From Raillietiella orientalis (taxonomy: Eukaryota): a DNA stretch of 64,000 bases. Positions 1 to 64,000 of the stretch are shown here, in pieces (position 1 is the first letter of the stretch; each line of letters begins with the position of its first letter). Below the pieces are notes generated by a model. It ran no database searches, was not told where the DNA came from, and was given only the letters and a program-made list of their open reading frames with translations. The position numbers and the translations under genes were made by a program. The stretch covers positions 2,728,001 through 2,792,000 of the forward strand of contig JAYWIR010000029.1 of NCBI GenBank assembly GCA_036172245.1, given 5' to 3'.

Positions 1-760
1 TTTCGCTCAGGGATGGCAATTTTTTTCTCTTTGCTAATTGCATTCCACAAACAGGATGTAAGGCTGGAACATGCAGGAAATCCAATCTACAAAACAATAA
101 AGATCACGATAATGATTTGCAAAAATAACAAAGGAAATATCATGAAGAAACAAAAAGAGTTCAAAAAAAACAACCTGATGCCAAAAAATATTAACAACTC
201 GCATAGCATTACAATTTACAAACAAAAAAAACTCCATTACAATTTTCAAATACTATGGCAATTGAACTATTTAAATTATGCAAATATGAAAATGAATAAC
301 ATCAGCAAACCTATTTCACAGAAGTACTCTAAGACTACAATGACACAATTACAGTCAATAATAATAGCACTTGATACTAGTTAAGCAAAACAGAGTGTAG
401 CATACTGCACTACAGATCAACTATCAAACTCATACCACATCATTCAGATAACATTTCACAAAATTTGCTGCAGTAACTCAACATTTCCCAACAAAATTCC
501 TCCTTATGAGTGCAAAATATGAAACTATGACGAGAAACTGACACTGACTATGTATAGAATTTCCTTATAAAAACTAAAGCATTGAAAAATAACCAAAATC
601 AAGTTTGCCTTATGCACTCTGTGCTGCAGAGCACTGAATGATAAACTACATGATCTTCAATGGTATTTCTTTTATTTATAAATTAGTTAAGTAGAAATCA
701 GAAACAAGACATATAAAAAGGAAGATTATAATTTTTGGCAAGCCACACTTTGATGCATCC

Positions 761-790
761 CTTGTAACAGGACTTCTTGTAACAGGACTT
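761..790. repeat. Perfect 15-nt tandem duplication (CTTGTAACAGGACTT x2)
   Basis: Read directly: 761-775 = 776-790. Confidence 0.9.
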
Positions 791-3700
791 TCTTCTTCTT
801 AAGAACTTAATTTGTTGGGAATTCGGCTTTAAAGAGATAAATTTTACATTCGCAGTAATACTAATCTTGGGGTTTTTAACGACCTAAAGACCAAATATTA
901 ATCCCCAAAATTTCAGTGTGTAATCTTTATAAGGGTATTATAATTTTCCATATTTTTGTAGGTAAATGCAGTAGGGGGAACAGTAGAGGATAAAAACAAC
1001 AAAGGGGCAGAATTAGAAAGACGAAATACAAAAATGGGAAAGGTTATAGGCAGCCAAGTGTCAGACAAAAGAACAAAACAGTCACTGTTTAAAAAAAAAT
1101 GATAAATTATGACGAATCGAATTGACAATTAAAAATAATTCCATCACACTAGATGCTGCCACCACACTTGTTTTTACCCAGGAAGGTTGCTCCACAAAGT
1201 TATAGGGCAATGCTCTGTCAACTACAAAATTAAGTATAACAAACATGAGGAACTTTATCACATAATTCTTTTGTTTGATACGTAATGCATCCCAATTGTT
1301 GACTCCAAATCATAAAGTACACACTTGCATGCACGTACATATGAATTTAACTTAATGTGAATATAACTTAATTTTCTCAATGTGAATGAGTACCATATTG
1401 GCCTTATACCGATGCGGATATGTTTTAGAAACCTTCTTAAAAAATGCAGTTACATAAGCTTATTGTTACTCTGAAACTAGGCTGCGGAGAACGGTGAACA
1501 GCATTCTCCAAACCTTCAAATCATGAACATGGGTTTGGAATTTGGCGACATGAGCTTTAACAGAAAAATTCTTTCAGCTTACTTGTGACAGTGTTATTGC
1601 ACCAAGACTGTACATGCTTTAAATTAACAAATTCTTGCTTCAATCAACCGATATTTCTCTTGGCATGCTTTCACATTCTGTAGACATCGCAGCGTATATT
1701 CAAACTTCACACTAATCACAGCAACCCCTTATGTGTACCAGTGTCCGTACGTTACGTTAAAAAGTACCACATTTTCTTTTCCCACAATTAGCTCTTAAAT
1801 TCTATTTTAAAAGCTAATTGTTTAAACATACATTAATTCTATTTTATTCAAAACAACATGTTTATACAGTTGCTTAGAAAATTTATTCTGTATTTCTTCC
1901 GATATAAATACTGAGTACTATTAATAGCACTGAACACTTAAGTACAAAAGAATGAGTAGATTCAGATATGCTAAATTTTAATATATATTGAATTTTTTCA
2001 AGAAAAGAACCCAAATCAGAGTGATCTCATGGGATTTTAATTGAAATATTGATCCATAATTGTAATTTTCCTATTATTGTAAGAGGATTAAATGAAGGAA
2101 GTCTTTCTCTGAGTTTCAGAATTAAATATTTTTTCCAGTAATTTCATGCTCCGATTGAGAATCCATAACAAAATCACTCTTTTAATTTTCACTTGAATAT
2201 TAGCTCTACATTGATGGAATACAGTAAAAGTGAGATAAAATTTAATAAGACGGTTTCATTTCATTAATAATTTGCATTACTATGCATAAAGAAGAATTTC
2301 ACAATAAGGAAAGCATAACTAAGGAGTATACTTCATTGTTTGCTTGTGCCTGTGTACAAGCTTTGTCTGAATTCCAGTTTCTAGGACAAGCACTCTAGCA
2401 GTATTAAACTTTTACTGAAAGTGAAGTAATATTCGAATGAATTTATACATCTGTAATGAATTTATATAATACAATCATGAGGCATTTGAAACTTATTTTT
2501 AACATTAGTGCTCCTTGAAACTTTGAATTAGTGCTATGAAGAATTGCGGTTATATATATTTTTTCCTATTCATAAATTGCTTTCCGTACCTAAACAAAGA
2601 AAGCATATTTGCTAACGAAAATGGAACTCCCCCAAAATTCAGTTTTGCTCATAACTAAATACTTATTTACAATCAAAACATGCAGCTTCTTAAAGTCCAG
2701 AACACATATCGAAAATGTTTTGCAGGCTAAGACCAACTGAAGCTTTTGCAAATGTAATAGCTGTGACATGAACAAAGACTTCCAATTACAGTTTTCGATA
2801 TAATTAATTAAAATTGTTGCAGTTATCCAGGTGGAATTAACATTAATCAGCATTACTTCATCAGGCATAGAAATAAGGGGAAATGATCTCCATTAAGAAT
2901 TTAGCAAAAAAAAGAATGCTCTGACTGTTTCTTATATCTTCATGAAAGAAATATGGTTTCAAAAACGCGTCATCTTCCCCATTTGACCTGATTGGAGCTA
3001 AATTTAGTCTAAAAAATACCAAGAAAACTAGAGAATAAGAGAGTTTCAACCAAAAAAGACTCCTAGTTCTTGAAAACATACGAAATGAATTGCTAGAAGC
3101 TTTTGGTGCTCGTTCATCCGATAAATAATAAATGCCATTGTCCAGACCGTAGTTTCTGATTTGTCATAGTATTGGAAGCGAAACGGGAACTAGAATTCTT
3201 CCTAAATTTCCAGTAAAACTCATTTCGTTATTGAAATGTACTCTGATTAGAGAGTTCGATTGCATTCCGCTTTTTGATTCCTGTTTGATTGTGTTTTTAT
3301 ATTAGTCATAAAATCAACAAATAGTACATTGTACGTAATCGGATTAACAGCGATGGCTTTTGTAACGATAATTTAATATCAGTAAGTCATCTAGAAAATT
3401 TCTTTCATTATGAATTATGCCAGCATATTCATTTACTGAATGCCACTTATAGATTTTGTGTCTTGAGCAGCTACGTTCACTGAAGAGAGAATTGTCGAAG
3501 TGTTTTAATTCGAGTTTCGTTATTCGACAGAAAATAAAATAGATAATTTCAAGAGATATTCAAACTAAGTGCAGAGAACTTTTAGCATTGAAACGTTCCC
3601 CCTTTCGATTATAGATTGTTTGATATTGTTCGTTTTTCAATCTGATAATGGAATATTTAATAAAGTTTAATGAAATATATTTTACAACTGCGATTTTCTT

Positions 3701-5164
3701 CTTTATCTAGTAGAAGTTTACATTATCATTGGAAATCAATTCTCTGGTTTCCTAAAAATTCTCACATGGTATAAATAAATTGTAAATAAATATACGAGTT
3801 TCACAAAAGATTGATTTTCAGTTATTGGAGATGCTTGAGTTTCTTGATGCTAGTTTTCCACCACTTTATCTAAAATTGAAAGATGTAGCATGTATTGTTT
3901 ACTTTAACTTTCTCCTTACCCCTTTTTTGAGCTCATTTTGTTATGGTACTTAATTGTATCTAAAACTATAATGTAAATTTTTCGATTCTTTAAATTTCAA
4001 TTAGTTCAAATTTTCTAGTTATTTTTGATCGTGATGATCTTCAATTTTATACTATTGGATGGGAGTTTCATGGTATTGAAGATTGTGAAGAAATTTGCAA
4101 TTTTCAGTAAAGCAACCTATTTTCATGTTATTTATAAATACTGAAAAATATAATGTTTTCACGTTTTGAGTGTTACAAAGTAATAACAGAAAAATTATGT
4201 TTTGAAATTGAGAGAAAATGTAAGGATGAATAAGAAAATAAAGCAATCGATTGTGATATTTTTTAGTGAAGTTGCAAGTCCGTATGAAAGAACGAGAGTG
4301 CACAGGTATAGACAAAGTGAATGCTAAATTATCTAAAAATGTTTCATTATCATTATAAAAAATGACATTAGAGAATGAACGTGGCTCTATTTGTCTAAAA
4401 AATTATTTTAGAATAAGGAATGAAACTAAATGTTTCAATTACAGTAATTCAAATATTATTAAGTATTCAGTTATGGTATGAATAAAAGTTATTTCGTTAC
4501 TGATACTCTGGACATCTCGGAAGTGAAACAAGCGTTTCCTACAATCGCTGGTGAAACAGTGAGATGTCTATGGGTAGCAATTTTGGTGATTTATTTTGAA
4601 AACGTAAAGTTAAAATTTTTAAGATTAAATATTATTTGTTTTAATATGGATGCTCATTTAAAAGAAGATATCACTTAGGAATATAAAATGTAAGAGTTGA
4701 ACAATATAACGCTGCTTTGCAAAGCATAGAATTATAGTTACTAAAAATTAATAGCTTGTTCTATGTAATGTTACCCATATGTATTAGACAAAATATGCTT
4801 CAGCGAAATAATGTGAAATCCTTTGATTTTAGCGGTAAAAGCGTGTTCATTGAAATGTATGAATTAAAATGGTGGTTAATTTACGCATGTAGTATGCTAC
4901 TACTGTATTTTGATTAATTTGATATTTTAATGGACGTACAGTATAAATATTTTTAAGGTATGTATATAGAATAATAGAGTAAATATAAAGTTCTCGAGCC
5001 GTGTTTAGCCCAAAATATCGTGGAGTGCAAACGTTTCTTAAGGTCAAGTTCAAATCTTTGCAAAAGAAGCAGAGTACTTACACCGTAGAATGCAGTTTAC
5101 TGTGTAGTCCCTAGCGGTATTAATAGTCTTGCTCAAGTGATGCATTGGTATTTGGGTGGTATAA

Positions 5165-5881
5165 TTTGATTGATTGAAAGTAATTCATGGTATTCATTAT
5201 GAATAAGCGAAAAGAATATTGATTGTATTTTAGAATGTGGAATTTAAAAATGTAAATGCGTTTAAATTATGTAACCAGTATTTAAGTATCATGCAGCAAA
5301 TTCACTTGTAATATTCCTAAATATGTTAAATTTGATGCACTAGTGATTGTAATCAGATGGTAAGATAGAAATGATTGAAGTAGAATTGGTGTGGAGCTTT
5401 TGAACTTTGAAAAGATTCTACATTAAATGTTATGATGATTGTTGATTTATCGTTAAGGTTATAAATTGCAATTATGGGCTGATGTTAAGCAAATTTGTGG
5501 CCCTAAACATGGTGTCAGATATATTTGTTAATGATCCTATTTTTAGCTTGTAAAGTACTTATCTGAAGGAGTTTAATTAATCTCCATTGGTAAATCTAAA
5601 AATACGATAAAACAAAGCCAAGCGTTTGTCAGAATCATTGTGAAATCACAGGCTCAGATTGTCATCAAGCTGGTCTGTGTAATAAACTACATAATTTTAT
5701 GTTTCTTTAGATATTTGCTATATTAATTAAATGCATTTGAGTTTTATGTAATATTTTAATGATTGCTAGGAGTTTGATTGATTGAAAGTATAACCTAGTA
5801 ATTCTTGGTATTCATTATGAATAAGTGAAAAGAATATTGAAGATTGTATTTTAGAATGTGGAATTTAAAATAATATAAATG
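5165..5881 (+). repeat. Diverged ~100-bp direct duplication (5165-5258 and 5773-5881) just upstream of the large ORF
   Basis: Both copies read TTTGATTGATTGAAAG...GGTATTCATTATGAATAAG.GAAAAGAATATTGA...TTGTATTTTAGAATGTGGAATTTAAAA, with small indels. Confidence 0.9.
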
Positions 5882-5894
5882 TATTAATGTAGAA

Positions 5895-8800
5895 ATGGAT
5901 CTTGATATACCATTACCAGAAGAATGCTCATCTAGATTTTCGATGGATGCAAGTACTTTGGAGGAAAGTTCCTTGGATTTTTCAGATTCCAAGTTAGCTC
6001 AAGAAAAGTCAGCTAATTACTCATATACTACATTAGGTGAAAGTACTCAGAGAGATAGCACTGATGATACCTCTGAAGCTGATATAGGTTATGATGAACA
6101 AGAGGAACAACAGTCAATGCTGGAAGATGCCAAGTATTCACCAAGTTGTATGTCTGAAGATAGTGATGATTACAATCATGAAGCTAAAATTGAGACTGCA
6201 GGCACAGTTCTTCCTCCAATACCAATGATGCCTTATACTTTAATGGCTGAGACCCCAAAGATTCGTCCTCCCATTAAATTTTTAGCCAAAGGGCCTGTAT
6301 TAGGAAAAGAACAAGCAAAAAAAAGACTAATGGCATTTACAATGGCAAAACAAACAGGACCTGGAAATATCAAATCTAGACTTAATAGGACTGAAGATGA
6401 ACCTGTGTCTAGTGATGATAAAGCCAATTTAATGAAAAATCAGCTTCGTGAGGATACAAGAGACAATGTTCGTAATATTGCTGGAATAATGCAAGAGGAA
6501 TTGAAACTTAAAGAGCAGCTAGCTCGTCAGAGAGCTGAGCAAGAAGCACGTCATGAGGCCATTAGAGCTGAATTACACAGAGGCAGAAGAAGAAGGAGAG
6601 GCCCAAGCCCTTTTTATGGCAGACATAGAGGTAGTCACCATCAGCACAGCAAAGATAGAGAGTATCATAGAAATTGGGAAACAGGTCAAATGAAAGTGTA
6701 TAAAAGAGAGAAAGATGCAGATGGTGATTATAAGAAGGACACTTCGCAAGAATTTTTTGAAAACAAAGATAAGAGAGCTATGTACAATGAAAATCGGTCC
6801 CATAGACGAAAAGACATGGAAAATCGCTTTGGTCGCAGTGACCGTAGTTATGGTAGGAATAGAGATGATAAAAAACATAGAAATTTTTCTGAAGATAGTA
6901 ATGCAGAATTGTTCATAGCCAAGGGCGTTCATGGAGAAGAAAAACCTTTTCCACGAATTATTGTTCAGTACACACAAACAAGACCACGCCTTTCCTATTG
7001 CCCCAATCCAGATACGTTTCAAGAACCTCAAAATTGTGAGCCACCTGTTAGAATCAGCAGTGATAATGAACCTGCTGCTCTGCGTGCTTTGCAAGTACTA
7101 TATGAAAATGCTGGAGAGTGCTCTGAAACAGATGATGAACACTCAAGAAAGTCTGTACCAGAATCTGAAGAACAGTATTATGGTGTTGAATCTAAGACTG
7201 AGAAAAACTTAGGTAGTATCAATTCGAAGGACATGAAGCTTGATGCAGAACTTACTGTAAAGTCACGCTGGGATTCTGACTCAGAGGAAAAGTTCAAAGA
7301 GAAGGAAGCATATCCAGCAGTGTCCCAAAGTTTGCCTTTGACATTGTATTCACCTGAAAGTTTGCATGCCCTTGAATCCCCTGAATCAGTGAAATCTCAA
7401 AATGTCAGCAGTTCTGCAGCTCTTGATGATCTTTCCAAACAAGAAACAACTGCTGGGGAATTGGAAAATGAATATGAACGTTTCTTGCAAGCTGTGAGTG
7501 ATCCTTCAAAGGAAAATAATGACAAGCAACTAACTTATGTTTGTGAACAAACATCAGCTACAAAATCACCAGTGCATTCAAGCAAAATGTTAAATGCAGC
7601 AATTGTAAATATAGATGAAGCAGATTCTAGAAAAGTAGATATTCATTATGAGATCAAACCCTGCCCAGTAGATAATCATTCATCATCAAGCTCCAGTTCT
7701 GAGAGTAGTGATTCGTATTCAGAATCTAATGAGAAATCTCAGAAACGTCATTCAAGCAGACATAAAAAATATTCAAAAAGGCGTGCTGCCGATAAACATA
7801 AATTGAAAAAAAGGAAAAAGAAAAAGCGAAAACACTCTCATCATCATCACAAAAAAAGAAAATCTGATGAAGATGATAGCGCTGGACCTGGCCATGGTAC
7901 TAGTAGTGAAACTCCTTCAGAAAGAGGGCACAAACATTCTTCAAAATACAATACTCGTAAACATTATAGCTCTAGTAGTAAAGGTAACAGAAGCCATTCA
8001 AAACATAATCAAGATGATTTAGAATCTCAGAGTTTAAGGAGTTCTAATGCAGAGAGCTATCAAATGTACGCATATTCCGAGAAAGCAGGTAATTGTAAAA
8101 TGGAGAAACCATCCAACTTTTATTCCTTTGACAAGACTCATTTTTTCGTAGAATCAATTGGGTCAAGAAGTGCTTTTGTAGAAACAAATCACAGTTGTGA
8201 TTCCAATGATAATTCCGATGTGAATTCTCCAACAGCACGAAGTAAATCTGTTACTTGTTTTGATGAAGTTAAGCTGGGAAAACCTTGGTTTAATAACTCA
8301 CGTAGTTGTGAACCTGAAATGAATACCCAGAGCCAATTTAGAAGAAGTACATTAAATTATTTGTTGCAAGATGTTGCAGACTCATGTACCCTAAATTTGA
8401 ATCTGAATACTGAATCCTCTGTTCGTGATTCTCTTTCTTCGAATTTTCAAGGTATTATATCAAAAGAAAATTGTGATGTTATACATGCGGAATCATGCAC
8501 AGCTAGCATAATTGATCGTAATTCTTCTGTTGCTAAAACAAAAAAATCCGGGTACGAAAATGTTTTATCTACGGATTCTTTATCTAGTTCATTAGATGAT
8601 ACTCATAATCCATCGAATTCAAAAAAAGAAAATAGCAAAATTTGTTATGCAGATGACGAGTTAGATTCAAACGAAACCGCTGACACTGATGTTAAGTTCA
8701 ACATGAAAGAAAGCGTTCCAAGTTTTGACGATCAAAAAAATGTGCATGAAGATTCAGAGCCTTCTTCAAGTCGCACTGGTTTTTCTGAATCTGAAGAGAT

Positions 8801-11622
8801 AAATGCTTGTGCTTCTGGGTCGTGTAGCTTCAAATTAGGTACTAAAAATGAAGATAGTTTGCAACAGGTGGTTCACCCTGAAACTGTGGTGAAGACTGTA
8901 GAGTCAGAAAGTTTTAAAAGTCTTAGATCGGCAGAATCACAAAATTTTCCGTTTGCTGGTTTTGCAAACTTTTCCCAGTTACGCAGCACGGATGGTACTG
9001 CTGTCAATGGACGATTGCTAGGAGGTGGTGTTCATGAAATATCACATTGTGCCAATGCTCAGGCCTCTGTTGAAAGTCGTTCTCAGCAGCAGATGGAAGG
9101 TGCATGTGATATGGACATATCTGAAGGAGAAGAAGATGCACCTGAAAAAGAAGATGCACCTGAGGAACCGAAAGTTCCAGAAATGTCCAAATCGGAAGTA
9201 ATTCTTCCCCCCAAAGTGGAGAAATTGTATGTCCGTTGGCCTGGACTTTCAATTACTTGTGGATGGCCAGCAGATGCATTTTTGCCCGGAAATACGGAAT
9301 CAGATGTTGAAGAAACTCCAGATTCTCAGAATGTTGCTGCATGGCAACCGCCACCACCTGGTGTTCCTGATGGTGGTTGGGATCACGAGCTAACAGTGAC
9401 ACCTCAGCCTGCTCAACCAGCTATTGATATGAAAGCAGTGATGGAAGAATTAGGAAGGCGTGCTTTACGGATGGGTCTTACTAAATTCCGTAATTTTTCC
9501 CAGCTCAGTGCAATGGAAGGAGGGACTGTAGATAAAGAAACAGAATCTGTGAGCTCGTCTAGTCTTGCAGGTAGAAAAGAAAAAAGACGTAGTAGGAGCC
9601 CAAGATCAAGAAGCGGGAAAACACACAGAAGTGAAAAAAGAAAGCGTTCAAGATCAGGAAGTCGCAGACGCTCGACTTCACGTGGGCGGAAGAGATCGCG
9701 TTCACGAAGTCGCAGACGCTCTCGGTCATGGAGTAAGAGAAGGTCGTATTCAAGGAGCAGAAAACGATCTTCATCAAGAAGTCGTAGACGTTCGCATTCC
9801 AGACATCGTAAGCGATCTTCATCTCGCACTAGAAAACGATCACGTTCATACTCAAGAAGTCCACATCGCAAAGCAAGTCGCCATAGCCCGAAGAAACGGC
9901 GAAGATCGAGAAGTCCAAAAAAGCATTCAAGTAAGCATGGATCTCATAGTCCACACAAGAAGAAATCGAAAAGCCCAAGTAGAAATGATAAAAATTATAA
10001 GTCTCCTCCAGAATCACAAGAACAGAACACCGAGCAAGAGTTCACTAATTACAGCACTTCAAACGGTGACAAAATTTACGAAGGACCCGAACCACTTATG
10101 TCTCTCGAAGTGGCCAATCCTCAGGTTTCGGATTCTTATTCAAGACCAAACACTTTTTCGTATCCTGAACAGCCACTGACTTCGGAGTCTGAGCTTCCTG
10201 GAACTTATGCAGATGTAGGTTCTGGCGCTTATGTGGAACCGGAATCCGAATCAAATTTTCAAAGTTGCAGAAAAGATGATACAAAGGTTCCCCCAGACAC
10301 CCAGCATTTGCAAACAATAGCCAGATTGCAAGCACTTGCTGGAATGCCTTCTGCTGAAGGTTCAACAAAACTCGACAGAAGAAGGGAACTTAACTTAGGA
10401 CAGAAAGCAGACAATCGGAAACCTGAGTTCCTCAGCTATGGAGCCGACATGCCACTTCCAGGGCAGAAAACAACCAGTGGAGGTCATATACCTGAATCAT
10501 TGGGAAGTGGCCATGCTTTTAATATCAACTCTGATCAATTTGAGATTGGTCTCAAGCCAGAATTTTCAACTCAGAACCGTAAAGCAGAAAAACCTAACTC
10601 TGAGTCTTCAGTACTTTGTGATGGGTCAGACCTGCATACTTCCATGCTTTGGCAGGAACTATCTGGATTTGAAACAAAAACTGAACATGACAGTTCTCTG
10701 ACAAGACTGAAATCATCAGCTAATGCAGGAAAAGGTGATCAAGTTAATCCCGTTAATCAAGATGATGGAATGGAAACAACTAACAGAATGGAGTTGTCGA
10801 TGGCAGAGATGAAAGACGATCTATCGAGTTTGGAAGGTTGTTTGGAGGGTTCAAGTGCTGGTCATTCTGAAGCTGTTTTGCATCCATTGCAACGTCTGCT
10901 TTTACATGCTCGTACTCCTGTAGAGCGCATGCAAATCGTCAAGCAGGCAGTTGAACTAAAACGAGCAGCAGCAAAAGTACTTCAGGCCAAAGCACCTCAA
11001 CCCTCAGTCCAAAAATCCAAAAAAAAGAAAAAGAAATCTAAACGAGAATTACTGGAGTCCATGGTGGAAACATCACAAGTGGAAGGTGTAATTACCAAAT
11101 CAGATGAATCTTCAGGTCCTCTTGTAGAAGATGGAAAATTTGTGCAGCTTCCAGCATCTTTCGAAGCAGTGCCCCAGAGGGAGGCTGTATCAAGCAAGAG
11201 TATTCTGCTTCAGCCAGGCCTACGGTGAGCCTGCTGAGCTCGTGCAGCCCCGGTGCCAGCCCTCATGCATCCGCAGGAGCAGGGGGGATGTCCACAAGAG
11301 TGTCCAGTTTGCTGATGGTGTGCGACCTGGTGAGGGATCTTCCTCATCTGATGACCATGATGACCTCGCTTCACCCCCACCACCCCTTTATTGTGAAGCA
11401 TATGGCAAGTACAAGGTCGGCTTAGGGAACTGCCTCGCCGCACTCGGACAGAGTGCAACTCTTCAGGATGAGGACAGCGATGAGGAAACAGAATTGCCTC
11501 CATCTCCTCCTCCTGGAAGTCCCCCACTGTATGCATATTTCTTCTACCCTGCATCTTGCCGTCTGGATGCAGCTACGCTACCCTCCTTTGATCGACTGTT
11601 TGCAGATGCTGGATACGTTTAG
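5895..11622 (+). CDS. Large disordered Ser/Arg-rich (RS-domain) nuclear protein, probable splicing-associated PP1 interactor. Coding exons: 5895-11224, 11277-11415, 11467-11622 (the last intron is in-frame and could be retained)
   Basis: The 1777-codon ORF ends in CG|GTGAGC. A 52-nt intron (11225-11276, ...CCGCAG) joins it in frame to SRGDVHKSVQFADGVRPGEG. Other features: long RS dipeptide tract (~9587-9980), poly-Lys/His NLS-like tract (~7800-7860), KSRWDS motif (7260-7277), RVxF-type KSVQF, stop TAG at 11620-11622. No folded domain or orthologue name recognised. Confidence 0.85.
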
Positions 11623-11628
11623 TCTCCT

Positions 11629-11634
11629 AATAAA
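11629..11634 (+). promoter_or_regulatory. Candidate polyadenylation signal AATAAA (a second one at 12217-12222)
   Basis: Canonical hexamers 3' of the stop codon; which one is used is unknown. Confidence 0.35.
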
Positions 11635-12413
11635 GGATTTCTCCAGCTACAAAAGACTGGCTGTGTCTCCAGGATACTTCTTTTTCAAATTGGAGTGTAG
11701 CAGGTACTATTAAAGAAAGGAATTGATCGACAGAGGTGAGTTATGGCATCTGCTCCGGAACTGTGGGTAAATTAGATTGTCAACATTTGGCAATGCACAA
11801 CCTAAGTAAATTGACTGATGTTGCTGTTTGTGATGTTTAATATTTTGGTTGTTTTTATTGATGGCACTGTATTTCCGACATTCTTACCAATATAATAATG
11901 GCACTTTTTAGTTTGGATATGTGTCATTCCTGTTTTTACAAAGAGGTGCAGATTGCATCCATGAACGTCTTCCCATTGTGCACCATAAAATATGATTTTC
12001 AGCTATAGGTTATCATGTTGCCATTTACTTGGATAACGTTCTGCAGAGCATTCATTTGGAAGCCGGATTTTACTGTCGGTTCTGGGTATCAGCATATAGT
12101 TTTCCAAAGAAATAATTTGGATTCACATGTAAAAATTATTGGTTTTGATTTTTAATATTCTTATTAAAACGAACATTCCAGTTTCAAATTGATATTGCTG
12201 TCATTATTTTCTAAGCAATAAAATATACTTGCTTTAGTGAATAGATAAATAAATATTTTGTCACACGTATTAGTTAAGTAATTTTATTCTTTATGCAACG
12301 CAATGTTCGTGTACTTCTCCAAGATGTAAGAAACGTGCAGTATAAGGTGCTGATATTTTTGAAATTCGTCTTTTCCCGTGAAACATCAAATTATTTACGA
12401 AAATGCGTTGCCC

Positions 12414-12415
<2 letters not shown>

Positions 12416-12486
<71 letters not shown>
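12416..12486. repeat. (TG)n microsatellite, ~35 units
   Basis: Uninterrupted TG run. Confidence 0.99.
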
Positions 12487-12487
<1 letters not shown>

Positions 12488-14039
12488 AAATGTTATGAAG
12501 AATAACATTGTATACCAACTGTTGATTTCGTTTTTTTTACAATCAGAGTTGAAACTATCTTAGTTTGAAAAGTTCCATACTTCATTTTTCTACAGTTATG
12601 AAGTGATTGACTTTCTGTGCAGAATATCGAATATCATTGTAATATATTTGGTTTGATGAAGGATTTTCAACATTAGTAGCGAGTAGAGGGTTTTGTGGCT
12701 CCTTTTTGATGATTATGACGTTGTAGTTCATGTAGATTTCGTGCATGTTCTAGGCAATAACATTTTAGGAAAATTTGAAAAGCCTTTTTAAAAAAGAAAA
12801 ATCGAGCTGTAGTTCTGGAAAATCTCATATCCGTATGACGCTTAAGCGTGCAACAGCCTTGGCATAAACATTCAGTGCTTTAAAAGTGTTGCCTGAAGCT
12901 TGAAGTAGAAACGAAACCTGATCAAAATATATAGTATGGTGCAGCAGAAGGGAAAGCAGCGTAAACATCTGATTGGAATAAGCTCGCGTACTTGATGCTT
13001 TTTGTAGCGGCTGAAATGTTTGTGTACAGCTTATGGGCAATGTTGATTGCCGAGCACTTTCGCTTTCATTTATGTTTTTGTCGGAGGAATTTCCTGTGGC
13101 TAAACGCAGCAAGTTTCATCTAAGAGTTATCGATACTGACTAAGAGAGTACTGCAATTTTCCATGGCGATTTCCAAAACCGATGGTTGCTTTTTGAGACT
13201 TTATGTGCAAATTCTTCAAAGTTGTAGAGACCATCATAGCAGAAAATCCAAGCAGTTTATGGATGTGAAGCAGCACATAGTTTTAACCCGTGTTGTGCCA
13301 GTTTTCAGTCACTGGTTGGCAGAATACCTGCCTTTCTCATTGGTTTCACATTCCAGTTTTTTTGAACGTATCAGTGCAACTTGTTTTTTTTTATTTTTTT
13401 TCATCGTCCAGGAACACGTGCTTTCGACGTGATGCTCTGTGTACAACGGTGAATCTGTTTTGGTTGCATGTGCGATGGGTTCTTCGCGGAACCGAGTCCA
13501 GAGTGATTTCGTCCCCTGACTTTGGCGTCTCCTTCGTGTCCCAATGTTTTGCGGCTGTGCTTATCCCCAAAATAATGCCGAAAGTTCCCACTGGAACCCC
13601 TTGTTTTGTCGTAGGCCATGCTACCATGATTCCCAATATCTTTCGGGATCTAAAGTGATGACTGGGGACGCCAGCTGTTTTCAAAAAAAAAAAAAAGAAG
13701 TTTATATTTATCATGTGGGTGCAAGATACGATTTATCTTCATAGCTGCTCTTCACTTTCGCACATACTTCGGGAAATGCTTTATGTGTCTGCGAATGTAC
13801 CATCAATTAAGTAGAGCTAGGTGAGGAAAAGTAACGACTTGAAGATTCCCATAATTGTTTTCGTAACCGACTTTCTGATGCTTAATCTCATGACTATGCT
13901 TCTTAGCTGATTTTCTTCTTCCTGATTTCAGAATAAAGGATATGTTAAAGATTTTTCGTCAGAGCATGCTTGTAGTAGGTATTGCTGTTGTTTAGTTTTG
14001 ATCTCTACTAGTGGTTTTTTTTTCTTTTCCCGTTAACTT

Positions 14040-16240
14040 TAGCTGTCGGTTTTAAAAGTTTCAGCCGCCTTGGGGTGGTAGATTGACTGAAGAACGTTTT
14101 TCAAGAGCTCATTTGAAGAAGTAGGGAAAGCGATAAAGTTGTTTGTATCGTATCGTGTTTTGCGAAAAGGGGAGTCGAAATTTTTACACAATACAGAGCG
14201 GGATTAGAGCAGTTCGTAAACAGAGAGGAAAGATTAGGTTTACGGAGGAGGTAAGTTTGAGCAGCTCACAAATTGCGTATGCGTGTTGATCATGATTGTG
14301 GCAAAGCTGTCTTTGAATAAGTTTGCTTTGAATATGTTTAGGGCAGAGTTGTGATTAGAGGTATTGGTTACAGCGAATGCTAGTGGAATAAAATATAGTT
14401 TGTTACCATCTGGTGCTTTGTAAGTTGTTTGCCTTGATCAGGAATGCTTGCACACCTTATAATTGGAAAAAAATGATAATGGAGTAGGAGAGCGGACTTT
14501 CCTTAGATTGGGTTATCATTTAGTAAACTACGAAGGTCTGTAAGTAAGGTTCTCTTATTTTGGATAGTTAGTTTATAGTAGAAACGAGTGCACCCTTGGA
14601 GAGCATGCATTCATCTCAGATGGTAGGAGTGCGTCCTCTGTCGGGTTCCATGCTATCTTGATGCCAGAGGTGAAATCCATTTAATTGTGTGTGTGTGTTT
14701 TTTTAATCTGTGTACACAATACTTTTAGTCTGGCTTCTTTCGAAATACCTTGCGATTAACTTAATGCAATACTGAAATCTTTTGTAAGCCACATACAGAA
14801 GTACTTTGTAGCACCTTAAGGTAACACATGAGAAATTAGCACTTAACCGATTCAAAATGAAGGGATGTGGTAAATGAGTGAATCCAAGGGAAAAGCATTA
14901 ACAGCATTGCGAGAGAAACTATAGAAAGAAACCAATGACAGTCAGCTGTAGCCTTTTGGGGGGCGCACTGATTCACCATTAGTAGTAGTCCGACCGGAGG
15001 AGACAGTTAATCAGTTTTCTAATAAAGACTCTTTTGAGAGCACAGGAAAAAAAGGCGAGGAGGGAGGGTGGGGTGCTGCAAAGGACAATGCAAGATGTCA
15101 CTAGTAGAGCACTGACAGCATGACAGAAAGGCCGTTCCAGAAGGGGACATTGATTCAGGGGCTGTCTTCAGAAACGTGATAGCACGATAGCAGGGAAACT
15201 GCTCAGCTCAAGTGGTGCACTGCATTATCGTATGTAATCATAGCGTAAAAGGTCGGCAGGAATGCGTATTTTAGAGATGGTAATGAAAGACGATGGTAGA
15301 CGGAAGGTCTAACATGAATGTAGTAGTATTTAGTATTGCGAGTCGAATAGAGCAGAACTTATTCACTGGTTATTTGAACTTTGATCACCACTAGCACCAC
15401 TCCGAAAATCTGAGCAGTAACTTCGATTTTGATCTGAAAGAATCATTCTTGTGGTTTTCTGAGGTCGCTAGTAACAGTGAGCTCAGTCATAATCTCCGAA
15501 GCCTCGGGGATGCTGCAAGTGATGTTGCTAATATTTCGACGAGGGAACCGACATTTCAACGTAATCTATCGCGATTTCCTCCCTAGTGTACGTGCTGAAA
15601 GGGATCGCATATATTTAGTAGAAAAAGTACGGATGTGCAACCATTGGTCCTTGAATTGTATCATCTGCACCTTTCAAACGATTTATAGGGGAAGTGGTAT
15701 GGGGATTGAATTGCATTAGCGATGAGACAAGCCTGTTTCTTCATGGCATCGCGGCACTCATGAGACATCAGTACACGAGAATCAAGAAAAATCTGATTAT
15801 GACCAAGGATGTTAACAAGAATTTTGTCTGCTTTTGCACATTCCTCGGCCGATTATCAGGAAAGCGAGGTTGGTGAATGCAAGGGTGAAAAGTATTGGAG
15901 TAAGCCTGTTTAGTAGTACAAATGCAAGTCTAATGAGACGAGTTATGTGCTTCATCTCCAGCTTTTCTCGGGAAGTGTAGAGGCTCTGGTCATTTTTTTG
16001 TATGTTTCGGTGCAAGTTCATGAAGGAATCTTTAATGCTTTTACTTGGGCGTCGGGGAGTCATGCTTGCATAGGAATTGGAACGTTCGTGGAGTGGTTTG
16101 ATGGCATTTCTTTTTATGAGCATGCTCTTCGGCAGGAGATGGTAGCACCACTTATTGATGTATTCTTTCGTTAGTTTTTCGCGGATGTATGATGAGGTGA
16201 TTGTATAGGTGGAAGATGATGGACGGTGGTAAAATAGCAA
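14040..16240 (-). mobile_element. Highly degenerate non-LTR (L1/Tx1-like) retrotransposon remnant
   Basis: Minus-strand fragments appear in the expected order: KAPDGNKTIFY (cf. KSPGPDG..FY), KNFDSP (cf. KNWRPI), NELLKNVLQSIYHPK (cf. NRLK.VL.SIIHPDQ). Many stops and frameshifts; boundaries approximate. Confidence 0.4.
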
Positions 16241-19200
16241 ATAAATTTAAAAATGGCTTCTAATTTTGCATTATTTAGATTTGTGCTATTTAGACTGATT
16301 GCTGGTGGAAGATAATTTTTATAAGCGGATTACTGCTGCTGTTTAAAAAAAGTAACCATGGAAACGTGGCAGTAGTATACAGAACCGATAGACTCTTGAG
16401 TACGTGTTCACCCCTGACCAATGTTTGACTTTCGTAGACCATTAGGGAGATCCTCTACTTTTTCGCATTGCCATGAAAGGACCGTGCGGACATGAGGTGC
16501 TTGTAATAGTATTTCACCGCATCTAAGGTACCAGAGATACTTTTCATTGATATTTCGGTGATATCTTTTGCTTTTTAAGCTAGGAAAGGTAGCACTGACA
16601 ATTCGATACTTTAGAATAGCAGATCGAGAGGAGCACGAATGACCCAATGAGGTGCTGTTATTTGCACGAATATATTGAAACGGTTAATCTTCCAAGTTCC
16701 TAATACGGAATTTTGTTCAGATCGTGCCCATCGTCACCAGGCTGTGTAAAAATGTCCCTTGTCCCCTATGTTCCTCTGCTTGTGCACCTCGGATTGACCG
16801 TGCTCTTTACGTTGTTTGTATTTCGGCCGCTTACTGCTGCTCTTTCTATGCTATCTCTGAACGTTCAATTCGACCTATTTGGTTACTTAAGGATACACGC
16901 CATTAGTGATTCTTGCATTTCTCCAAAGAGAGAAACTGAAAGGATGAATGCAACCAGACACTTTCTGGCTTAATCGGTGAAGTTTGTTTGCATTGTAGGT
17001 AAGCAGAACAAAGGGCAATAACTGTTTGTAAGCGATTAGCACTTTCGTGTCTGAACACCAATTACTCTTCCAAGGTACACGTTACTCACACCCTTGCTTT
17101 CTTGTTTTCTTTAACCTTATCGTACTTTCTTAGAATGCGTTCCACCATCTGGTCGCATGACCTATTCCGTTTTTGATCGTAATGAGCTCAATCTCTTAGT
17201 TCTAGAACTTAGATGCACGAGAGTCGTGGACTGATCTACATAGATGTGCTCTGGTTTCCTTAGAAGTCCACGTCTCGATACCAAAATCCAAAATCAACGC
17301 GACAATATTTTAAACTTGATAAATACCGTATGAAGAGAAAAATTTTCTTAAATTTTGTTTATCTTTACTTTTAATGCTCATCTGACAATATCTGTTTTTT
17401 TCTTATTTTAAGACTATCATACCTTTAGTGTACTAACCGAGTAAAATGATTGTTTCCGTTCCTTTTGAGATTTTTTTTTTTTTTTTGTCGCCTTTTGACA
17501 TTTTTTCTAAATTCCCGATCACATGGGATTGGCCTCCCTCCTCTGTTCTTTTCTTCTGATACTGGAACATGGGTTTCCAGGCTATGCTACTTAGCCAGTC
17601 AGCTGACGGGTCAGGTATTCAAAGTTTCGCTCCTCACCAATAGATGGCATTGCAGCTTCGTGCCATCATGCTCTACGTGTGTTGTGAGGTCTGGCTGCAA
17701 AACCAAGAAAAGTGCACTCCCGTCATTTAGCGTTTGCTCTTTGTACTCACTCCTGGAACGAGATCCTTGTATTTTCTTTTCGAAAGCAGACGCCAAGTCC
17801 GTCAACGAAAGGTATTCAAGGAGACTCCTGAGATCGTAGTCTTTTGCTGTGGTACGGTTCAAATAAACTGATTAATCCTTTTTTCAAATTCTACTGTCAA
17901 AATGCTCTGAAGCGTAGTTGGTCTTGCAACTGAGGTCCACCACCATATTTTCGAAAATACGAAGCCTTCGGTCTTGCTTCGCGTTTATTATCACTTTGTT
18001 TTTGTTTTTTTTTGGCATCTATGCGCCGAGTGGAACAGGTAGAAAACAACGAGTGTGTTGGAACACTTTCAGATAGAGTTTTTACTGTTTCTTCAGCGAC
18101 CTGCGGAACCTTGAATACAATTAAAAGCAGTGGCTCCTTACAATTAGATAATCATTTCTATTTCAAGTATCTTTTTACTGCCTTCCTAAAGAACAACTCT
18201 ACAACAGAGGAAGGCAAAAGAGTATTGTAATTCCCCATCTCGTGTTTCTGCTTTTTTTTTTCTTTTCCTGAAGCTTACATAATCCCCCAGTTTTCTGTGA
18301 TTCAGTGTTGCACACTAGATTCTTGGGACCTCGAAAAGCGATTTATACCTCCCGAATACACTTCACCAACTCTTGCTCGTTTCTATTAATATTTGAAGAG
18401 CAGAAGTCGTTGACTTCTATTCATATGTTTATTCCAAAACATACTCCTAATCACGTTCCTATACAGATGCACAGTTCGTTGTATTGGTGATTCGATGGGC
18501 AAATATAAGCTGATGTCTGCTCTCTGTCACTGGAAATTCTGCAGACCATAAAACAGACTGCCTCTTTTTTTTTTTCTTTTTCTTTTTTTTTTTTTACGGA
18601 TAAACCGTCTCACTGTTCGTGCTATTAGGAGCACCATCAGCGTTCATCTTCCCCATTTCATATCGAAAAAACTGTGACGTCGAACATAATTTGATCGGAA
18701 CACTCAACGCTCACCCCTATCAATTTCCTCCCGCTTCCAGATAGACGAAAACCCTCGCCTCGGGCTTTCAATCTAAACGTAGCACCTCATCCGAAACCTC
18801 GTTTCATTTTGGTGGTGGTCCAGTTTCCTCCGCATGCGAAAAAGTGCATTTTTATTCATGTATGCTTCTAGAGCTGTTTTCCTGTCCCTAAGGGTACACA
18901 GCGTTCCAGCTACCCTACCTACCTGGCAGCAAAATCCTCGAACGAAATCCTGTGAGACAGGATTTCGTTCGCGGTCTTGCACGCTTGCAAACTCGTCCTT
19001 GTAGGGTGCCTTCCTAACTCCAGTGTGTCCGCTAGAAAACCTCGAGAGATCTGCACGTTCTTCCAGTGCTGTTTCTGCGCTTGCCCTCTCCTCGTTGTGA
19101 GGCCTGCTGCTCGTTGGATCTACACATCACACAGCTTTCCTTGACTCCTACTTAGACGTTCCATTCGGATTCTTTCACGCGGATTCAGTTCGTCACCTTT

Positions 19201-20651
19201 CTCTACCTACCGACCCGTGTGTGCAGGGAGTTCAGCTCCAACTGTCTCTTGCGGCCGAGTTTGAAATAAAGTCACCCTGCTTTCGTCCAAATGATCCGTT
19301 TCTCCGCAATGCCCACTTCACGTTGCTCGCTTTACCGGCTGTTTCCTTGGATAATTGCGTGCCGCTTGTTTCGAGTTCGGCTTTCTTAGCGAAGCTTGAA
19401 ACCAGAGACGCATGGTAAACAGGAGGGAATTACAACTCACGAAGAGTTTCCTTCTTCAGTAAATAAACAGGTGCTCGACCTGTTGTAAAGAACGGAATGC
19501 AGATGAAAGAGCGACGCCCACGAAACGGTGGATACGTACTTGTGGCAGCATTTCTGGTCATACTTCTTTCAAGACGGCACAGATCTTTGGAGAGGAGCAT
19601 CACATTGGGTGTTTTTCTCTCAGGAGATCTCGACCAGCCATGCTCTGTGGCTAATCATCCATGCGGTAGCTTTCCGCAGGATCCACGCATTATTCCATGG
19701 CATCCATCATGGAAGGAGTGCTTCATGCACCGGGTGCTACCTGTTTCTCATGCATTGTATCATCCCCCCTTCCTCCCCGAATCTTCGTTTCTGTACCACT
19801 ACGCTAGCTGCTTCGACTCCATCGTTGTGTCTGTCCATCAGCCGCTCGGCATGAATCAAAGTGAATTTCTTCCTTTTTTCCGAAGAAATTTCTTCGCGTT
19901 GAAGCTTCTGGCATTCTCCGGACACCCTGATTTCTGATTTCGGGGGATGCCACACCCTGCTCATCGCATCCCTGAAAACACTCAGCACCTTCGTGTTTTC
20001 TTTTCTTTGGTTCTCAAAAACCGTTCGCCTGGCGGCTCACGAAGCTCTCCTTTTACGCTGTCCACGCCCCCCGGAGGTGCGTGTCAACTCTTCAAGTTAT
20101 AGGGGGTACCCCTGGAGGGAACCACCCTGTGAATCCAGGAAGGGTTTCCGAGGAAGGAGTCCGTTCCTCTCACGCTTGGGAGGGAATCCCGAAGGGAACC
20201 GCGTCTCTTCATTCTCTCCAGAGGCACTCCCGGAGAGGGCCGCTCCAATGTATCTTCTCCGAGGGGAACCCGGAAAGGATCTGCTCCCTGTTACTCCTCT
20301 GAAGAGAACGCCGACGAGACGCTTCCCGGTTTTCTCTGAAGGGAGCAGCACACTTCTTCACCCTCTGGAGAGGTATCAGTCCACTAGCTCCTAAGGTACG
20401 AGATGGAAGGCGTCCCTCCGAAGAGAGAGAAGGCTGCATTTGCACAACTGGGGGGGGGGGATCCCCGAAGTCTTCCTTGGCTCGTGAAAAGACACAGGAG
20501 GGTCCACTTTCAATCCCGGCTAGTCAACGGGGGCATCCGTGGGTTTCCGACTTTCCCCAGTGCCGCCGCACCTGAAGCCCGTGGTCCAAGCAGCGTCATC
20601 CTGCGAGGGGAACTCGAAACCCACAACGCACCCATTCTCGACGTCGATCCT

Positions 20652-20729
20652 TCCCCAGGTGGGATTCGAACCCGCAACGCTTGGTGCCGTGCGCGGAGAC
20701 TGCAGCCCCACGGCGCGCCAACGCGAGGC
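20652..20729 (-). mobile_element. tRNA-derived sequence (SINE head or tRNA pseudogene)
   Basis: The minus strand has an A-box-like TGGCGCGCCGTGG and a perfect B-box GGTTCGAATCC. Its 3' end, GGGTTCGAATCCCACCTGGGG, resembles tRNA-Arg. The acceptor and anticodon stems do not pair properly. Confidence 0.65.
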
Positions 20730-23700
20730 TTCCAAGTCAACACCTTCGTGAGGAAGGCGCCTCCAGGCGGTTTCTTGCAGACCACGGCTTTTCCATGCTG
20801 TTGCTCGGTACTTGCGAACCCTGGCTACTGTTCGGTCTATGAAACTTTGATGAAGAGCCAGAGAGGAGGCGCTCCAGAGTTCGGTCGTCATTAAAGTTGC
20901 CTCGGAGCTGGTGTCCGTAAGGGAGGAAGGGAGGGAGGGACTCTGATTTTGGGGATCAGAGGATCTGATGCGATGTGATGCAGACGGGGAACTGGCTGTA
21001 GGTCTTTCGGGCGTCTCAGAGGCGTTGTCCTTCCCTCCCACCTCAATGCGTTGATCTTCCAGGTGCGTTGGAAAAGAGTACAAGTTTTTTTTTTCTCTTT
21101 CTTTCCAGGCTTTTCTTCCCTGCAAGAAGGGGGCAGTTTTCTTTCGAACCGATGCGGTTTCCATACGAGAAAGTTGCCCTCAAGGTCAGGATGAGCAGAT
21201 AACGTCTAAGATGATAGGAAAACTGCAGATCCATGTCGGACCTTATATTTTGGTGTGTATCTTTGTCTTGTCGACAACTCCCTTTTTACACACACATGCA
21301 CACACACGACACCGTGGCTTCCAAATGAGGGCGGCTCCGAGGCGTGCACAGGCAGATCTGAAGGTCTTGCATCACCTTTTGGTTGCTAATGATAAAGGAA
21401 GCACACGCGCGCCGTGAATTCATCGACGCTCTTCTGGTTATCAGCGAAGCCAGCGGGGCTTCCTCCGCTCGTTGGGAGGCGCAGCGGGTCCCGCGGACTC
21501 CCAGTTTACCTTCCAACGCTTGACCCCAACGTGGTTGGCAAACCTCCGGTCTCCTCGTTCGGAACACACCCCTGCAGTCCCCGCTGATTCACGAGGTGAG
21601 CATATATGCTTAGACGCTCGGGATCAGGAGGTGTAGGCGCGTAACCTTGGATACCGCTAGCAGGATCGCCATCCCCGAGCGAGTTTCGTCTTCGGATTCA
21701 TCCTCAGCGTGCAGCAAGGTTGCCGAGCATCCCTCCTCTCGTGAGATTTTTGCGGTTGCCGTCGGCGAGGCCGCAGGTCTCGTAGCAACGGACCGGTCGG
21801 ATGGAGGTGCTGCCAGAATGGTTGTCCAGAGGGTTCTCCGGTTCCCTCTGCCTCTGCCGAATGAGCATGGGGTTAGGAAGGGACGGAGACTCCCCACGCC
21901 GTCTTCCCTAAGCGCAGCTGGGCGGCCCTCGCGTGACTCGGTAGCCTACCAAGCCGCGGTCATGCCGAGGTGTGACGGTCCTCTCTTGAAGGCTGCAGGA
22001 TAGCGGTTCCCCCTGGAAATTTTCAGGGGACTCCACCAAGGCGTGACCGCAGGCTCGAATGACAACAGCAGCGAGCGAGCACTCCTCAGCATTCGTCCTG
22101 CTTTGGCTAACCTGGGTTCGTCTTGATGGTCGCGGATGTCCGCCACGCACCACGTGGAAGCTGAGATCATCCTGCTGGATGGAGACCAGGTGTTCTCTCT
22201 CCCTCCCCTTGTCCTTCCCTCCGGTTCTCCTCCTCCTCCCCGCCCTCTTCCGATCGCAGGTAAGCGGACCGCGGTGTTCGGTGAGGGAGAAGGAACCGGC
22301 AGGAAAAACGGAAGGAAAGCCAATCGACTCAATGGATCAGCTCCCCGGGAAGAGGACTCAGGCGCGAAGGGACGGTGGACGAATCCGTTGCCATGGGGCT
22401 GCAGCTCGCTGCAGGGGAACTCCATCGGTGCGAATTTTTCCCAAGGACGCTTTCGATCTCGGGAAAACGCGATGTTGACCACAGAGCTGCTGACCATCAC
22501 AGGAACATCCCGAGGAGCCAGCACGGGAGCTTTCGTGTCCCGTTGCGCATCTCCTGGCTCCAGTGCCCACAAGGATGAACCAGAGTGGATTAGGATGGGC
22601 CGCTCTCCATGAAGCTATGAGCATAAGAGGGAGGTGTGGAAAGATGCCTACGTACACATCCCATCAGAAGATCGAGAAGAGGATGGAAGGGAGGGAGTCA
22701 ATCTTTCCTCATTTGATCTCGATTGCATGGAAACAGGCACCCTGGGCTCCCCGGTCCAAACCTCTTTCCTCCCGGATACTCTGACTCCAGCGTGAAGAGG
22801 CACTCCTTCCAAACGGAGATTCCGTGCATGTGCGGAGAGCGTGGCTTCCGCGAATCTCCCTCGAGGGCGACTCCTGAAGCAGACGACGCTGTTTGCTCAT
22901 ACCCGTGAGAGGGAGCCGCGGGTCGCGCTTCCGGGAGGCCAGTCTTCGCGAGGAGGAACTGATGGCCGACGTTTGGGCAGCCTCCTCCCGGCCAGCTTCC
23001 CCGAGGCCTCCTGATAGTGGGTTCTCGGCCGAGTCACGGCAGGTCAGCGGAGCTGGCGCTCCCCTGGCCTCACTATCCCTGGAATCCGACTATTCTCGGC
23101 CCCATCCTTCCTCACCTGCGTGCGTGTGTCTGCGCGCCGCCGCACCGGCGTCCGTCTCCCTCCTTAGAAGGGAGCGGTCTCAAGGGAGTCTCTCGCAGCC
23201 TGGAGGCCCCAAGATAGAGGAAGGTGGTAGAGGTTGATTGAGGACAAGGGTCCTCTTCTCTTCCTCTTCCTCCTTCCAGACTCTGTTGGGTCGATCGCGA
23301 GCGGTTGGAGAGATCTGCAGAGGGGGAGACGAGCGCGGCACGTGAGTGGGAGAGAGGTGCGACTTCCGGTCGCCGGAGAAACTCCTCCACTGCCGACCGG
23401 GGGTCCACCTAGTTCACCCCGCGCCCTCGGGCGTTTCGTTCCGACGCGGACGTTTCCCCTACCTCCTTTTGTGAGCGGCGCGGGATGCACGACCCCAAAA
23501 AATGTTTGGGGTTTCTTGACCTGAATGCGCGCGCTTCCTCGGCTCCCTGGAGCTGTCGTGCGCACGCGGACCGCCTCGCATTCCCGTGTCTCATCCGGGT
23601 GCGGAGAAGGGGAGAGGAGAAGGGGGAAGGGAGGCGGAGGCCTGCGGAAAGGTCGGAGGAGCATCCGAGAGGGAAGGGAGAGAGAGAGAGGGCTGGGGCA

Positions 23701-23965
23701 GATGGAGGGGCACGGGAGGGTCGTCTCCATGCCCCTTAGCGCTGCCGTTCGCTCCCCGGCGGATGGACTCTCCTCCTCCCCCTTGAGCACGCACGCGCGA
23801 AATCGAGGGCACCGATTTCGCGCTGCTGGCCAGGGCGGTTCTTGTGCACGGGAGCAAAAAGGAAAGAAGAAAAAAAGGTAGAAGACCACCAGGAGGTCCA
23901 CTGCCTCCGCCCCCCCTCCCCCTTCGTCGTCCAAGATGAGGTCCTCTGGAGGGAGAGCATCCACA

Positions 23966-23984
23966 GGGGGAGGGGGAGGGAGGG
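23966..23984 (+). other. G-quadruplex-forming motif G5AG5AG3AG3
   Basis: Four G-runs of at least 3 with 1-nt loops. A second motif with six G-runs lies at 25759-25785, in the first coding intron of the protease. Confidence 0.6.
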
Positions 23985-24807
23985 AGTCGATCGATGACGA
24001 AGTATCCCTCTCGGAGGAGCGAGCGATGGCGCAAGGAACGAGAGAAGCCCCCGGATAGGGAGAGGAAGAGTTCGCCCGCTTGACCGCGAGAGGTCACGCC
24101 ATGGCTCGCCAATGGAGGGCCAGGAAGACTGACTGCTCGCCGGAGTCGGGCGTGGACGTGGGCGGAGGAAGGCCTGAGATGCCTGTCTCACCCCAAGAAC
24201 GCCCGGCCCGCGGTTCAGGTCGCGTCCAGGAAAGCCACAGCCCCTCCTATTCCCCTCCCGCAGAAGAAGCGGACCTGAGACCCCAGCGGAGGTCGACGAG
24301 CGAGGACAAACCGGGACGGGAGGAAAGGGAAGGGGAGGTTGGGATGGAACGAGAGGAGGAGGAGGTGACCTCTCTCTCCCGGCAACGCCTCCTGGCTGCC
24401 GAAATGGGAACGCCACGCTCGGTATCGCTCGTAGCTCCCACGGCCGTCTTCCCAGGGATGATCCCGAGATGGGCGTGCCCGCCAAAGTCCCACCGTCCCC
24501 TCCTTCCTTTCTTCCTCCTCCTCTTTTCTTCCTTCTCTTCCCTCCTCCTTTTTTCTTGTTGCTCCTCCTCTCCGCTCTCCTTTCGTGGCGGAACTGCAGG
24601 GTTCATAAAGGAAATCCGCAGCCATCGGAAACGCCCCCGCCGCCTCCGCTCAAGAGGAGGCTGGGAATCCCCTTCTTCCCCCCCCCCCCCTCCTTCCATC
24701 ACCCGCTGTCCGCTTTCTTCCTTCCACCCTTCCCGTCTCCTCTCTCCCTCGGCATCACCCCTATCGCCCCTTCGTTTCCGTCTCCTCCCGCATCTTTCTA
24801 GTTCACC

Positions 24808-25438
24808 TCAGTTCAACTGGGCGGTGACCCAGTGCGTAAAGGACGCTGCCTGCGCCCAGGGGCGGGTCGAGTCAGCGACGGCGGAAGCCTCGATTCCGCC
24901 CCCCCCTTTTCTCTCCTGCCTGTTCTCCACCTCCTGCCGGCGGTCACCGCCGCCTGGCGACGAGAGCGCGCGGAGGAGCGCCGCCTGCGCGCCGCCGCCC
25001 GAAGCGGTCCAGAGCGCTGCGGGCGTGGAGGGGCGGCGGCAGGCCGCCTCGAACAGGATGCTTCTGCGGAGCGAAAGTGAAAGTCCGGCGGGCGAGCGGG
25101 GCACTCGCATCGGGCGCGCGCGCTTCTTCCCCTCCAGTTCACGCTCTTCGCGGAGCGCGAGATGTGACTTTCCTCCCGTCGCCAGGTAACGCTGCCGACT
25201 CTTTCCTCCCCCGCCTCCACTCTCCCTCTCCTCGCCCCGTTCTCCCCTTCCTTCCCGCCGCCTTCCTCCCGGCAAGCGCCCTCCTTTCCTCCCCGCCCCT
25301 CTTCCCGCTTTCCCTCCTCGCTCGCCCGACCCTTCACTCCCCGGATCTGGCAGGAGACCGCGCACCCTCCCCCCTCCCTTCCAGATGCACGAGCTGTGAA
25401 CCCGGACGGGCATTTCTCCATGAACGTTCCCCAACACT
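24808..25438 (+). promoter_or_regulatory. Putative initiator and spliced 5' UTR of the clip protease
   Basis: Inr-like TCAGTT at 24808-24813. Donor CCAG|GTAACG at 25186. Pyrimidine-rich acceptor CCCTTCCAG ends at 25384, 54 nt before the ATG. Confidence 0.35.
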
Positions 25439-27666
25439 ATGAAAACAGTCGTCGCCTTGGCAACGTGCTTGCTGGCCGTTCTTCACGGATTCACGGAGGC
25501 GCAGCTGACTCTGCAGAGAGGTCGGTGCGGGACGAGCGGGAGGGCAGGGAAGGTGGAAAGAGGGGAAAAAATCCTCCGTCCCCGCCTCAACCCACTATCA
25601 CTGGTGCCGCTCTGCCACCGGGATGACACCTCGTCACCTCTCCTGGACCGAGCGTCCGCCCAGTGAGGTCCCCGCGGGTATGAAAAGGGACCAAGAGGAG
25701 GAGGAGGAGCCTCCCCGACGGCAGAGGGGTGGCGATCCTGCGGTCGCCCGGTTGGCGAGGGAGGGGGTGGGTGGGTGGGGGAGGGAGCCAACCCTTCCGG
25801 CCCCCGTCCCACGCCACCTCTTTCGCGTGCCGGCCGAAGGGTTTCCTTGCCCTCTCTTGGAGACGTCCTATCCCCAGCTGACCCTACTCCTCCCGCACCA
25901 GATGGGGAAGACGTCCTGCGCTCCACATATAATTCCGCAGTGGACCGAGTGCTGGGCAGCGCCCTCTACGCCTTCGGCGCGAAAGTGCTGGGCAGGAACC
26001 TGACGGACGCACTGGTCCCGTTCGCTCCGAACTTCATCCCGAGCTTCCAGGAGATACGCAAGCAGCTGCCCCCCGTGCAGATCAAGGCCGGGAGGATCGT
26101 GCTCTTCGACAACACCAAGTACGGCAAGAGGGACATCCAGAGCAGGGACGCTCGCTCCTGCGTGACCGCCGATGGGAAGGCCGGCACCTGCACGGACCTC
26201 AGCAAGTGCTCCTCGCTGCTGGCGGACCTCGCACTTCTCCGTCTCTCCGTCTGCCTGAAGAGCACGTTCACGCCCGGAGTCTGCTGTGGTACTAGGTGAG
26301 AAGAGGTTTCCGCGGCTCCCACAGGAAGCGACCGTACCCCCTCTAATCCTCCTTCTCGTCCCTCTCGTCTTGCCCTCCTCCTCTTTCCCGACCCCCCCCC
26401 CCCTGACCTTCGCTGCGCCCCGCGCTGTCACGGGTCTTCCGTAGCTCCGAGGAAGGCAACGACCGCCCCCCCTCCAAGGCCGACGTCACGACATTGCCTT
26501 CCCCGCCTATACAGCCGGAGTTCCTCGGCGAGGAAGCCACCCCGTCGCCGCTGCCCCCGGTGGAGCCCTCCGGAGGAGGAGGCGAGGGGGAGGGAGGAGA
26601 CCATCTCCCCTACCAGTCCTACCGTAAGCCTACGCGCCACGACGCGACCCTCCGTCCTGACCTCCGCCTTGCAGCTTGCGGGGTTCCTCAGATCGCCATG
26701 TTCCGGATTATCGGGGGCTCGGAATCCGCCTCCGGGCAGTGGCCCTGGGCGGCAGCCATATTCCTCAGGAACAACCGGAGGACAGAGTTCTGGTGCGCTG
26801 GCAGCCTCATCAACGAGCTGTACGTGCTGACGGCGGCCCACTGCACGCGGGATAGCCGGCAGAGACCGTGAGCGCACCGGAGGGCCTCCCGAGGGAACTA
26901 AAAAGCTCATGCGTTCCCTACCCTTCTGGCTGGGCTCGCAGATTCGCCCGGTCTCAGTTCACCGTCGTGCTGGGCGCCAACGACGTCAGTCTGGGTCTAG
27001 CCGGGCTCCAAGGCAGGTCGTACCGCGTCAGGGATGTTCGGGCGCACCCGCTGTTCAGCAACCAAGGGTTCTTCAACGACATCGCCCTTATGAGGCTCTC
27101 CCGACAGGTCGTGTTCAGCCCCAGGATACTCCCGGTGTGCCTACCCGAAGGCCTACCCGATACCCACAGTCTCCTGGGACAGTACGCGACGGTCATCGGG
27201 TGGGGAACCTTGGATTACGGTAAGAAGCCACGATGGGAGGATAGGGGGGGGGGGGGAACGTCCATGCCTCCTCCTTCACCCCTTTTTCTGACCAAAGGGG
27301 GCAAACCCACGTCCAGGCTGCACGAGGTCGCCCTTCCCCTGTGGAGCAATGAAGGATGCAGCCAGGCCTACCTGCAGAACATCGGTGCCAATTTCCTCTG
27401 TGCCGGCATGGTGCAGGGAGGGAAGGACGCTTGCCAGGTAAGGAAGACGTCCCACACACCCCAATCCGCCACCACCCGTCGATCCGGGGAGGCACCGAGG
27501 ACCCTTCCAGGGAGACTCCGGGGGACCGCTGATGCTCCCCGTGGACGGACGGTACACGCTGCTAGGGATCGTGTCCTTCGGCAACCGCTGTGCGGAGCCC
27601 AACTACCCCGGGGTCTACACGAACGTGGCCTACTATCTGGACTGGATATACCAGAACATGTTCTAA
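25439..27666 (+). CDS. Secreted clip-domain serine protease (proclotting enzyme-like, trypsin specificity). Coding exons: 25439-25520, 25902-26295 (alternative acceptor 25878), 26445-26623, 26675-26867, 26942-27219, 27298-27437, 27511-27666
   Basis: Signal peptide [21 protein letters not shown]. Six-Cys clip domain [17 protein letters not shown]...C...GVCC, then a Pro-rich linker. Activation site R|IIGG. Catalytic triad TAAHC / NDIAL / GDSGGP, with S1 Asp in GKDAC. All introns are GT-AG with matching phases. Confidence 0.95.
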
Positions 27667-28083
27667 GCAGGGAATCAAGTCACACCGGGCCCCACCCCGC
27701 CCACCCTCCCTTCCGGACGCCGGCTGCCTCCGAGCTCGCCTATATGCTGCTGCACGCCCTCCCTGGGCGACCTGCTCTCCGCACCAGACTGGATCCGACT
27801 GGAGCGCTCCCCCCATGCGAAAGGGGAGGAGCCTCGCCTGCTCCCCTTCGTCCCCCTGCTCCCTCGCCATCCAGAAGACCCCCTTCGGCAGGTGGAGGAG
27901 GAGAGAGCACGAAGGCAAGGAATTCCGAGATCCACGGGCTGAACGTGTGACTCTCAGCGCGCCATAAGTGACCCCGACCCTACCAGCATCGCGCCACTCC
28001 TGCTCCCAGCGCGCATCGGTCGAGGAGTGGACGTGAGGGGCAGGAGGAAGACGTGCCGGTCTCGAACGTCGCGCACTCTTGCA

Positions 28084-28153
28084 GAGAAAGAAAGGAGGAG
28101 GAGGAGGAGAAGAAGAAAAAAAAAAAAAGAGAGAGAGAGAGAGAGAAAAGGAA
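28084..28153. repeat. Compound polypurine microsatellite (GGA)n(GAA)n(A)n(GA)n
   Basis: About 70 nt with only purines on the + strand. Confidence 0.9.
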
Positions 28154-31100
28154 ACTGGGATGCTGCGGCCGCGCGTCTCGCGTCCGGGCGCTCTCTCGGG
28201 TTCGGAGCTTCCTGGTCGGTGCCTGCCACGTCCCGGAGATCCGCTTTCACTTTTCGTCGCCGCCGCCTCTTCCATGCGAGAGACGCGAGCGGGGCGGGCG
28301 GGTCCAGCCGCGTTCCCTTCGCATTCTTCGATGAGGTTTTCTGGGTCAGTCGACCGACCGCCAGCTGTTGCGGAGCCTCCTCCCCCTCCTTGTCCTCTCG
28401 TCTCGCAAGCGACGGCGGCGGGAGCGAGAGCGCGCAGGAGGAGGAAGCGGAAGAGGCCGACGGGCGCGAGGGGCACTGGATCTCCGCCAGCATCCACCAG
28501 GGCGCTCTGGAATGGTTCCTTTCTTCCTCCCCCCCACCTTTGCTCCTCCTCCGCGCGAGAGGACTAGTCCCCCTGCAGCTGCTGCTGCTGCTGCTCTTGA
28601 CCCAGAAGGCCACGGCGGAACAGACAACGGCAGGATGGGGAAGCTGCGAACGAACCCGGGCGGCGCAGCTCGACTCGGGACGAGGAAAGATTCCACGCCC
28701 GTCAGCGGCATGGGAGTAGGGAGGGAAGGACGTCAAGGGAGCGCCTTGCCACCCCTCTCTCACCCCCTCCGCCTCTTCCACAGAGTGTGGAGTGTAAGGG
28801 ACCCCCCGCGCCCTCGTTTGAAAGGAGCACCTGGGGATGCTCCGCCCGTTCCCGGAGGAGCCTTTGCGAAAGCCCAGGAAGGAGATGGATCCCTCTCGAC
28901 GTCCTCTGCAGCTCCGGGAAGTCTCCGAAGGAGGAGGTGCTCTTCGTCGGCTGACTACGGTGCCGAAGAGGGGCAACCGCCGTCGTGCTCTCAAGCCTGC
29001 CCCTTCCCCTTTCCTTGCCGCGACTGCTCTCCAAGCCGACGGCAGGAGGGTCGAGAAGGCGCCCCCCTTCAAAAAGGGAGCAGCGGAGCTCGCAGGAAGG
29101 TAGCGCGAAGCTTTGTGGGACGACCTCCCGAGCCTTCGTCTCCATGCTGCATGACTGCACCCTGGGCAGGACCGGACTGAGGCGCTCACCCCGTGCGAAG
29201 GGGGGGGGGAAGAGTCCCCCTTCCTCGTAACCCCCTCCTCTCTGCTCCCTTGCCCGCGTCACCTGGCGTACTCCTTCGACAGGAGGAGGGAGAGCTCGAG
29301 GCACGAAACCACGGGATCCACGAGCCGAACTCACCCTCCCGGGCTTCCTTGTCCTCCCCTGTGACATCCTTCGGACTTCTCGGTCCTCAGAGGGAGTCCC
29401 GGAGACATCTGTCGCGGCTCCGGCAGCTGCCTCTCTCTCCCAGGCAGCCCAAGTAGTCAGTGCGCCCGCCTGCTCTTCGTCGCCCCAGGCGTGTTCCTGC
29501 CCACCCAGCCGCCTCGACCTGCTGCACACACCAACTACCGGAGAGAAGCCATGGACGAGAAGAGGATGCCCGGAGACAGGCAGGAGTGCTCTCGCGGGGT
29601 GCTCCAGCCCAGGGCCGGCGCGCGCGAGGCGCGTTCCCGAAACGCGGAGGAAGGCGCTCCGGAAGGCGGGGAACAGAACGGCGGCGGGACGCCCTCTTAG
29701 GGAGACTCCCAGATCTCCGCGCCGTTCCCGCTCGTGAGTTCCGGAGCGGAGAGAGGTCACGGCGGCGAAGTAGACCCTCCTTCACGAGCCGACGCGCACC
29801 AGCGACGGCGTGCGCAGCCAGCCGCTCGTTAACACCTTGCCACCTCCTTAGCCCCGTCCCCCGCTTCTCGCGCTCCTCCCCTGCCCTTCTTCACCCCACG
29901 GAACCGGGAAGAGCTTCGCCACGAAAAAAGGAAAACGAGGAAACAATCTGTAAGCGAAACGGGAAGTGTCGGAAAAGGGAAATAAAGGAGCCCGAGTGGG
30001 ATGACGCAGACAGACGGTGGGGTCGCCTGAGGCTGGCCAGGCAGCTACGAGATGGCAGCACGTCCGATCCGAGAACAAGTCCGAGGCACGTGATTTCCGT
30101 TGCGAAGCGGGAAAATCCCGCGGACGTAGCGCACACTCGGAGCAGCGTCGGAGGGAAGGAAACAAAGTGAGGAGGAGGGAGGGGGAAGCGCAAGAAGTGG
30201 GTGAGATGCCGTCGTATCAAGCTTCTGGAACGACCTCAGAAGTTCCGACCCACTCCCATTTCTCTGCTTGAAAAAAAAAAAAGAAAAGAAAAAAGGGGGG
30301 GGGGGGACGTAGACAACGTAAATCCTTCGGAACCCTTCATGGAGTGTTGGAACTCCAACGTTCCCGTTAAATGCTTCCTTGTTTTTCTTGGGTCCAAACG
30401 GAAACCCAACGGAGAAATGGGAGGTTCCCAGTAGTGAACATCAAAGGTGTCAGAAAGAACAGGATTCGACGGACAAAATCCGATTTTTTAAGCAAAATGT
30501 GGATAATCAGATTGCAGAAGGCGCGGATCGTTTTGCGAAGAAAAGATGTTTGCAGAGAAAGGCAAAAAGGGTTTTGCCTTAGTACTCTTAGCATTTCGAT
30601 TTAGGCGCTTGTTTATCACACTGATAAATCTTACTGATAACTTCTCCAGAACATCGAGCGTTCTCGTTCAGATGGCTGTCGTTTGCTTCAAGGATTGGGG
30701 CTTTGCGGTGGGATCGGACGCAAAGAGACCGAAATCTCATACTGCATACATATATGCATGGACACAGTTTGCATAGTATTGTGAGTTTCTGCGGAAGGGC
30801 CAGCACCAGATCAGAAAGGGATTATTTATTTGACAAAGGGACCCTTTGTCTAATTAATAATTCTGAGCCATTTTAAAAAAAGGAACCGAAAACGCACCAA
30901 AGGGTAAAATCCTTTAAACTGGAACTCGGAGATAAAGTATTTCTGTCTCTCTGAGAGGTACGAAAAGTTGGCAAAATATAGAATGCACAAAAGTTTCTGC
31001 ATAAATGAAATGATGGCAAGAACGTTTTTGAAAGCGGACACGGATTCGAACAAGCAAGGAACGCTCAGGGAAACTTGATTTCACACCATAATACCTTCGG

Positions 31101-33724
31101 TTTCCGTTGATTGCTGACTGTCAGTGTAGAGGACACCTGCTGATGTAGTGTCATGGCCTCTTAATGAATGACAGAAAAAAGATGAGCTCAGTGAGAATTG
31201 TTAAATGTAAATGCAATTGACGAACTGAAAACTCAAAGCCTTCGAACATCCAAAAGGGGAGTCTAGTAAGAACAAAGGATCCAATCAAGATCTTTAGGAA
31301 ACCTCTTCTCATTTAGGAACAAAAGTTTCCAAGCTTATCTCTAAGTGAGGTTATCTTCAGCTACTCTTATGTGTAAGTTCTAGATGCTTATCACAGGTCG
31401 AATTTGGCAGTAATGGATGTATAAGTTGATATGCATTAGAAGCCTGTGAGTTATCTGTTGAAAGCATCAAAGAGTCTACCAGAAAACGCAAACTGACGAC
31501 AGATGCAATTAGACGTGAGCAACAGAAGCTGACAACAACACAAAAGGAAGGAAGCAAGATTTCAAACTTAAGCGTCTTCCTGGCTGCTATCAGACACATT
31601 TGCTTGATGGAAACAATTGAATACATCATTTCTCGACTAAACAACATTTTTTTTTTAATGAAGTATCAAACTTTATATGCATTACATCCTCATTGGAAGA
31701 CGAGTTATACATCAAAACACACAAAATCCCTTCTTCATTCGAACTCCCCACAAGTCTACAAGCCGGCGTGTACAAAATTGTGGCCATAGATATGAAAAGA
31801 CAACCTGCAGCTGGCTTGAATGCTGTAACAACGGCTTGCCATGAACAAAATGTGAGCACTAACAAAAAAGATACCAGTGGTTGCGTTCCTCGTAATCTGA
31901 ATGACCAACAGACCTTATAAAAAAAGGGAAAAGAAACAGGAAGGAGGTTGGTTTCATCTTTGAGGTGAAATACACAAGCCCTATTTGAGAAGCACTTTAG
32001 AAACTTGCATACTTGATTTCCACTGGTCACTCATAAAGTCTTTAACCATTGTAGTAATGACCTTGCTTTATGACATGAGGAGACAAAACAAATAAGTGCT
32101 CAATGTAAGCACTCGTAAAAGAGTCTAAGAATACATACATGGCTTTACTTTCACATTCCCACATAAGTGTACACTATGAAAACGTTGAATGAGAATTAGC
32201 ATCAGTAAGCTTTTGCTTCACTTCCCCGTCAGAAAGCTTTATCACTCATTCATATAAATCCAAAATTCTAAAAATTGCGATAAAAAAAAAAGAAGTAAAA
32301 CAGTTGAATTTTTCAACGACAAATAAACAGTAAATCAAATAAAAAGTCGAACAGGAATCATAATCGACTGAAGAGTTCTGTTCCTAATTGGACCAAATCA
32401 AAGTGGACTGTGTTCTTCTGACTACAGCTGTAACTAAACGCAAACCACATTGTCCGTTTTGGATTCCTGACTATCGATTCGAAGTGATACATTTGAATTT
32501 GGATTTCTTGATCTGGCCATTCCTTAAAACTTCTTTCAACTAATTGTAAATGAAGATTCTTGATACTGTCGTGCTTACATTAAGATAGTTTTTCTTCTTT
32601 CAAAATTAGAAAAGCAGTGAAATGAGTTCGGTTTGTTTCTTCTCTTTCCTAACGCTTCCTCTGGTTCATATTTTCCTTTGCCTGTTCAGAATTTCAGGAA
32701 CTTTTCTCGTAGTATGTTTAATTCACAGAATGCTCAATGATTGTTCAAGTTCTGGGATGCAAACATGCTCTTGTATTGATCCTTTTCAAATAAAGCAGTC
32801 CATTGAATACCTCACTCAGAGGCCATTAAAAATGGGCTATAGAGTAAGAAATGCTCCTTTTGCAGAATTAACATGATTAGAGTAACAAGGAAGATTCCCG
32901 ATATCGGAAAGAAATTGAAATGAATTAAAACGTGGGAATCAATCAGATGGAATAAAATATCTCTTGTATTGTTTGTTCTGTTGTCCACTTAGGTTGAGGC
33001 TATGACAAAAATATTCTCATATATCCTCAAAGAAGTTGAAATGATATTAAAGTTCATTCGCTTGCATTGCTTTTTGATGGACTTTCTACTAATTTGAGTT
33101 ATTTCATGGAATTTTAAATGTTGTGCTATACAAATTGATTGCATTAATTTTCTAACCAATTCTGTTCAGTGCTATAAAAAAAATGCAAATTTACAACCAG
33201 CCTATCAAAAAACAAAAGATAAAAAGCATTTCTATACACAGAAACTTTTTTCAATAAAATTGAAATGAAATTAGAATTTGAAATAGTATTTTTTGCATCG
33301 CAACATTACCTTAAAGAACTTTAGAGTTGTGTTTACAATTAAATTGTAATTGGCCTTAAATGTTTTGAATTATTTTTTTTTTCACCTTTGATACTCAATG
33401 CTTTTCGAAAATGCTGTGATAAAGAAGGAAAGGTATCTGGAAAAATCCTTTACATTCTGCGGGTTTTTCTCTTTTTTTTTCTTGTGCTTTCTGGAATGAT
33501 AGTTTCTTTAATTTCATGTAACTTTCAGAAAACGTCTATTGTGTGTCGATGCTTACGTGTTTATACAACTGGCAATACTTATTTGGAAAATACACTTTGA
33601 AAGCATGCCTAACCTCATGTAAAGCATGTTCACGTGTTTTATTTTAAATAATAAATGTATACTGTAAATTATAGCTGGTGAGTGCATTTTGCAACATTCT
33701 AGCTGCTGCTTACTTGTTTACATA

Positions 33725-35185
33725 ATGATACAAGATAACATAGGAAAACTCCAAGAAGAAGCCCAAAAGAGGAAGGATAGGTTGAAAACCCTTGCACAAA
33801 AAGTCACCGGTAGTGATAAAGAAAAACTTGAAATCGGCCAAAATGAAAGCACAGGATTGTCCAAGTGTGTATCTTTTAGTGTATTTTTTTTTCTTCTCTT
33901 TTCCGATACTAGCATGGTAAACAGTTTGAAAGAGTGATCGATTTTTCGAGATTTTCAGTCATAGTAAGGGAACTTGTGATTTGTTTTCGTAATTAATACT
34001 GGTATATAAAATTCGCTAATGGTTGTTCAAAGCATAAGAATCGGTAGCTTGCACGGGTTTTTATTTATTGTAATCCTTAAATTTCATTTTTAATCGATGC
34101 ATTTTTAAGACAGAATTTTAAGGCTTTTAGCCTTCAAGCACATGTTGATGTAGTTCAACCAGATTAAATTATAATAAGGTGATCAGTATTCAGTAATTGA
34201 TAGATGTGAATCAGTTTTAAATTTGCGTACATATTGAAAAATAATGGTGATGCCAATAATAAAATGTGCCTGTGCAGCATAGTCATGGGATTAGAAGAAA
34301 GTATCATTTGCAGCTTATTTGGCAGACCGAGAATTAAGTATAATAGAATCCGATTCTATGTACTAATTCAACGTTGGGTGTAATTAAACTTTCGAGTTGT
34401 TGTGTCATCAGATCAGATGATCAGTATCCATCATTTAACACATTCCTGTAATGATGACTGGAGGAAGGGCGGGAGGGTAATGAAATCATAAAGCAGGAAA
34501 ATCTTCCATTTAATTCTATTTAATCTCATTGAAAAATAGTCCATATAAGAAATCAGTTATAATATATGATTTCTTTTTAATGTTGAAATACGAAATTAAA
34601 TTTTAATTTCGTAGTTTTTGTATATCCAAGTGGTGGGGTTATTATTGTTATTATAAAAGGCTGGTCAGTTATCTATTTATGATTCTTTGAAAAATGCGCA
34701 ACAATTCTAATATGATCATTTGTGGTTTGTACTGGGAGCAACTTAAGCAATATGCATTCTAAAATTCATTTAATTTTTGTTTGTTTGCAGACCACAATTC
34801 CGCAGTTATCAACCCCAAGATGCAAATTTGCAAGAAGGCATGTTACCAAAATCACAGCCTGGTGATGTTACTTTGTGGATTCAAGATACATTGGAGTCTG
34901 TAAAGGAAGGACCTATTGTTCCTGATGACCTTGTAAGGTTTTGTATGTGTTTGGGTGTATTTGTGACTGAATTTTTTTTAGAATCTTAGCAGTCTTGCAC
35001 CTAGGAAACCAGATTGGGATTTGAAGCGAGATGTATGCAAAAAGCTAGAGCGATTGGAAAGGCGAACACAAAGAGCTATTGCTGAACTCATTAGAGAAAA
35101 GTTACAAAATGGGAAAGAAAACTTGGAGATTGTTGTAGAAGTTGGTTCAGAAGCTAATGCCTTAGCTGCTGATGATGATGATTGA
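33725..35185 (+). CDS. CCDC12: Coiled-coil domain-containing protein 12 (Cwf18 family spliceosome factor). Exons: 33725-33864, 34791-34932, 34982-35185
   Basis: Spliced translation MIQDNIGKLQEEAQKRKDRLK...KPQFRSYQPQD...NLSSLAPRKPDWDLKRDVCKKLERLERRTQRAIAELIREKL contains the Cwf18/CCDC12 signature. Introns are 926 and 49 nt with compatible phases. Stop TGA at 35183-35185. Confidence 0.95.
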
Positions 35186-36479
35186 AGATTGAACAGTCAT
35201 CTGTTTCATGAGTTCTCAGTACTACTATGTAAAACTTGTATGTAGTCTCTACACAGGTGAAGCTATTTTATGATTAATACAAAAAATTATCCAGCAGATA
35301 TATCTCCAAGAAGCGAAAATATAAGCTTTATTTCACAATATACTCATTGCTCATTTTGCTTCTTAACTTTGTTCTATCATTGCACATCCTGCATGAATTT
35401 GAAACATAACATCACACAGTATCTGCAATCTGATCATGTGACATGTGATTAGAGGGAGGAAGTCATTTCTATACCGATGTGCAAGCTTTTCATTTTGCAC
35501 TTCTAAATTCTGATTGGAAATAGTCCCTGAGTTCAAATATGCTGCTTTCAAGTACTGCATTTATTGTCAACAGTAAAATTGGATTTTCTTGAGAACATTT
35601 TTACTTATAAAATCATATCTGTATGAATTATTGACATTTTTCTCAATGCTAAGTTTGTCTGGAGTTCAATTTCTTAAATGTTGATATTACTGTTACATAC
35701 ATCACTTTAACAAAAGTTTCTCCAATAATCGCATTGGTGCATGTAATTTTTGTGCATGTACACCTGGAATAATCTGAATGTGCCCAGCATCATTTTTTTG
35801 TGATTACATATACTTTTCATGCGGAAAAAAATAAGGCAGACCTGCTTTTCCACTTCCAAAACTATCAAATACCTTGAGTTTGTATTAAGTGCAATCAAAG
35901 ATATTCAGTAGAATCCCAACAATGAAGATGATTAGAATACAAAGCAGAGGAATGATGTACATTTATTTCAAATATGCATCTATAGAACTCAATTGCCAAA
36001 ATAATATAAAAATTTAAGTATATAGAAACACTCAGTTTGTAAAGCAATGCAAGGAAGACAAGAAAGACATAAATTTCAACGTAAGAAAAATTTTCAGTTA
36101 TTCGAAGTGAAAATGAGCCAAAAGAGTGAGCATTTCAGTTGGTTCGTTCCTATAAAATCTTGCACACCAGTTCATGAACAAAGCTGAATACAACCCATAG
36201 ATGCAAATTAAGGAGCCTTATTTACGAAAGTATTCCATTTGACAGACATATTGGTGGTTTTGTCCATTGTACGATTTACGAATTTGGGTTACTCAAAGAC
36301 TAGGATAAGTGATCAATGCAAGTTCAAGTTTGAACACGAAAGAAGGGAAAGAATTAATCAAAATCAAATTTTCCCGAGAACATTGCACATTATAGAAGCA
36401 GATCACCCTCCATCTGTTTCAACAACAGACATTTTAGAAGGATTCTCAAAACCTACCATTCTGTTTTTTTTTATTTGAC

Positions 36480-37590
36480 CTCACGTATGCCGGCACGTTG
36501 TTTCCAATTGATGTCTTGAAGGGCAGCAGTACCGAAGAAGCAGCTCGAAGAGTGCGATGAGTGGGCTGCTAGGCAGAGCAGGGCAATGGTTAACCATCGC
36601 CCCTACGTGGAGGAGAAAACAGCGGCTGGTGAGAAAACAGCAACCGAGGATCCTACCGAGGGGTCAGGAACTCTGGCAGGAGAAATCCATCCCGGTGATT
36701 CAGTGGATGCTCCCAGTGCCTCGCGACACGAGGAGCGGGAGGGATCTATCAGCGGCCCAGGGGTTACCTTGCGTTGAATTCAAGAATGGTGGCGAGGAGG
36801 ATACCTTTACCCCTCTAGAGTACTCCGATACATCGAGATTCACCCACAGGGCACGCGAAATGAGGAAAAACCACAACAACTTTGCGTGTTTCCAGGCGGG
36901 ACAAGCAGAAGCTCCGCAGAATAATAAGAGAAGACGACAAAGACACCAGTGCCCTCCAGGAAGCCGCCGACCGCTACGGGAGCGACAAGATCGGAACGAC
37001 GCTCTGGAGGACTGACTTACCGCCAGACTCCCAGGATAACCTCCTGATGTTTTTGCACGGAGGATTCCTGGGTGGGTCTAGAAGGAAGCACTTCACGGGA
37101 AGAAGAGACGACGAGGACTGCAAAGCATGTGGCGGCATCGATACGAGACTTCACGTCTTGACATGTCCCACATGTCACCACGACTAGCAAGCCCTGAAAA
37201 GGGTTACAGGACTGCCCATCACATCAAAGATGGGAATCTTAGCGGGGACGCTCCAAGGAAATGGGAATGTTCCCTGTTATAATCCCATCGCCCTCTTCAT
37301 CACAGCCGACCTTGTGCGATGGTGGAAGATGAAGACCGCCAGGATGGCCGTAACTCCAATGAAATCCTGAAAGGGCTTATCAGGAAGGAGATCGGTATGA
37401 GGAATTGCGGAAGAGTGACGGACTGGACCTACAGAGGATTGATGTCGACGAAAAGGCACAAACGAGGCCCAGTTCCCCTTTATTGAAGAACCTCAGTGAA
37501 ACCCAAAGGAGATGACTTCACAGTGACATTTGCAGTGTCATTCATCAATAGAGTGAGTGAAAATGCAGTGTGAATCTTAGGAAAAATAAA
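36480..37590 (+). mobile_element. 5'-truncated 3' end of a Tx1/L1-like LINE (same family as 40030-43725)
   Basis: C-terminal zinc-binding-like CKACGGIDTRLHVLTC. Visible nucleotide and protein similarity to 43060-43725 (e.g. WMLPVPRDTRS vs WLLPVPGDTRS). AATAAA near 37585. Confidence 0.7.
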
Positions 37591-37599
37591 TTTACTGCA

Positions 37600-39900
37600 T
37601 CCCTGCGGGATTGGGGAAAATCCAATGGGGTTGGAGTGAATGCTCTAATTGGGACTTTTTTCCAGGAAAGGTATTTCTTCCCTTGCCGGTGCGTTTTTAC
37701 ACAAATAAAGGAAAATAGCGCCGCTTTTCACAAGCATGACGAAATGTCTCACCAATAGCTGCGAGAACATCTTCACAATAGTAATGGCATATTGGAGTTG
37801 GCGTCAATATTTACCAAACACCTCGTTACGAAAGGGAGGGGAATGAAAATCACGACTCCCAAGTTGCTTAGCGACATTAGAAATATTGGTTTTCTATCTG
37901 GAGGCATAAATGCAGAGGAGCATTGGCGAGCAAAATCGAATGTTCGAATACCGTTGCAGCATGGGAAGACAAAACAAGAGTCCGCAGCATCCACGCAGGA
38001 CCGTGCCGTGAATGTTGAGGAAAGTTGGATGAGTACCGATGAGTGCGCGCGGAGGATGAAAATTGCGTTCTCTATCGAACAAATAACGAGGAAAGGAAGT
38101 TCCATTAGGAGACAGAATACGAATAAAACTCCGAGGGCTTGAGATTTCGGCCGAACCGGGAACTTAGAAAGAAAATTTCATTTTGAAGATGGATACGAAA
38201 AATACTTTGCCTTTTGTTCAACATACTTTGTTTTCCTTGGGATTATTCGAAAACACTACAGTGTTCTCGAGGTTGAAGTATTCTTTACTCCGATTCCTTA
38301 GAAAGCCTAGTAAGCAATGACGATTATTCCATTCGTAAAATCCATTCGTAAAAACCTCTGGTAGAAATTGCCATTTGTCGGGACTGACCGAGAATGAGGA
38401 ACATTTTTTGATCGACAATTTGTGCAATTAACTGATTGGGACCACATTTTGAACGAAGAGGGGGGACACTGTTAACGATATTCCAAAGTTTCCATGACGG
38501 TCCTTCAAGGAAAGATCCTTCAAGGGCATTATCTCGACAGAGCTCTTGATACAAGGAAATTGGGGAATCGGAATCAACCATCCAGGAGATTCCCGGTACA
38601 CTCGCTGATTGAAATCACAGGAATGAGAAAGCAAAAAAAATGGGTTGTTTAAAAAACGCGGCTAAAGTAAGGATAACACCCTAAAGCTCAACTTGAAGTG
38701 AAGGTCAATTCGAAGTGTAAATGCATTGAGGATGGACTTTGAGAACTTTCAGCACCCAAATTCGAAACTCTATCTTTTCTCTAGAATAGGGGCAACGAAG
38801 TCGCGGTGTTTCTTTGCGGAAACCGACTGATCAAAATGGCCCAAGAGGGATCACAAAGGATCTCTTGGGTTTCTTTACTCAAATGATATGCTTTCATTAC
38901 ATATGGAGGACGCGAAAGCTGCATCCACTTCATGTATTTGTCGTTTTTGTTAATTTCGCTAATCAAAACGACAGTCATGTCGTCCATGTGCTTTCGACCG
39001 TTTATTCCGCGGCTTTCCCCTCAGAACCTCCAATACACTCCCCGAGTCCTTTGAGAATTCATTGTATCCTAAATGAGAAAGAATATTTTCGCGGAACATT
39101 TGCTAATGCATATGATTCTAAATAATAAAAATTACCAATCAATGCTGCAACTGATGCAATGCTTTCTAAGCAAATGCGACTATACCTTATGGACAACGCG
39201 ACTGCTTTATTTACGAAAATAAAGCATTTGTACCCATAAGGATTCGAAAACCAAAATGTAAAAGAGAGTGCGACTGTGTTTGCGGTGATCACCATCCCGC
39301 GCAATTCACCACTCTTTCTGGGATAAAATCTTTAGTTCACGAATCGCCATTTCATTTGCATTCTTCTTATTCTTAGAAAATGGCTTTGCTTCCCTCTGAA
39401 TCACTTGGGCATCAAAAATTCAGACCCTGAAATTAGGAATGACCTCATCTCCCCATCTTCATCGACTCATCATGAACACTCAGAATCCTCTTTCTCACCT
39501 GAAAAAAAGCGACCTCAGTGTTCCCTATTTGCCATCTGCCTTCCTCAGCAGCTTATCTCTCCCATTTCAAGAGCAGTTTTCTCATCCCCGATTGCACCTT
39601 TTCCTCGATTTGACGACTTCATAATTTGCACTTGAGCTTTCCAGCTGTGATGGGATGAGCTTTGCCTTCAACTCATTAAGGACTACCATGACCCACCAAT
39701 CACATGCAAAAACATTCGTATTCCGCAGTAGACACAGTTAGGAATAAACGCTTTGCAATACGATTCTTTTCCAAAATTTCTATTCTCTTCTAATTGGACC
39801 TTTCTTTTCTCGGTGCTACCTCTTGTCTGTGCCACCATTCGCTCACCAGTTTTCGCAACCAAAAAGTCTCCTTCTCCTTCATCCTGCATTCACAAGTTCT
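37600..39900 (-). other. Decayed intronless ORF fragments of unknown origin
   Basis: Several protein-like minus-strand stretches broken by stops and frameshifts (e.g. 38781-38987, 38324-38581, 37773-38105). No family recognised. Confidence 0.25.
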
Positions 39901-40029
39901 GAATATTCCAACTCTTTTCACGAATGGTTGCCACCAAAAAACACTCTGCATTTCGCAAAGAAGAATTCACGAACCAAAGTCTCAGCGGCAACTAACTTCA
40001 TCATCATCAACTCGGTTGAAGTTGTAAGA

Positions 40030-43000
40030 GTGTACAGTGACAGTGAACAGTGCAAAGTGAACAGTGCACTGACTCCAGCAGCCCTCCCGGTCAGTGCAGC
40101 GAACAGCCGGTAGCAGCACCATGGTGGAGGACTCGCATCCCCCGGCGGTGTTAGTTTCGTCCGCAGGAAAAAGGATGTCAGCAGAGATGGATACCCGGAC
40201 CGCATCGACTCAGCCGACGACACGCACCGAGGTGACTGCAGGCGCGCAAGCGGTCACCCCGTGCGTGTCGTCGTCGGCACCAACGTCACATTCCTCGAAT
40301 GGGAACGTGACGGACACGGCGCCTTCTTACGCGACGGTAGCAGTATCCGCAAACGCACCCGTGCCCGCCATGAAGAAGCGCAGTTACGCTCAGACAGAGG
40401 TCATGGTAGAGTCGACGAGCCAATGGTGCAGGCGGGCCCGGAGGTGAAGTCAATTCCATTCCAAACCGATCGAATCCGTCTCCATAATATCAAAGACGTA
40501 TACCTGACCCTGAACAGTGAAAAGTTCCCAGGGTGCAGAAAATTGTCCCATGTGCAAGCGGGGAGTTCACTGTCCACCAATCATCGATGTCTTTGTGGGA
40601 CAAGGCGTAAAAATTGCTGGAAGAGCGTGCGGGGAATCGGCGAGACGTCCACCACGATGGTGTCTCTCAACGGAATCAGCATCCGTGCAACCGAACAAAC
40701 GGTGTGGCAATTCCTTGTGTAATACGAAGGATTGAAGCATGTGAGATTTCGAAACCACATGGGCAGAGTAATCTCCAGGGAAAGAATTGCGAAGATGCAA
40801 TGGAAGGCGGAGGCGAGGATGCGGGAAGAAGTGTATATCGATGCACGTCCCGGTCAAATGTCGGAAACAACCGCTATCGTGCACCGACTGGAAAACGTAC
40901 GGCCATTGGGAAGATACGTGACCCCGATCTCGGTGCTACCGGTGCAGCAAGCAAGCGCACCGGATCAGGTCATGCAATACACCGGAGACTTGCGTGTTCT
41001 GCAAGGAACCCGGCCGCGCCAGGAGGAATTGAAAGAATACGCGAATTGGAGAGAAAGGAGAGTTCTCTCCCCGGTCAGGGAAAGAGCCAAGGAAACGCCT
41101 GAAGTGGCCAGACCCATGCCAAAGGCGGTAGTACTAGCCGCGAAAGACGGCTTTCAAGAGGTACGCATTCAAAAAGGAAACAGGAGGATGCTCACGCAAG
41201 AGTAGCAGACCTCGAATGAACAAGGAGAGAAACGCGAGAAAGAACAGACGGAAGAAGCGGAGCTCCACCCCGGACACACAGGAAACCGTGCCGATCGCCG
41301 AGGAAGCGACTCAGCTGCGAGATGAAGTTCGTCATGGAACAAGCAACGAGGACCAGGGACAAATCCTGCGCTTCATCTGCGATGTCACGGAGGACGTTGA
41401 CGCAAACATGGTGGAAGACTCCCAACGTATTTAAGCTGGGCAGAGAGCTGTTGGACTTCGTTCTGCGTGAGAGTGCGCCTCGAAACTCCCCTACGCAAAG
41501 TGATCGCCAAGACCGAACGACAGACCGATGAAACCGAATTCACAGACCTGAGAGAGTCCGAGAGTGACGTTGGAAGTGAATTAGCTCATGTCCAGAGGCA
41601 GCAACGGTCTTCAAGGCGGAAACGCAACCAGGAAAGCCAGAAGCCTATGGCCTCCGTGTCCACAGTTAGGAGGATCCCAATAGTCGGTTGAGACTTGAAT
41701 GGACAGGAAAGTAAAGGATCTTGCGGTCCATCGCACGCCAACACGTAGTGTTCCTTCAGGAGACCCACGACATGGGCCACAAGATCGATCCCGACTTGGA
41801 ACGACGCCTAAACGTCCAGCTGTTCGACTACGCGAGACAGAGGGAGACCCAGGGTGTGGCGACCCTCATGCAGAAGGTCCGTGCCCACACTACAGCATGC
41901 TGGATCCATTCTGCCCCATGTCCTGGTCGAAGAGTCGCCAGTATACGGATGTCCTGGTCCGCCAAGGTTCATCTACTCTTGGTGAACCTGTACGGACATC
42001 ACAAGGGAAAACATGAGAACGCGGAGGCGATACGCCATGTGCTGCGTCAGCAAGTGTCGCCAAAGGACTTCCTCATCGTCGTGGGAGACGTCGACATCCG
42101 GGACGAGATCACCCGCTTCCAGCACGCCAAAGGAAGACGGGCGTATCGGCAGCTGTCCGAGGAATTTGGACTGCTGTGGCTAACTGCAAGCCACAAGCCG
42201 ATTGACCAAATCCTTCACAGCTTCAAACTGAAGAGTCACATGGAGGGTTTTCGCGACACGCAGACTCTGCCATCGGAACATGCACTGGTGCGATTGTCCC
42301 CAAAGACAGAAAATCCCCACCGAAGGAAAGGCACTAGAGCGGCGTTCATCTGCATGCTCTCCTGGTTCGAGACGCTCCTCTGTCACCAGGCAGTCATCGA
42401 GGCCACTCTGTAAGGCACCATCATTTGCAAAGTCGCGGGCTGGGACAGCCTGAGGCACCGAGTCCACGTATTGTGCAACATGAAGCACCGGGACGAGAGG
42501 ATGAGGAAGGAAGCGTACCGAAAGCACAATATCGAAGATGGCTCCCTCTCCAAATACTGGGAAAAGCACGAGAGTCGAAACGTCTTCACAAATGGAAAAG
42601 GGGAAGTCCGCGTGCTGGAAAAGAAGAATCTGGCGACAGACAGTTTGTGCATCCAGCACGACGGCCAAAGCCGGCAGATGTAGGAGCAGGAAGCAGCACA
42701 GTACACTCGTGTGGACTCCAACAGGAAGCGGAGCGACAGCCTCTGGAATGGCGTCCTACTTCCAAACGTACTCTTCTCAGCGGCCTTCTGCAGAGTGATC
42801 AAGGACAGCCGGCGAGAAAAGGACAAGCGGCAACGCAAGACAATCATGGGAAACTACAAACTAAGGGTCGGACTATAACCTCCATTCCATCGATAGGAAG
42901 AAGGAGGTCCCGGGATGAAGTCGCTGCGACACGCCGTGGAGACCACGGACGTGCGACAACTACAGGACAGACAAATGGGACGACTGGCCATACGAGGCTC

Positions 43001-43725
43001 GGAGAGCCTATTCGTTGTGGTTCCACAGCTCGAGAGGCCTGATAGTCATCAGGCCTCTCGAGCTGAGGATGGATCACCATCGAGCCCACATGGAGGCACT
43101 GGTGCGGAAGCGCCAGCTCCAAATCATGCCTAGAAGCCAGGAACTCTAGGAGAGAGGAATCGGTCCTAGTAATCCCCTGGTTGCTCCCAGTCCCAGGTGA
43201 CACAAGGAGCTCGATATGCCGGAGGTCCAGAGTTACTTTAAGAAGAATAGAGTGGCGGAGACGCGAAGGCTACTGCGACCACTCCCCGTGTGCTGGAGTA
43301 CATCGACAGGAAAGTTTGCCCACAGGACGCTCAAAATGTGGAAAAGCCACAGGAACTACGCGTGGCCCAGGATGAACAAGGAGAACCTTCGTCATCTCCT
43401 ACGTGAAGACCATCAGACAAGCCCTGGAATGACCTTCTAGGGGATGCCGTTGGCGATTGGAAGGACCTTCTAGAGGAGTGGACGGCCGCCAGACACCCAG
43501 GATGACCTCCGAATGTAATACTGCGAGGGAATCTGGATTGGGACCAGGATGAAATACTTAACGGGAACAGATGAGGATTGCAGGGCGAAATTATCACCAT
43601 TGCCTCCATGGTGGCTGTTCGGCAGCCCTATCACCCTTCTCAGGGTTTGCCAGTGTCGATGCATCGTGGGACATGTCACGATGTGAAGTCTCGTGTCCAC
43701 GTCACCACCTGCCCTGCAATCCTCA
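40030..43725 (+). mobile_element. Degenerate Tx1/L1-like LINE: ORF1, APE endonuclease and C-terminus, with the RT core apparently deleted and the 3' end inverted
   Basis: CAGTG-rich 5' leader. ORF1-like SYATV and KRSYAQ, and VSLNGISIRATEQTVWQFLV.YEG. APE motifs FLQETH, VNLYGHH, IVVGDVD, IDQIL and SEHALV at 41721-42300. Post-RT GGPGMKSL (cf. GGLGL). No YADD found. Confidence 0.8.
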
Positions 43726-43779
43726 ACTAATAAATTTTGCTTAGAGATACTGGAGAAGAAAGGCAGATCAGTATGGAAG

Positions 43780-44320
43780 GGAATTCTAAATGAATGCATC
43801 ATGAAGGACTCCGTTGTGCATAGTGGCAGCTGGTCAAGCTATTCATCATCTTTGCGAGTATAGATGATGTCATTCGTTCGTTAGTCTACCCGACTTACAA
43901 TTTCCAACATGCGGTTATTCATGACCATGCACGATCGATAGAATCTGCATGGGCAAGATCAAGAAAGAATTAAGGAAAAAGAATGAAAGCACCAGTCCTA
44001 CTTGGGAAGCTGCCTTGGAGAACTCTCACTCAAGATGAAAACAAAAGATATTCCTGTGGAACCACTTTCCCTATATTAATTCACTCGTCCACATTCAGTT
44101 CGCAAGGGTTGACACCAATTTTTAACTTCCATAAATCCTTCGTCCTTCATCCAGCCGTTGCCTCAAACTTCATAGAGAACCACATCCTCCAGTTCATCAG
44201 AAGGACACACTTTCACTAGAAAACCGGAGACTTCCTTTCAGAGGATACCCATTCGGGGTGGAGAATGTTGCAAATGCTCTCAACTTCTGGAAACGGTCTC
44301 AGCAATCGGCATTCTCTGAA
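43780..44320 (+). repeat. Diverged copy of 61840-62421, in inverted orientation
   Basis: Both translate to MKDSV.H.GSWSSYSS...QDE.KRYS.GTTFPI...SNFIENHIL. Patchy similarity continues ~200 bp further inward. Confidence 0.9.
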
Positions 44321-44739
44321 AAATGAACTCAGTTTTCACGAACACGCTGTGTACGGATGGAATCGATCGGCTACACAGTTCATGTCGTCGCCACGTGGAA
44401 AATCCCAGCTTCGGTGACACGTTCCAAGGCTTTTCCAAGCCACACTTTGCTCCAGCCATGCAAATTGACAACGTTCTCGGTTTGTGAAGCCAGTGCCCAT
44501 TACGAGGTCCTGCAGGGTGTGTGTGTAAAAGAGCGCATATTTTGTTCCATCCTGAGGATGGTTTTCTCTCTCTTTCTCATTCTCTTCTTCCGAGGGCCTC
44601 GCGCACTGGAAAAAATGCAGCGTTATGGATTCCATCTGCTTTCCCCAGTCCAAAAATTCAGTAACAGGAGATACTGGATAGGGGCAATTTTATTCAGTCC
44701 TCTTTCACTGCTTTCCGCATTACATTGAACTGAAGTCAG

Positions 44740-46200
44740 CCGACGATCCTGGAGCAGAAGTTGGGAAAACGCAGCAGCCGCTGCGTCCGGCGAAACCGCA
44801 GCACCCTGACCAAAGCACCGGATTTGCGAGCAGGCAGGGTGTCGCCGAGGCGGTTGGTGCCTCAGCTAACAGCGGCTGATTGTTCTCTGGGAGATGAGGC
44901 GAAGACTATCGAGGAGTTGGTGCTTTGCCGCTGGTGGCAACCAGGGGCGTTCAGGGTGCAGCGGAGCAAACTGCAAGTGGGCAGCCTCCGCTCAGGCTGC
45001 CACCACCGTCCGTGCCGCAACTGTCACCTGCCCGAGGTGCCCACTTGCGCAGATGGCCGCCGTTCCGCCGCTACGGCCACCTACGGTTGCACAGCCGCCC
45101 TAATCCGTCCAGTGGCAGCTGTCTGTGGAAGAAATGCTGCTCTCCCGGTGGCGAGATGCACTGTCGGAGGTCGGGGCTTCCTGGATCGGCGCCGCTACTA
45201 TTGGAACTCTCTCCAGCACGGGAGAGAGGCCAGGGTTGCATGCCAAGCCCCAAGCGACGTTCCCGACTCCTTTCGGTCGGCACAGATGCGTCTCCTCACG
45301 AAGGGAGGGGACTTACGGAACCTCAGCAACTGGCGTCCGATCACCGTGTTGTTGCGAAACTTTGCTCAACACGGTAAACGTGTTGAGCAAAGTTTCGCTA
45401 AGTTGCTGGCGAAGCTTTACTCGGAGAGATTAGGGCTCTTGGCGAAAACCTTCATTAGACCGGAGCATAATACTTACCGCTGTTTCCGGGCGGAGCATAG
45501 ACGCCAATCTGCTCTTCGCGAACACCTGGTTCGAGTTTCAGAGGAGAAGAGCAAAGGACAAAATCATGGTCGGCACCACGATTTCCGGGACGTCCACTGG
45601 TGGTGGGCAGGATGGCCGGGAAGGAGAGGGGGGAATTGCGGTCGCAGTCGACTTGCGCAGAACATTCGATTTTCACCCGGGTTTCGCCAGGGCTTTTGTT
45701 GAAAACAAACTTTAACAAAGAAGTGCTGTGGCTGGACCAATGCTCCAGCCACGCACGAAGATACACAGAGCCTTCCGGGTTACCGGTTCGCAGACCGATA
45801 CGATCCACCACGGCAGCAGGGGGAAGGGGGAAGAAACAAAAAAACTAAACAAAAAGAAAAGAATACTTGGGAGGGTAAGGGAAGGGATCACTGCTGCTGC
45901 TGGGGCCGTTGCATCCTTCTCAGGATGCCGGCAAGCTTTTTCGGTATGCTTGGATCCAGGTGGGGCCATCGCGACGCCCTCCTCAAAAATTCGGCGGCGC
46001 GCTGGATGGCACCTTATCGCGAGGTCCTCCCTTAGCCTTGGTGCAAGCGACGACGATCCCGCGAAGGCAGCACAGGGCTGCTATCGAGGCCGCAGGCCGA
46101 AGGGCGTCGGCAACGAAGAGGGCTTTTAAGGCGTCCCTGGGGTTGCCGCAGGGGATTCCGATGGCCACGGCAAAGAAAACCGACGATTACGTCCATACAG
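44740..46200 (+). mobile_element. Non-LTR reverse transcriptase fragment (L1/Tx1-like)
   Basis: PDSFRSAQMRLLTKGGDLRNLSNWRPITVL...KLLAKLYSERL...FIRPEH (45260-45470) matches the conserved LINE RT N-terminus. Boundaries approximate. Confidence 0.75.
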
Positions 46201-46929
46201 ATGAAGCCAGGTTTCATCTTTCATTGAAGATGATGCGACTAGTGTTGAGTGTTTCAGGAAAGAGTGCAAATAAATTCACCCCACCGCTTGTCGGATTTGG
46301 GGACGTTGTATGGCTATACGCGGGAGAAAAAATTCTCTACATCTATGTGATCATGCGGTATACATACGACACGAATACAAAAGGAACAAAAAGGAAAAGG
46401 AAGCAATCTCGTGTCAGCAATAACTTGTAAGGAAGATCACGATGCTGATGAATAGTAATGCATCCGCATGGCCAGAGTTCGTTGAAGTCACGTCAAAACA
46501 GTGCTGCCATTTACGACCGGCCCACATTCTTCTGGGGGTGTTCTTCAGCTCCGGAGCGCGGAGTGCACGTAACGCCGTCCGCAACAGTGTTGTGACCATC
46601 CACGTAAAGAAACCGACGTCTTTTCAGATGTTTGTAACCAGGTCACGCCGCCACGTTTCTCAAGAAACCGGTTAGGAACACCGTTCGCATCCAAGATATA
46701 ACAAACAAGAGGGGAGTCCGCCGGCACGCAGGCCGGGATGACGGAAGTTGGGAACGGGGCGGGGGATAGAGACAACAAAAAAAAGTTGACTGTGGCGGGT
46801 TGGGGCAGGGGTCTTCGGGATGGCTCCGGGAGGCACTGGGTAAGACAGGGAAGATTCGGAACGAACGAGGAGAGCGGATCGCAAAAAACAAATGAATAAA
46901 ATCGATAACTCAAGGGAGGGAGATGGCGA

Positions 46930-49100
46930 GGTTCACCGGGGTGCGCCGTTCTTTACGGTCCATCTGCAGCTGGATGCTGGCGATCTCTTCTCTTGTTTGC
47001 CTTCCAGGTGGTGCCACCTTTCAGCTGTCGCCAGGTACGAAGCTGCGTCACAGCGGACCACTTTTCGCTTCGCTTTGGTGTCCAAGACGTAGCGGGCCTT
47101 TCCGATGGCACGAGTGCAACAGATCGTTGCCACTATCACGCCAGCCGAAAGTCTGTTTCGCGTGAAGAAACGGCGAGACACCTTTTTCGCAGTGCCTCCC
47201 TGTAGCGAAACGGCTGTAACCAGCCTGCGCCACAGTTCGCTGAGGTCACCGCATTCGAGCAAGAGGTGCGAGAACGATTCGATCGTCCTGCACCTACAGC
47301 AGTCCGGAGAGACAGCTCCCCCGGAAACGATGCTACGCCGCTGATGACAGTGGAAAAGCCAGCGTAAAAAGCAGCAGCACATCTTGTTTCCACATCAAGG
47401 GGGACTCCCTGTCCCCCTTGATGTCAAGGCAAGAAGTGGAGGACCACTATCTCATCGGGGGGCACACTTGAATATTCACTCCACCGAAGAAGTCCCTTGG
47501 CGCGATTGGAAGGAGTGGCAGCATGCACCAGCTCCTTCGTCCGCCTGCCGCTAAGGAGTTCCGTCTTTCCTGCGATGGTGCAGGAGATCTCAAACCCAGC
47601 CGATAGGCTTCTGTCATTGTTTGCCCTGAGGGCAGACAGCGCTGCGGCAAGGGCTGTGGTGGCAAGACGATTTCGTTTCTTCTTGCCCTGCATCATGTCT
47701 TCCAGAGGTTGACCCAGGGGGAATCGCAGGCCTCGAAGGTCTTCCGGGCGCATCCTTTGTGCGGCAGCCCACGACGCAACCGCCTCCTGCCGTCAAACAT
47801 CACTGTTCCCAGGCCGTTTTAAACCAAATGGTACCACAGATGCCACCAAAGATTTCTCCCACTCTCAAGTTTTCTAATGGACAGAAACCAGGTTTCGATT
47901 TTCTTGGATTTACAATACGACAATAGAAACAAAAGTGCAGTTTCTTGCAGTTTTTGGATAATTTAATGGTAAAAATTAGAGTAGAGAGGGATAAATCGGG
48001 ATAAATCAGCGTACGAAATCGTAGAGCATGAATATGATGTAGTAAATGATGGATGGTTTCTTCTGAAATTCCATCCATTCTACATTCTTTTGGTATACAA
48101 AGATGAAATTTACAGTAAAATTAGTATTTTACTGTAAATTTAATGGAAAATATGATTACCTATTCGACTTAGAAGGTAGATCAGAAATTACACTACGTGA
48201 AATAATTGATGGAGAACCGATATCAGCACGACTGGATAGGCTATGAGACGGAAAAGGATATATTGCTATTTTCGAATGCGGAGTGAAAAGAATGGAGAAG
48301 AACCAAGCTTGCTGGAAGTTTTTCTTCTCTCCATATCTCCTCTATCTCTAAGCCACTAATTTCATTAAATAATTTAAGGAAAAAGATCAGCAATCGTGTA
48401 TAACATTTCTCTCTAAATTTCTACTGTGGAATTATCCAAAAACTGCCCAAAATAATAAATTGGGAATTGCAAAACCAACACCTTTACCAGAGCCTGTGCA
48501 ATTACGTGGATTGGGGCTTTATTTCAGTCTTAGCTTTTTTTTCTAACCTTTGTTGGTGGATGTGGTGGTTCTGCAAGTTGTGGAATCTTGTGGTGGAAAA
48601 CTATAAAGAAAGCAATGCCTGTATGACGCGATAGGCTCACGTTACCGATTTTTTTCCTCTGTGGAAGGTGCAATTTCCGATTCAGAGCCCTTGGGCTGCA
48701 GGAGATCCCGCGTTGAGCTTCCAGTAACGGGCGCACTTGCCTCAGTGGGAAGCCGAATCCTTTTCCGCTGAGGCGGCAACGACTGGAGTCCTTGGCTGTC
48801 AGTGTAGCGCCGAAGGATGAGGCGCGCAGGAAGGCATTACGGCGTACCCACCAGAGTTTGGTACAAAGCGCGAGCAGTCGGAAGTGCATCTGCGCTTCCA
48901 TGGAGTTCGTCGTCTTTGCAGATGTTCGCGCACTGCGTAATGCTGGCGTGCTTGCGGCACATCCGTCCCGTCTTCTTCGAACAGGGGAAGGGGAGGCCCC
49001 GTTCAAGTGCAGCCCTTCCGGTGGAAGAGTCCGAGGCGGTGCAGGGAAGCGAAGGAATTTCCGGTTCTTGCACGCATCGACGGTGTCCAAAAAGCGTGCA
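46930..49100 (-). mobile_element. 3' part of an L1/Tx1-like LINE, interrupted by the AT-rich insert at ~47810-48600
   Basis: CCRCRTIESFSHLLLECGDLSELW (C-terminal CCHC of LINE ORF2) at ~47230-47300. FRLLALCTKLWW, resembling the post-RT segment, at ~48845-48885. Confidence 0.65.
47947..48446. mobile_element. MITE-like non-autonomous DNA transposon, 500 bp
   Basis: Perfect 17-bp terminal inverted repeat GCAGTTTTTGGATAATT (47947-47963) / AATTATCCAAAAACTGC (48430-48446), extending imperfectly to ~35 bp. AT-rich, no ORF. No clear TSD. Confidence 0.7.
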
Positions 49101-52026
49101 TCACTTTCTTGTTTGTATTTGCGTGTGTGTATGTTTTTTAGAAACAAGCAATGATATTTCCACAAGAATCATGTGAGATAGAAATTGGTAATAGAAAGAA
49201 AATTCCACAAATGCGCGTGCGAGTCATCAGAAGGTCAACGCATTCATTAAAAAAAGAATAGAAGAAATGCTGTTGGTGGAATGGAGGACGTCCCGCTGAG
49301 ACGTCCTGCTTGGAGTGCGCCCGTAAAGAACAGCATTTCTCTTTGCAAATCCGGTGTTCAGATTTCAGAAGAGATCTTGAAGGAACAGGGAGGCGATGAC
49401 GCGTCTGAAGGTTTGCTTCTACGAACGAAACCCGAGTCCCCGCTTCCTGGCTATGCAGCCATCTTTGCTCGCTCATGTATCCTTAGTTGCATCAGGAGAA
49501 TGAATCAGGAGCTGATTCCCAGGAATGATGTTTGCAGCCGTACACCAGCATGTTGCAAGAGAAACTGCCGGTGTTCCTCATCAGGTGCGATGGGCATGGT
49601 GGTTTTTTGCTTCGTTTTGAAATACGTACCAATGTGTATTCTACGCCATGATACGTCCTCCCTGGTGTTGAGCCTTTGCGGATGTACAGTTATGCTTCAT
49701 CCATCAAAATAAGGGAGGAAGGTTAATTCTCCCGGGCGAAAACTACGAGAGGAAATACGGTAGAACCTGAAAGATTCTTGTTTTAATCACGAGCGGAATA
49801 TTTGCAAGTGAACCCTTTTTTTTAATTCCACCTCCCTATTAAATCCCAATCAATGTGTCACTCGTGAGCAGCACACACGAGGCTTCGAAAGATGAGTGAA
49901 TCATCTCCTCGGCAGTTTGGTACACAAATTATTTCTCCCTGTCTGCCGATTTCTTCCTGACTGCTTAAATCGTACATATGGTCAGCAAATGGGTTGTACA
50001 TTTTCAAGATTGAAAGAGCGACGGCTTCCTCTTCGTGGGTTTCAGAAAGTAAACTTCATCTTAGACAAACACAAAAGCTCCCGAGTACCTTGAATCGTCT
50101 AGTGTGTGTACAGGTGCTTATACAAGTAATGAGCCGTTTGTTTCGTACCATCCATGCCAGTAACCTTTAAAACAGCTCCACTTGTACCTTTTCCGAGGAC
50201 ATCTCGAGATTTCCCCCTCGTTTTGTCAAGGGCAACACGTTCCTTCAGAACCTTCCTTGTCTTAGGGAAAAATGTCATTCCGATGATAGCAGATGATTTG
50301 TCTGTCCAGTGGCCACCATTAAAGTCTTCTCGAAGAACATTTCGCATATCATTTATTTGCAGTTGCCAATGCACGCGAGTCGCAAGTTGTCGATGCATTT
50401 GTGATGTCGCAACACTTTTTCAAGATAATTCTTCCATTTAGGTGAGCCCTTTCTTGGAGGCAGATGTTGAATATCGGTGTCAGTGGCTTTGCTTTGGGAT
50501 CGGTCCTCTCCCATTCATCGCGTGCGATTCCATCGCCTCCCTAAGAACTTCGTAGGGCAGTTTGGAGTTCTTCTGGAGTGAATAGGCAAGCTCCACGAAA
50601 GAGGATGCCTCCTCCCCATCTCTTCCATAATTCAGGGCCTCGTGGATAAATTATCTGCCACTTTTCACGTTTTGTTCATAGCAAACTTTTTTCGATGGTG
50701 TTTCCCAAGTGGTACGTTTTGTACTTTCTTTGGATTTCGCGTTTGTTATCGTGTACTTTACTTAGCGATCTGACTCTGAAACGAGGAACTCTCTGTCCAG
50801 AGTGATGAGTATTCATAACGACGATTTCTCTTCCGTGTGGATCCATCATCCTGCGCCTTATCCACATGACCACATGAAATCAGCGTAAAACCTCACCTAA
50901 TCTGTTCCATTTCTTCCAGCTCAACTTTTCCCTGCTCCGTTCATCCCAGCTGCTGATTTCTCGAAAATTGACGTGAAAATCAAAGAGCTCCAGTTCTATA
51001 GAAAAGAATACTTCCATTCTACAAAAGCTGCTTCTTTCCGCACTTGTGATTGTGGTCTTGCATGAAGGAATGCTTCATAGACTGAAATTCTTCCAAGAGT
51101 AAAATGATGGGAACTGTTTAAGCGATCGACCAGATGGATCACGAAGATGCTCTCCCATCAATCGGAAAGACGGAAAAAAAATAAAGATGATGGCAGATTT
51201 CTCAGTCATATGCTATAAACTCGACTCAAACCAAAGGAAATAGGGGAACCAATAGGTACGTCAGACGCTGAAACTCCTATTTCGAGTCATTTGCTACTCC
51301 TTCACTTTCCCTCGAGGCTCTCCTTTGTGTTTGCGACCATTCTACTTTTCCTTATGTTTGCGAACACAGTTCTATTTTGCATCAACGGTTGCATTTGGAA
51401 AGCAATACATTTCGTACGTCGAAGGACGTTCGAATTCGACACGCCCATTTTTCTGTAATTGCTTCACTTTTCCAGGTATGCGCTTCTTCGCCGCATCAGA
51501 TGCTGATTCGGTTTCCTTACCAATCAGCAATCCCTCTGAACGCCTTCGGTGTGAGGCATTCGCTTCCTTTCTTTTCGTGGAGGATCTATTTTCCCTTTGG
51601 ATGCTGTGCTACTGCAATCGTCATCCGAATGAACGAGAACGACCAACCACGGATCCGTAGATAGGAGCGGGTCTTTCGAATTGGGACGTACATGTGTGTA
51701 CGCGACCTTTTCGCTGCTGGCGATGGTTTCCTGGGGGAAATTGGCGGAAATCCGCCCGGGGGAGGTCTCGCCCTTCGATGGGCCGAGTTTTCCCACAGGG
51801 CGTGTCGTGAAGAAAGGAGTGAAATTCCGTCTTCAGCTCAGTGTTGAAGTGTACGTAATATGCATAATATGCATCGCGATGTGTATTCTTAAAGTGTTCT
51901 TATGAAAATCTCGAGCTGTTAAAGTTAAAGAAAAACAAATGGATGAAACTTTTAAGGAATCAGTTGAAATAACGGGACAAGCTGTGGCTGCATTGAAATA
52001 AAGGAAATCCTCAAAGTTAGGGGTGA

Positions 52027-54333
52027 ATGGCCATGGACGAGAAGGATATTAGCGGCGAGTTAATGTGTGCAATGCTAGAAGAAAGAACAGCTGAAGTGAG
52101 AAGCTTACTCGACTCTTATGGTGTGTCCTCCGCGTCAGAACGGTCATACAGATATGCTTTACTTCGTGATGCTGTGGACAATGTACGTGCAGAGACTGCC
52201 AAACTGCTTTTAAGATTTGATTGCGAAATGAACAGCCCCAATCGAAAACGTGATACTCTTCATTTTGCTGCTGAAAAAGGTTACATAGAGATTGTGGAGA
52301 TGCTTTTAGATAGAACTGTTCCTATTGATGCTGCAAATCAGGATGGCAAAACTCCACTTCACTTGGCAGTTGAAAGTGTGGAAAGGGATGTTGAATTAGT
52401 TTCAAATCGCACAGAGGATGTTTGCTCTAGAAACAGGCACAGTACAACAACCCCTTTGTCCCTTGCTACTAGAAAACATGCAAAGGTTGAAGTTGTCGAA
52501 TTGCTTTTAAGTAGAGGTGCTTCTGTCGATGCTAAGGGGAGAGATGGTAGAACTTCTCTTCACATGGCAGCGGCAGGAGGGTATCTACAGATTGTTGAGT
52601 GTCTTTTAAGATATGGAGCTTACGTCGACCCTGCATGTACCCAGTACTTTCGGACTCCATTGCACGTTGCTGTTAAGGGAGGCCATGAAGAAGTGGTGAA
52701 GGTACTTTTAGAGTGCGGAGCTAACGTTGATGCTCAAGATAAGGGTGGTAAAACGGCATTACACTTTGCTGTTAAGGGAGGCCATGAAGAAGTGGTGAAG
52801 GTACTTTTAGAGTGCGGAGCTAACGTTGATGCTCAAGATAAGGGTGGTGAAACTCCTTTACGCCATGCTGTTAGAAGAGGATTCTCAGTAATCGTTGAGC
52901 ATCTTTTAAAGCATCGTCCTGATGTGAATAACAAAAGTAACAAAAGCACGCTCAACGCTGCAGTGCATCACTATGGGACAGAATATGGCAAGATCCTTCG
53001 AGCTCTGCTTCAGTATGGTTTTACTGTTGATCCAGAAGATGTGAATGATGGTGAATTTCTGCATGCCGCTGTTAAGAAAGGTTATTCGGAAATTGTTGAA
53101 GAACTCTTAAAGTGCGGTACTGATGCTGGCATGCCGGACAACTCCACACGAGGTTATACTCCTTTACATGTTGCAGTCAAAAGCAAACAGGCGGAGATGG
53201 CCAAACTGTTGATAAGTTATGGCGTTGATGTAAATGCTAAAACCAACGGTGGCGTTACGCCATTATCTTTTGCTGTTCGAAATTTCGACTTAGAAATTAC
53301 CAAGCTACTTCTTACTCATAAAGCGAATGTAAAAACTAATCCTGAATTACTTCACATTGCTGCTAGTGAGGGCTGCTTAGAAATCGTTGAAGTTCTTTTG
53401 CAACATGGTGCCGACGTTAATGCTAGTGATCAGCATGGAAGAACGGCGTTGCATTTTACTTCCTTGGGGGAGAAATTCCGTCATCTCAAGTGCAGTGGAG
53501 ACATTGCCAAATTGCTTTTGAGTAGAGGAGCTGACGTAAATGCTAAAACTCACAAGGGTATAACACCGCTTCATGATGCTGCTGGAAATGGTCAACTAGA
53601 AGTTGTTAAGGTTCTCTTGAAATTTGGTGCCACCATTGATTCTAAGGATGGGTATGGTAGGACAGCCCTTCATATTGCTCATAAACAACGACATGCAGAA
53701 GTTGTTGAAACTCTTCTAGAAGATGGCTCCCATGTTAACATCGCTTCTAAAAAAATTTTACAGCATTTGAATTTGCTATGCATCATACCAGAAAATGTGT
53801 ATAGTCGTCACGCTACCATGGTGATTCTTATGATGATGAATATCTTTATTCTCGTGGTGATGATTCGTGCTTAGAAACTGTTGAAATTCTTTTCTGCCTT
53901 CGGTATCAGTTTTCGAATTCAATGTTTCAGAGAAATAGAATTCACGAAGAGTGAGAAGATTGGTAATTCGAACGCCTCATTTTATGACACCTTGACAAAA
54001 TATACAAACCAGTTAGTAATGCTCTTGAGAAATGAAGATACAGTGCAAGTCCTAGGATCGGATGATCGCCAAATGAAATTCCCAATATACGCCAGTGTGA
54101 TGAATAATCGTTTTAGGAGGGGTCAAAGAAGGAAGGAATTGCTCGAGCAAATCCATGAAAACAGCCACACCTTTCCTGCGTTGCCGCGTGACTGTACTGA
54201 ACACGTGCTCAGCTATCTCAGCGATGAAGATTTAAGTATTTTAATAGATGCCCATCAGCCTTCTATTGTTTGTAGACATTATGCTAATGCTGGCGATGTG
54301 GCAATCACTTCAAGTATGTGCGAACCATCATAG
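52027..54333 (+). CDS. Intronless ankyrin-repeat protein (~16 ANK) with a C-terminal PRANC/F-box-like domain, Wolbachia/Rickettsiales effector-like. Disrupted in the linker, so either a truncated gene or a young pseudogene
   Basis: 615-aa ORF with repeated TPLH.A...G..E.V..LL..GA.V units. The same-frame ORF 53881-54333 has SFYDTL...KFPIYAS.....FRRG.RRKELL...FPALPRDCTEHVLSYLSDEDL, a PRANC/F-box-like pattern. Apparent 1-nt loss in the A7 run at 53749-53755; TAG at 53872-53874. Confidence 0.9.
52667..52848 (+). repeat. 99-bp-period tandem duplication of one ankyrin repeat (83 bp identical)
   Basis: 52667-52749 = 52766-52848, encoding AVKGGHEEVVKVLLECGANVDAQDKGG twice. Confidence 0.95.
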
Positions 54334-54549
54334 TGAGGCAGAAGAGTAGAGCAGGAAGGCAAGCTGTAGGTAATGTTTGCTTACCAATTTAAGGTTTCAA
54401 TTTAAGGAAGTTATTTCATTTACAAATTTCACCCGGAGTTTCTCATTTTTTACATATATCATTTTGTGTTCATTCCAAAACAGGGTAAATGGTATTGTCC
54501 TTCATTTTCTTAGAGGAATTGAAAAACTTGAAACATGATGGTTAGGACG

Positions 54550-57500
54550 AAACACCATATGGAATAGACGTATAGATAGGTCTTGTGCAGGGGTGGTACA
54601 TTCCAAAATGGGTTCTTTTTAACTAAGAGTTCTTTAGGCTTCGGGGAATCCCTTTTCAATTTTGGTCTTGGAGAGAAATAGTAGAGAGTTACACCAATGA
54701 ATATTGCGAGTCAACCTCCGGCCTTGGGTGCATCAGCACCAACGGCGTTTTCAAAATTCCTCATGGCATCGGCGCAAAGGTGCTCGGATTGCCACCCACC
54801 CGTACAGAATGGTTGCATTGGAGCGTTTCTAGCAGTTTTTCCCCCGCCATATCTTCTGGAAACCAGGACGCAGACAGTCCTGCATACGCGGACATATTCG
54901 ATGCATCACCGGAGCTGATCCAACCAAGAAGAGAACAAAAATAGTTTGATGAATCACAAGCATTGCATACTGCTGAAAAGAAGCTCACGGAAATAAATGC
55001 CCCCAAACACTAAGGATACTTCGCAGTAGATCTGAGAACAAAATATACAGTGTATACTTCATTGACCTGTATTCAGTTCTTTAGAAAGACAAAAGTCTCC
55101 AGGGATGTCCATCCGGACGCTTACGAGGTCTCAGAAAAGGAGACTGAGGATATTGCTGAAGCTGCAGCCCGAAGATTTGCTCAGGCTATTCGGCTAGAAC
55201 ACTCTCGTATGCATGCGTGATTGCGTGTTCAGGAGAATGTGAAGTGACATGTTTTAGAAATGCTGAATGGAAAGCTGCCGATTGGGGGAATCTGAAATTT
55301 TGTCACCACGTCTTATCCACCAATTCAGTTGTATTCTGATGCGATTGCGGGGATTCCAAGGAACACCTTGCAGCATCACAGGTCGCCTGTTTATCCACAT
55401 GTGTAAATTTCGGATGAATTTCTTGAAGGTGGATCGTGATCCCCCCAGGATCGAAGCGTTTTGTTCTGTGAGCGGCATAAGGAACACACGGTGCTCGCGT
55501 AAAACTGAAAAATCGGAGGACACGAAAAAGTGTGCAGAACACGTTGACCATTCCATGCGGTTGCCTAGCGAGCAGACTTCCGTCAACTGAGCTGTGGCGC
55601 ATTTTTCCATTTCTTAGATGCACAGTGCCTCCTCTCCTCGTTAAGGCATGGGTTCTCGCCTCCTCTCTTCGCAACGTGTGAGAGTGAATCTGCACCACGT
55701 CTGATGACGATCCTCGTGCACATCTCCTCGCCTTCAGCGCGCGTCCCCTTGTTTCAGTTCCTGGTATCGGCTCACCAGATGAATGCGAGTTCGGCCATTG
55801 ATCCTGGCATAATCCCGAGCAGGTTGCAAAATTTCAGGAAACCGTAGACAATCCGGAACTGGAGAACGTTCGAGATTTTCTTAGCAGGCGCAGGATGTTG
55901 GCCACTTTTGCGTGGTTCAATGCAATGGCAGTCAGTCAAGGTTAATAGTTTAGGCGTGTGCGCGCATGGGTCCTTTTGCACGATCCCCTCCAGGATTTAC
56001 GCCACTTCATCTCATGCCCTGCCCCCTGACCACTCGGACTCTCATAACCAATGGGCAGGATCGGAGTTTCTCCGTGTATCAAATGAACACAAACGTGGCC
56101 TCTTATTCCAAGAGTATGATAGCATGTTCTCCCGTTCAAAGACTTGAAGGAGCTGTCGGAAGGAGCATAGGACTTGGGCGTGCTGAAAGGGAGCGTCGAT
56201 AAACCCGGAATTGGTCCTGCTTTGAAGGGAGAAAATGGAAATGTAGGAGAATGAAGTGGTGAATTCACAAGTGGATGCCTCCCTTCTTTCGAAGAGGAGA
56301 TTCTGAAACCAGAGCCTTAATCCAGAGATGATTCTTCCGTGATGATCTCCACGCAAGAGAAACGCACATTCTTCTGTTGGCGGTTATGGTGATGCTCACC
56401 GGTTTTTGCCTTTCATGTCGGTGCAGCTGCCGTATTGCAGCAGCAAGTGATTTTGTGTAATTTCGTGTTTCCGTCGGCAAAATTGATGATCAGTGCGAAT
56501 AAGAATTTTTTTTTTTTTTAAAAAAAAGGGTCAACGAGAACATTTTCTAGACGCAATGTTTATCTCGTTACTTGGGAGGAACAAGGAAAACGGTGTGAGC
56601 ATCACACCTACAGATTCGCCTTGAATGCTTTTCAGCCCTTTCTTTGGTTTAATAAAGAGAGATTGATTTCTCGTCAAGAGACTTTTGCAGTGTCCACCTG
56701 GGAGCATCTCACTCTTCACCAGTTGGTCTTTCAATGTTACCTCGCCCCAAATCTTCCACGGCTTAGAAGTGCGGTTTGCCGGTTTGATCATTTGGTCATT
56801 TGACAAACTCGAGGATTCGATTCTCCTCCTGTAGGAGCAGCGCATCTGCACCGAGTGCGTCTCCCTTTGTTTTTCTTGAGTACTCAACTTTGATGGATTA
56901 TATTTGCTCGTTGCCTCTCCGTGCTCATAAATTCAACTGAGCTGTGCTACTTGCAGTTGGAGGTGTAATGCAAGTTCAACTGCTTGATGATGAACGAAAT
57001 GCAATGTTTCTCATTGCAACACATTCCGCAAGAATGAAATTCGCGTTACGGTTCTCAGTGTTTACAAGAATCCGTTGTCTCAATCATCGTGGTTTCAGCT
57101 GTTCCATAAAAAGTAAGCCATGTTTTGCACCTCATTGGTAAAATGCAACGACCAATTGTGGCGATGGTATTTTACCAATCGCTTTAAAGCAAGCGAAAGC
57201 GAAACCGAAGCGACACAAAACTTCTTTCGAGAGTATCCCAGCTGACTCCGAGATCCTTTAAGAAGTCGAAGGAAGGATGCACTCAGAGGACACGTTTTCA
57301 GTTGAACTCAAGCTGTTACTGCTGAAAGGGAGAAATGACGCTGACCCCTGTGCCATAAGGTATGTGCTTCATTTCGAAGGTAACGGCAATGGGAGCAGCC
57401 CATGAAGAGGCAGAGCTCTTGTTGGAATATGTATTGATGAATTTTCGCTCTTCAACCTTTCCGAATATAAACATCCCCAAAGTGGTCAGCGTTCCTTCAG

Positions 57501-60500
57501 TCCAAGGAATAGCTGCACCCAAAGGAGTAATTCATTTTGCTTACGGCATCTGCAAATCTCCGTAGTTCGAGTAGCAGAAATTTCATAACACAGGCTGTGG
57601 ATTTTGTGTTGTATATAAAACTTCCGGGAATTATTCAATGGAAGCAGTCGTACTGACTTTTCCGAGTATGGACAAAGTTTCAGTGTGACCTTTCATTTCG
57701 GAACAATTTTCAAAGTCCACGGCACCTTCACTTCGTTCCACGAGGATCACCCCCAAGGATTGGTGAGGACTATTCACCAACACCTCTCCAGAATGCTCCT
57801 TTATTTTTCTTTTCAAGCTCTCCGTCAATTTAAACGTTTAACAAAGCCTTGGCTCCATGGCAGAATCAGGTCCTCTCGCAGCTTCTCTCACGTGCACGAA
57901 GGACACCATTCTCTATGAAGGAGATTCCGATGCTCTCAAAACTTCCGTCAGCGTACTCACTTCATCCGTTGGATCCACAGCGTCCCAGATATCCAAGTTC
58001 TGAGTAGCTTCGTGAGCTTCAGATGGCAACCGTTCATCGATACTCTTTCTCCTTTTTCAATTTTTGCGTTTGCATGCTGTTCACAATAGCAGAGAGGATT
58101 GGGGAGATATCTTAACGAAAAACCAACGAAACACCTCTTCTATATAATTGCTTAGACGGAAAGTTTACCAGTGTCGGGAGCGATCAAGGAATTTTTCCCT
58201 GCTCCCTTTTCCTGCCTGCTTCAGCGCTAAGAATTCCTGGTAATGCTCCTCATTAGGGAGCGGAAGTATATAGCAGCAAAGAGAGTGCTGCAGAATTTTT
58301 CTGAGGCATTTATGACTGGATCAGCCCAGTCCCACTTATCATCATCTCTTTTAAACTTGCATATCCATTAATGTTAGTGGCCTGCGATTTTTTAGAAAGC
58401 ACTGCAAAGATTGTGGTTTCTGGTGCAGAAAGGTGGAAACAAGTGGTGTCAAGTTCAGAGGTGGCAAGAAGGTCCACCCTTTCAGAAGCCCTCTCGAGAA
58501 GAAATGCTCGTTCGCTGAGATTTGCTCGAAGGAGAGAGCCTGAAAATCGTTTGGATTGAACAGGAGAGGATAGCTGAAAAGCTCATTGAAAGGAAGGGAC
58601 CCGACATGGGGTTATGAAGGTTCAATCTGTGTGGGAAATTTATATCTGGGTGAATGCGTTCATTAAGATAATCTGAAAGTGAAACAAATTGAAGATGAAT
58701 CGACATTGCTCTCTCAATAGCGAAGCCATCCTATAACAAAAGCCATTCCACAAATCTCTGCACAAAGGTTCCGTTGGGTGTCTTGCTGAATGGTCCAGAT
58801 GGAACAAACAAGACAAGTCATGTCGATCTCGCAAGATCCATTCCACTGCTGCTTCCGAACCAGTGAGCGTGCTGAAAAAAGTGCGGAAAACACGGAGGGT
58901 GGCTGCACAGAAAAAAGAGTTTTGACGGAAAACGAAAAGGAACGCGAGAGAATGTGCGCCTTGAGGAAATCAGCGTTGGTGGTGAGAGATTCATTGTAGT
59001 GAAAGAGGAGGATGGTAGTGACAATCTATGATGGATTTTCTTATTAGATTATTTTCCAGCCAAATATGTTCCCGACATCAGATCGTCACCCACTCTTAAA
59101 GAAAGGACATTTCGTAATAGCTTCAAGAGATGGCTATTGACCAACAGTTCTCGTGGCTCTCAGAATCAAAACATTTTCAACGCTTGCTTCACACGCTCGT
59201 CGAATGAATGTAGGAAGAGAGCAGATTACTCAAACTTCCGTAATGTGTTTAGGGTCAGATCCTTGCTTGTTTCTTGAGAAAGAAAAACTCCTTATTAAAT
59301 AAGCACTATAAATTGGAAAGGAGAACGAACGTTGGCTTCCACGTCAAAAGGCACAGTTCCACCTTTTCCTGCTTGTTGTTGCAGCAAGGACGAACCAAAA
59401 ACAGAGGAGCGCGTCCTTGATGCAGTGAAGAAGAGGCACTGTTTTACTACAGATCTGTTTCCTTAATTTCGAGATGAGACCTCCGTACCAAGATTGGATG
59501 CAAATGACATGAAAAACTTTGTGTTCGGGGAACAGGGGGGGTAGAAAATTGTCCTTTTTCAGTACTGAATCCGAAGCAATGCTCGGATCAATCCAATAGG
59601 GTGTCGTGAAGCTGAAGAAGGAAAGATAGTAAAGATCCATTCTTCGAGGCGCTTACTATAGTTACTATTTTGTTCATCTCCTCGTAAACAAACTATGATC
59701 TGAAAAAAGATAGTGTGTCATTGGAAATGCATGGAAAGAAACAATGAAGGGTGCTTATCTGAGATCCATTGCATTTGACCTCCTATCACGTACTGAGAAA
59801 ATAGTGACACAGTGCAAATGTCAGATCGAGAAAATTGAATTAGATGACGTGATCGCTTGCATGGAGCTTCTCTTGCTTCTCTTGAGTAACAGATTTTGTC
59901 CGCGAGCATGGAGCCTCGCTTTTGTATACATCAGCAGTGTCAACTCCAAGCCCGGCACTCACGAACGGTCCGTAAGAGTTCTTTCAATGTCTTGTAGGAA
60001 AGGACTAGAACCACCGAGACCGATGTATGGACATCTATCGATATGCACTCCCTCTGAAGTGTCAGGAGTCAACACTTCTGCTGCTGCACTGGGGTTTCCC
60101 CTGCAACGCACGCCGACACCACAGGACGCTGAAGAGGGCGAGCTCGGACTGTTGCAGGTGCTGGGAACGGGAATCCCTCCCGCACCTGCTAGCTGACTGT
60201 GTTACCCCCCGACTCCTATAGGAACGTTTAAGAACGAGACTCCGGATCCCGGTTGACACCCGCAAGGACCTTTTGCTGCTCCTTCTGCTGGACGCGCTGC
60301 AGCAGCAGCCCTAGCAGCAGTTTGCTGCATCCGCGGGATTGTAGAGTTGGGAGCGAAATCGATAGAGGAAGGAAAGTAAAGGAAGCCACCAGATAGCAGT
60401 TCGCTTTCTGTTGATAGCGGCCTTCTGGTTGCTTTCAGCAATAAGGCTCGATGGACCGTCACTGCCGGGTGCCCTCGTGGTCGATCTCCGCAAGGCATTC

Positions 60501-62421
60501 GCCTGCATCAACCTGGAGCTTCTTCTGGAGCTCTTGAAGCTTCTGGGTTTCCAGAGCACCTTCTTGAGCTCCTGCTGATGCCACGCGTTATGCTGTACCT
60601 CTCTTTTAGTGGCTTCCACTTATGCGTCATACCAGTATGGCAGGCCCTCAGACAGGCGACAGATCAAACCCTCTGCTCTTCTGCATCTTCGAATTGGTGC
60701 TGAAGGCTTGCAGGTTGATGCTCCCCAACTGCATATCTCCTTTCCAGATACGCCAGTCTGAATTGTCCACGCTGACGACCTGCTTCTTTCCTTCCCTATG
60801 GCCGCCCTGGAGGCTAGGATCGTGAACTTCCTCGAGGTGATGCTTCGGGCAGCAAGTATGAGTGTCAACAGGTGGAAGTCCACTATAGTGCCGGTTAACT
60901 CAACGTGGGAGGGGCGGACCGACACCTGAAGATTCGCATGGGTAGGTGCTTGAAGTACCTCGGCGTTAAGAACGGAATGAACAAATAAATAATTGATGGC
61001 TTTATAAAGAATTTCATCAGTCAAAGTTGTACCTCCCGCTAATAAGTAGTCACCTTGGTCATCCGACCTCCACGCCTTCTTGACCTGTACTCGGACGAGA
61101 TAAGGCCATCTCATTTGGGATGCCACTCAGAGTCGACAACAGTGTTGACTTTCCAAGCTCTCTTTTCATAAAAAACGCATCTTTTTTTCTTCTCTCCTGA
61201 CATTAAACAGAGTTCTCTACGGATTTCGACAACGAAGCACATCTCTCCACCAGTTGTACGGAAAACTGTCAATCATGAATCATTCGCCTTGTAGTGCTTG
61301 AAGTCTCCACGGGAATGTTCCATACCAATCTTTGGTTATCCTCAGTCGCAAGACAAAGATCATGCGACTGAGGATGACCAAAGGTCCTTAAACCTTAGTG
61401 GATGTCCTGAGTGAAGAGATGGAATGACAAATCTATAGCACGTTTCTCGAAAACGATCGCGGAAGGGTTGGTTACGTTGCGCTGGTGAAATTGCAAGATA
61501 TTCGTCTTCACTGCACAGCAAGATACGTGCGTTGAGTCATAAGCAAATAGGTATCGCTGCCTCGCAGGTCAACTGCAGCAGCTGTGTCTGATGATGGAGT
61601 GGCATTGGAGGATGCAGCAGCTCGGATTTGGAGCCCGACTGGGATCTTGCAACGTTTGTATTGGTGTGCGGGTCAAGTTCGTTAACCACACTTTCACTCT
61701 TTCCTTGTTGACACATCCCTGCAAGTAGACAAGTAGACAGATTGACAGATGATGTCTTTCTCCATGCGGATATTCCGTGCACAGTCATCGTGCAGCGCTT
61801 CTGGCAATTCGGCCACCTGAATCCTTAAAAGCAACCTTGATTCAGAAAATGCCCATTGCTGAGAGCGTTCCCAGTTGCAACATTCATTCTGCTTCCTTCC
61901 GAGTGGCACTGTTCTGCAGCCTACTCCACCCCGAAAGGGTATCCCCTGATAGGAAACCTGAGGGTTCCCAATCAAAGTGTGTCCTTCTGATGCATTAGAG
62001 GATGTGGTTCTCTATGAAGTTTGAGGGAAGGGTTGAATGCACGTGTGAAATAAGTGGCGGAGAATTTTTTGTCACAAAAATTAGTGTCAACCCTTGTAAA
62101 CTTCTTGAGAGCGAGTTAGCAAATATAGGGAAAGTGGTTCCGTAGGAATACCTTTTTTTTTCATCTTGAATGAGAATTCTCGGAGATGGATTTCCAAGTA
62201 AGGCCTCTGTTTTCATTCTTTTTCCTTGATTCTTTCCAAATCTTGCCTATACAGATTCTGTCGATCGTGTATAGTTATTAAGAACCGGATATTGGAGATT
62301 ATCAGTAGGGTATACTGACGGACGAATGTTATCATCTGTATTTGCAAAGATGGATGAATAGCTTGACCAGCTGCCACCATGCATAACGGAGTCTTTCATG
62401 ATCCATTCATTTCGAATTTTC
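54550..62421. other. Tract of densely packed decayed intronless ORFs on both strands; unidentified large element (endogenous virus-like?)
   Basis: For example, one minus-strand frame at ~57220-58020 stays protein-like for ~260 codons with scattered stops. Similar stretches: 54850-55220(+), 55254-55810(-), 58700-59300(+), 60200-61126(-), 61840-62421(-). No hallmark gene recognised. Confidence 0.4.
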
Positions 62422-62429
62422 TCTTCAGG

Positions 62430-64000
62430 CCACAAACGCCGGCGGCAACCTCTCATTCCGGTGGTTCGCTGCTGCCACTCGCTTCCCTCAGGAAAGAAGG
62501 CTTACCGTTAACTTGGCCCACGCGGTATCCTGGGGGTTGGCGATGCTCTCCTGCAACGTCAGACGGGCGTTCCTGCCTCGTCGAAGGCACATTCCACGGA
62601 ACAGGCCGAGGGCCAACTCTGACCCCTGCAGGCGGTCCGACGTGTCTTCGGTTCGCTGCGCGGAAGGGTTTTCCGAGTCGGTGACCCGGACGAGCTGTGC
62701 TCGAAGGGGTCGTTGCCTCTCAGGTGCGGCGCATCTTTCAATTGCTTTTTTTTTACTGATTTTTTTTTCCCGTGATGTGGTTGTGCTGCGCCTAGTGTGG
62801 TTTGCTGACATGGGCAAGAGGCCAGTGTCAGCAAAGATCCCGCCCGCCACCGTCCTGGAGGCGAGGCAGGACGCTTCGGAATAGGAAATCCAGGAAAGTC
62901 TCTATGGGAGAATCGGGCAAGGGGAAACGAGCCAAAGTGGCAGTCTGGGCGTTCGAAAAACGCTCCCGTCTCGGCTCTTTCGCACGTTTCCGTGCATCAC
63001 TGTGCACAGCTCCAGGACGAACTTGGACTCGCCAAATGCATTGCTTCAGCGTCTGCGCAGTCGATTGTGTGACGTCAGCACGGCCACCTCCCTGTTCGGC
63101 AACCATTCTCGTTGCTTGGCAAAGAAGATTTTTCCTGACGGAAGAAACGTGTGCTGCTTGCGAATTCGGTTGGGTCGACTCGCGGATTTCGTGGAGCAGA
63201 TCGCAACTCGGAGTATCGTACTGCTGCTGAATCCAGTCCTCATCTGCCTGTGCATTGCTTGTGAATTCGCAACTTGGTAGCAGAGAGCGAACCCCAACCG
63301 GAAGTAATCCGCGTCTCTGCGAATGCGTAGCTGCGGATTCGCTTCCGAAACCAATCGGAAAGCGAGTCTTATCGCTTGTGGCCCCGAAAAAACACATCTC
63401 GCATATCCTGCCATCGATGTATTCCTGAAGGATTACCGTACCGTCAACTTGATACCCCAGTTGCTCCAAGGTAGCAGGACAGCTGCTCTACAAGCAAAGC
63501 TGAGCATCGGTAAGATGAATGCAAGGTCCGTAAGAATGTCTGAAATCCTGTGTTGTACATGTGATGCAGATAGTGATTCATGGCTTGTGTATGACTTCCA
63601 GGTCGAGTACCTCGTAATTGGGAAATGTGCTCAGCTTGGATTGGCATATCGTCAAGGCTCATGGTCCTGCGTTTGGGGAAGGAGGAATTCGATTCCCCGA
63701 AGCACAAAGCTTCAAATCGGACACAGGAAAACCATCTGCTGTTACCGTGCCTTCTCAGAAACGCCAAAAGGGAACCAAAGAGGAGTGGCCACCGGCGAGA
63801 AGCGAGCCTTTCTGGATGGAACCAAAGTCGGAAAGATCGCATTCGTTCACTTCGAAGGGAGGCAAGAGCAAGCTGAACGGCGCGCAGGAAACGGGGAACA
63901 GTGAAACCGAGCCTGAACCTGTGGGGGACGGCTTGCTGACTATTGACAAAAGTTCCAAGAAGCCCGAAAAAGCTACCTTGTTCTCCAAAAGTAAGCTCAC
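62430..64000 (-). mobile_element. Degenerate non-LTR RT fragment running off the window end
   Basis: Minus-strand motifs in RT order: EVNECDLSDFGSIQKG (cf. VNG.LS.F...RG..QG), SLDDMPI (cf. YADD), CYLG. Frameshifted. Confidence 0.45.

Follow-up and report, generated by a model that had tools for sequence, protein, structure and literature searches.

A probably decaying nuclear copy of an ANK-PRANC gene of the phage WO type

The ANK-PRANC Locus

The window, by which we mean the entire 64-kb stretch of DNA that was analysed, carries on its forward strand a gene of 2.3 kb that begins with ankyrin (ANK) repeats and ends with a PRANC (F-box-like) domain (Table 1). Its start codon lies directly 3' of a stop codon (52024-26) and opens a frame of 615 codons (52027-53874), and the N-terminus encoded by the ANK half aligns with the N-termini of the homologues from Lasius. 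The motifs FPIY..LP.DC..VLSYLSDEDL are located within the PRANC half (53911-54330), which also contains an internal ATG at 54019 that opens an ORF of 104 codons. A second copy of the gene was not found elsewhere in the 64-kb window. A first-pass annotation had read the gene as one intronless frame of about 770 codons, but this frame is not open: codon 616 is a TAG, and the frame in which the homology continues contains a further TAG.

Table 1. Features of the ANK-PRANC gene, with positions counted from the first letter of the window
Feature	Position	Strand	Description
ANK-repeat half	52027..53750	+	frame 1, own ATG; 13 PF00023 stretches, E 2.6e-106
Tandem-duplicated 99-bp ANK unit	52658..52855	+	2 copies, 95-96% identical
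A7 run	53748..53754	+	first lesion; homologous frame switches from frame 1 to frame 2
Linker remnant	53751..53893	+	frame 2 only: KNFTAFEFAM...SYDDEY...ETVEILF
TAG in homologous frame 2	53802..53804	+	second lesion; inside the contig of run X1
TAG closing the frame-1 ORF	53872..53874	+	codon 616, after 615 codons
Third lesion (approximate)	53893..53910	+	about 25 codons gone, return to frame 1
PRANC (F-box-like) half	53911..54333	+	frame 1, 140 codons and stop TAG at 54331-33

Chromosomal Surroundings and Base Composition

The surroundings of the gene are eukaryotic. Upstream of it, at approximately 25.7-27.9 kb, lies a CLIP and trypsin protease gene that is spliced and runs over several frames, which bears out the earlier remark that the neighbouring genes contain introns. 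CLIP and trypsin were the only families recovered when 18 ORFs of the window were scanned with Pfam; 15 of the 18 gave no match, and no bacterial family was found. Among the same 18 ORFs, hsp20, recombinase and other bacterial families were likewise without a Pfam match, and the locus does not show the prophage WO neighbourhood in which a recombinase, hsp20 and an ANK-TPR gene lie close by. A search of the flanks for repeats or ends of transposable elements returned only one inverted pair of 30 nt (49796/56518), which is 77% complementary and was taken as a chance match.

The window gene has a GC content of 43.3% and 40.7% and a GC3 of 32.5% and 40.4%, the flanks have a GC content of 44.8% and 45.7%, and the bacterial orthologues have a GC content of 33.9% and a GC3 of 21%. 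In GC as well as in GC3 the gene stands between the bacterial copies and the flanks. With this intermediate composition and an intron-bearing CLIP/trypsin gene in the same 64 kb, the gene belongs to the nuclear chromosomal DNA of an arthropod, and its placement in host DNA by the first-pass annotation holds. It is scarcely credible that endosymbiont contamination or a chimeric assembly has been mistaken for a chromosomal copy. Nothing speaks for such an error besides the bacterial relatives of the gene, whereas it is contradicted by a lone gene with no bacterial neighbours in 64 kb, by a GC content of 43% as opposed to 34% in the bacterial copies L001 and L017, by the disabling lesions that the gene carries, and by identities that do not exceed 52% in any of the bacteria sampled.

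Disruption of the Linker

All three lesions of the 2.3-kb gene are confined to a linker of about 160 bp (approximately 53748-53910). Beyond position 53750 or so, the homology runs in frame 2, which obtained the top score against 8 of 8 homologue linkers; this linker score was reached by 4 of 500 shuffles. The remnant in frame 2 is the counterpart of the stretch NxTPLDFAM...YDSDDDYY...EVIAEIL in the relatives, and a conserved block that follows in these relatives (HIVKMKTANLYVS..EIS), approximately 25 codons long, is absent before frame 1 resumes at 53911. The locus does not contain a single continuous reading frame for ANK and PRANC, as the frame changes, the TAGs and the missing block interrupt it. 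Because of the frame changes and stops in the linker, the two parts cannot be translated together as written, and the three lesions therefore leave as sole product from the ATG an ANK protein of 615 residues without PRANC, the end of which is an out-of-frame tail of about 40 residues. Taken separately, both halves remain open and can still be recognised, the ANK half over about 575 codons and the PRANC half over 140.

One contig of run X1 reproduces positions 53794-54058 gap-free and with one mismatch (54012), spanning both TAGs and the deletion site; the run is possibly derived from the same sample as the assembly and is hence not an independent confirmation of the lesions. Run X1, which is possibly DNA (share 0.31), is made up of contigs 150-285 bp long at low depth and leaves the bins 54322-55500 almost uncovered. 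The first lesion sits in a homopolymer, which is a typical site of sequencing errors, and lies outside the X1 contig.

The lesions could be viewed as assembly errors, or as lying within a new linker intron that is spliced out, in which case the gene would encode an intact ANK-PRANC adaptor. This is consistent with the confinement of the lesions to about 160 bp, with the position of one of them at the A7 run, and with the fact that the ORFs of both domains are intact and in the same frame 1. As judged by eye, there are also GT..AG pairs that keep frame 1, with a donor at about 53799 and acceptors at 53909 or 53930, the second of which (tttcag) is preceded by a pyrimidine-rich stretch. We nevertheless consider an intact adaptor distinctly improbable, since the gap-free X1 contig includes both TAGs and the deletion site, the candidate donors that preserve the frame deviate, again by eye, from the GTRAGT consensus, and intact relatives are present in their own loci as single uninterrupted ORFs.

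The 615-codon ORF might also be expressed and selected as a truncated, functional protein that consists of ANK repeats without PRANC. The well-formed ANK repeats, which score very strongly in Pfam, have stayed open over about 575 codons, the 99-bp ANK unit was duplicated recently, and some of the Nasonia CLANKs have been reported without sequence beyond the ankyrin domains. The out-of-frame tail in which the ORF terminates argues against a functional product, as does the PRANC part, which is equally open, a state that recent death of the gene would leave as well. On balance we regard a selected ANK-only protein as unlikely.

Independently of these readings, the clustering of the lesions in about 160 bp, with domains that are otherwise open, is unexpected under long neutral decay. 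Such a pattern is compatible with a recent death of the gene, with a single complex event, or with excision of the stretch from the mRNA.

Domain Assignment and Predicted Fold

The ANK repeats noted by the first-pass annotation are real and resolve into 13 Pfam stretches, with a score of 341.8 bits for PF00023 against a cutoff of 21.1. The C-terminal PRANC domain (PF09372) that it had proposed is also recovered, if marginally: the 140-aa piece 53911-54333 scores 25.8 bits at a gathering score of 25.8, while the longer 152-aa piece 53875-54333 scores 25.5 bits and remains just under this cutoff. Within the alignment A1, 11 of 11 members match PRANC, with a best E of 8.3e-10.

An AlphaFold model of the C-terminus, computed from 52 sequences, has a pLDDT of 81.7. 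(A first model from 11 sequences was discarded at a pLDDT of 52.6.) Its best matches in BFVD are the C-termini of avipoxvirus ANK/PRANC proteins (prob 1.00), the named entries among the top matches coming from avipoxviruses and other poxviruses, and the comparison with the avipoxvirus PRANC ends gives a TMq of 0.58-0.65 at an rmsd of about 3 Å, where all compared structures are predicted and not solved. Judged by these models, the C-terminus is predicted to share its fold with the PRANC ends of poxviruses.

Scores for an F-box in the C-terminus (PF00646, PF12937) were below the gathering scores, at 13.7 bits against 20.5 for F-box and 13.1 against 24.3 for F-box-like; at E<=0.01, F-box was matched in 2 of the 11 members of A1 and F-box-like in 1. 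Foldseek returned no match of the model in the PDB at E<=0.001, a wide VIA-align search with the model had a best Z of 5.0, which is within noise, and a profile search of PDB sequences yielded chance-level matches only (best E 0.018, colicin E1).

Relatives and Phylogenetic Placement

The C-terminus is 57% identical to the proteins P0001 and P0002 of Lasius platythorax, which are encoded by nuclear ant genes, and 58% identical over 115 columns to the fragment P0133. No relative more than 58% identical to the window copy was found in any search, and the donor lineage is for this reason unsampled. The Wolbachia protein P0053 is 52% identical in the C-terminus, and for phage WO the value is 51.8% across 96% of the C-terminal query. 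Phage WO accounts for all 3 matches among 50,697 phage records, and the matched gene, gwv_1092 of WOVitA1 (KX522565.1), is annotated as 'ankyrin repeat with PRANC domain protein' and is homologous to the window copy across linker and PRANC. Membership in a family with ANK repeats and a C-terminal PRANC that also occurs in Wolbachia prophage WO is thereby corroborated. The earlier statement that the gene closely follows Wolbachia-type proteins stands as clear homology, with 52% identity in the C-terminus, but not as close identity. Among viral contigs (IMG/VR), 438 pattern matches contained no relatives.

In two quick trees, both unrooted, the window copy forms a clade with three Lasius rows (SH-aLRT 98), in which its branch measures 0.85-0.89 compared with 0.06-0.18 for the Lasius proteins. 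In a careful tree, a long branch of Ischnura joined the Lasius/window group (92/96, bootstrap unsettled), which we treated as long-branch attraction; after this artefact the tree was rebuilt without 11 long rows. The window copy lies, in an unrooted tree, within a clade of 44 rows that has a support of 94 and contains no known bacterial member. The wider subfamily is a mixture of Wolbachia and insect sequences, in which the known bacterial copies gather in a single tight cluster amid diverse insect branches; copies of Temnothorax and Eurosta are nested within this cluster on very short branches. More distant PRANC domains of the Wolbachia family fall outside the subfamily (in unrooted trees). 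The subfamily is carried by 2 of 98 Wolbachia-family genomes (E ~1e-98), any PRANC match being present in 22 of the 98, and is distributed patchily over insects, with representatives in ants, bees, parasitoid wasps, a lacewing, flies, a weevil and a damselfly.

At conserved columns of the family, the window copy differs at 7 of 45, whereas the median row differs at 2; of 60 rows, only one diverges more than the window copy. The same degree of divergence (7 of 41) is seen in a Lasius paralogue that appears intact, and the divergence of the window copy is therefore no proof of relaxed constraint.

These results divide the lateral transfer that the first-pass annotation had proposed. The mixture of Wolbachia and insect sequences in the wider subfamily agrees with it, but the nearest kin are nuclear genes of ants and not of bacteria. 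The phylogeny of the PRANC half is similarly two-sided: a vertically inherited arthropod clade outside bacterial and viral sequences had been named as an outcome that would speak against transfer, and the 44-row clade comes close to it, while placing the window copy together with the WO cluster is allowed by the AU test (not rejected, p 0.119).

An alternative reading of the trees is a vertical insect family, in which the window and Lasius copies represent an ant lineage and insects were the source from which phage WO acquired its gwv_1092-type gene. The 44-row clade argues for it, as do the far greater diversity of the family in insects, its presence in so few Wolbachia-family genomes and the position of the bacterial copies as a single cluster amid insect branches. 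Passages of PMC5062602 moreover describe the PRANC of phage WO as having greater homology to invertebrate than to bacterial sequences, and discuss transfer in both directions. Against it stand the patchy insect distribution, the Temnothorax and Eurosta copies inside the bacterial cluster, which amount to recent moves from bacterium to insect, and the more distant Wolbachia-family PRANC domains outside the subfamily, though the trees are unrooted. The GC3 of the window gene (33-40%), which is lower than the 45% of the flanks, is likewise what would be expected from an AT-rich donor. We consider vertical descent in insects rather unlikely.

Interpretation and Significance

We consider it probable that the locus is an old, decaying nuclear copy of an ANK-PRANC family with representatives in phage WO (gwv_1092 type). 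The bacterial members of this family are located in the eukaryotic association module of Wolbachia prophage WO, and the family may ultimately have originated by transfer between Wolbachia or phage WO and insects. From its reading frames, the window copy appears to be a pseudogene.

Recruitment of SCF is established for the ANK-PRANC proteins of poxviruses and Orientia. By analogy, intact relatives in the WO/insect family would hold a target with their ANK repeats and engage Skp1 of the SCF through the PRANC/F-box-like end. As written, the window copy is unable to act as an SCF adaptor because its ANK and PRANC halves are uncoupled; its domestication as a ubiquitin-ligase adaptor, which the first-pass annotation had entertained, is not supported in view of the frame change, the stop and the frame-changing deletion that part ANK from PRANC.

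ANK-PRANC genes common to phage WO of Wolbachia and to insects are a textbook case of gene traffic between endosymbiont phages and animals, and some copies have reportedly been wired into the development of the host Nasonia. On our reading, the locus adds another decaying example to a type of Wolbachia/phage WO gene transfer that is already on record, and it involves no new mechanism. Its main use is as a single case of how ANK-PRANC transfers decay. If orthologues were found, it could help to put a date on the family's ant lineage and could inform the direction of transfer. If the family were vertically inherited in insects after all, the gwv_1092-type gene would be an animal-to-phage capture, and the locus would belong, as a dying copy, to the family from which that gene was taken.

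Comparison with Known Systems

The gene gwv_1092 of phage WO and the copies P0053, L001, L017 and L082 have the same two-domain layout as the window copy, with a long linker and a PRANC of the same subfamily. The Wolbachia and WO copies are intact ORFs of 946-952 codons, whereas in the window copy the linker is disrupted and the ANK repeats are fewer. In the bacterial L017 and L001 as well as in phage WO (KX522565.1), the gene order is ANK-TPR, ANK-PRANC (946 aa), hsp20 and a 362-aa ORF, and in L017 and phage WO a recombinase comes next; the window copy stands alone in eukaryotic DNA. The proteins P0001, P0002 and P0003 of Lasius platythorax share with the window copy the derived motifs SEKIGNSN, GQRRKEL and VLSYLSDEDL, but they are annotated as uninterrupted and retain the linker block (HIVKIKTANLYVS...) that is missing from the window copy.

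The ANK/PRANC proteins of poxviruses resemble the family in the order of ANK repeats and C-terminal PRANC, although their sequence identity is only 16-25%; the long conserved linker before PRANC is a trait of the WO/insect subfamily, unlike the poxvirus proteins. Further parallels are catalogued ANK transfers. The ant catalogue of PMC13320244, in the main text of which PRANC and Lasius have no occurrence each, counts 245 Wolbachia-derived ANK transfers across 45 species, and PMC6161386 reports that ANK-PRANC genes have repeatedly been transferred into insects, namely Nasonia (CLANKs), Pseudomyrmex, Ceratina, Microplitis and Bemisia. Like the cases set out in these catalogues, the window copy is an intronless Wolbachia-type ANK gene in an arthropod chromosome, and the families described there duplicate and then diverge after their arrival (PMC13320244; PMC6161386).

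Structure of the Locus

On balance the locus probably belongs to the phage-WO-type ANK-PRANC family as an old nuclear copy that is falling into decay. The first-pass annotation had placed an ANK-PRANC gene at 52027-54333 in one open frame of ~770 codons; both domains stand, the open frame does not. Straight translation from position 52027 reaches a TAG at codon 616, and under the standard code, with ATG required as start, the region splits into two ORFs of the same frame (see table). The 615-residue part holds 13 Ank stretches (PF00023, E 2.6e-106), and the part after the stop scores 25.5 bits (152-aa piece) or 25.8 bits (140-aa piece) against Pfam PRANC, whose gathering score is 25.8 bits; F-box (13.7 bits) and F-box-like (13.1 bits) matches in this part were both under threshold. 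A stop at 52024-26 lies immediately 5' of the start ATG and the N-terminus aligns with those of relatives, so that the copy spans the whole gene. Within the ANK half, a 99-bp unit is duplicated in tandem (52658-52855; copies 95-96% identical).

Relatives were collected with the C-terminus and, separately, with the ANK half as queries. Their linker, from the last ANK repeat to PRANC, is conserved (...GSDINI.SK.N.TPLDFAM...YDSDDDYY..RGIC.CEVIAEILKHHIVKMKTANLYVS..NLLS....EISDFQ..CE.EIASMKSEK...). Frame 1 of the window copy tracks this linker only as far as ...NIASKK, at an A7 run; the next homology, KNFTAFEFAM ... SYDDEYLYSRGDDSCLETVEILF, lies in frame 2, which scored highest against the linkers of 8/8 homologues when three frames were compared by Smith-Waterman (narrowly for homologue P0014, 25 vs 24), its score against the Temnothorax protein P0012 being reached by 4 of 500 shuffles. 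Frame 2 itself contains a TAG, and the relatives' block HIVKMKTANLYVS...EIS, of ~25 codons, lacks an equivalent in the window when the homologues are aligned; homology then returns in frame 1 (FRIQCFREIEFTKSEKIGNSN...). Read at the sequence level, three apparently disabling lesions lie inside ~160 bp of linker.

Features of the locus in window coordinates
Feature	Position	Strand	Detail
ANK-containing ORF	52027-53874	+	615 codons, frame 1
A7 run, frame 1 to frame 2	53748-54	+	linker homology
TAG in frame 2	53802-04	+	linker homology, X1 contig
TAG ending frame-1 ORF	53872-74	+	translation, X1 contig
Frame 1 homology resumes	53911	+	after missing ~25-codon block
ORF in PRANC part	54019-54333	+	104 codons, frame 1

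A simple pseudogene reading explains one feature poorly: all three lesions crowd into the linker and leave both domain ORFs open. This speaks for an intact gene in which the lesion cluster would be an assembly error or lie in a stretch removed by splicing. Against this, X1, the only public sequencing run holding part of the stretch (of low depth and possibly the assembly's own sample), yields a gap-free contig over 53794-54058 with a single mismatch, at 54012, so that both TAGs and the deletion site recur in it; we consider an intact gene quite unlikely. As written, the locus would encode no more than the ANK part followed by an aberrant tail; we see a modest chance that such an ANK-only protein is functional. 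The PRANC end, which one report (PMC5062602) describes in poxvirus and Orientia proteins as the link between ANK module and SCF ubiquitin ligases, would be uncoupled from the ANK module in the window copy, and the earlier suggestion of domestication as a ubiquitin-ligase adaptor is accordingly left without support.

Family and Predicted Fold of the C-Terminus

In an alignment of the window C-terminus with ten relatives, Pfam matched PRANC in 11/11 members. A fold predicted from this alignment was poor (pLDDT 52.6), and one based on 52 sequences reached pLDDT 81.7 and pTM 0.71. Against predicted viral structures the fold gave 2 matches at E<=0.001 (TMq 0.58-0.65, rmsd ~3 Å, prob 1.00), and the named rows among the best such matches were C-terminal ends of ANK/PRANC proteins of avipoxviruses and other poxviruses, whose predicted fold the window C-terminus shares. 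No solved structure was matched: a sequence profile search of the PDB gave a best E of only 0.018, Foldseek found 0 PDB matches at E<=0.001, and a wide VIA-align search reached a best Z of 5.0. Given the Pfam and predicted-fold matches, the PRANC call is sound; none of the searches of solved structures brought out a likeness to F-boxes.

Distribution of Relatives

An exhaustive profile search returned 1966 representative clusters at E<=0.001, 1036 at 1e-10 and 105 at 1e-30, none exceeding 57-58% identity to the window C-terminus. The best full-length matches were the Lasius platythorax proteins P0001 and P0002 (57%). Named relatives came from ants (Lasius, Temnothorax, Pseudomyrmex), bees (Andrena, Halictus), parasitoid wasps, a lacewing, flies, a weevil and a damselfly; one was bacterial, a Wolbachia protein (P0053, group A, from Andrena carantonica; 52%). 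A pattern scan of prokaryote species representatives found 3 loci. A profile search matched PRANC in 22/98 genomes of the Wolbachia family, and the window-type subfamily in only 2/98 (G001 and G040, E ~1e-98).

Phage matches were confined to 3 of 50,697 records, all Wolbachia phage WO (96% of the query covered, 51.8% identical). The WOVitA1 match is gwv_1092, annotated 'ankyrin repeat with PRANC domain protein', with the ANK-TPR gene gwv_1093 on one side and hsp20, a hypothetical gene and a recombinase on the other. Phage WO (KX522565.1, 12321-24737) and locus L017 (46-16089) have in common the order ANK-TPR giant, ANK-PRANC (946 aa), hsp20, 362-aa ORF and large serine recombinase, and locus L001 (593-5632) keeps the ANK-PRANC, hsp20 and 362-aa ORF part in unchanged order, which places the bacterial orthologues in the eukaryotic association module of prophage WO.

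The window-type subfamily occurred in 75 metagenome loci (L004-L078). Among the 18 of at least 6 kb, 17 looked eukaryotic (ORF density 0.08-0.47) and L017 bacterial (0.88), and the ANK-PRANC ORFs of five loci checked had bacterial-like GC3 (20-25%). This combination of low ORF density and bacterial-like GC3 suggests that AT-rich eukaryotic genomes carry many recent copies. Separately, two contigs of a Wolbachia assembly, L002 (1-255, equal to L080) and L003 (1-377, equal to L081), are 255 and 377 bp long with coverage ~1 according to their titles; they carry PRANC fragments, one with stops inside the match, and may be copies from the host genome that ended up in the symbiont bin.

Phylogenetic Placement

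Unrooted trees were built from the linker and PRANC region. The window copy adjoined three Lasius proteins in FastTree (193 rows) and grouped with them in a quick IQ-TREE run (78 rows, SH-aLRT 98). A very long Ischnura branch joined this group in a careful run (92/96, bootstrap not settled). With 11 long rows left out, the rebuilt tree recovered the group of window copy and three Lasius proteins (98). Its sister group (94) comprised 40 rows, from Andrena bees, unnamed proteins and eukaryote-like metagenome loci, and a tight bacterial WO cluster lay outside, accompanied by Temnothorax and Eurosta on very short branches. In the quick IQ-TREE run the linker and PRANC regions of P0012 (Temnothorax longispinosus) and of P0008 and P0010 (Eurosta solidaginis) fell inside that cluster on branches of 0.05-0.10; these genes look like very recent transfers into chromosome-scale insect contigs (20.7 Mb and 309 Mb).

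The terminal branch of the window copy is long (0.85-0.89), and holding it with the WO cluster was not rejected by the AU test (lnL difference 23.2, p 0.119), so that the 132 columns are of limited resolution. Of the 45 columns that are conserved in at least 90% of 59 other rows, the copy differs at 7 and the median row at 2, and only one of the 60 rows is more divergent than the window copy; for one Lasius paralogue the figure is 7 of 41, and the divergence is therefore no proof of relaxed constraint. Since the trees are unrooted, transfer direction cannot be read from them. That phage WO acquired its copy from an insect gene family, a reading that overlaps ours on the identity of the locus, strikes us as unlikely.

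Genomic Setting and Composition

The window is eukaryotic DNA. A CLIP domain and two trypsin-domain pieces at 25.7-27.9 kb lie in different frames, which indicates exons of a CLIP and trypsin-like serine protease gene (25667-27950, +) within a 60-66% GC island (~19-30 kb) whose neighboring stretches drop to 28-32%; the gene shows the window to be chromosomal DNA of arthropod-like type, with a GC content that varies strongly. The other 15 of 18 scanned ORFs had no Pfam match, and bacterial matches were absent. The flanks of the ANK-PRANC gene held no convincing repeats, and tblastn with 12 homologues as queries found no second copy in the 64 kb.

Elsewhere, a single open frame of 1784 codons (5874-11228, +), abundant in Ser/Arg/Lys runs, had no word-index match at E<=1e-10 and only SON, NKTR or SRRM-like leads, all scoring <0.9. 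A series of 130-320-codon ORFs in DNA of 53-55% GC (40100-46400, +), four of which were tested without a Pfam match, may be a degraded mobile element.

GC is 43.3% in the ANK part and 40.7% in the PRANC part (GC3 32.5% and 40.4%), between the flanks (44.8% and 45.7%) and the bacterial orthologues (33.9%; GC3 21%). This intermediate composition agrees with a gene of AT-rich origin that has long resided in the host. Endosymbiont contamination does not fit such a composition, the eukaryotic neighbors or the lack of bacterial matches among the 18 scanned ORFs, and is very unlikely. Of the lateral transfer proposed in the first pass, family and chromosomal location are borne out by the phage WO homology and the eukaryotic window.

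Comparison With Described Transfers

Insect chromosomes are well known to carry ANK genes of Wolbachia type. One study reports 245 ANK transfers from Wolbachia in 45 ant species, with later duplication frequent and function unclear (PMC13320244), and ANK-PRANC transfers are listed for Nasonia (CLANKs), Pseudomyrmex, Ceratina, Microplitis and Bemisia (PMC6161386). The account that places gwv_1092 in the WO eukaryotic association module leaves transfer direction open (PMC5062602). Whereas the gwv_1092 type sits in a prophage neighborhood at the low GC of the bacterial orthologues, the window copy lies in eukaryotic DNA at higher GC; it adds one further ANK-PRANC copy to transfers already described, with no new mechanism.
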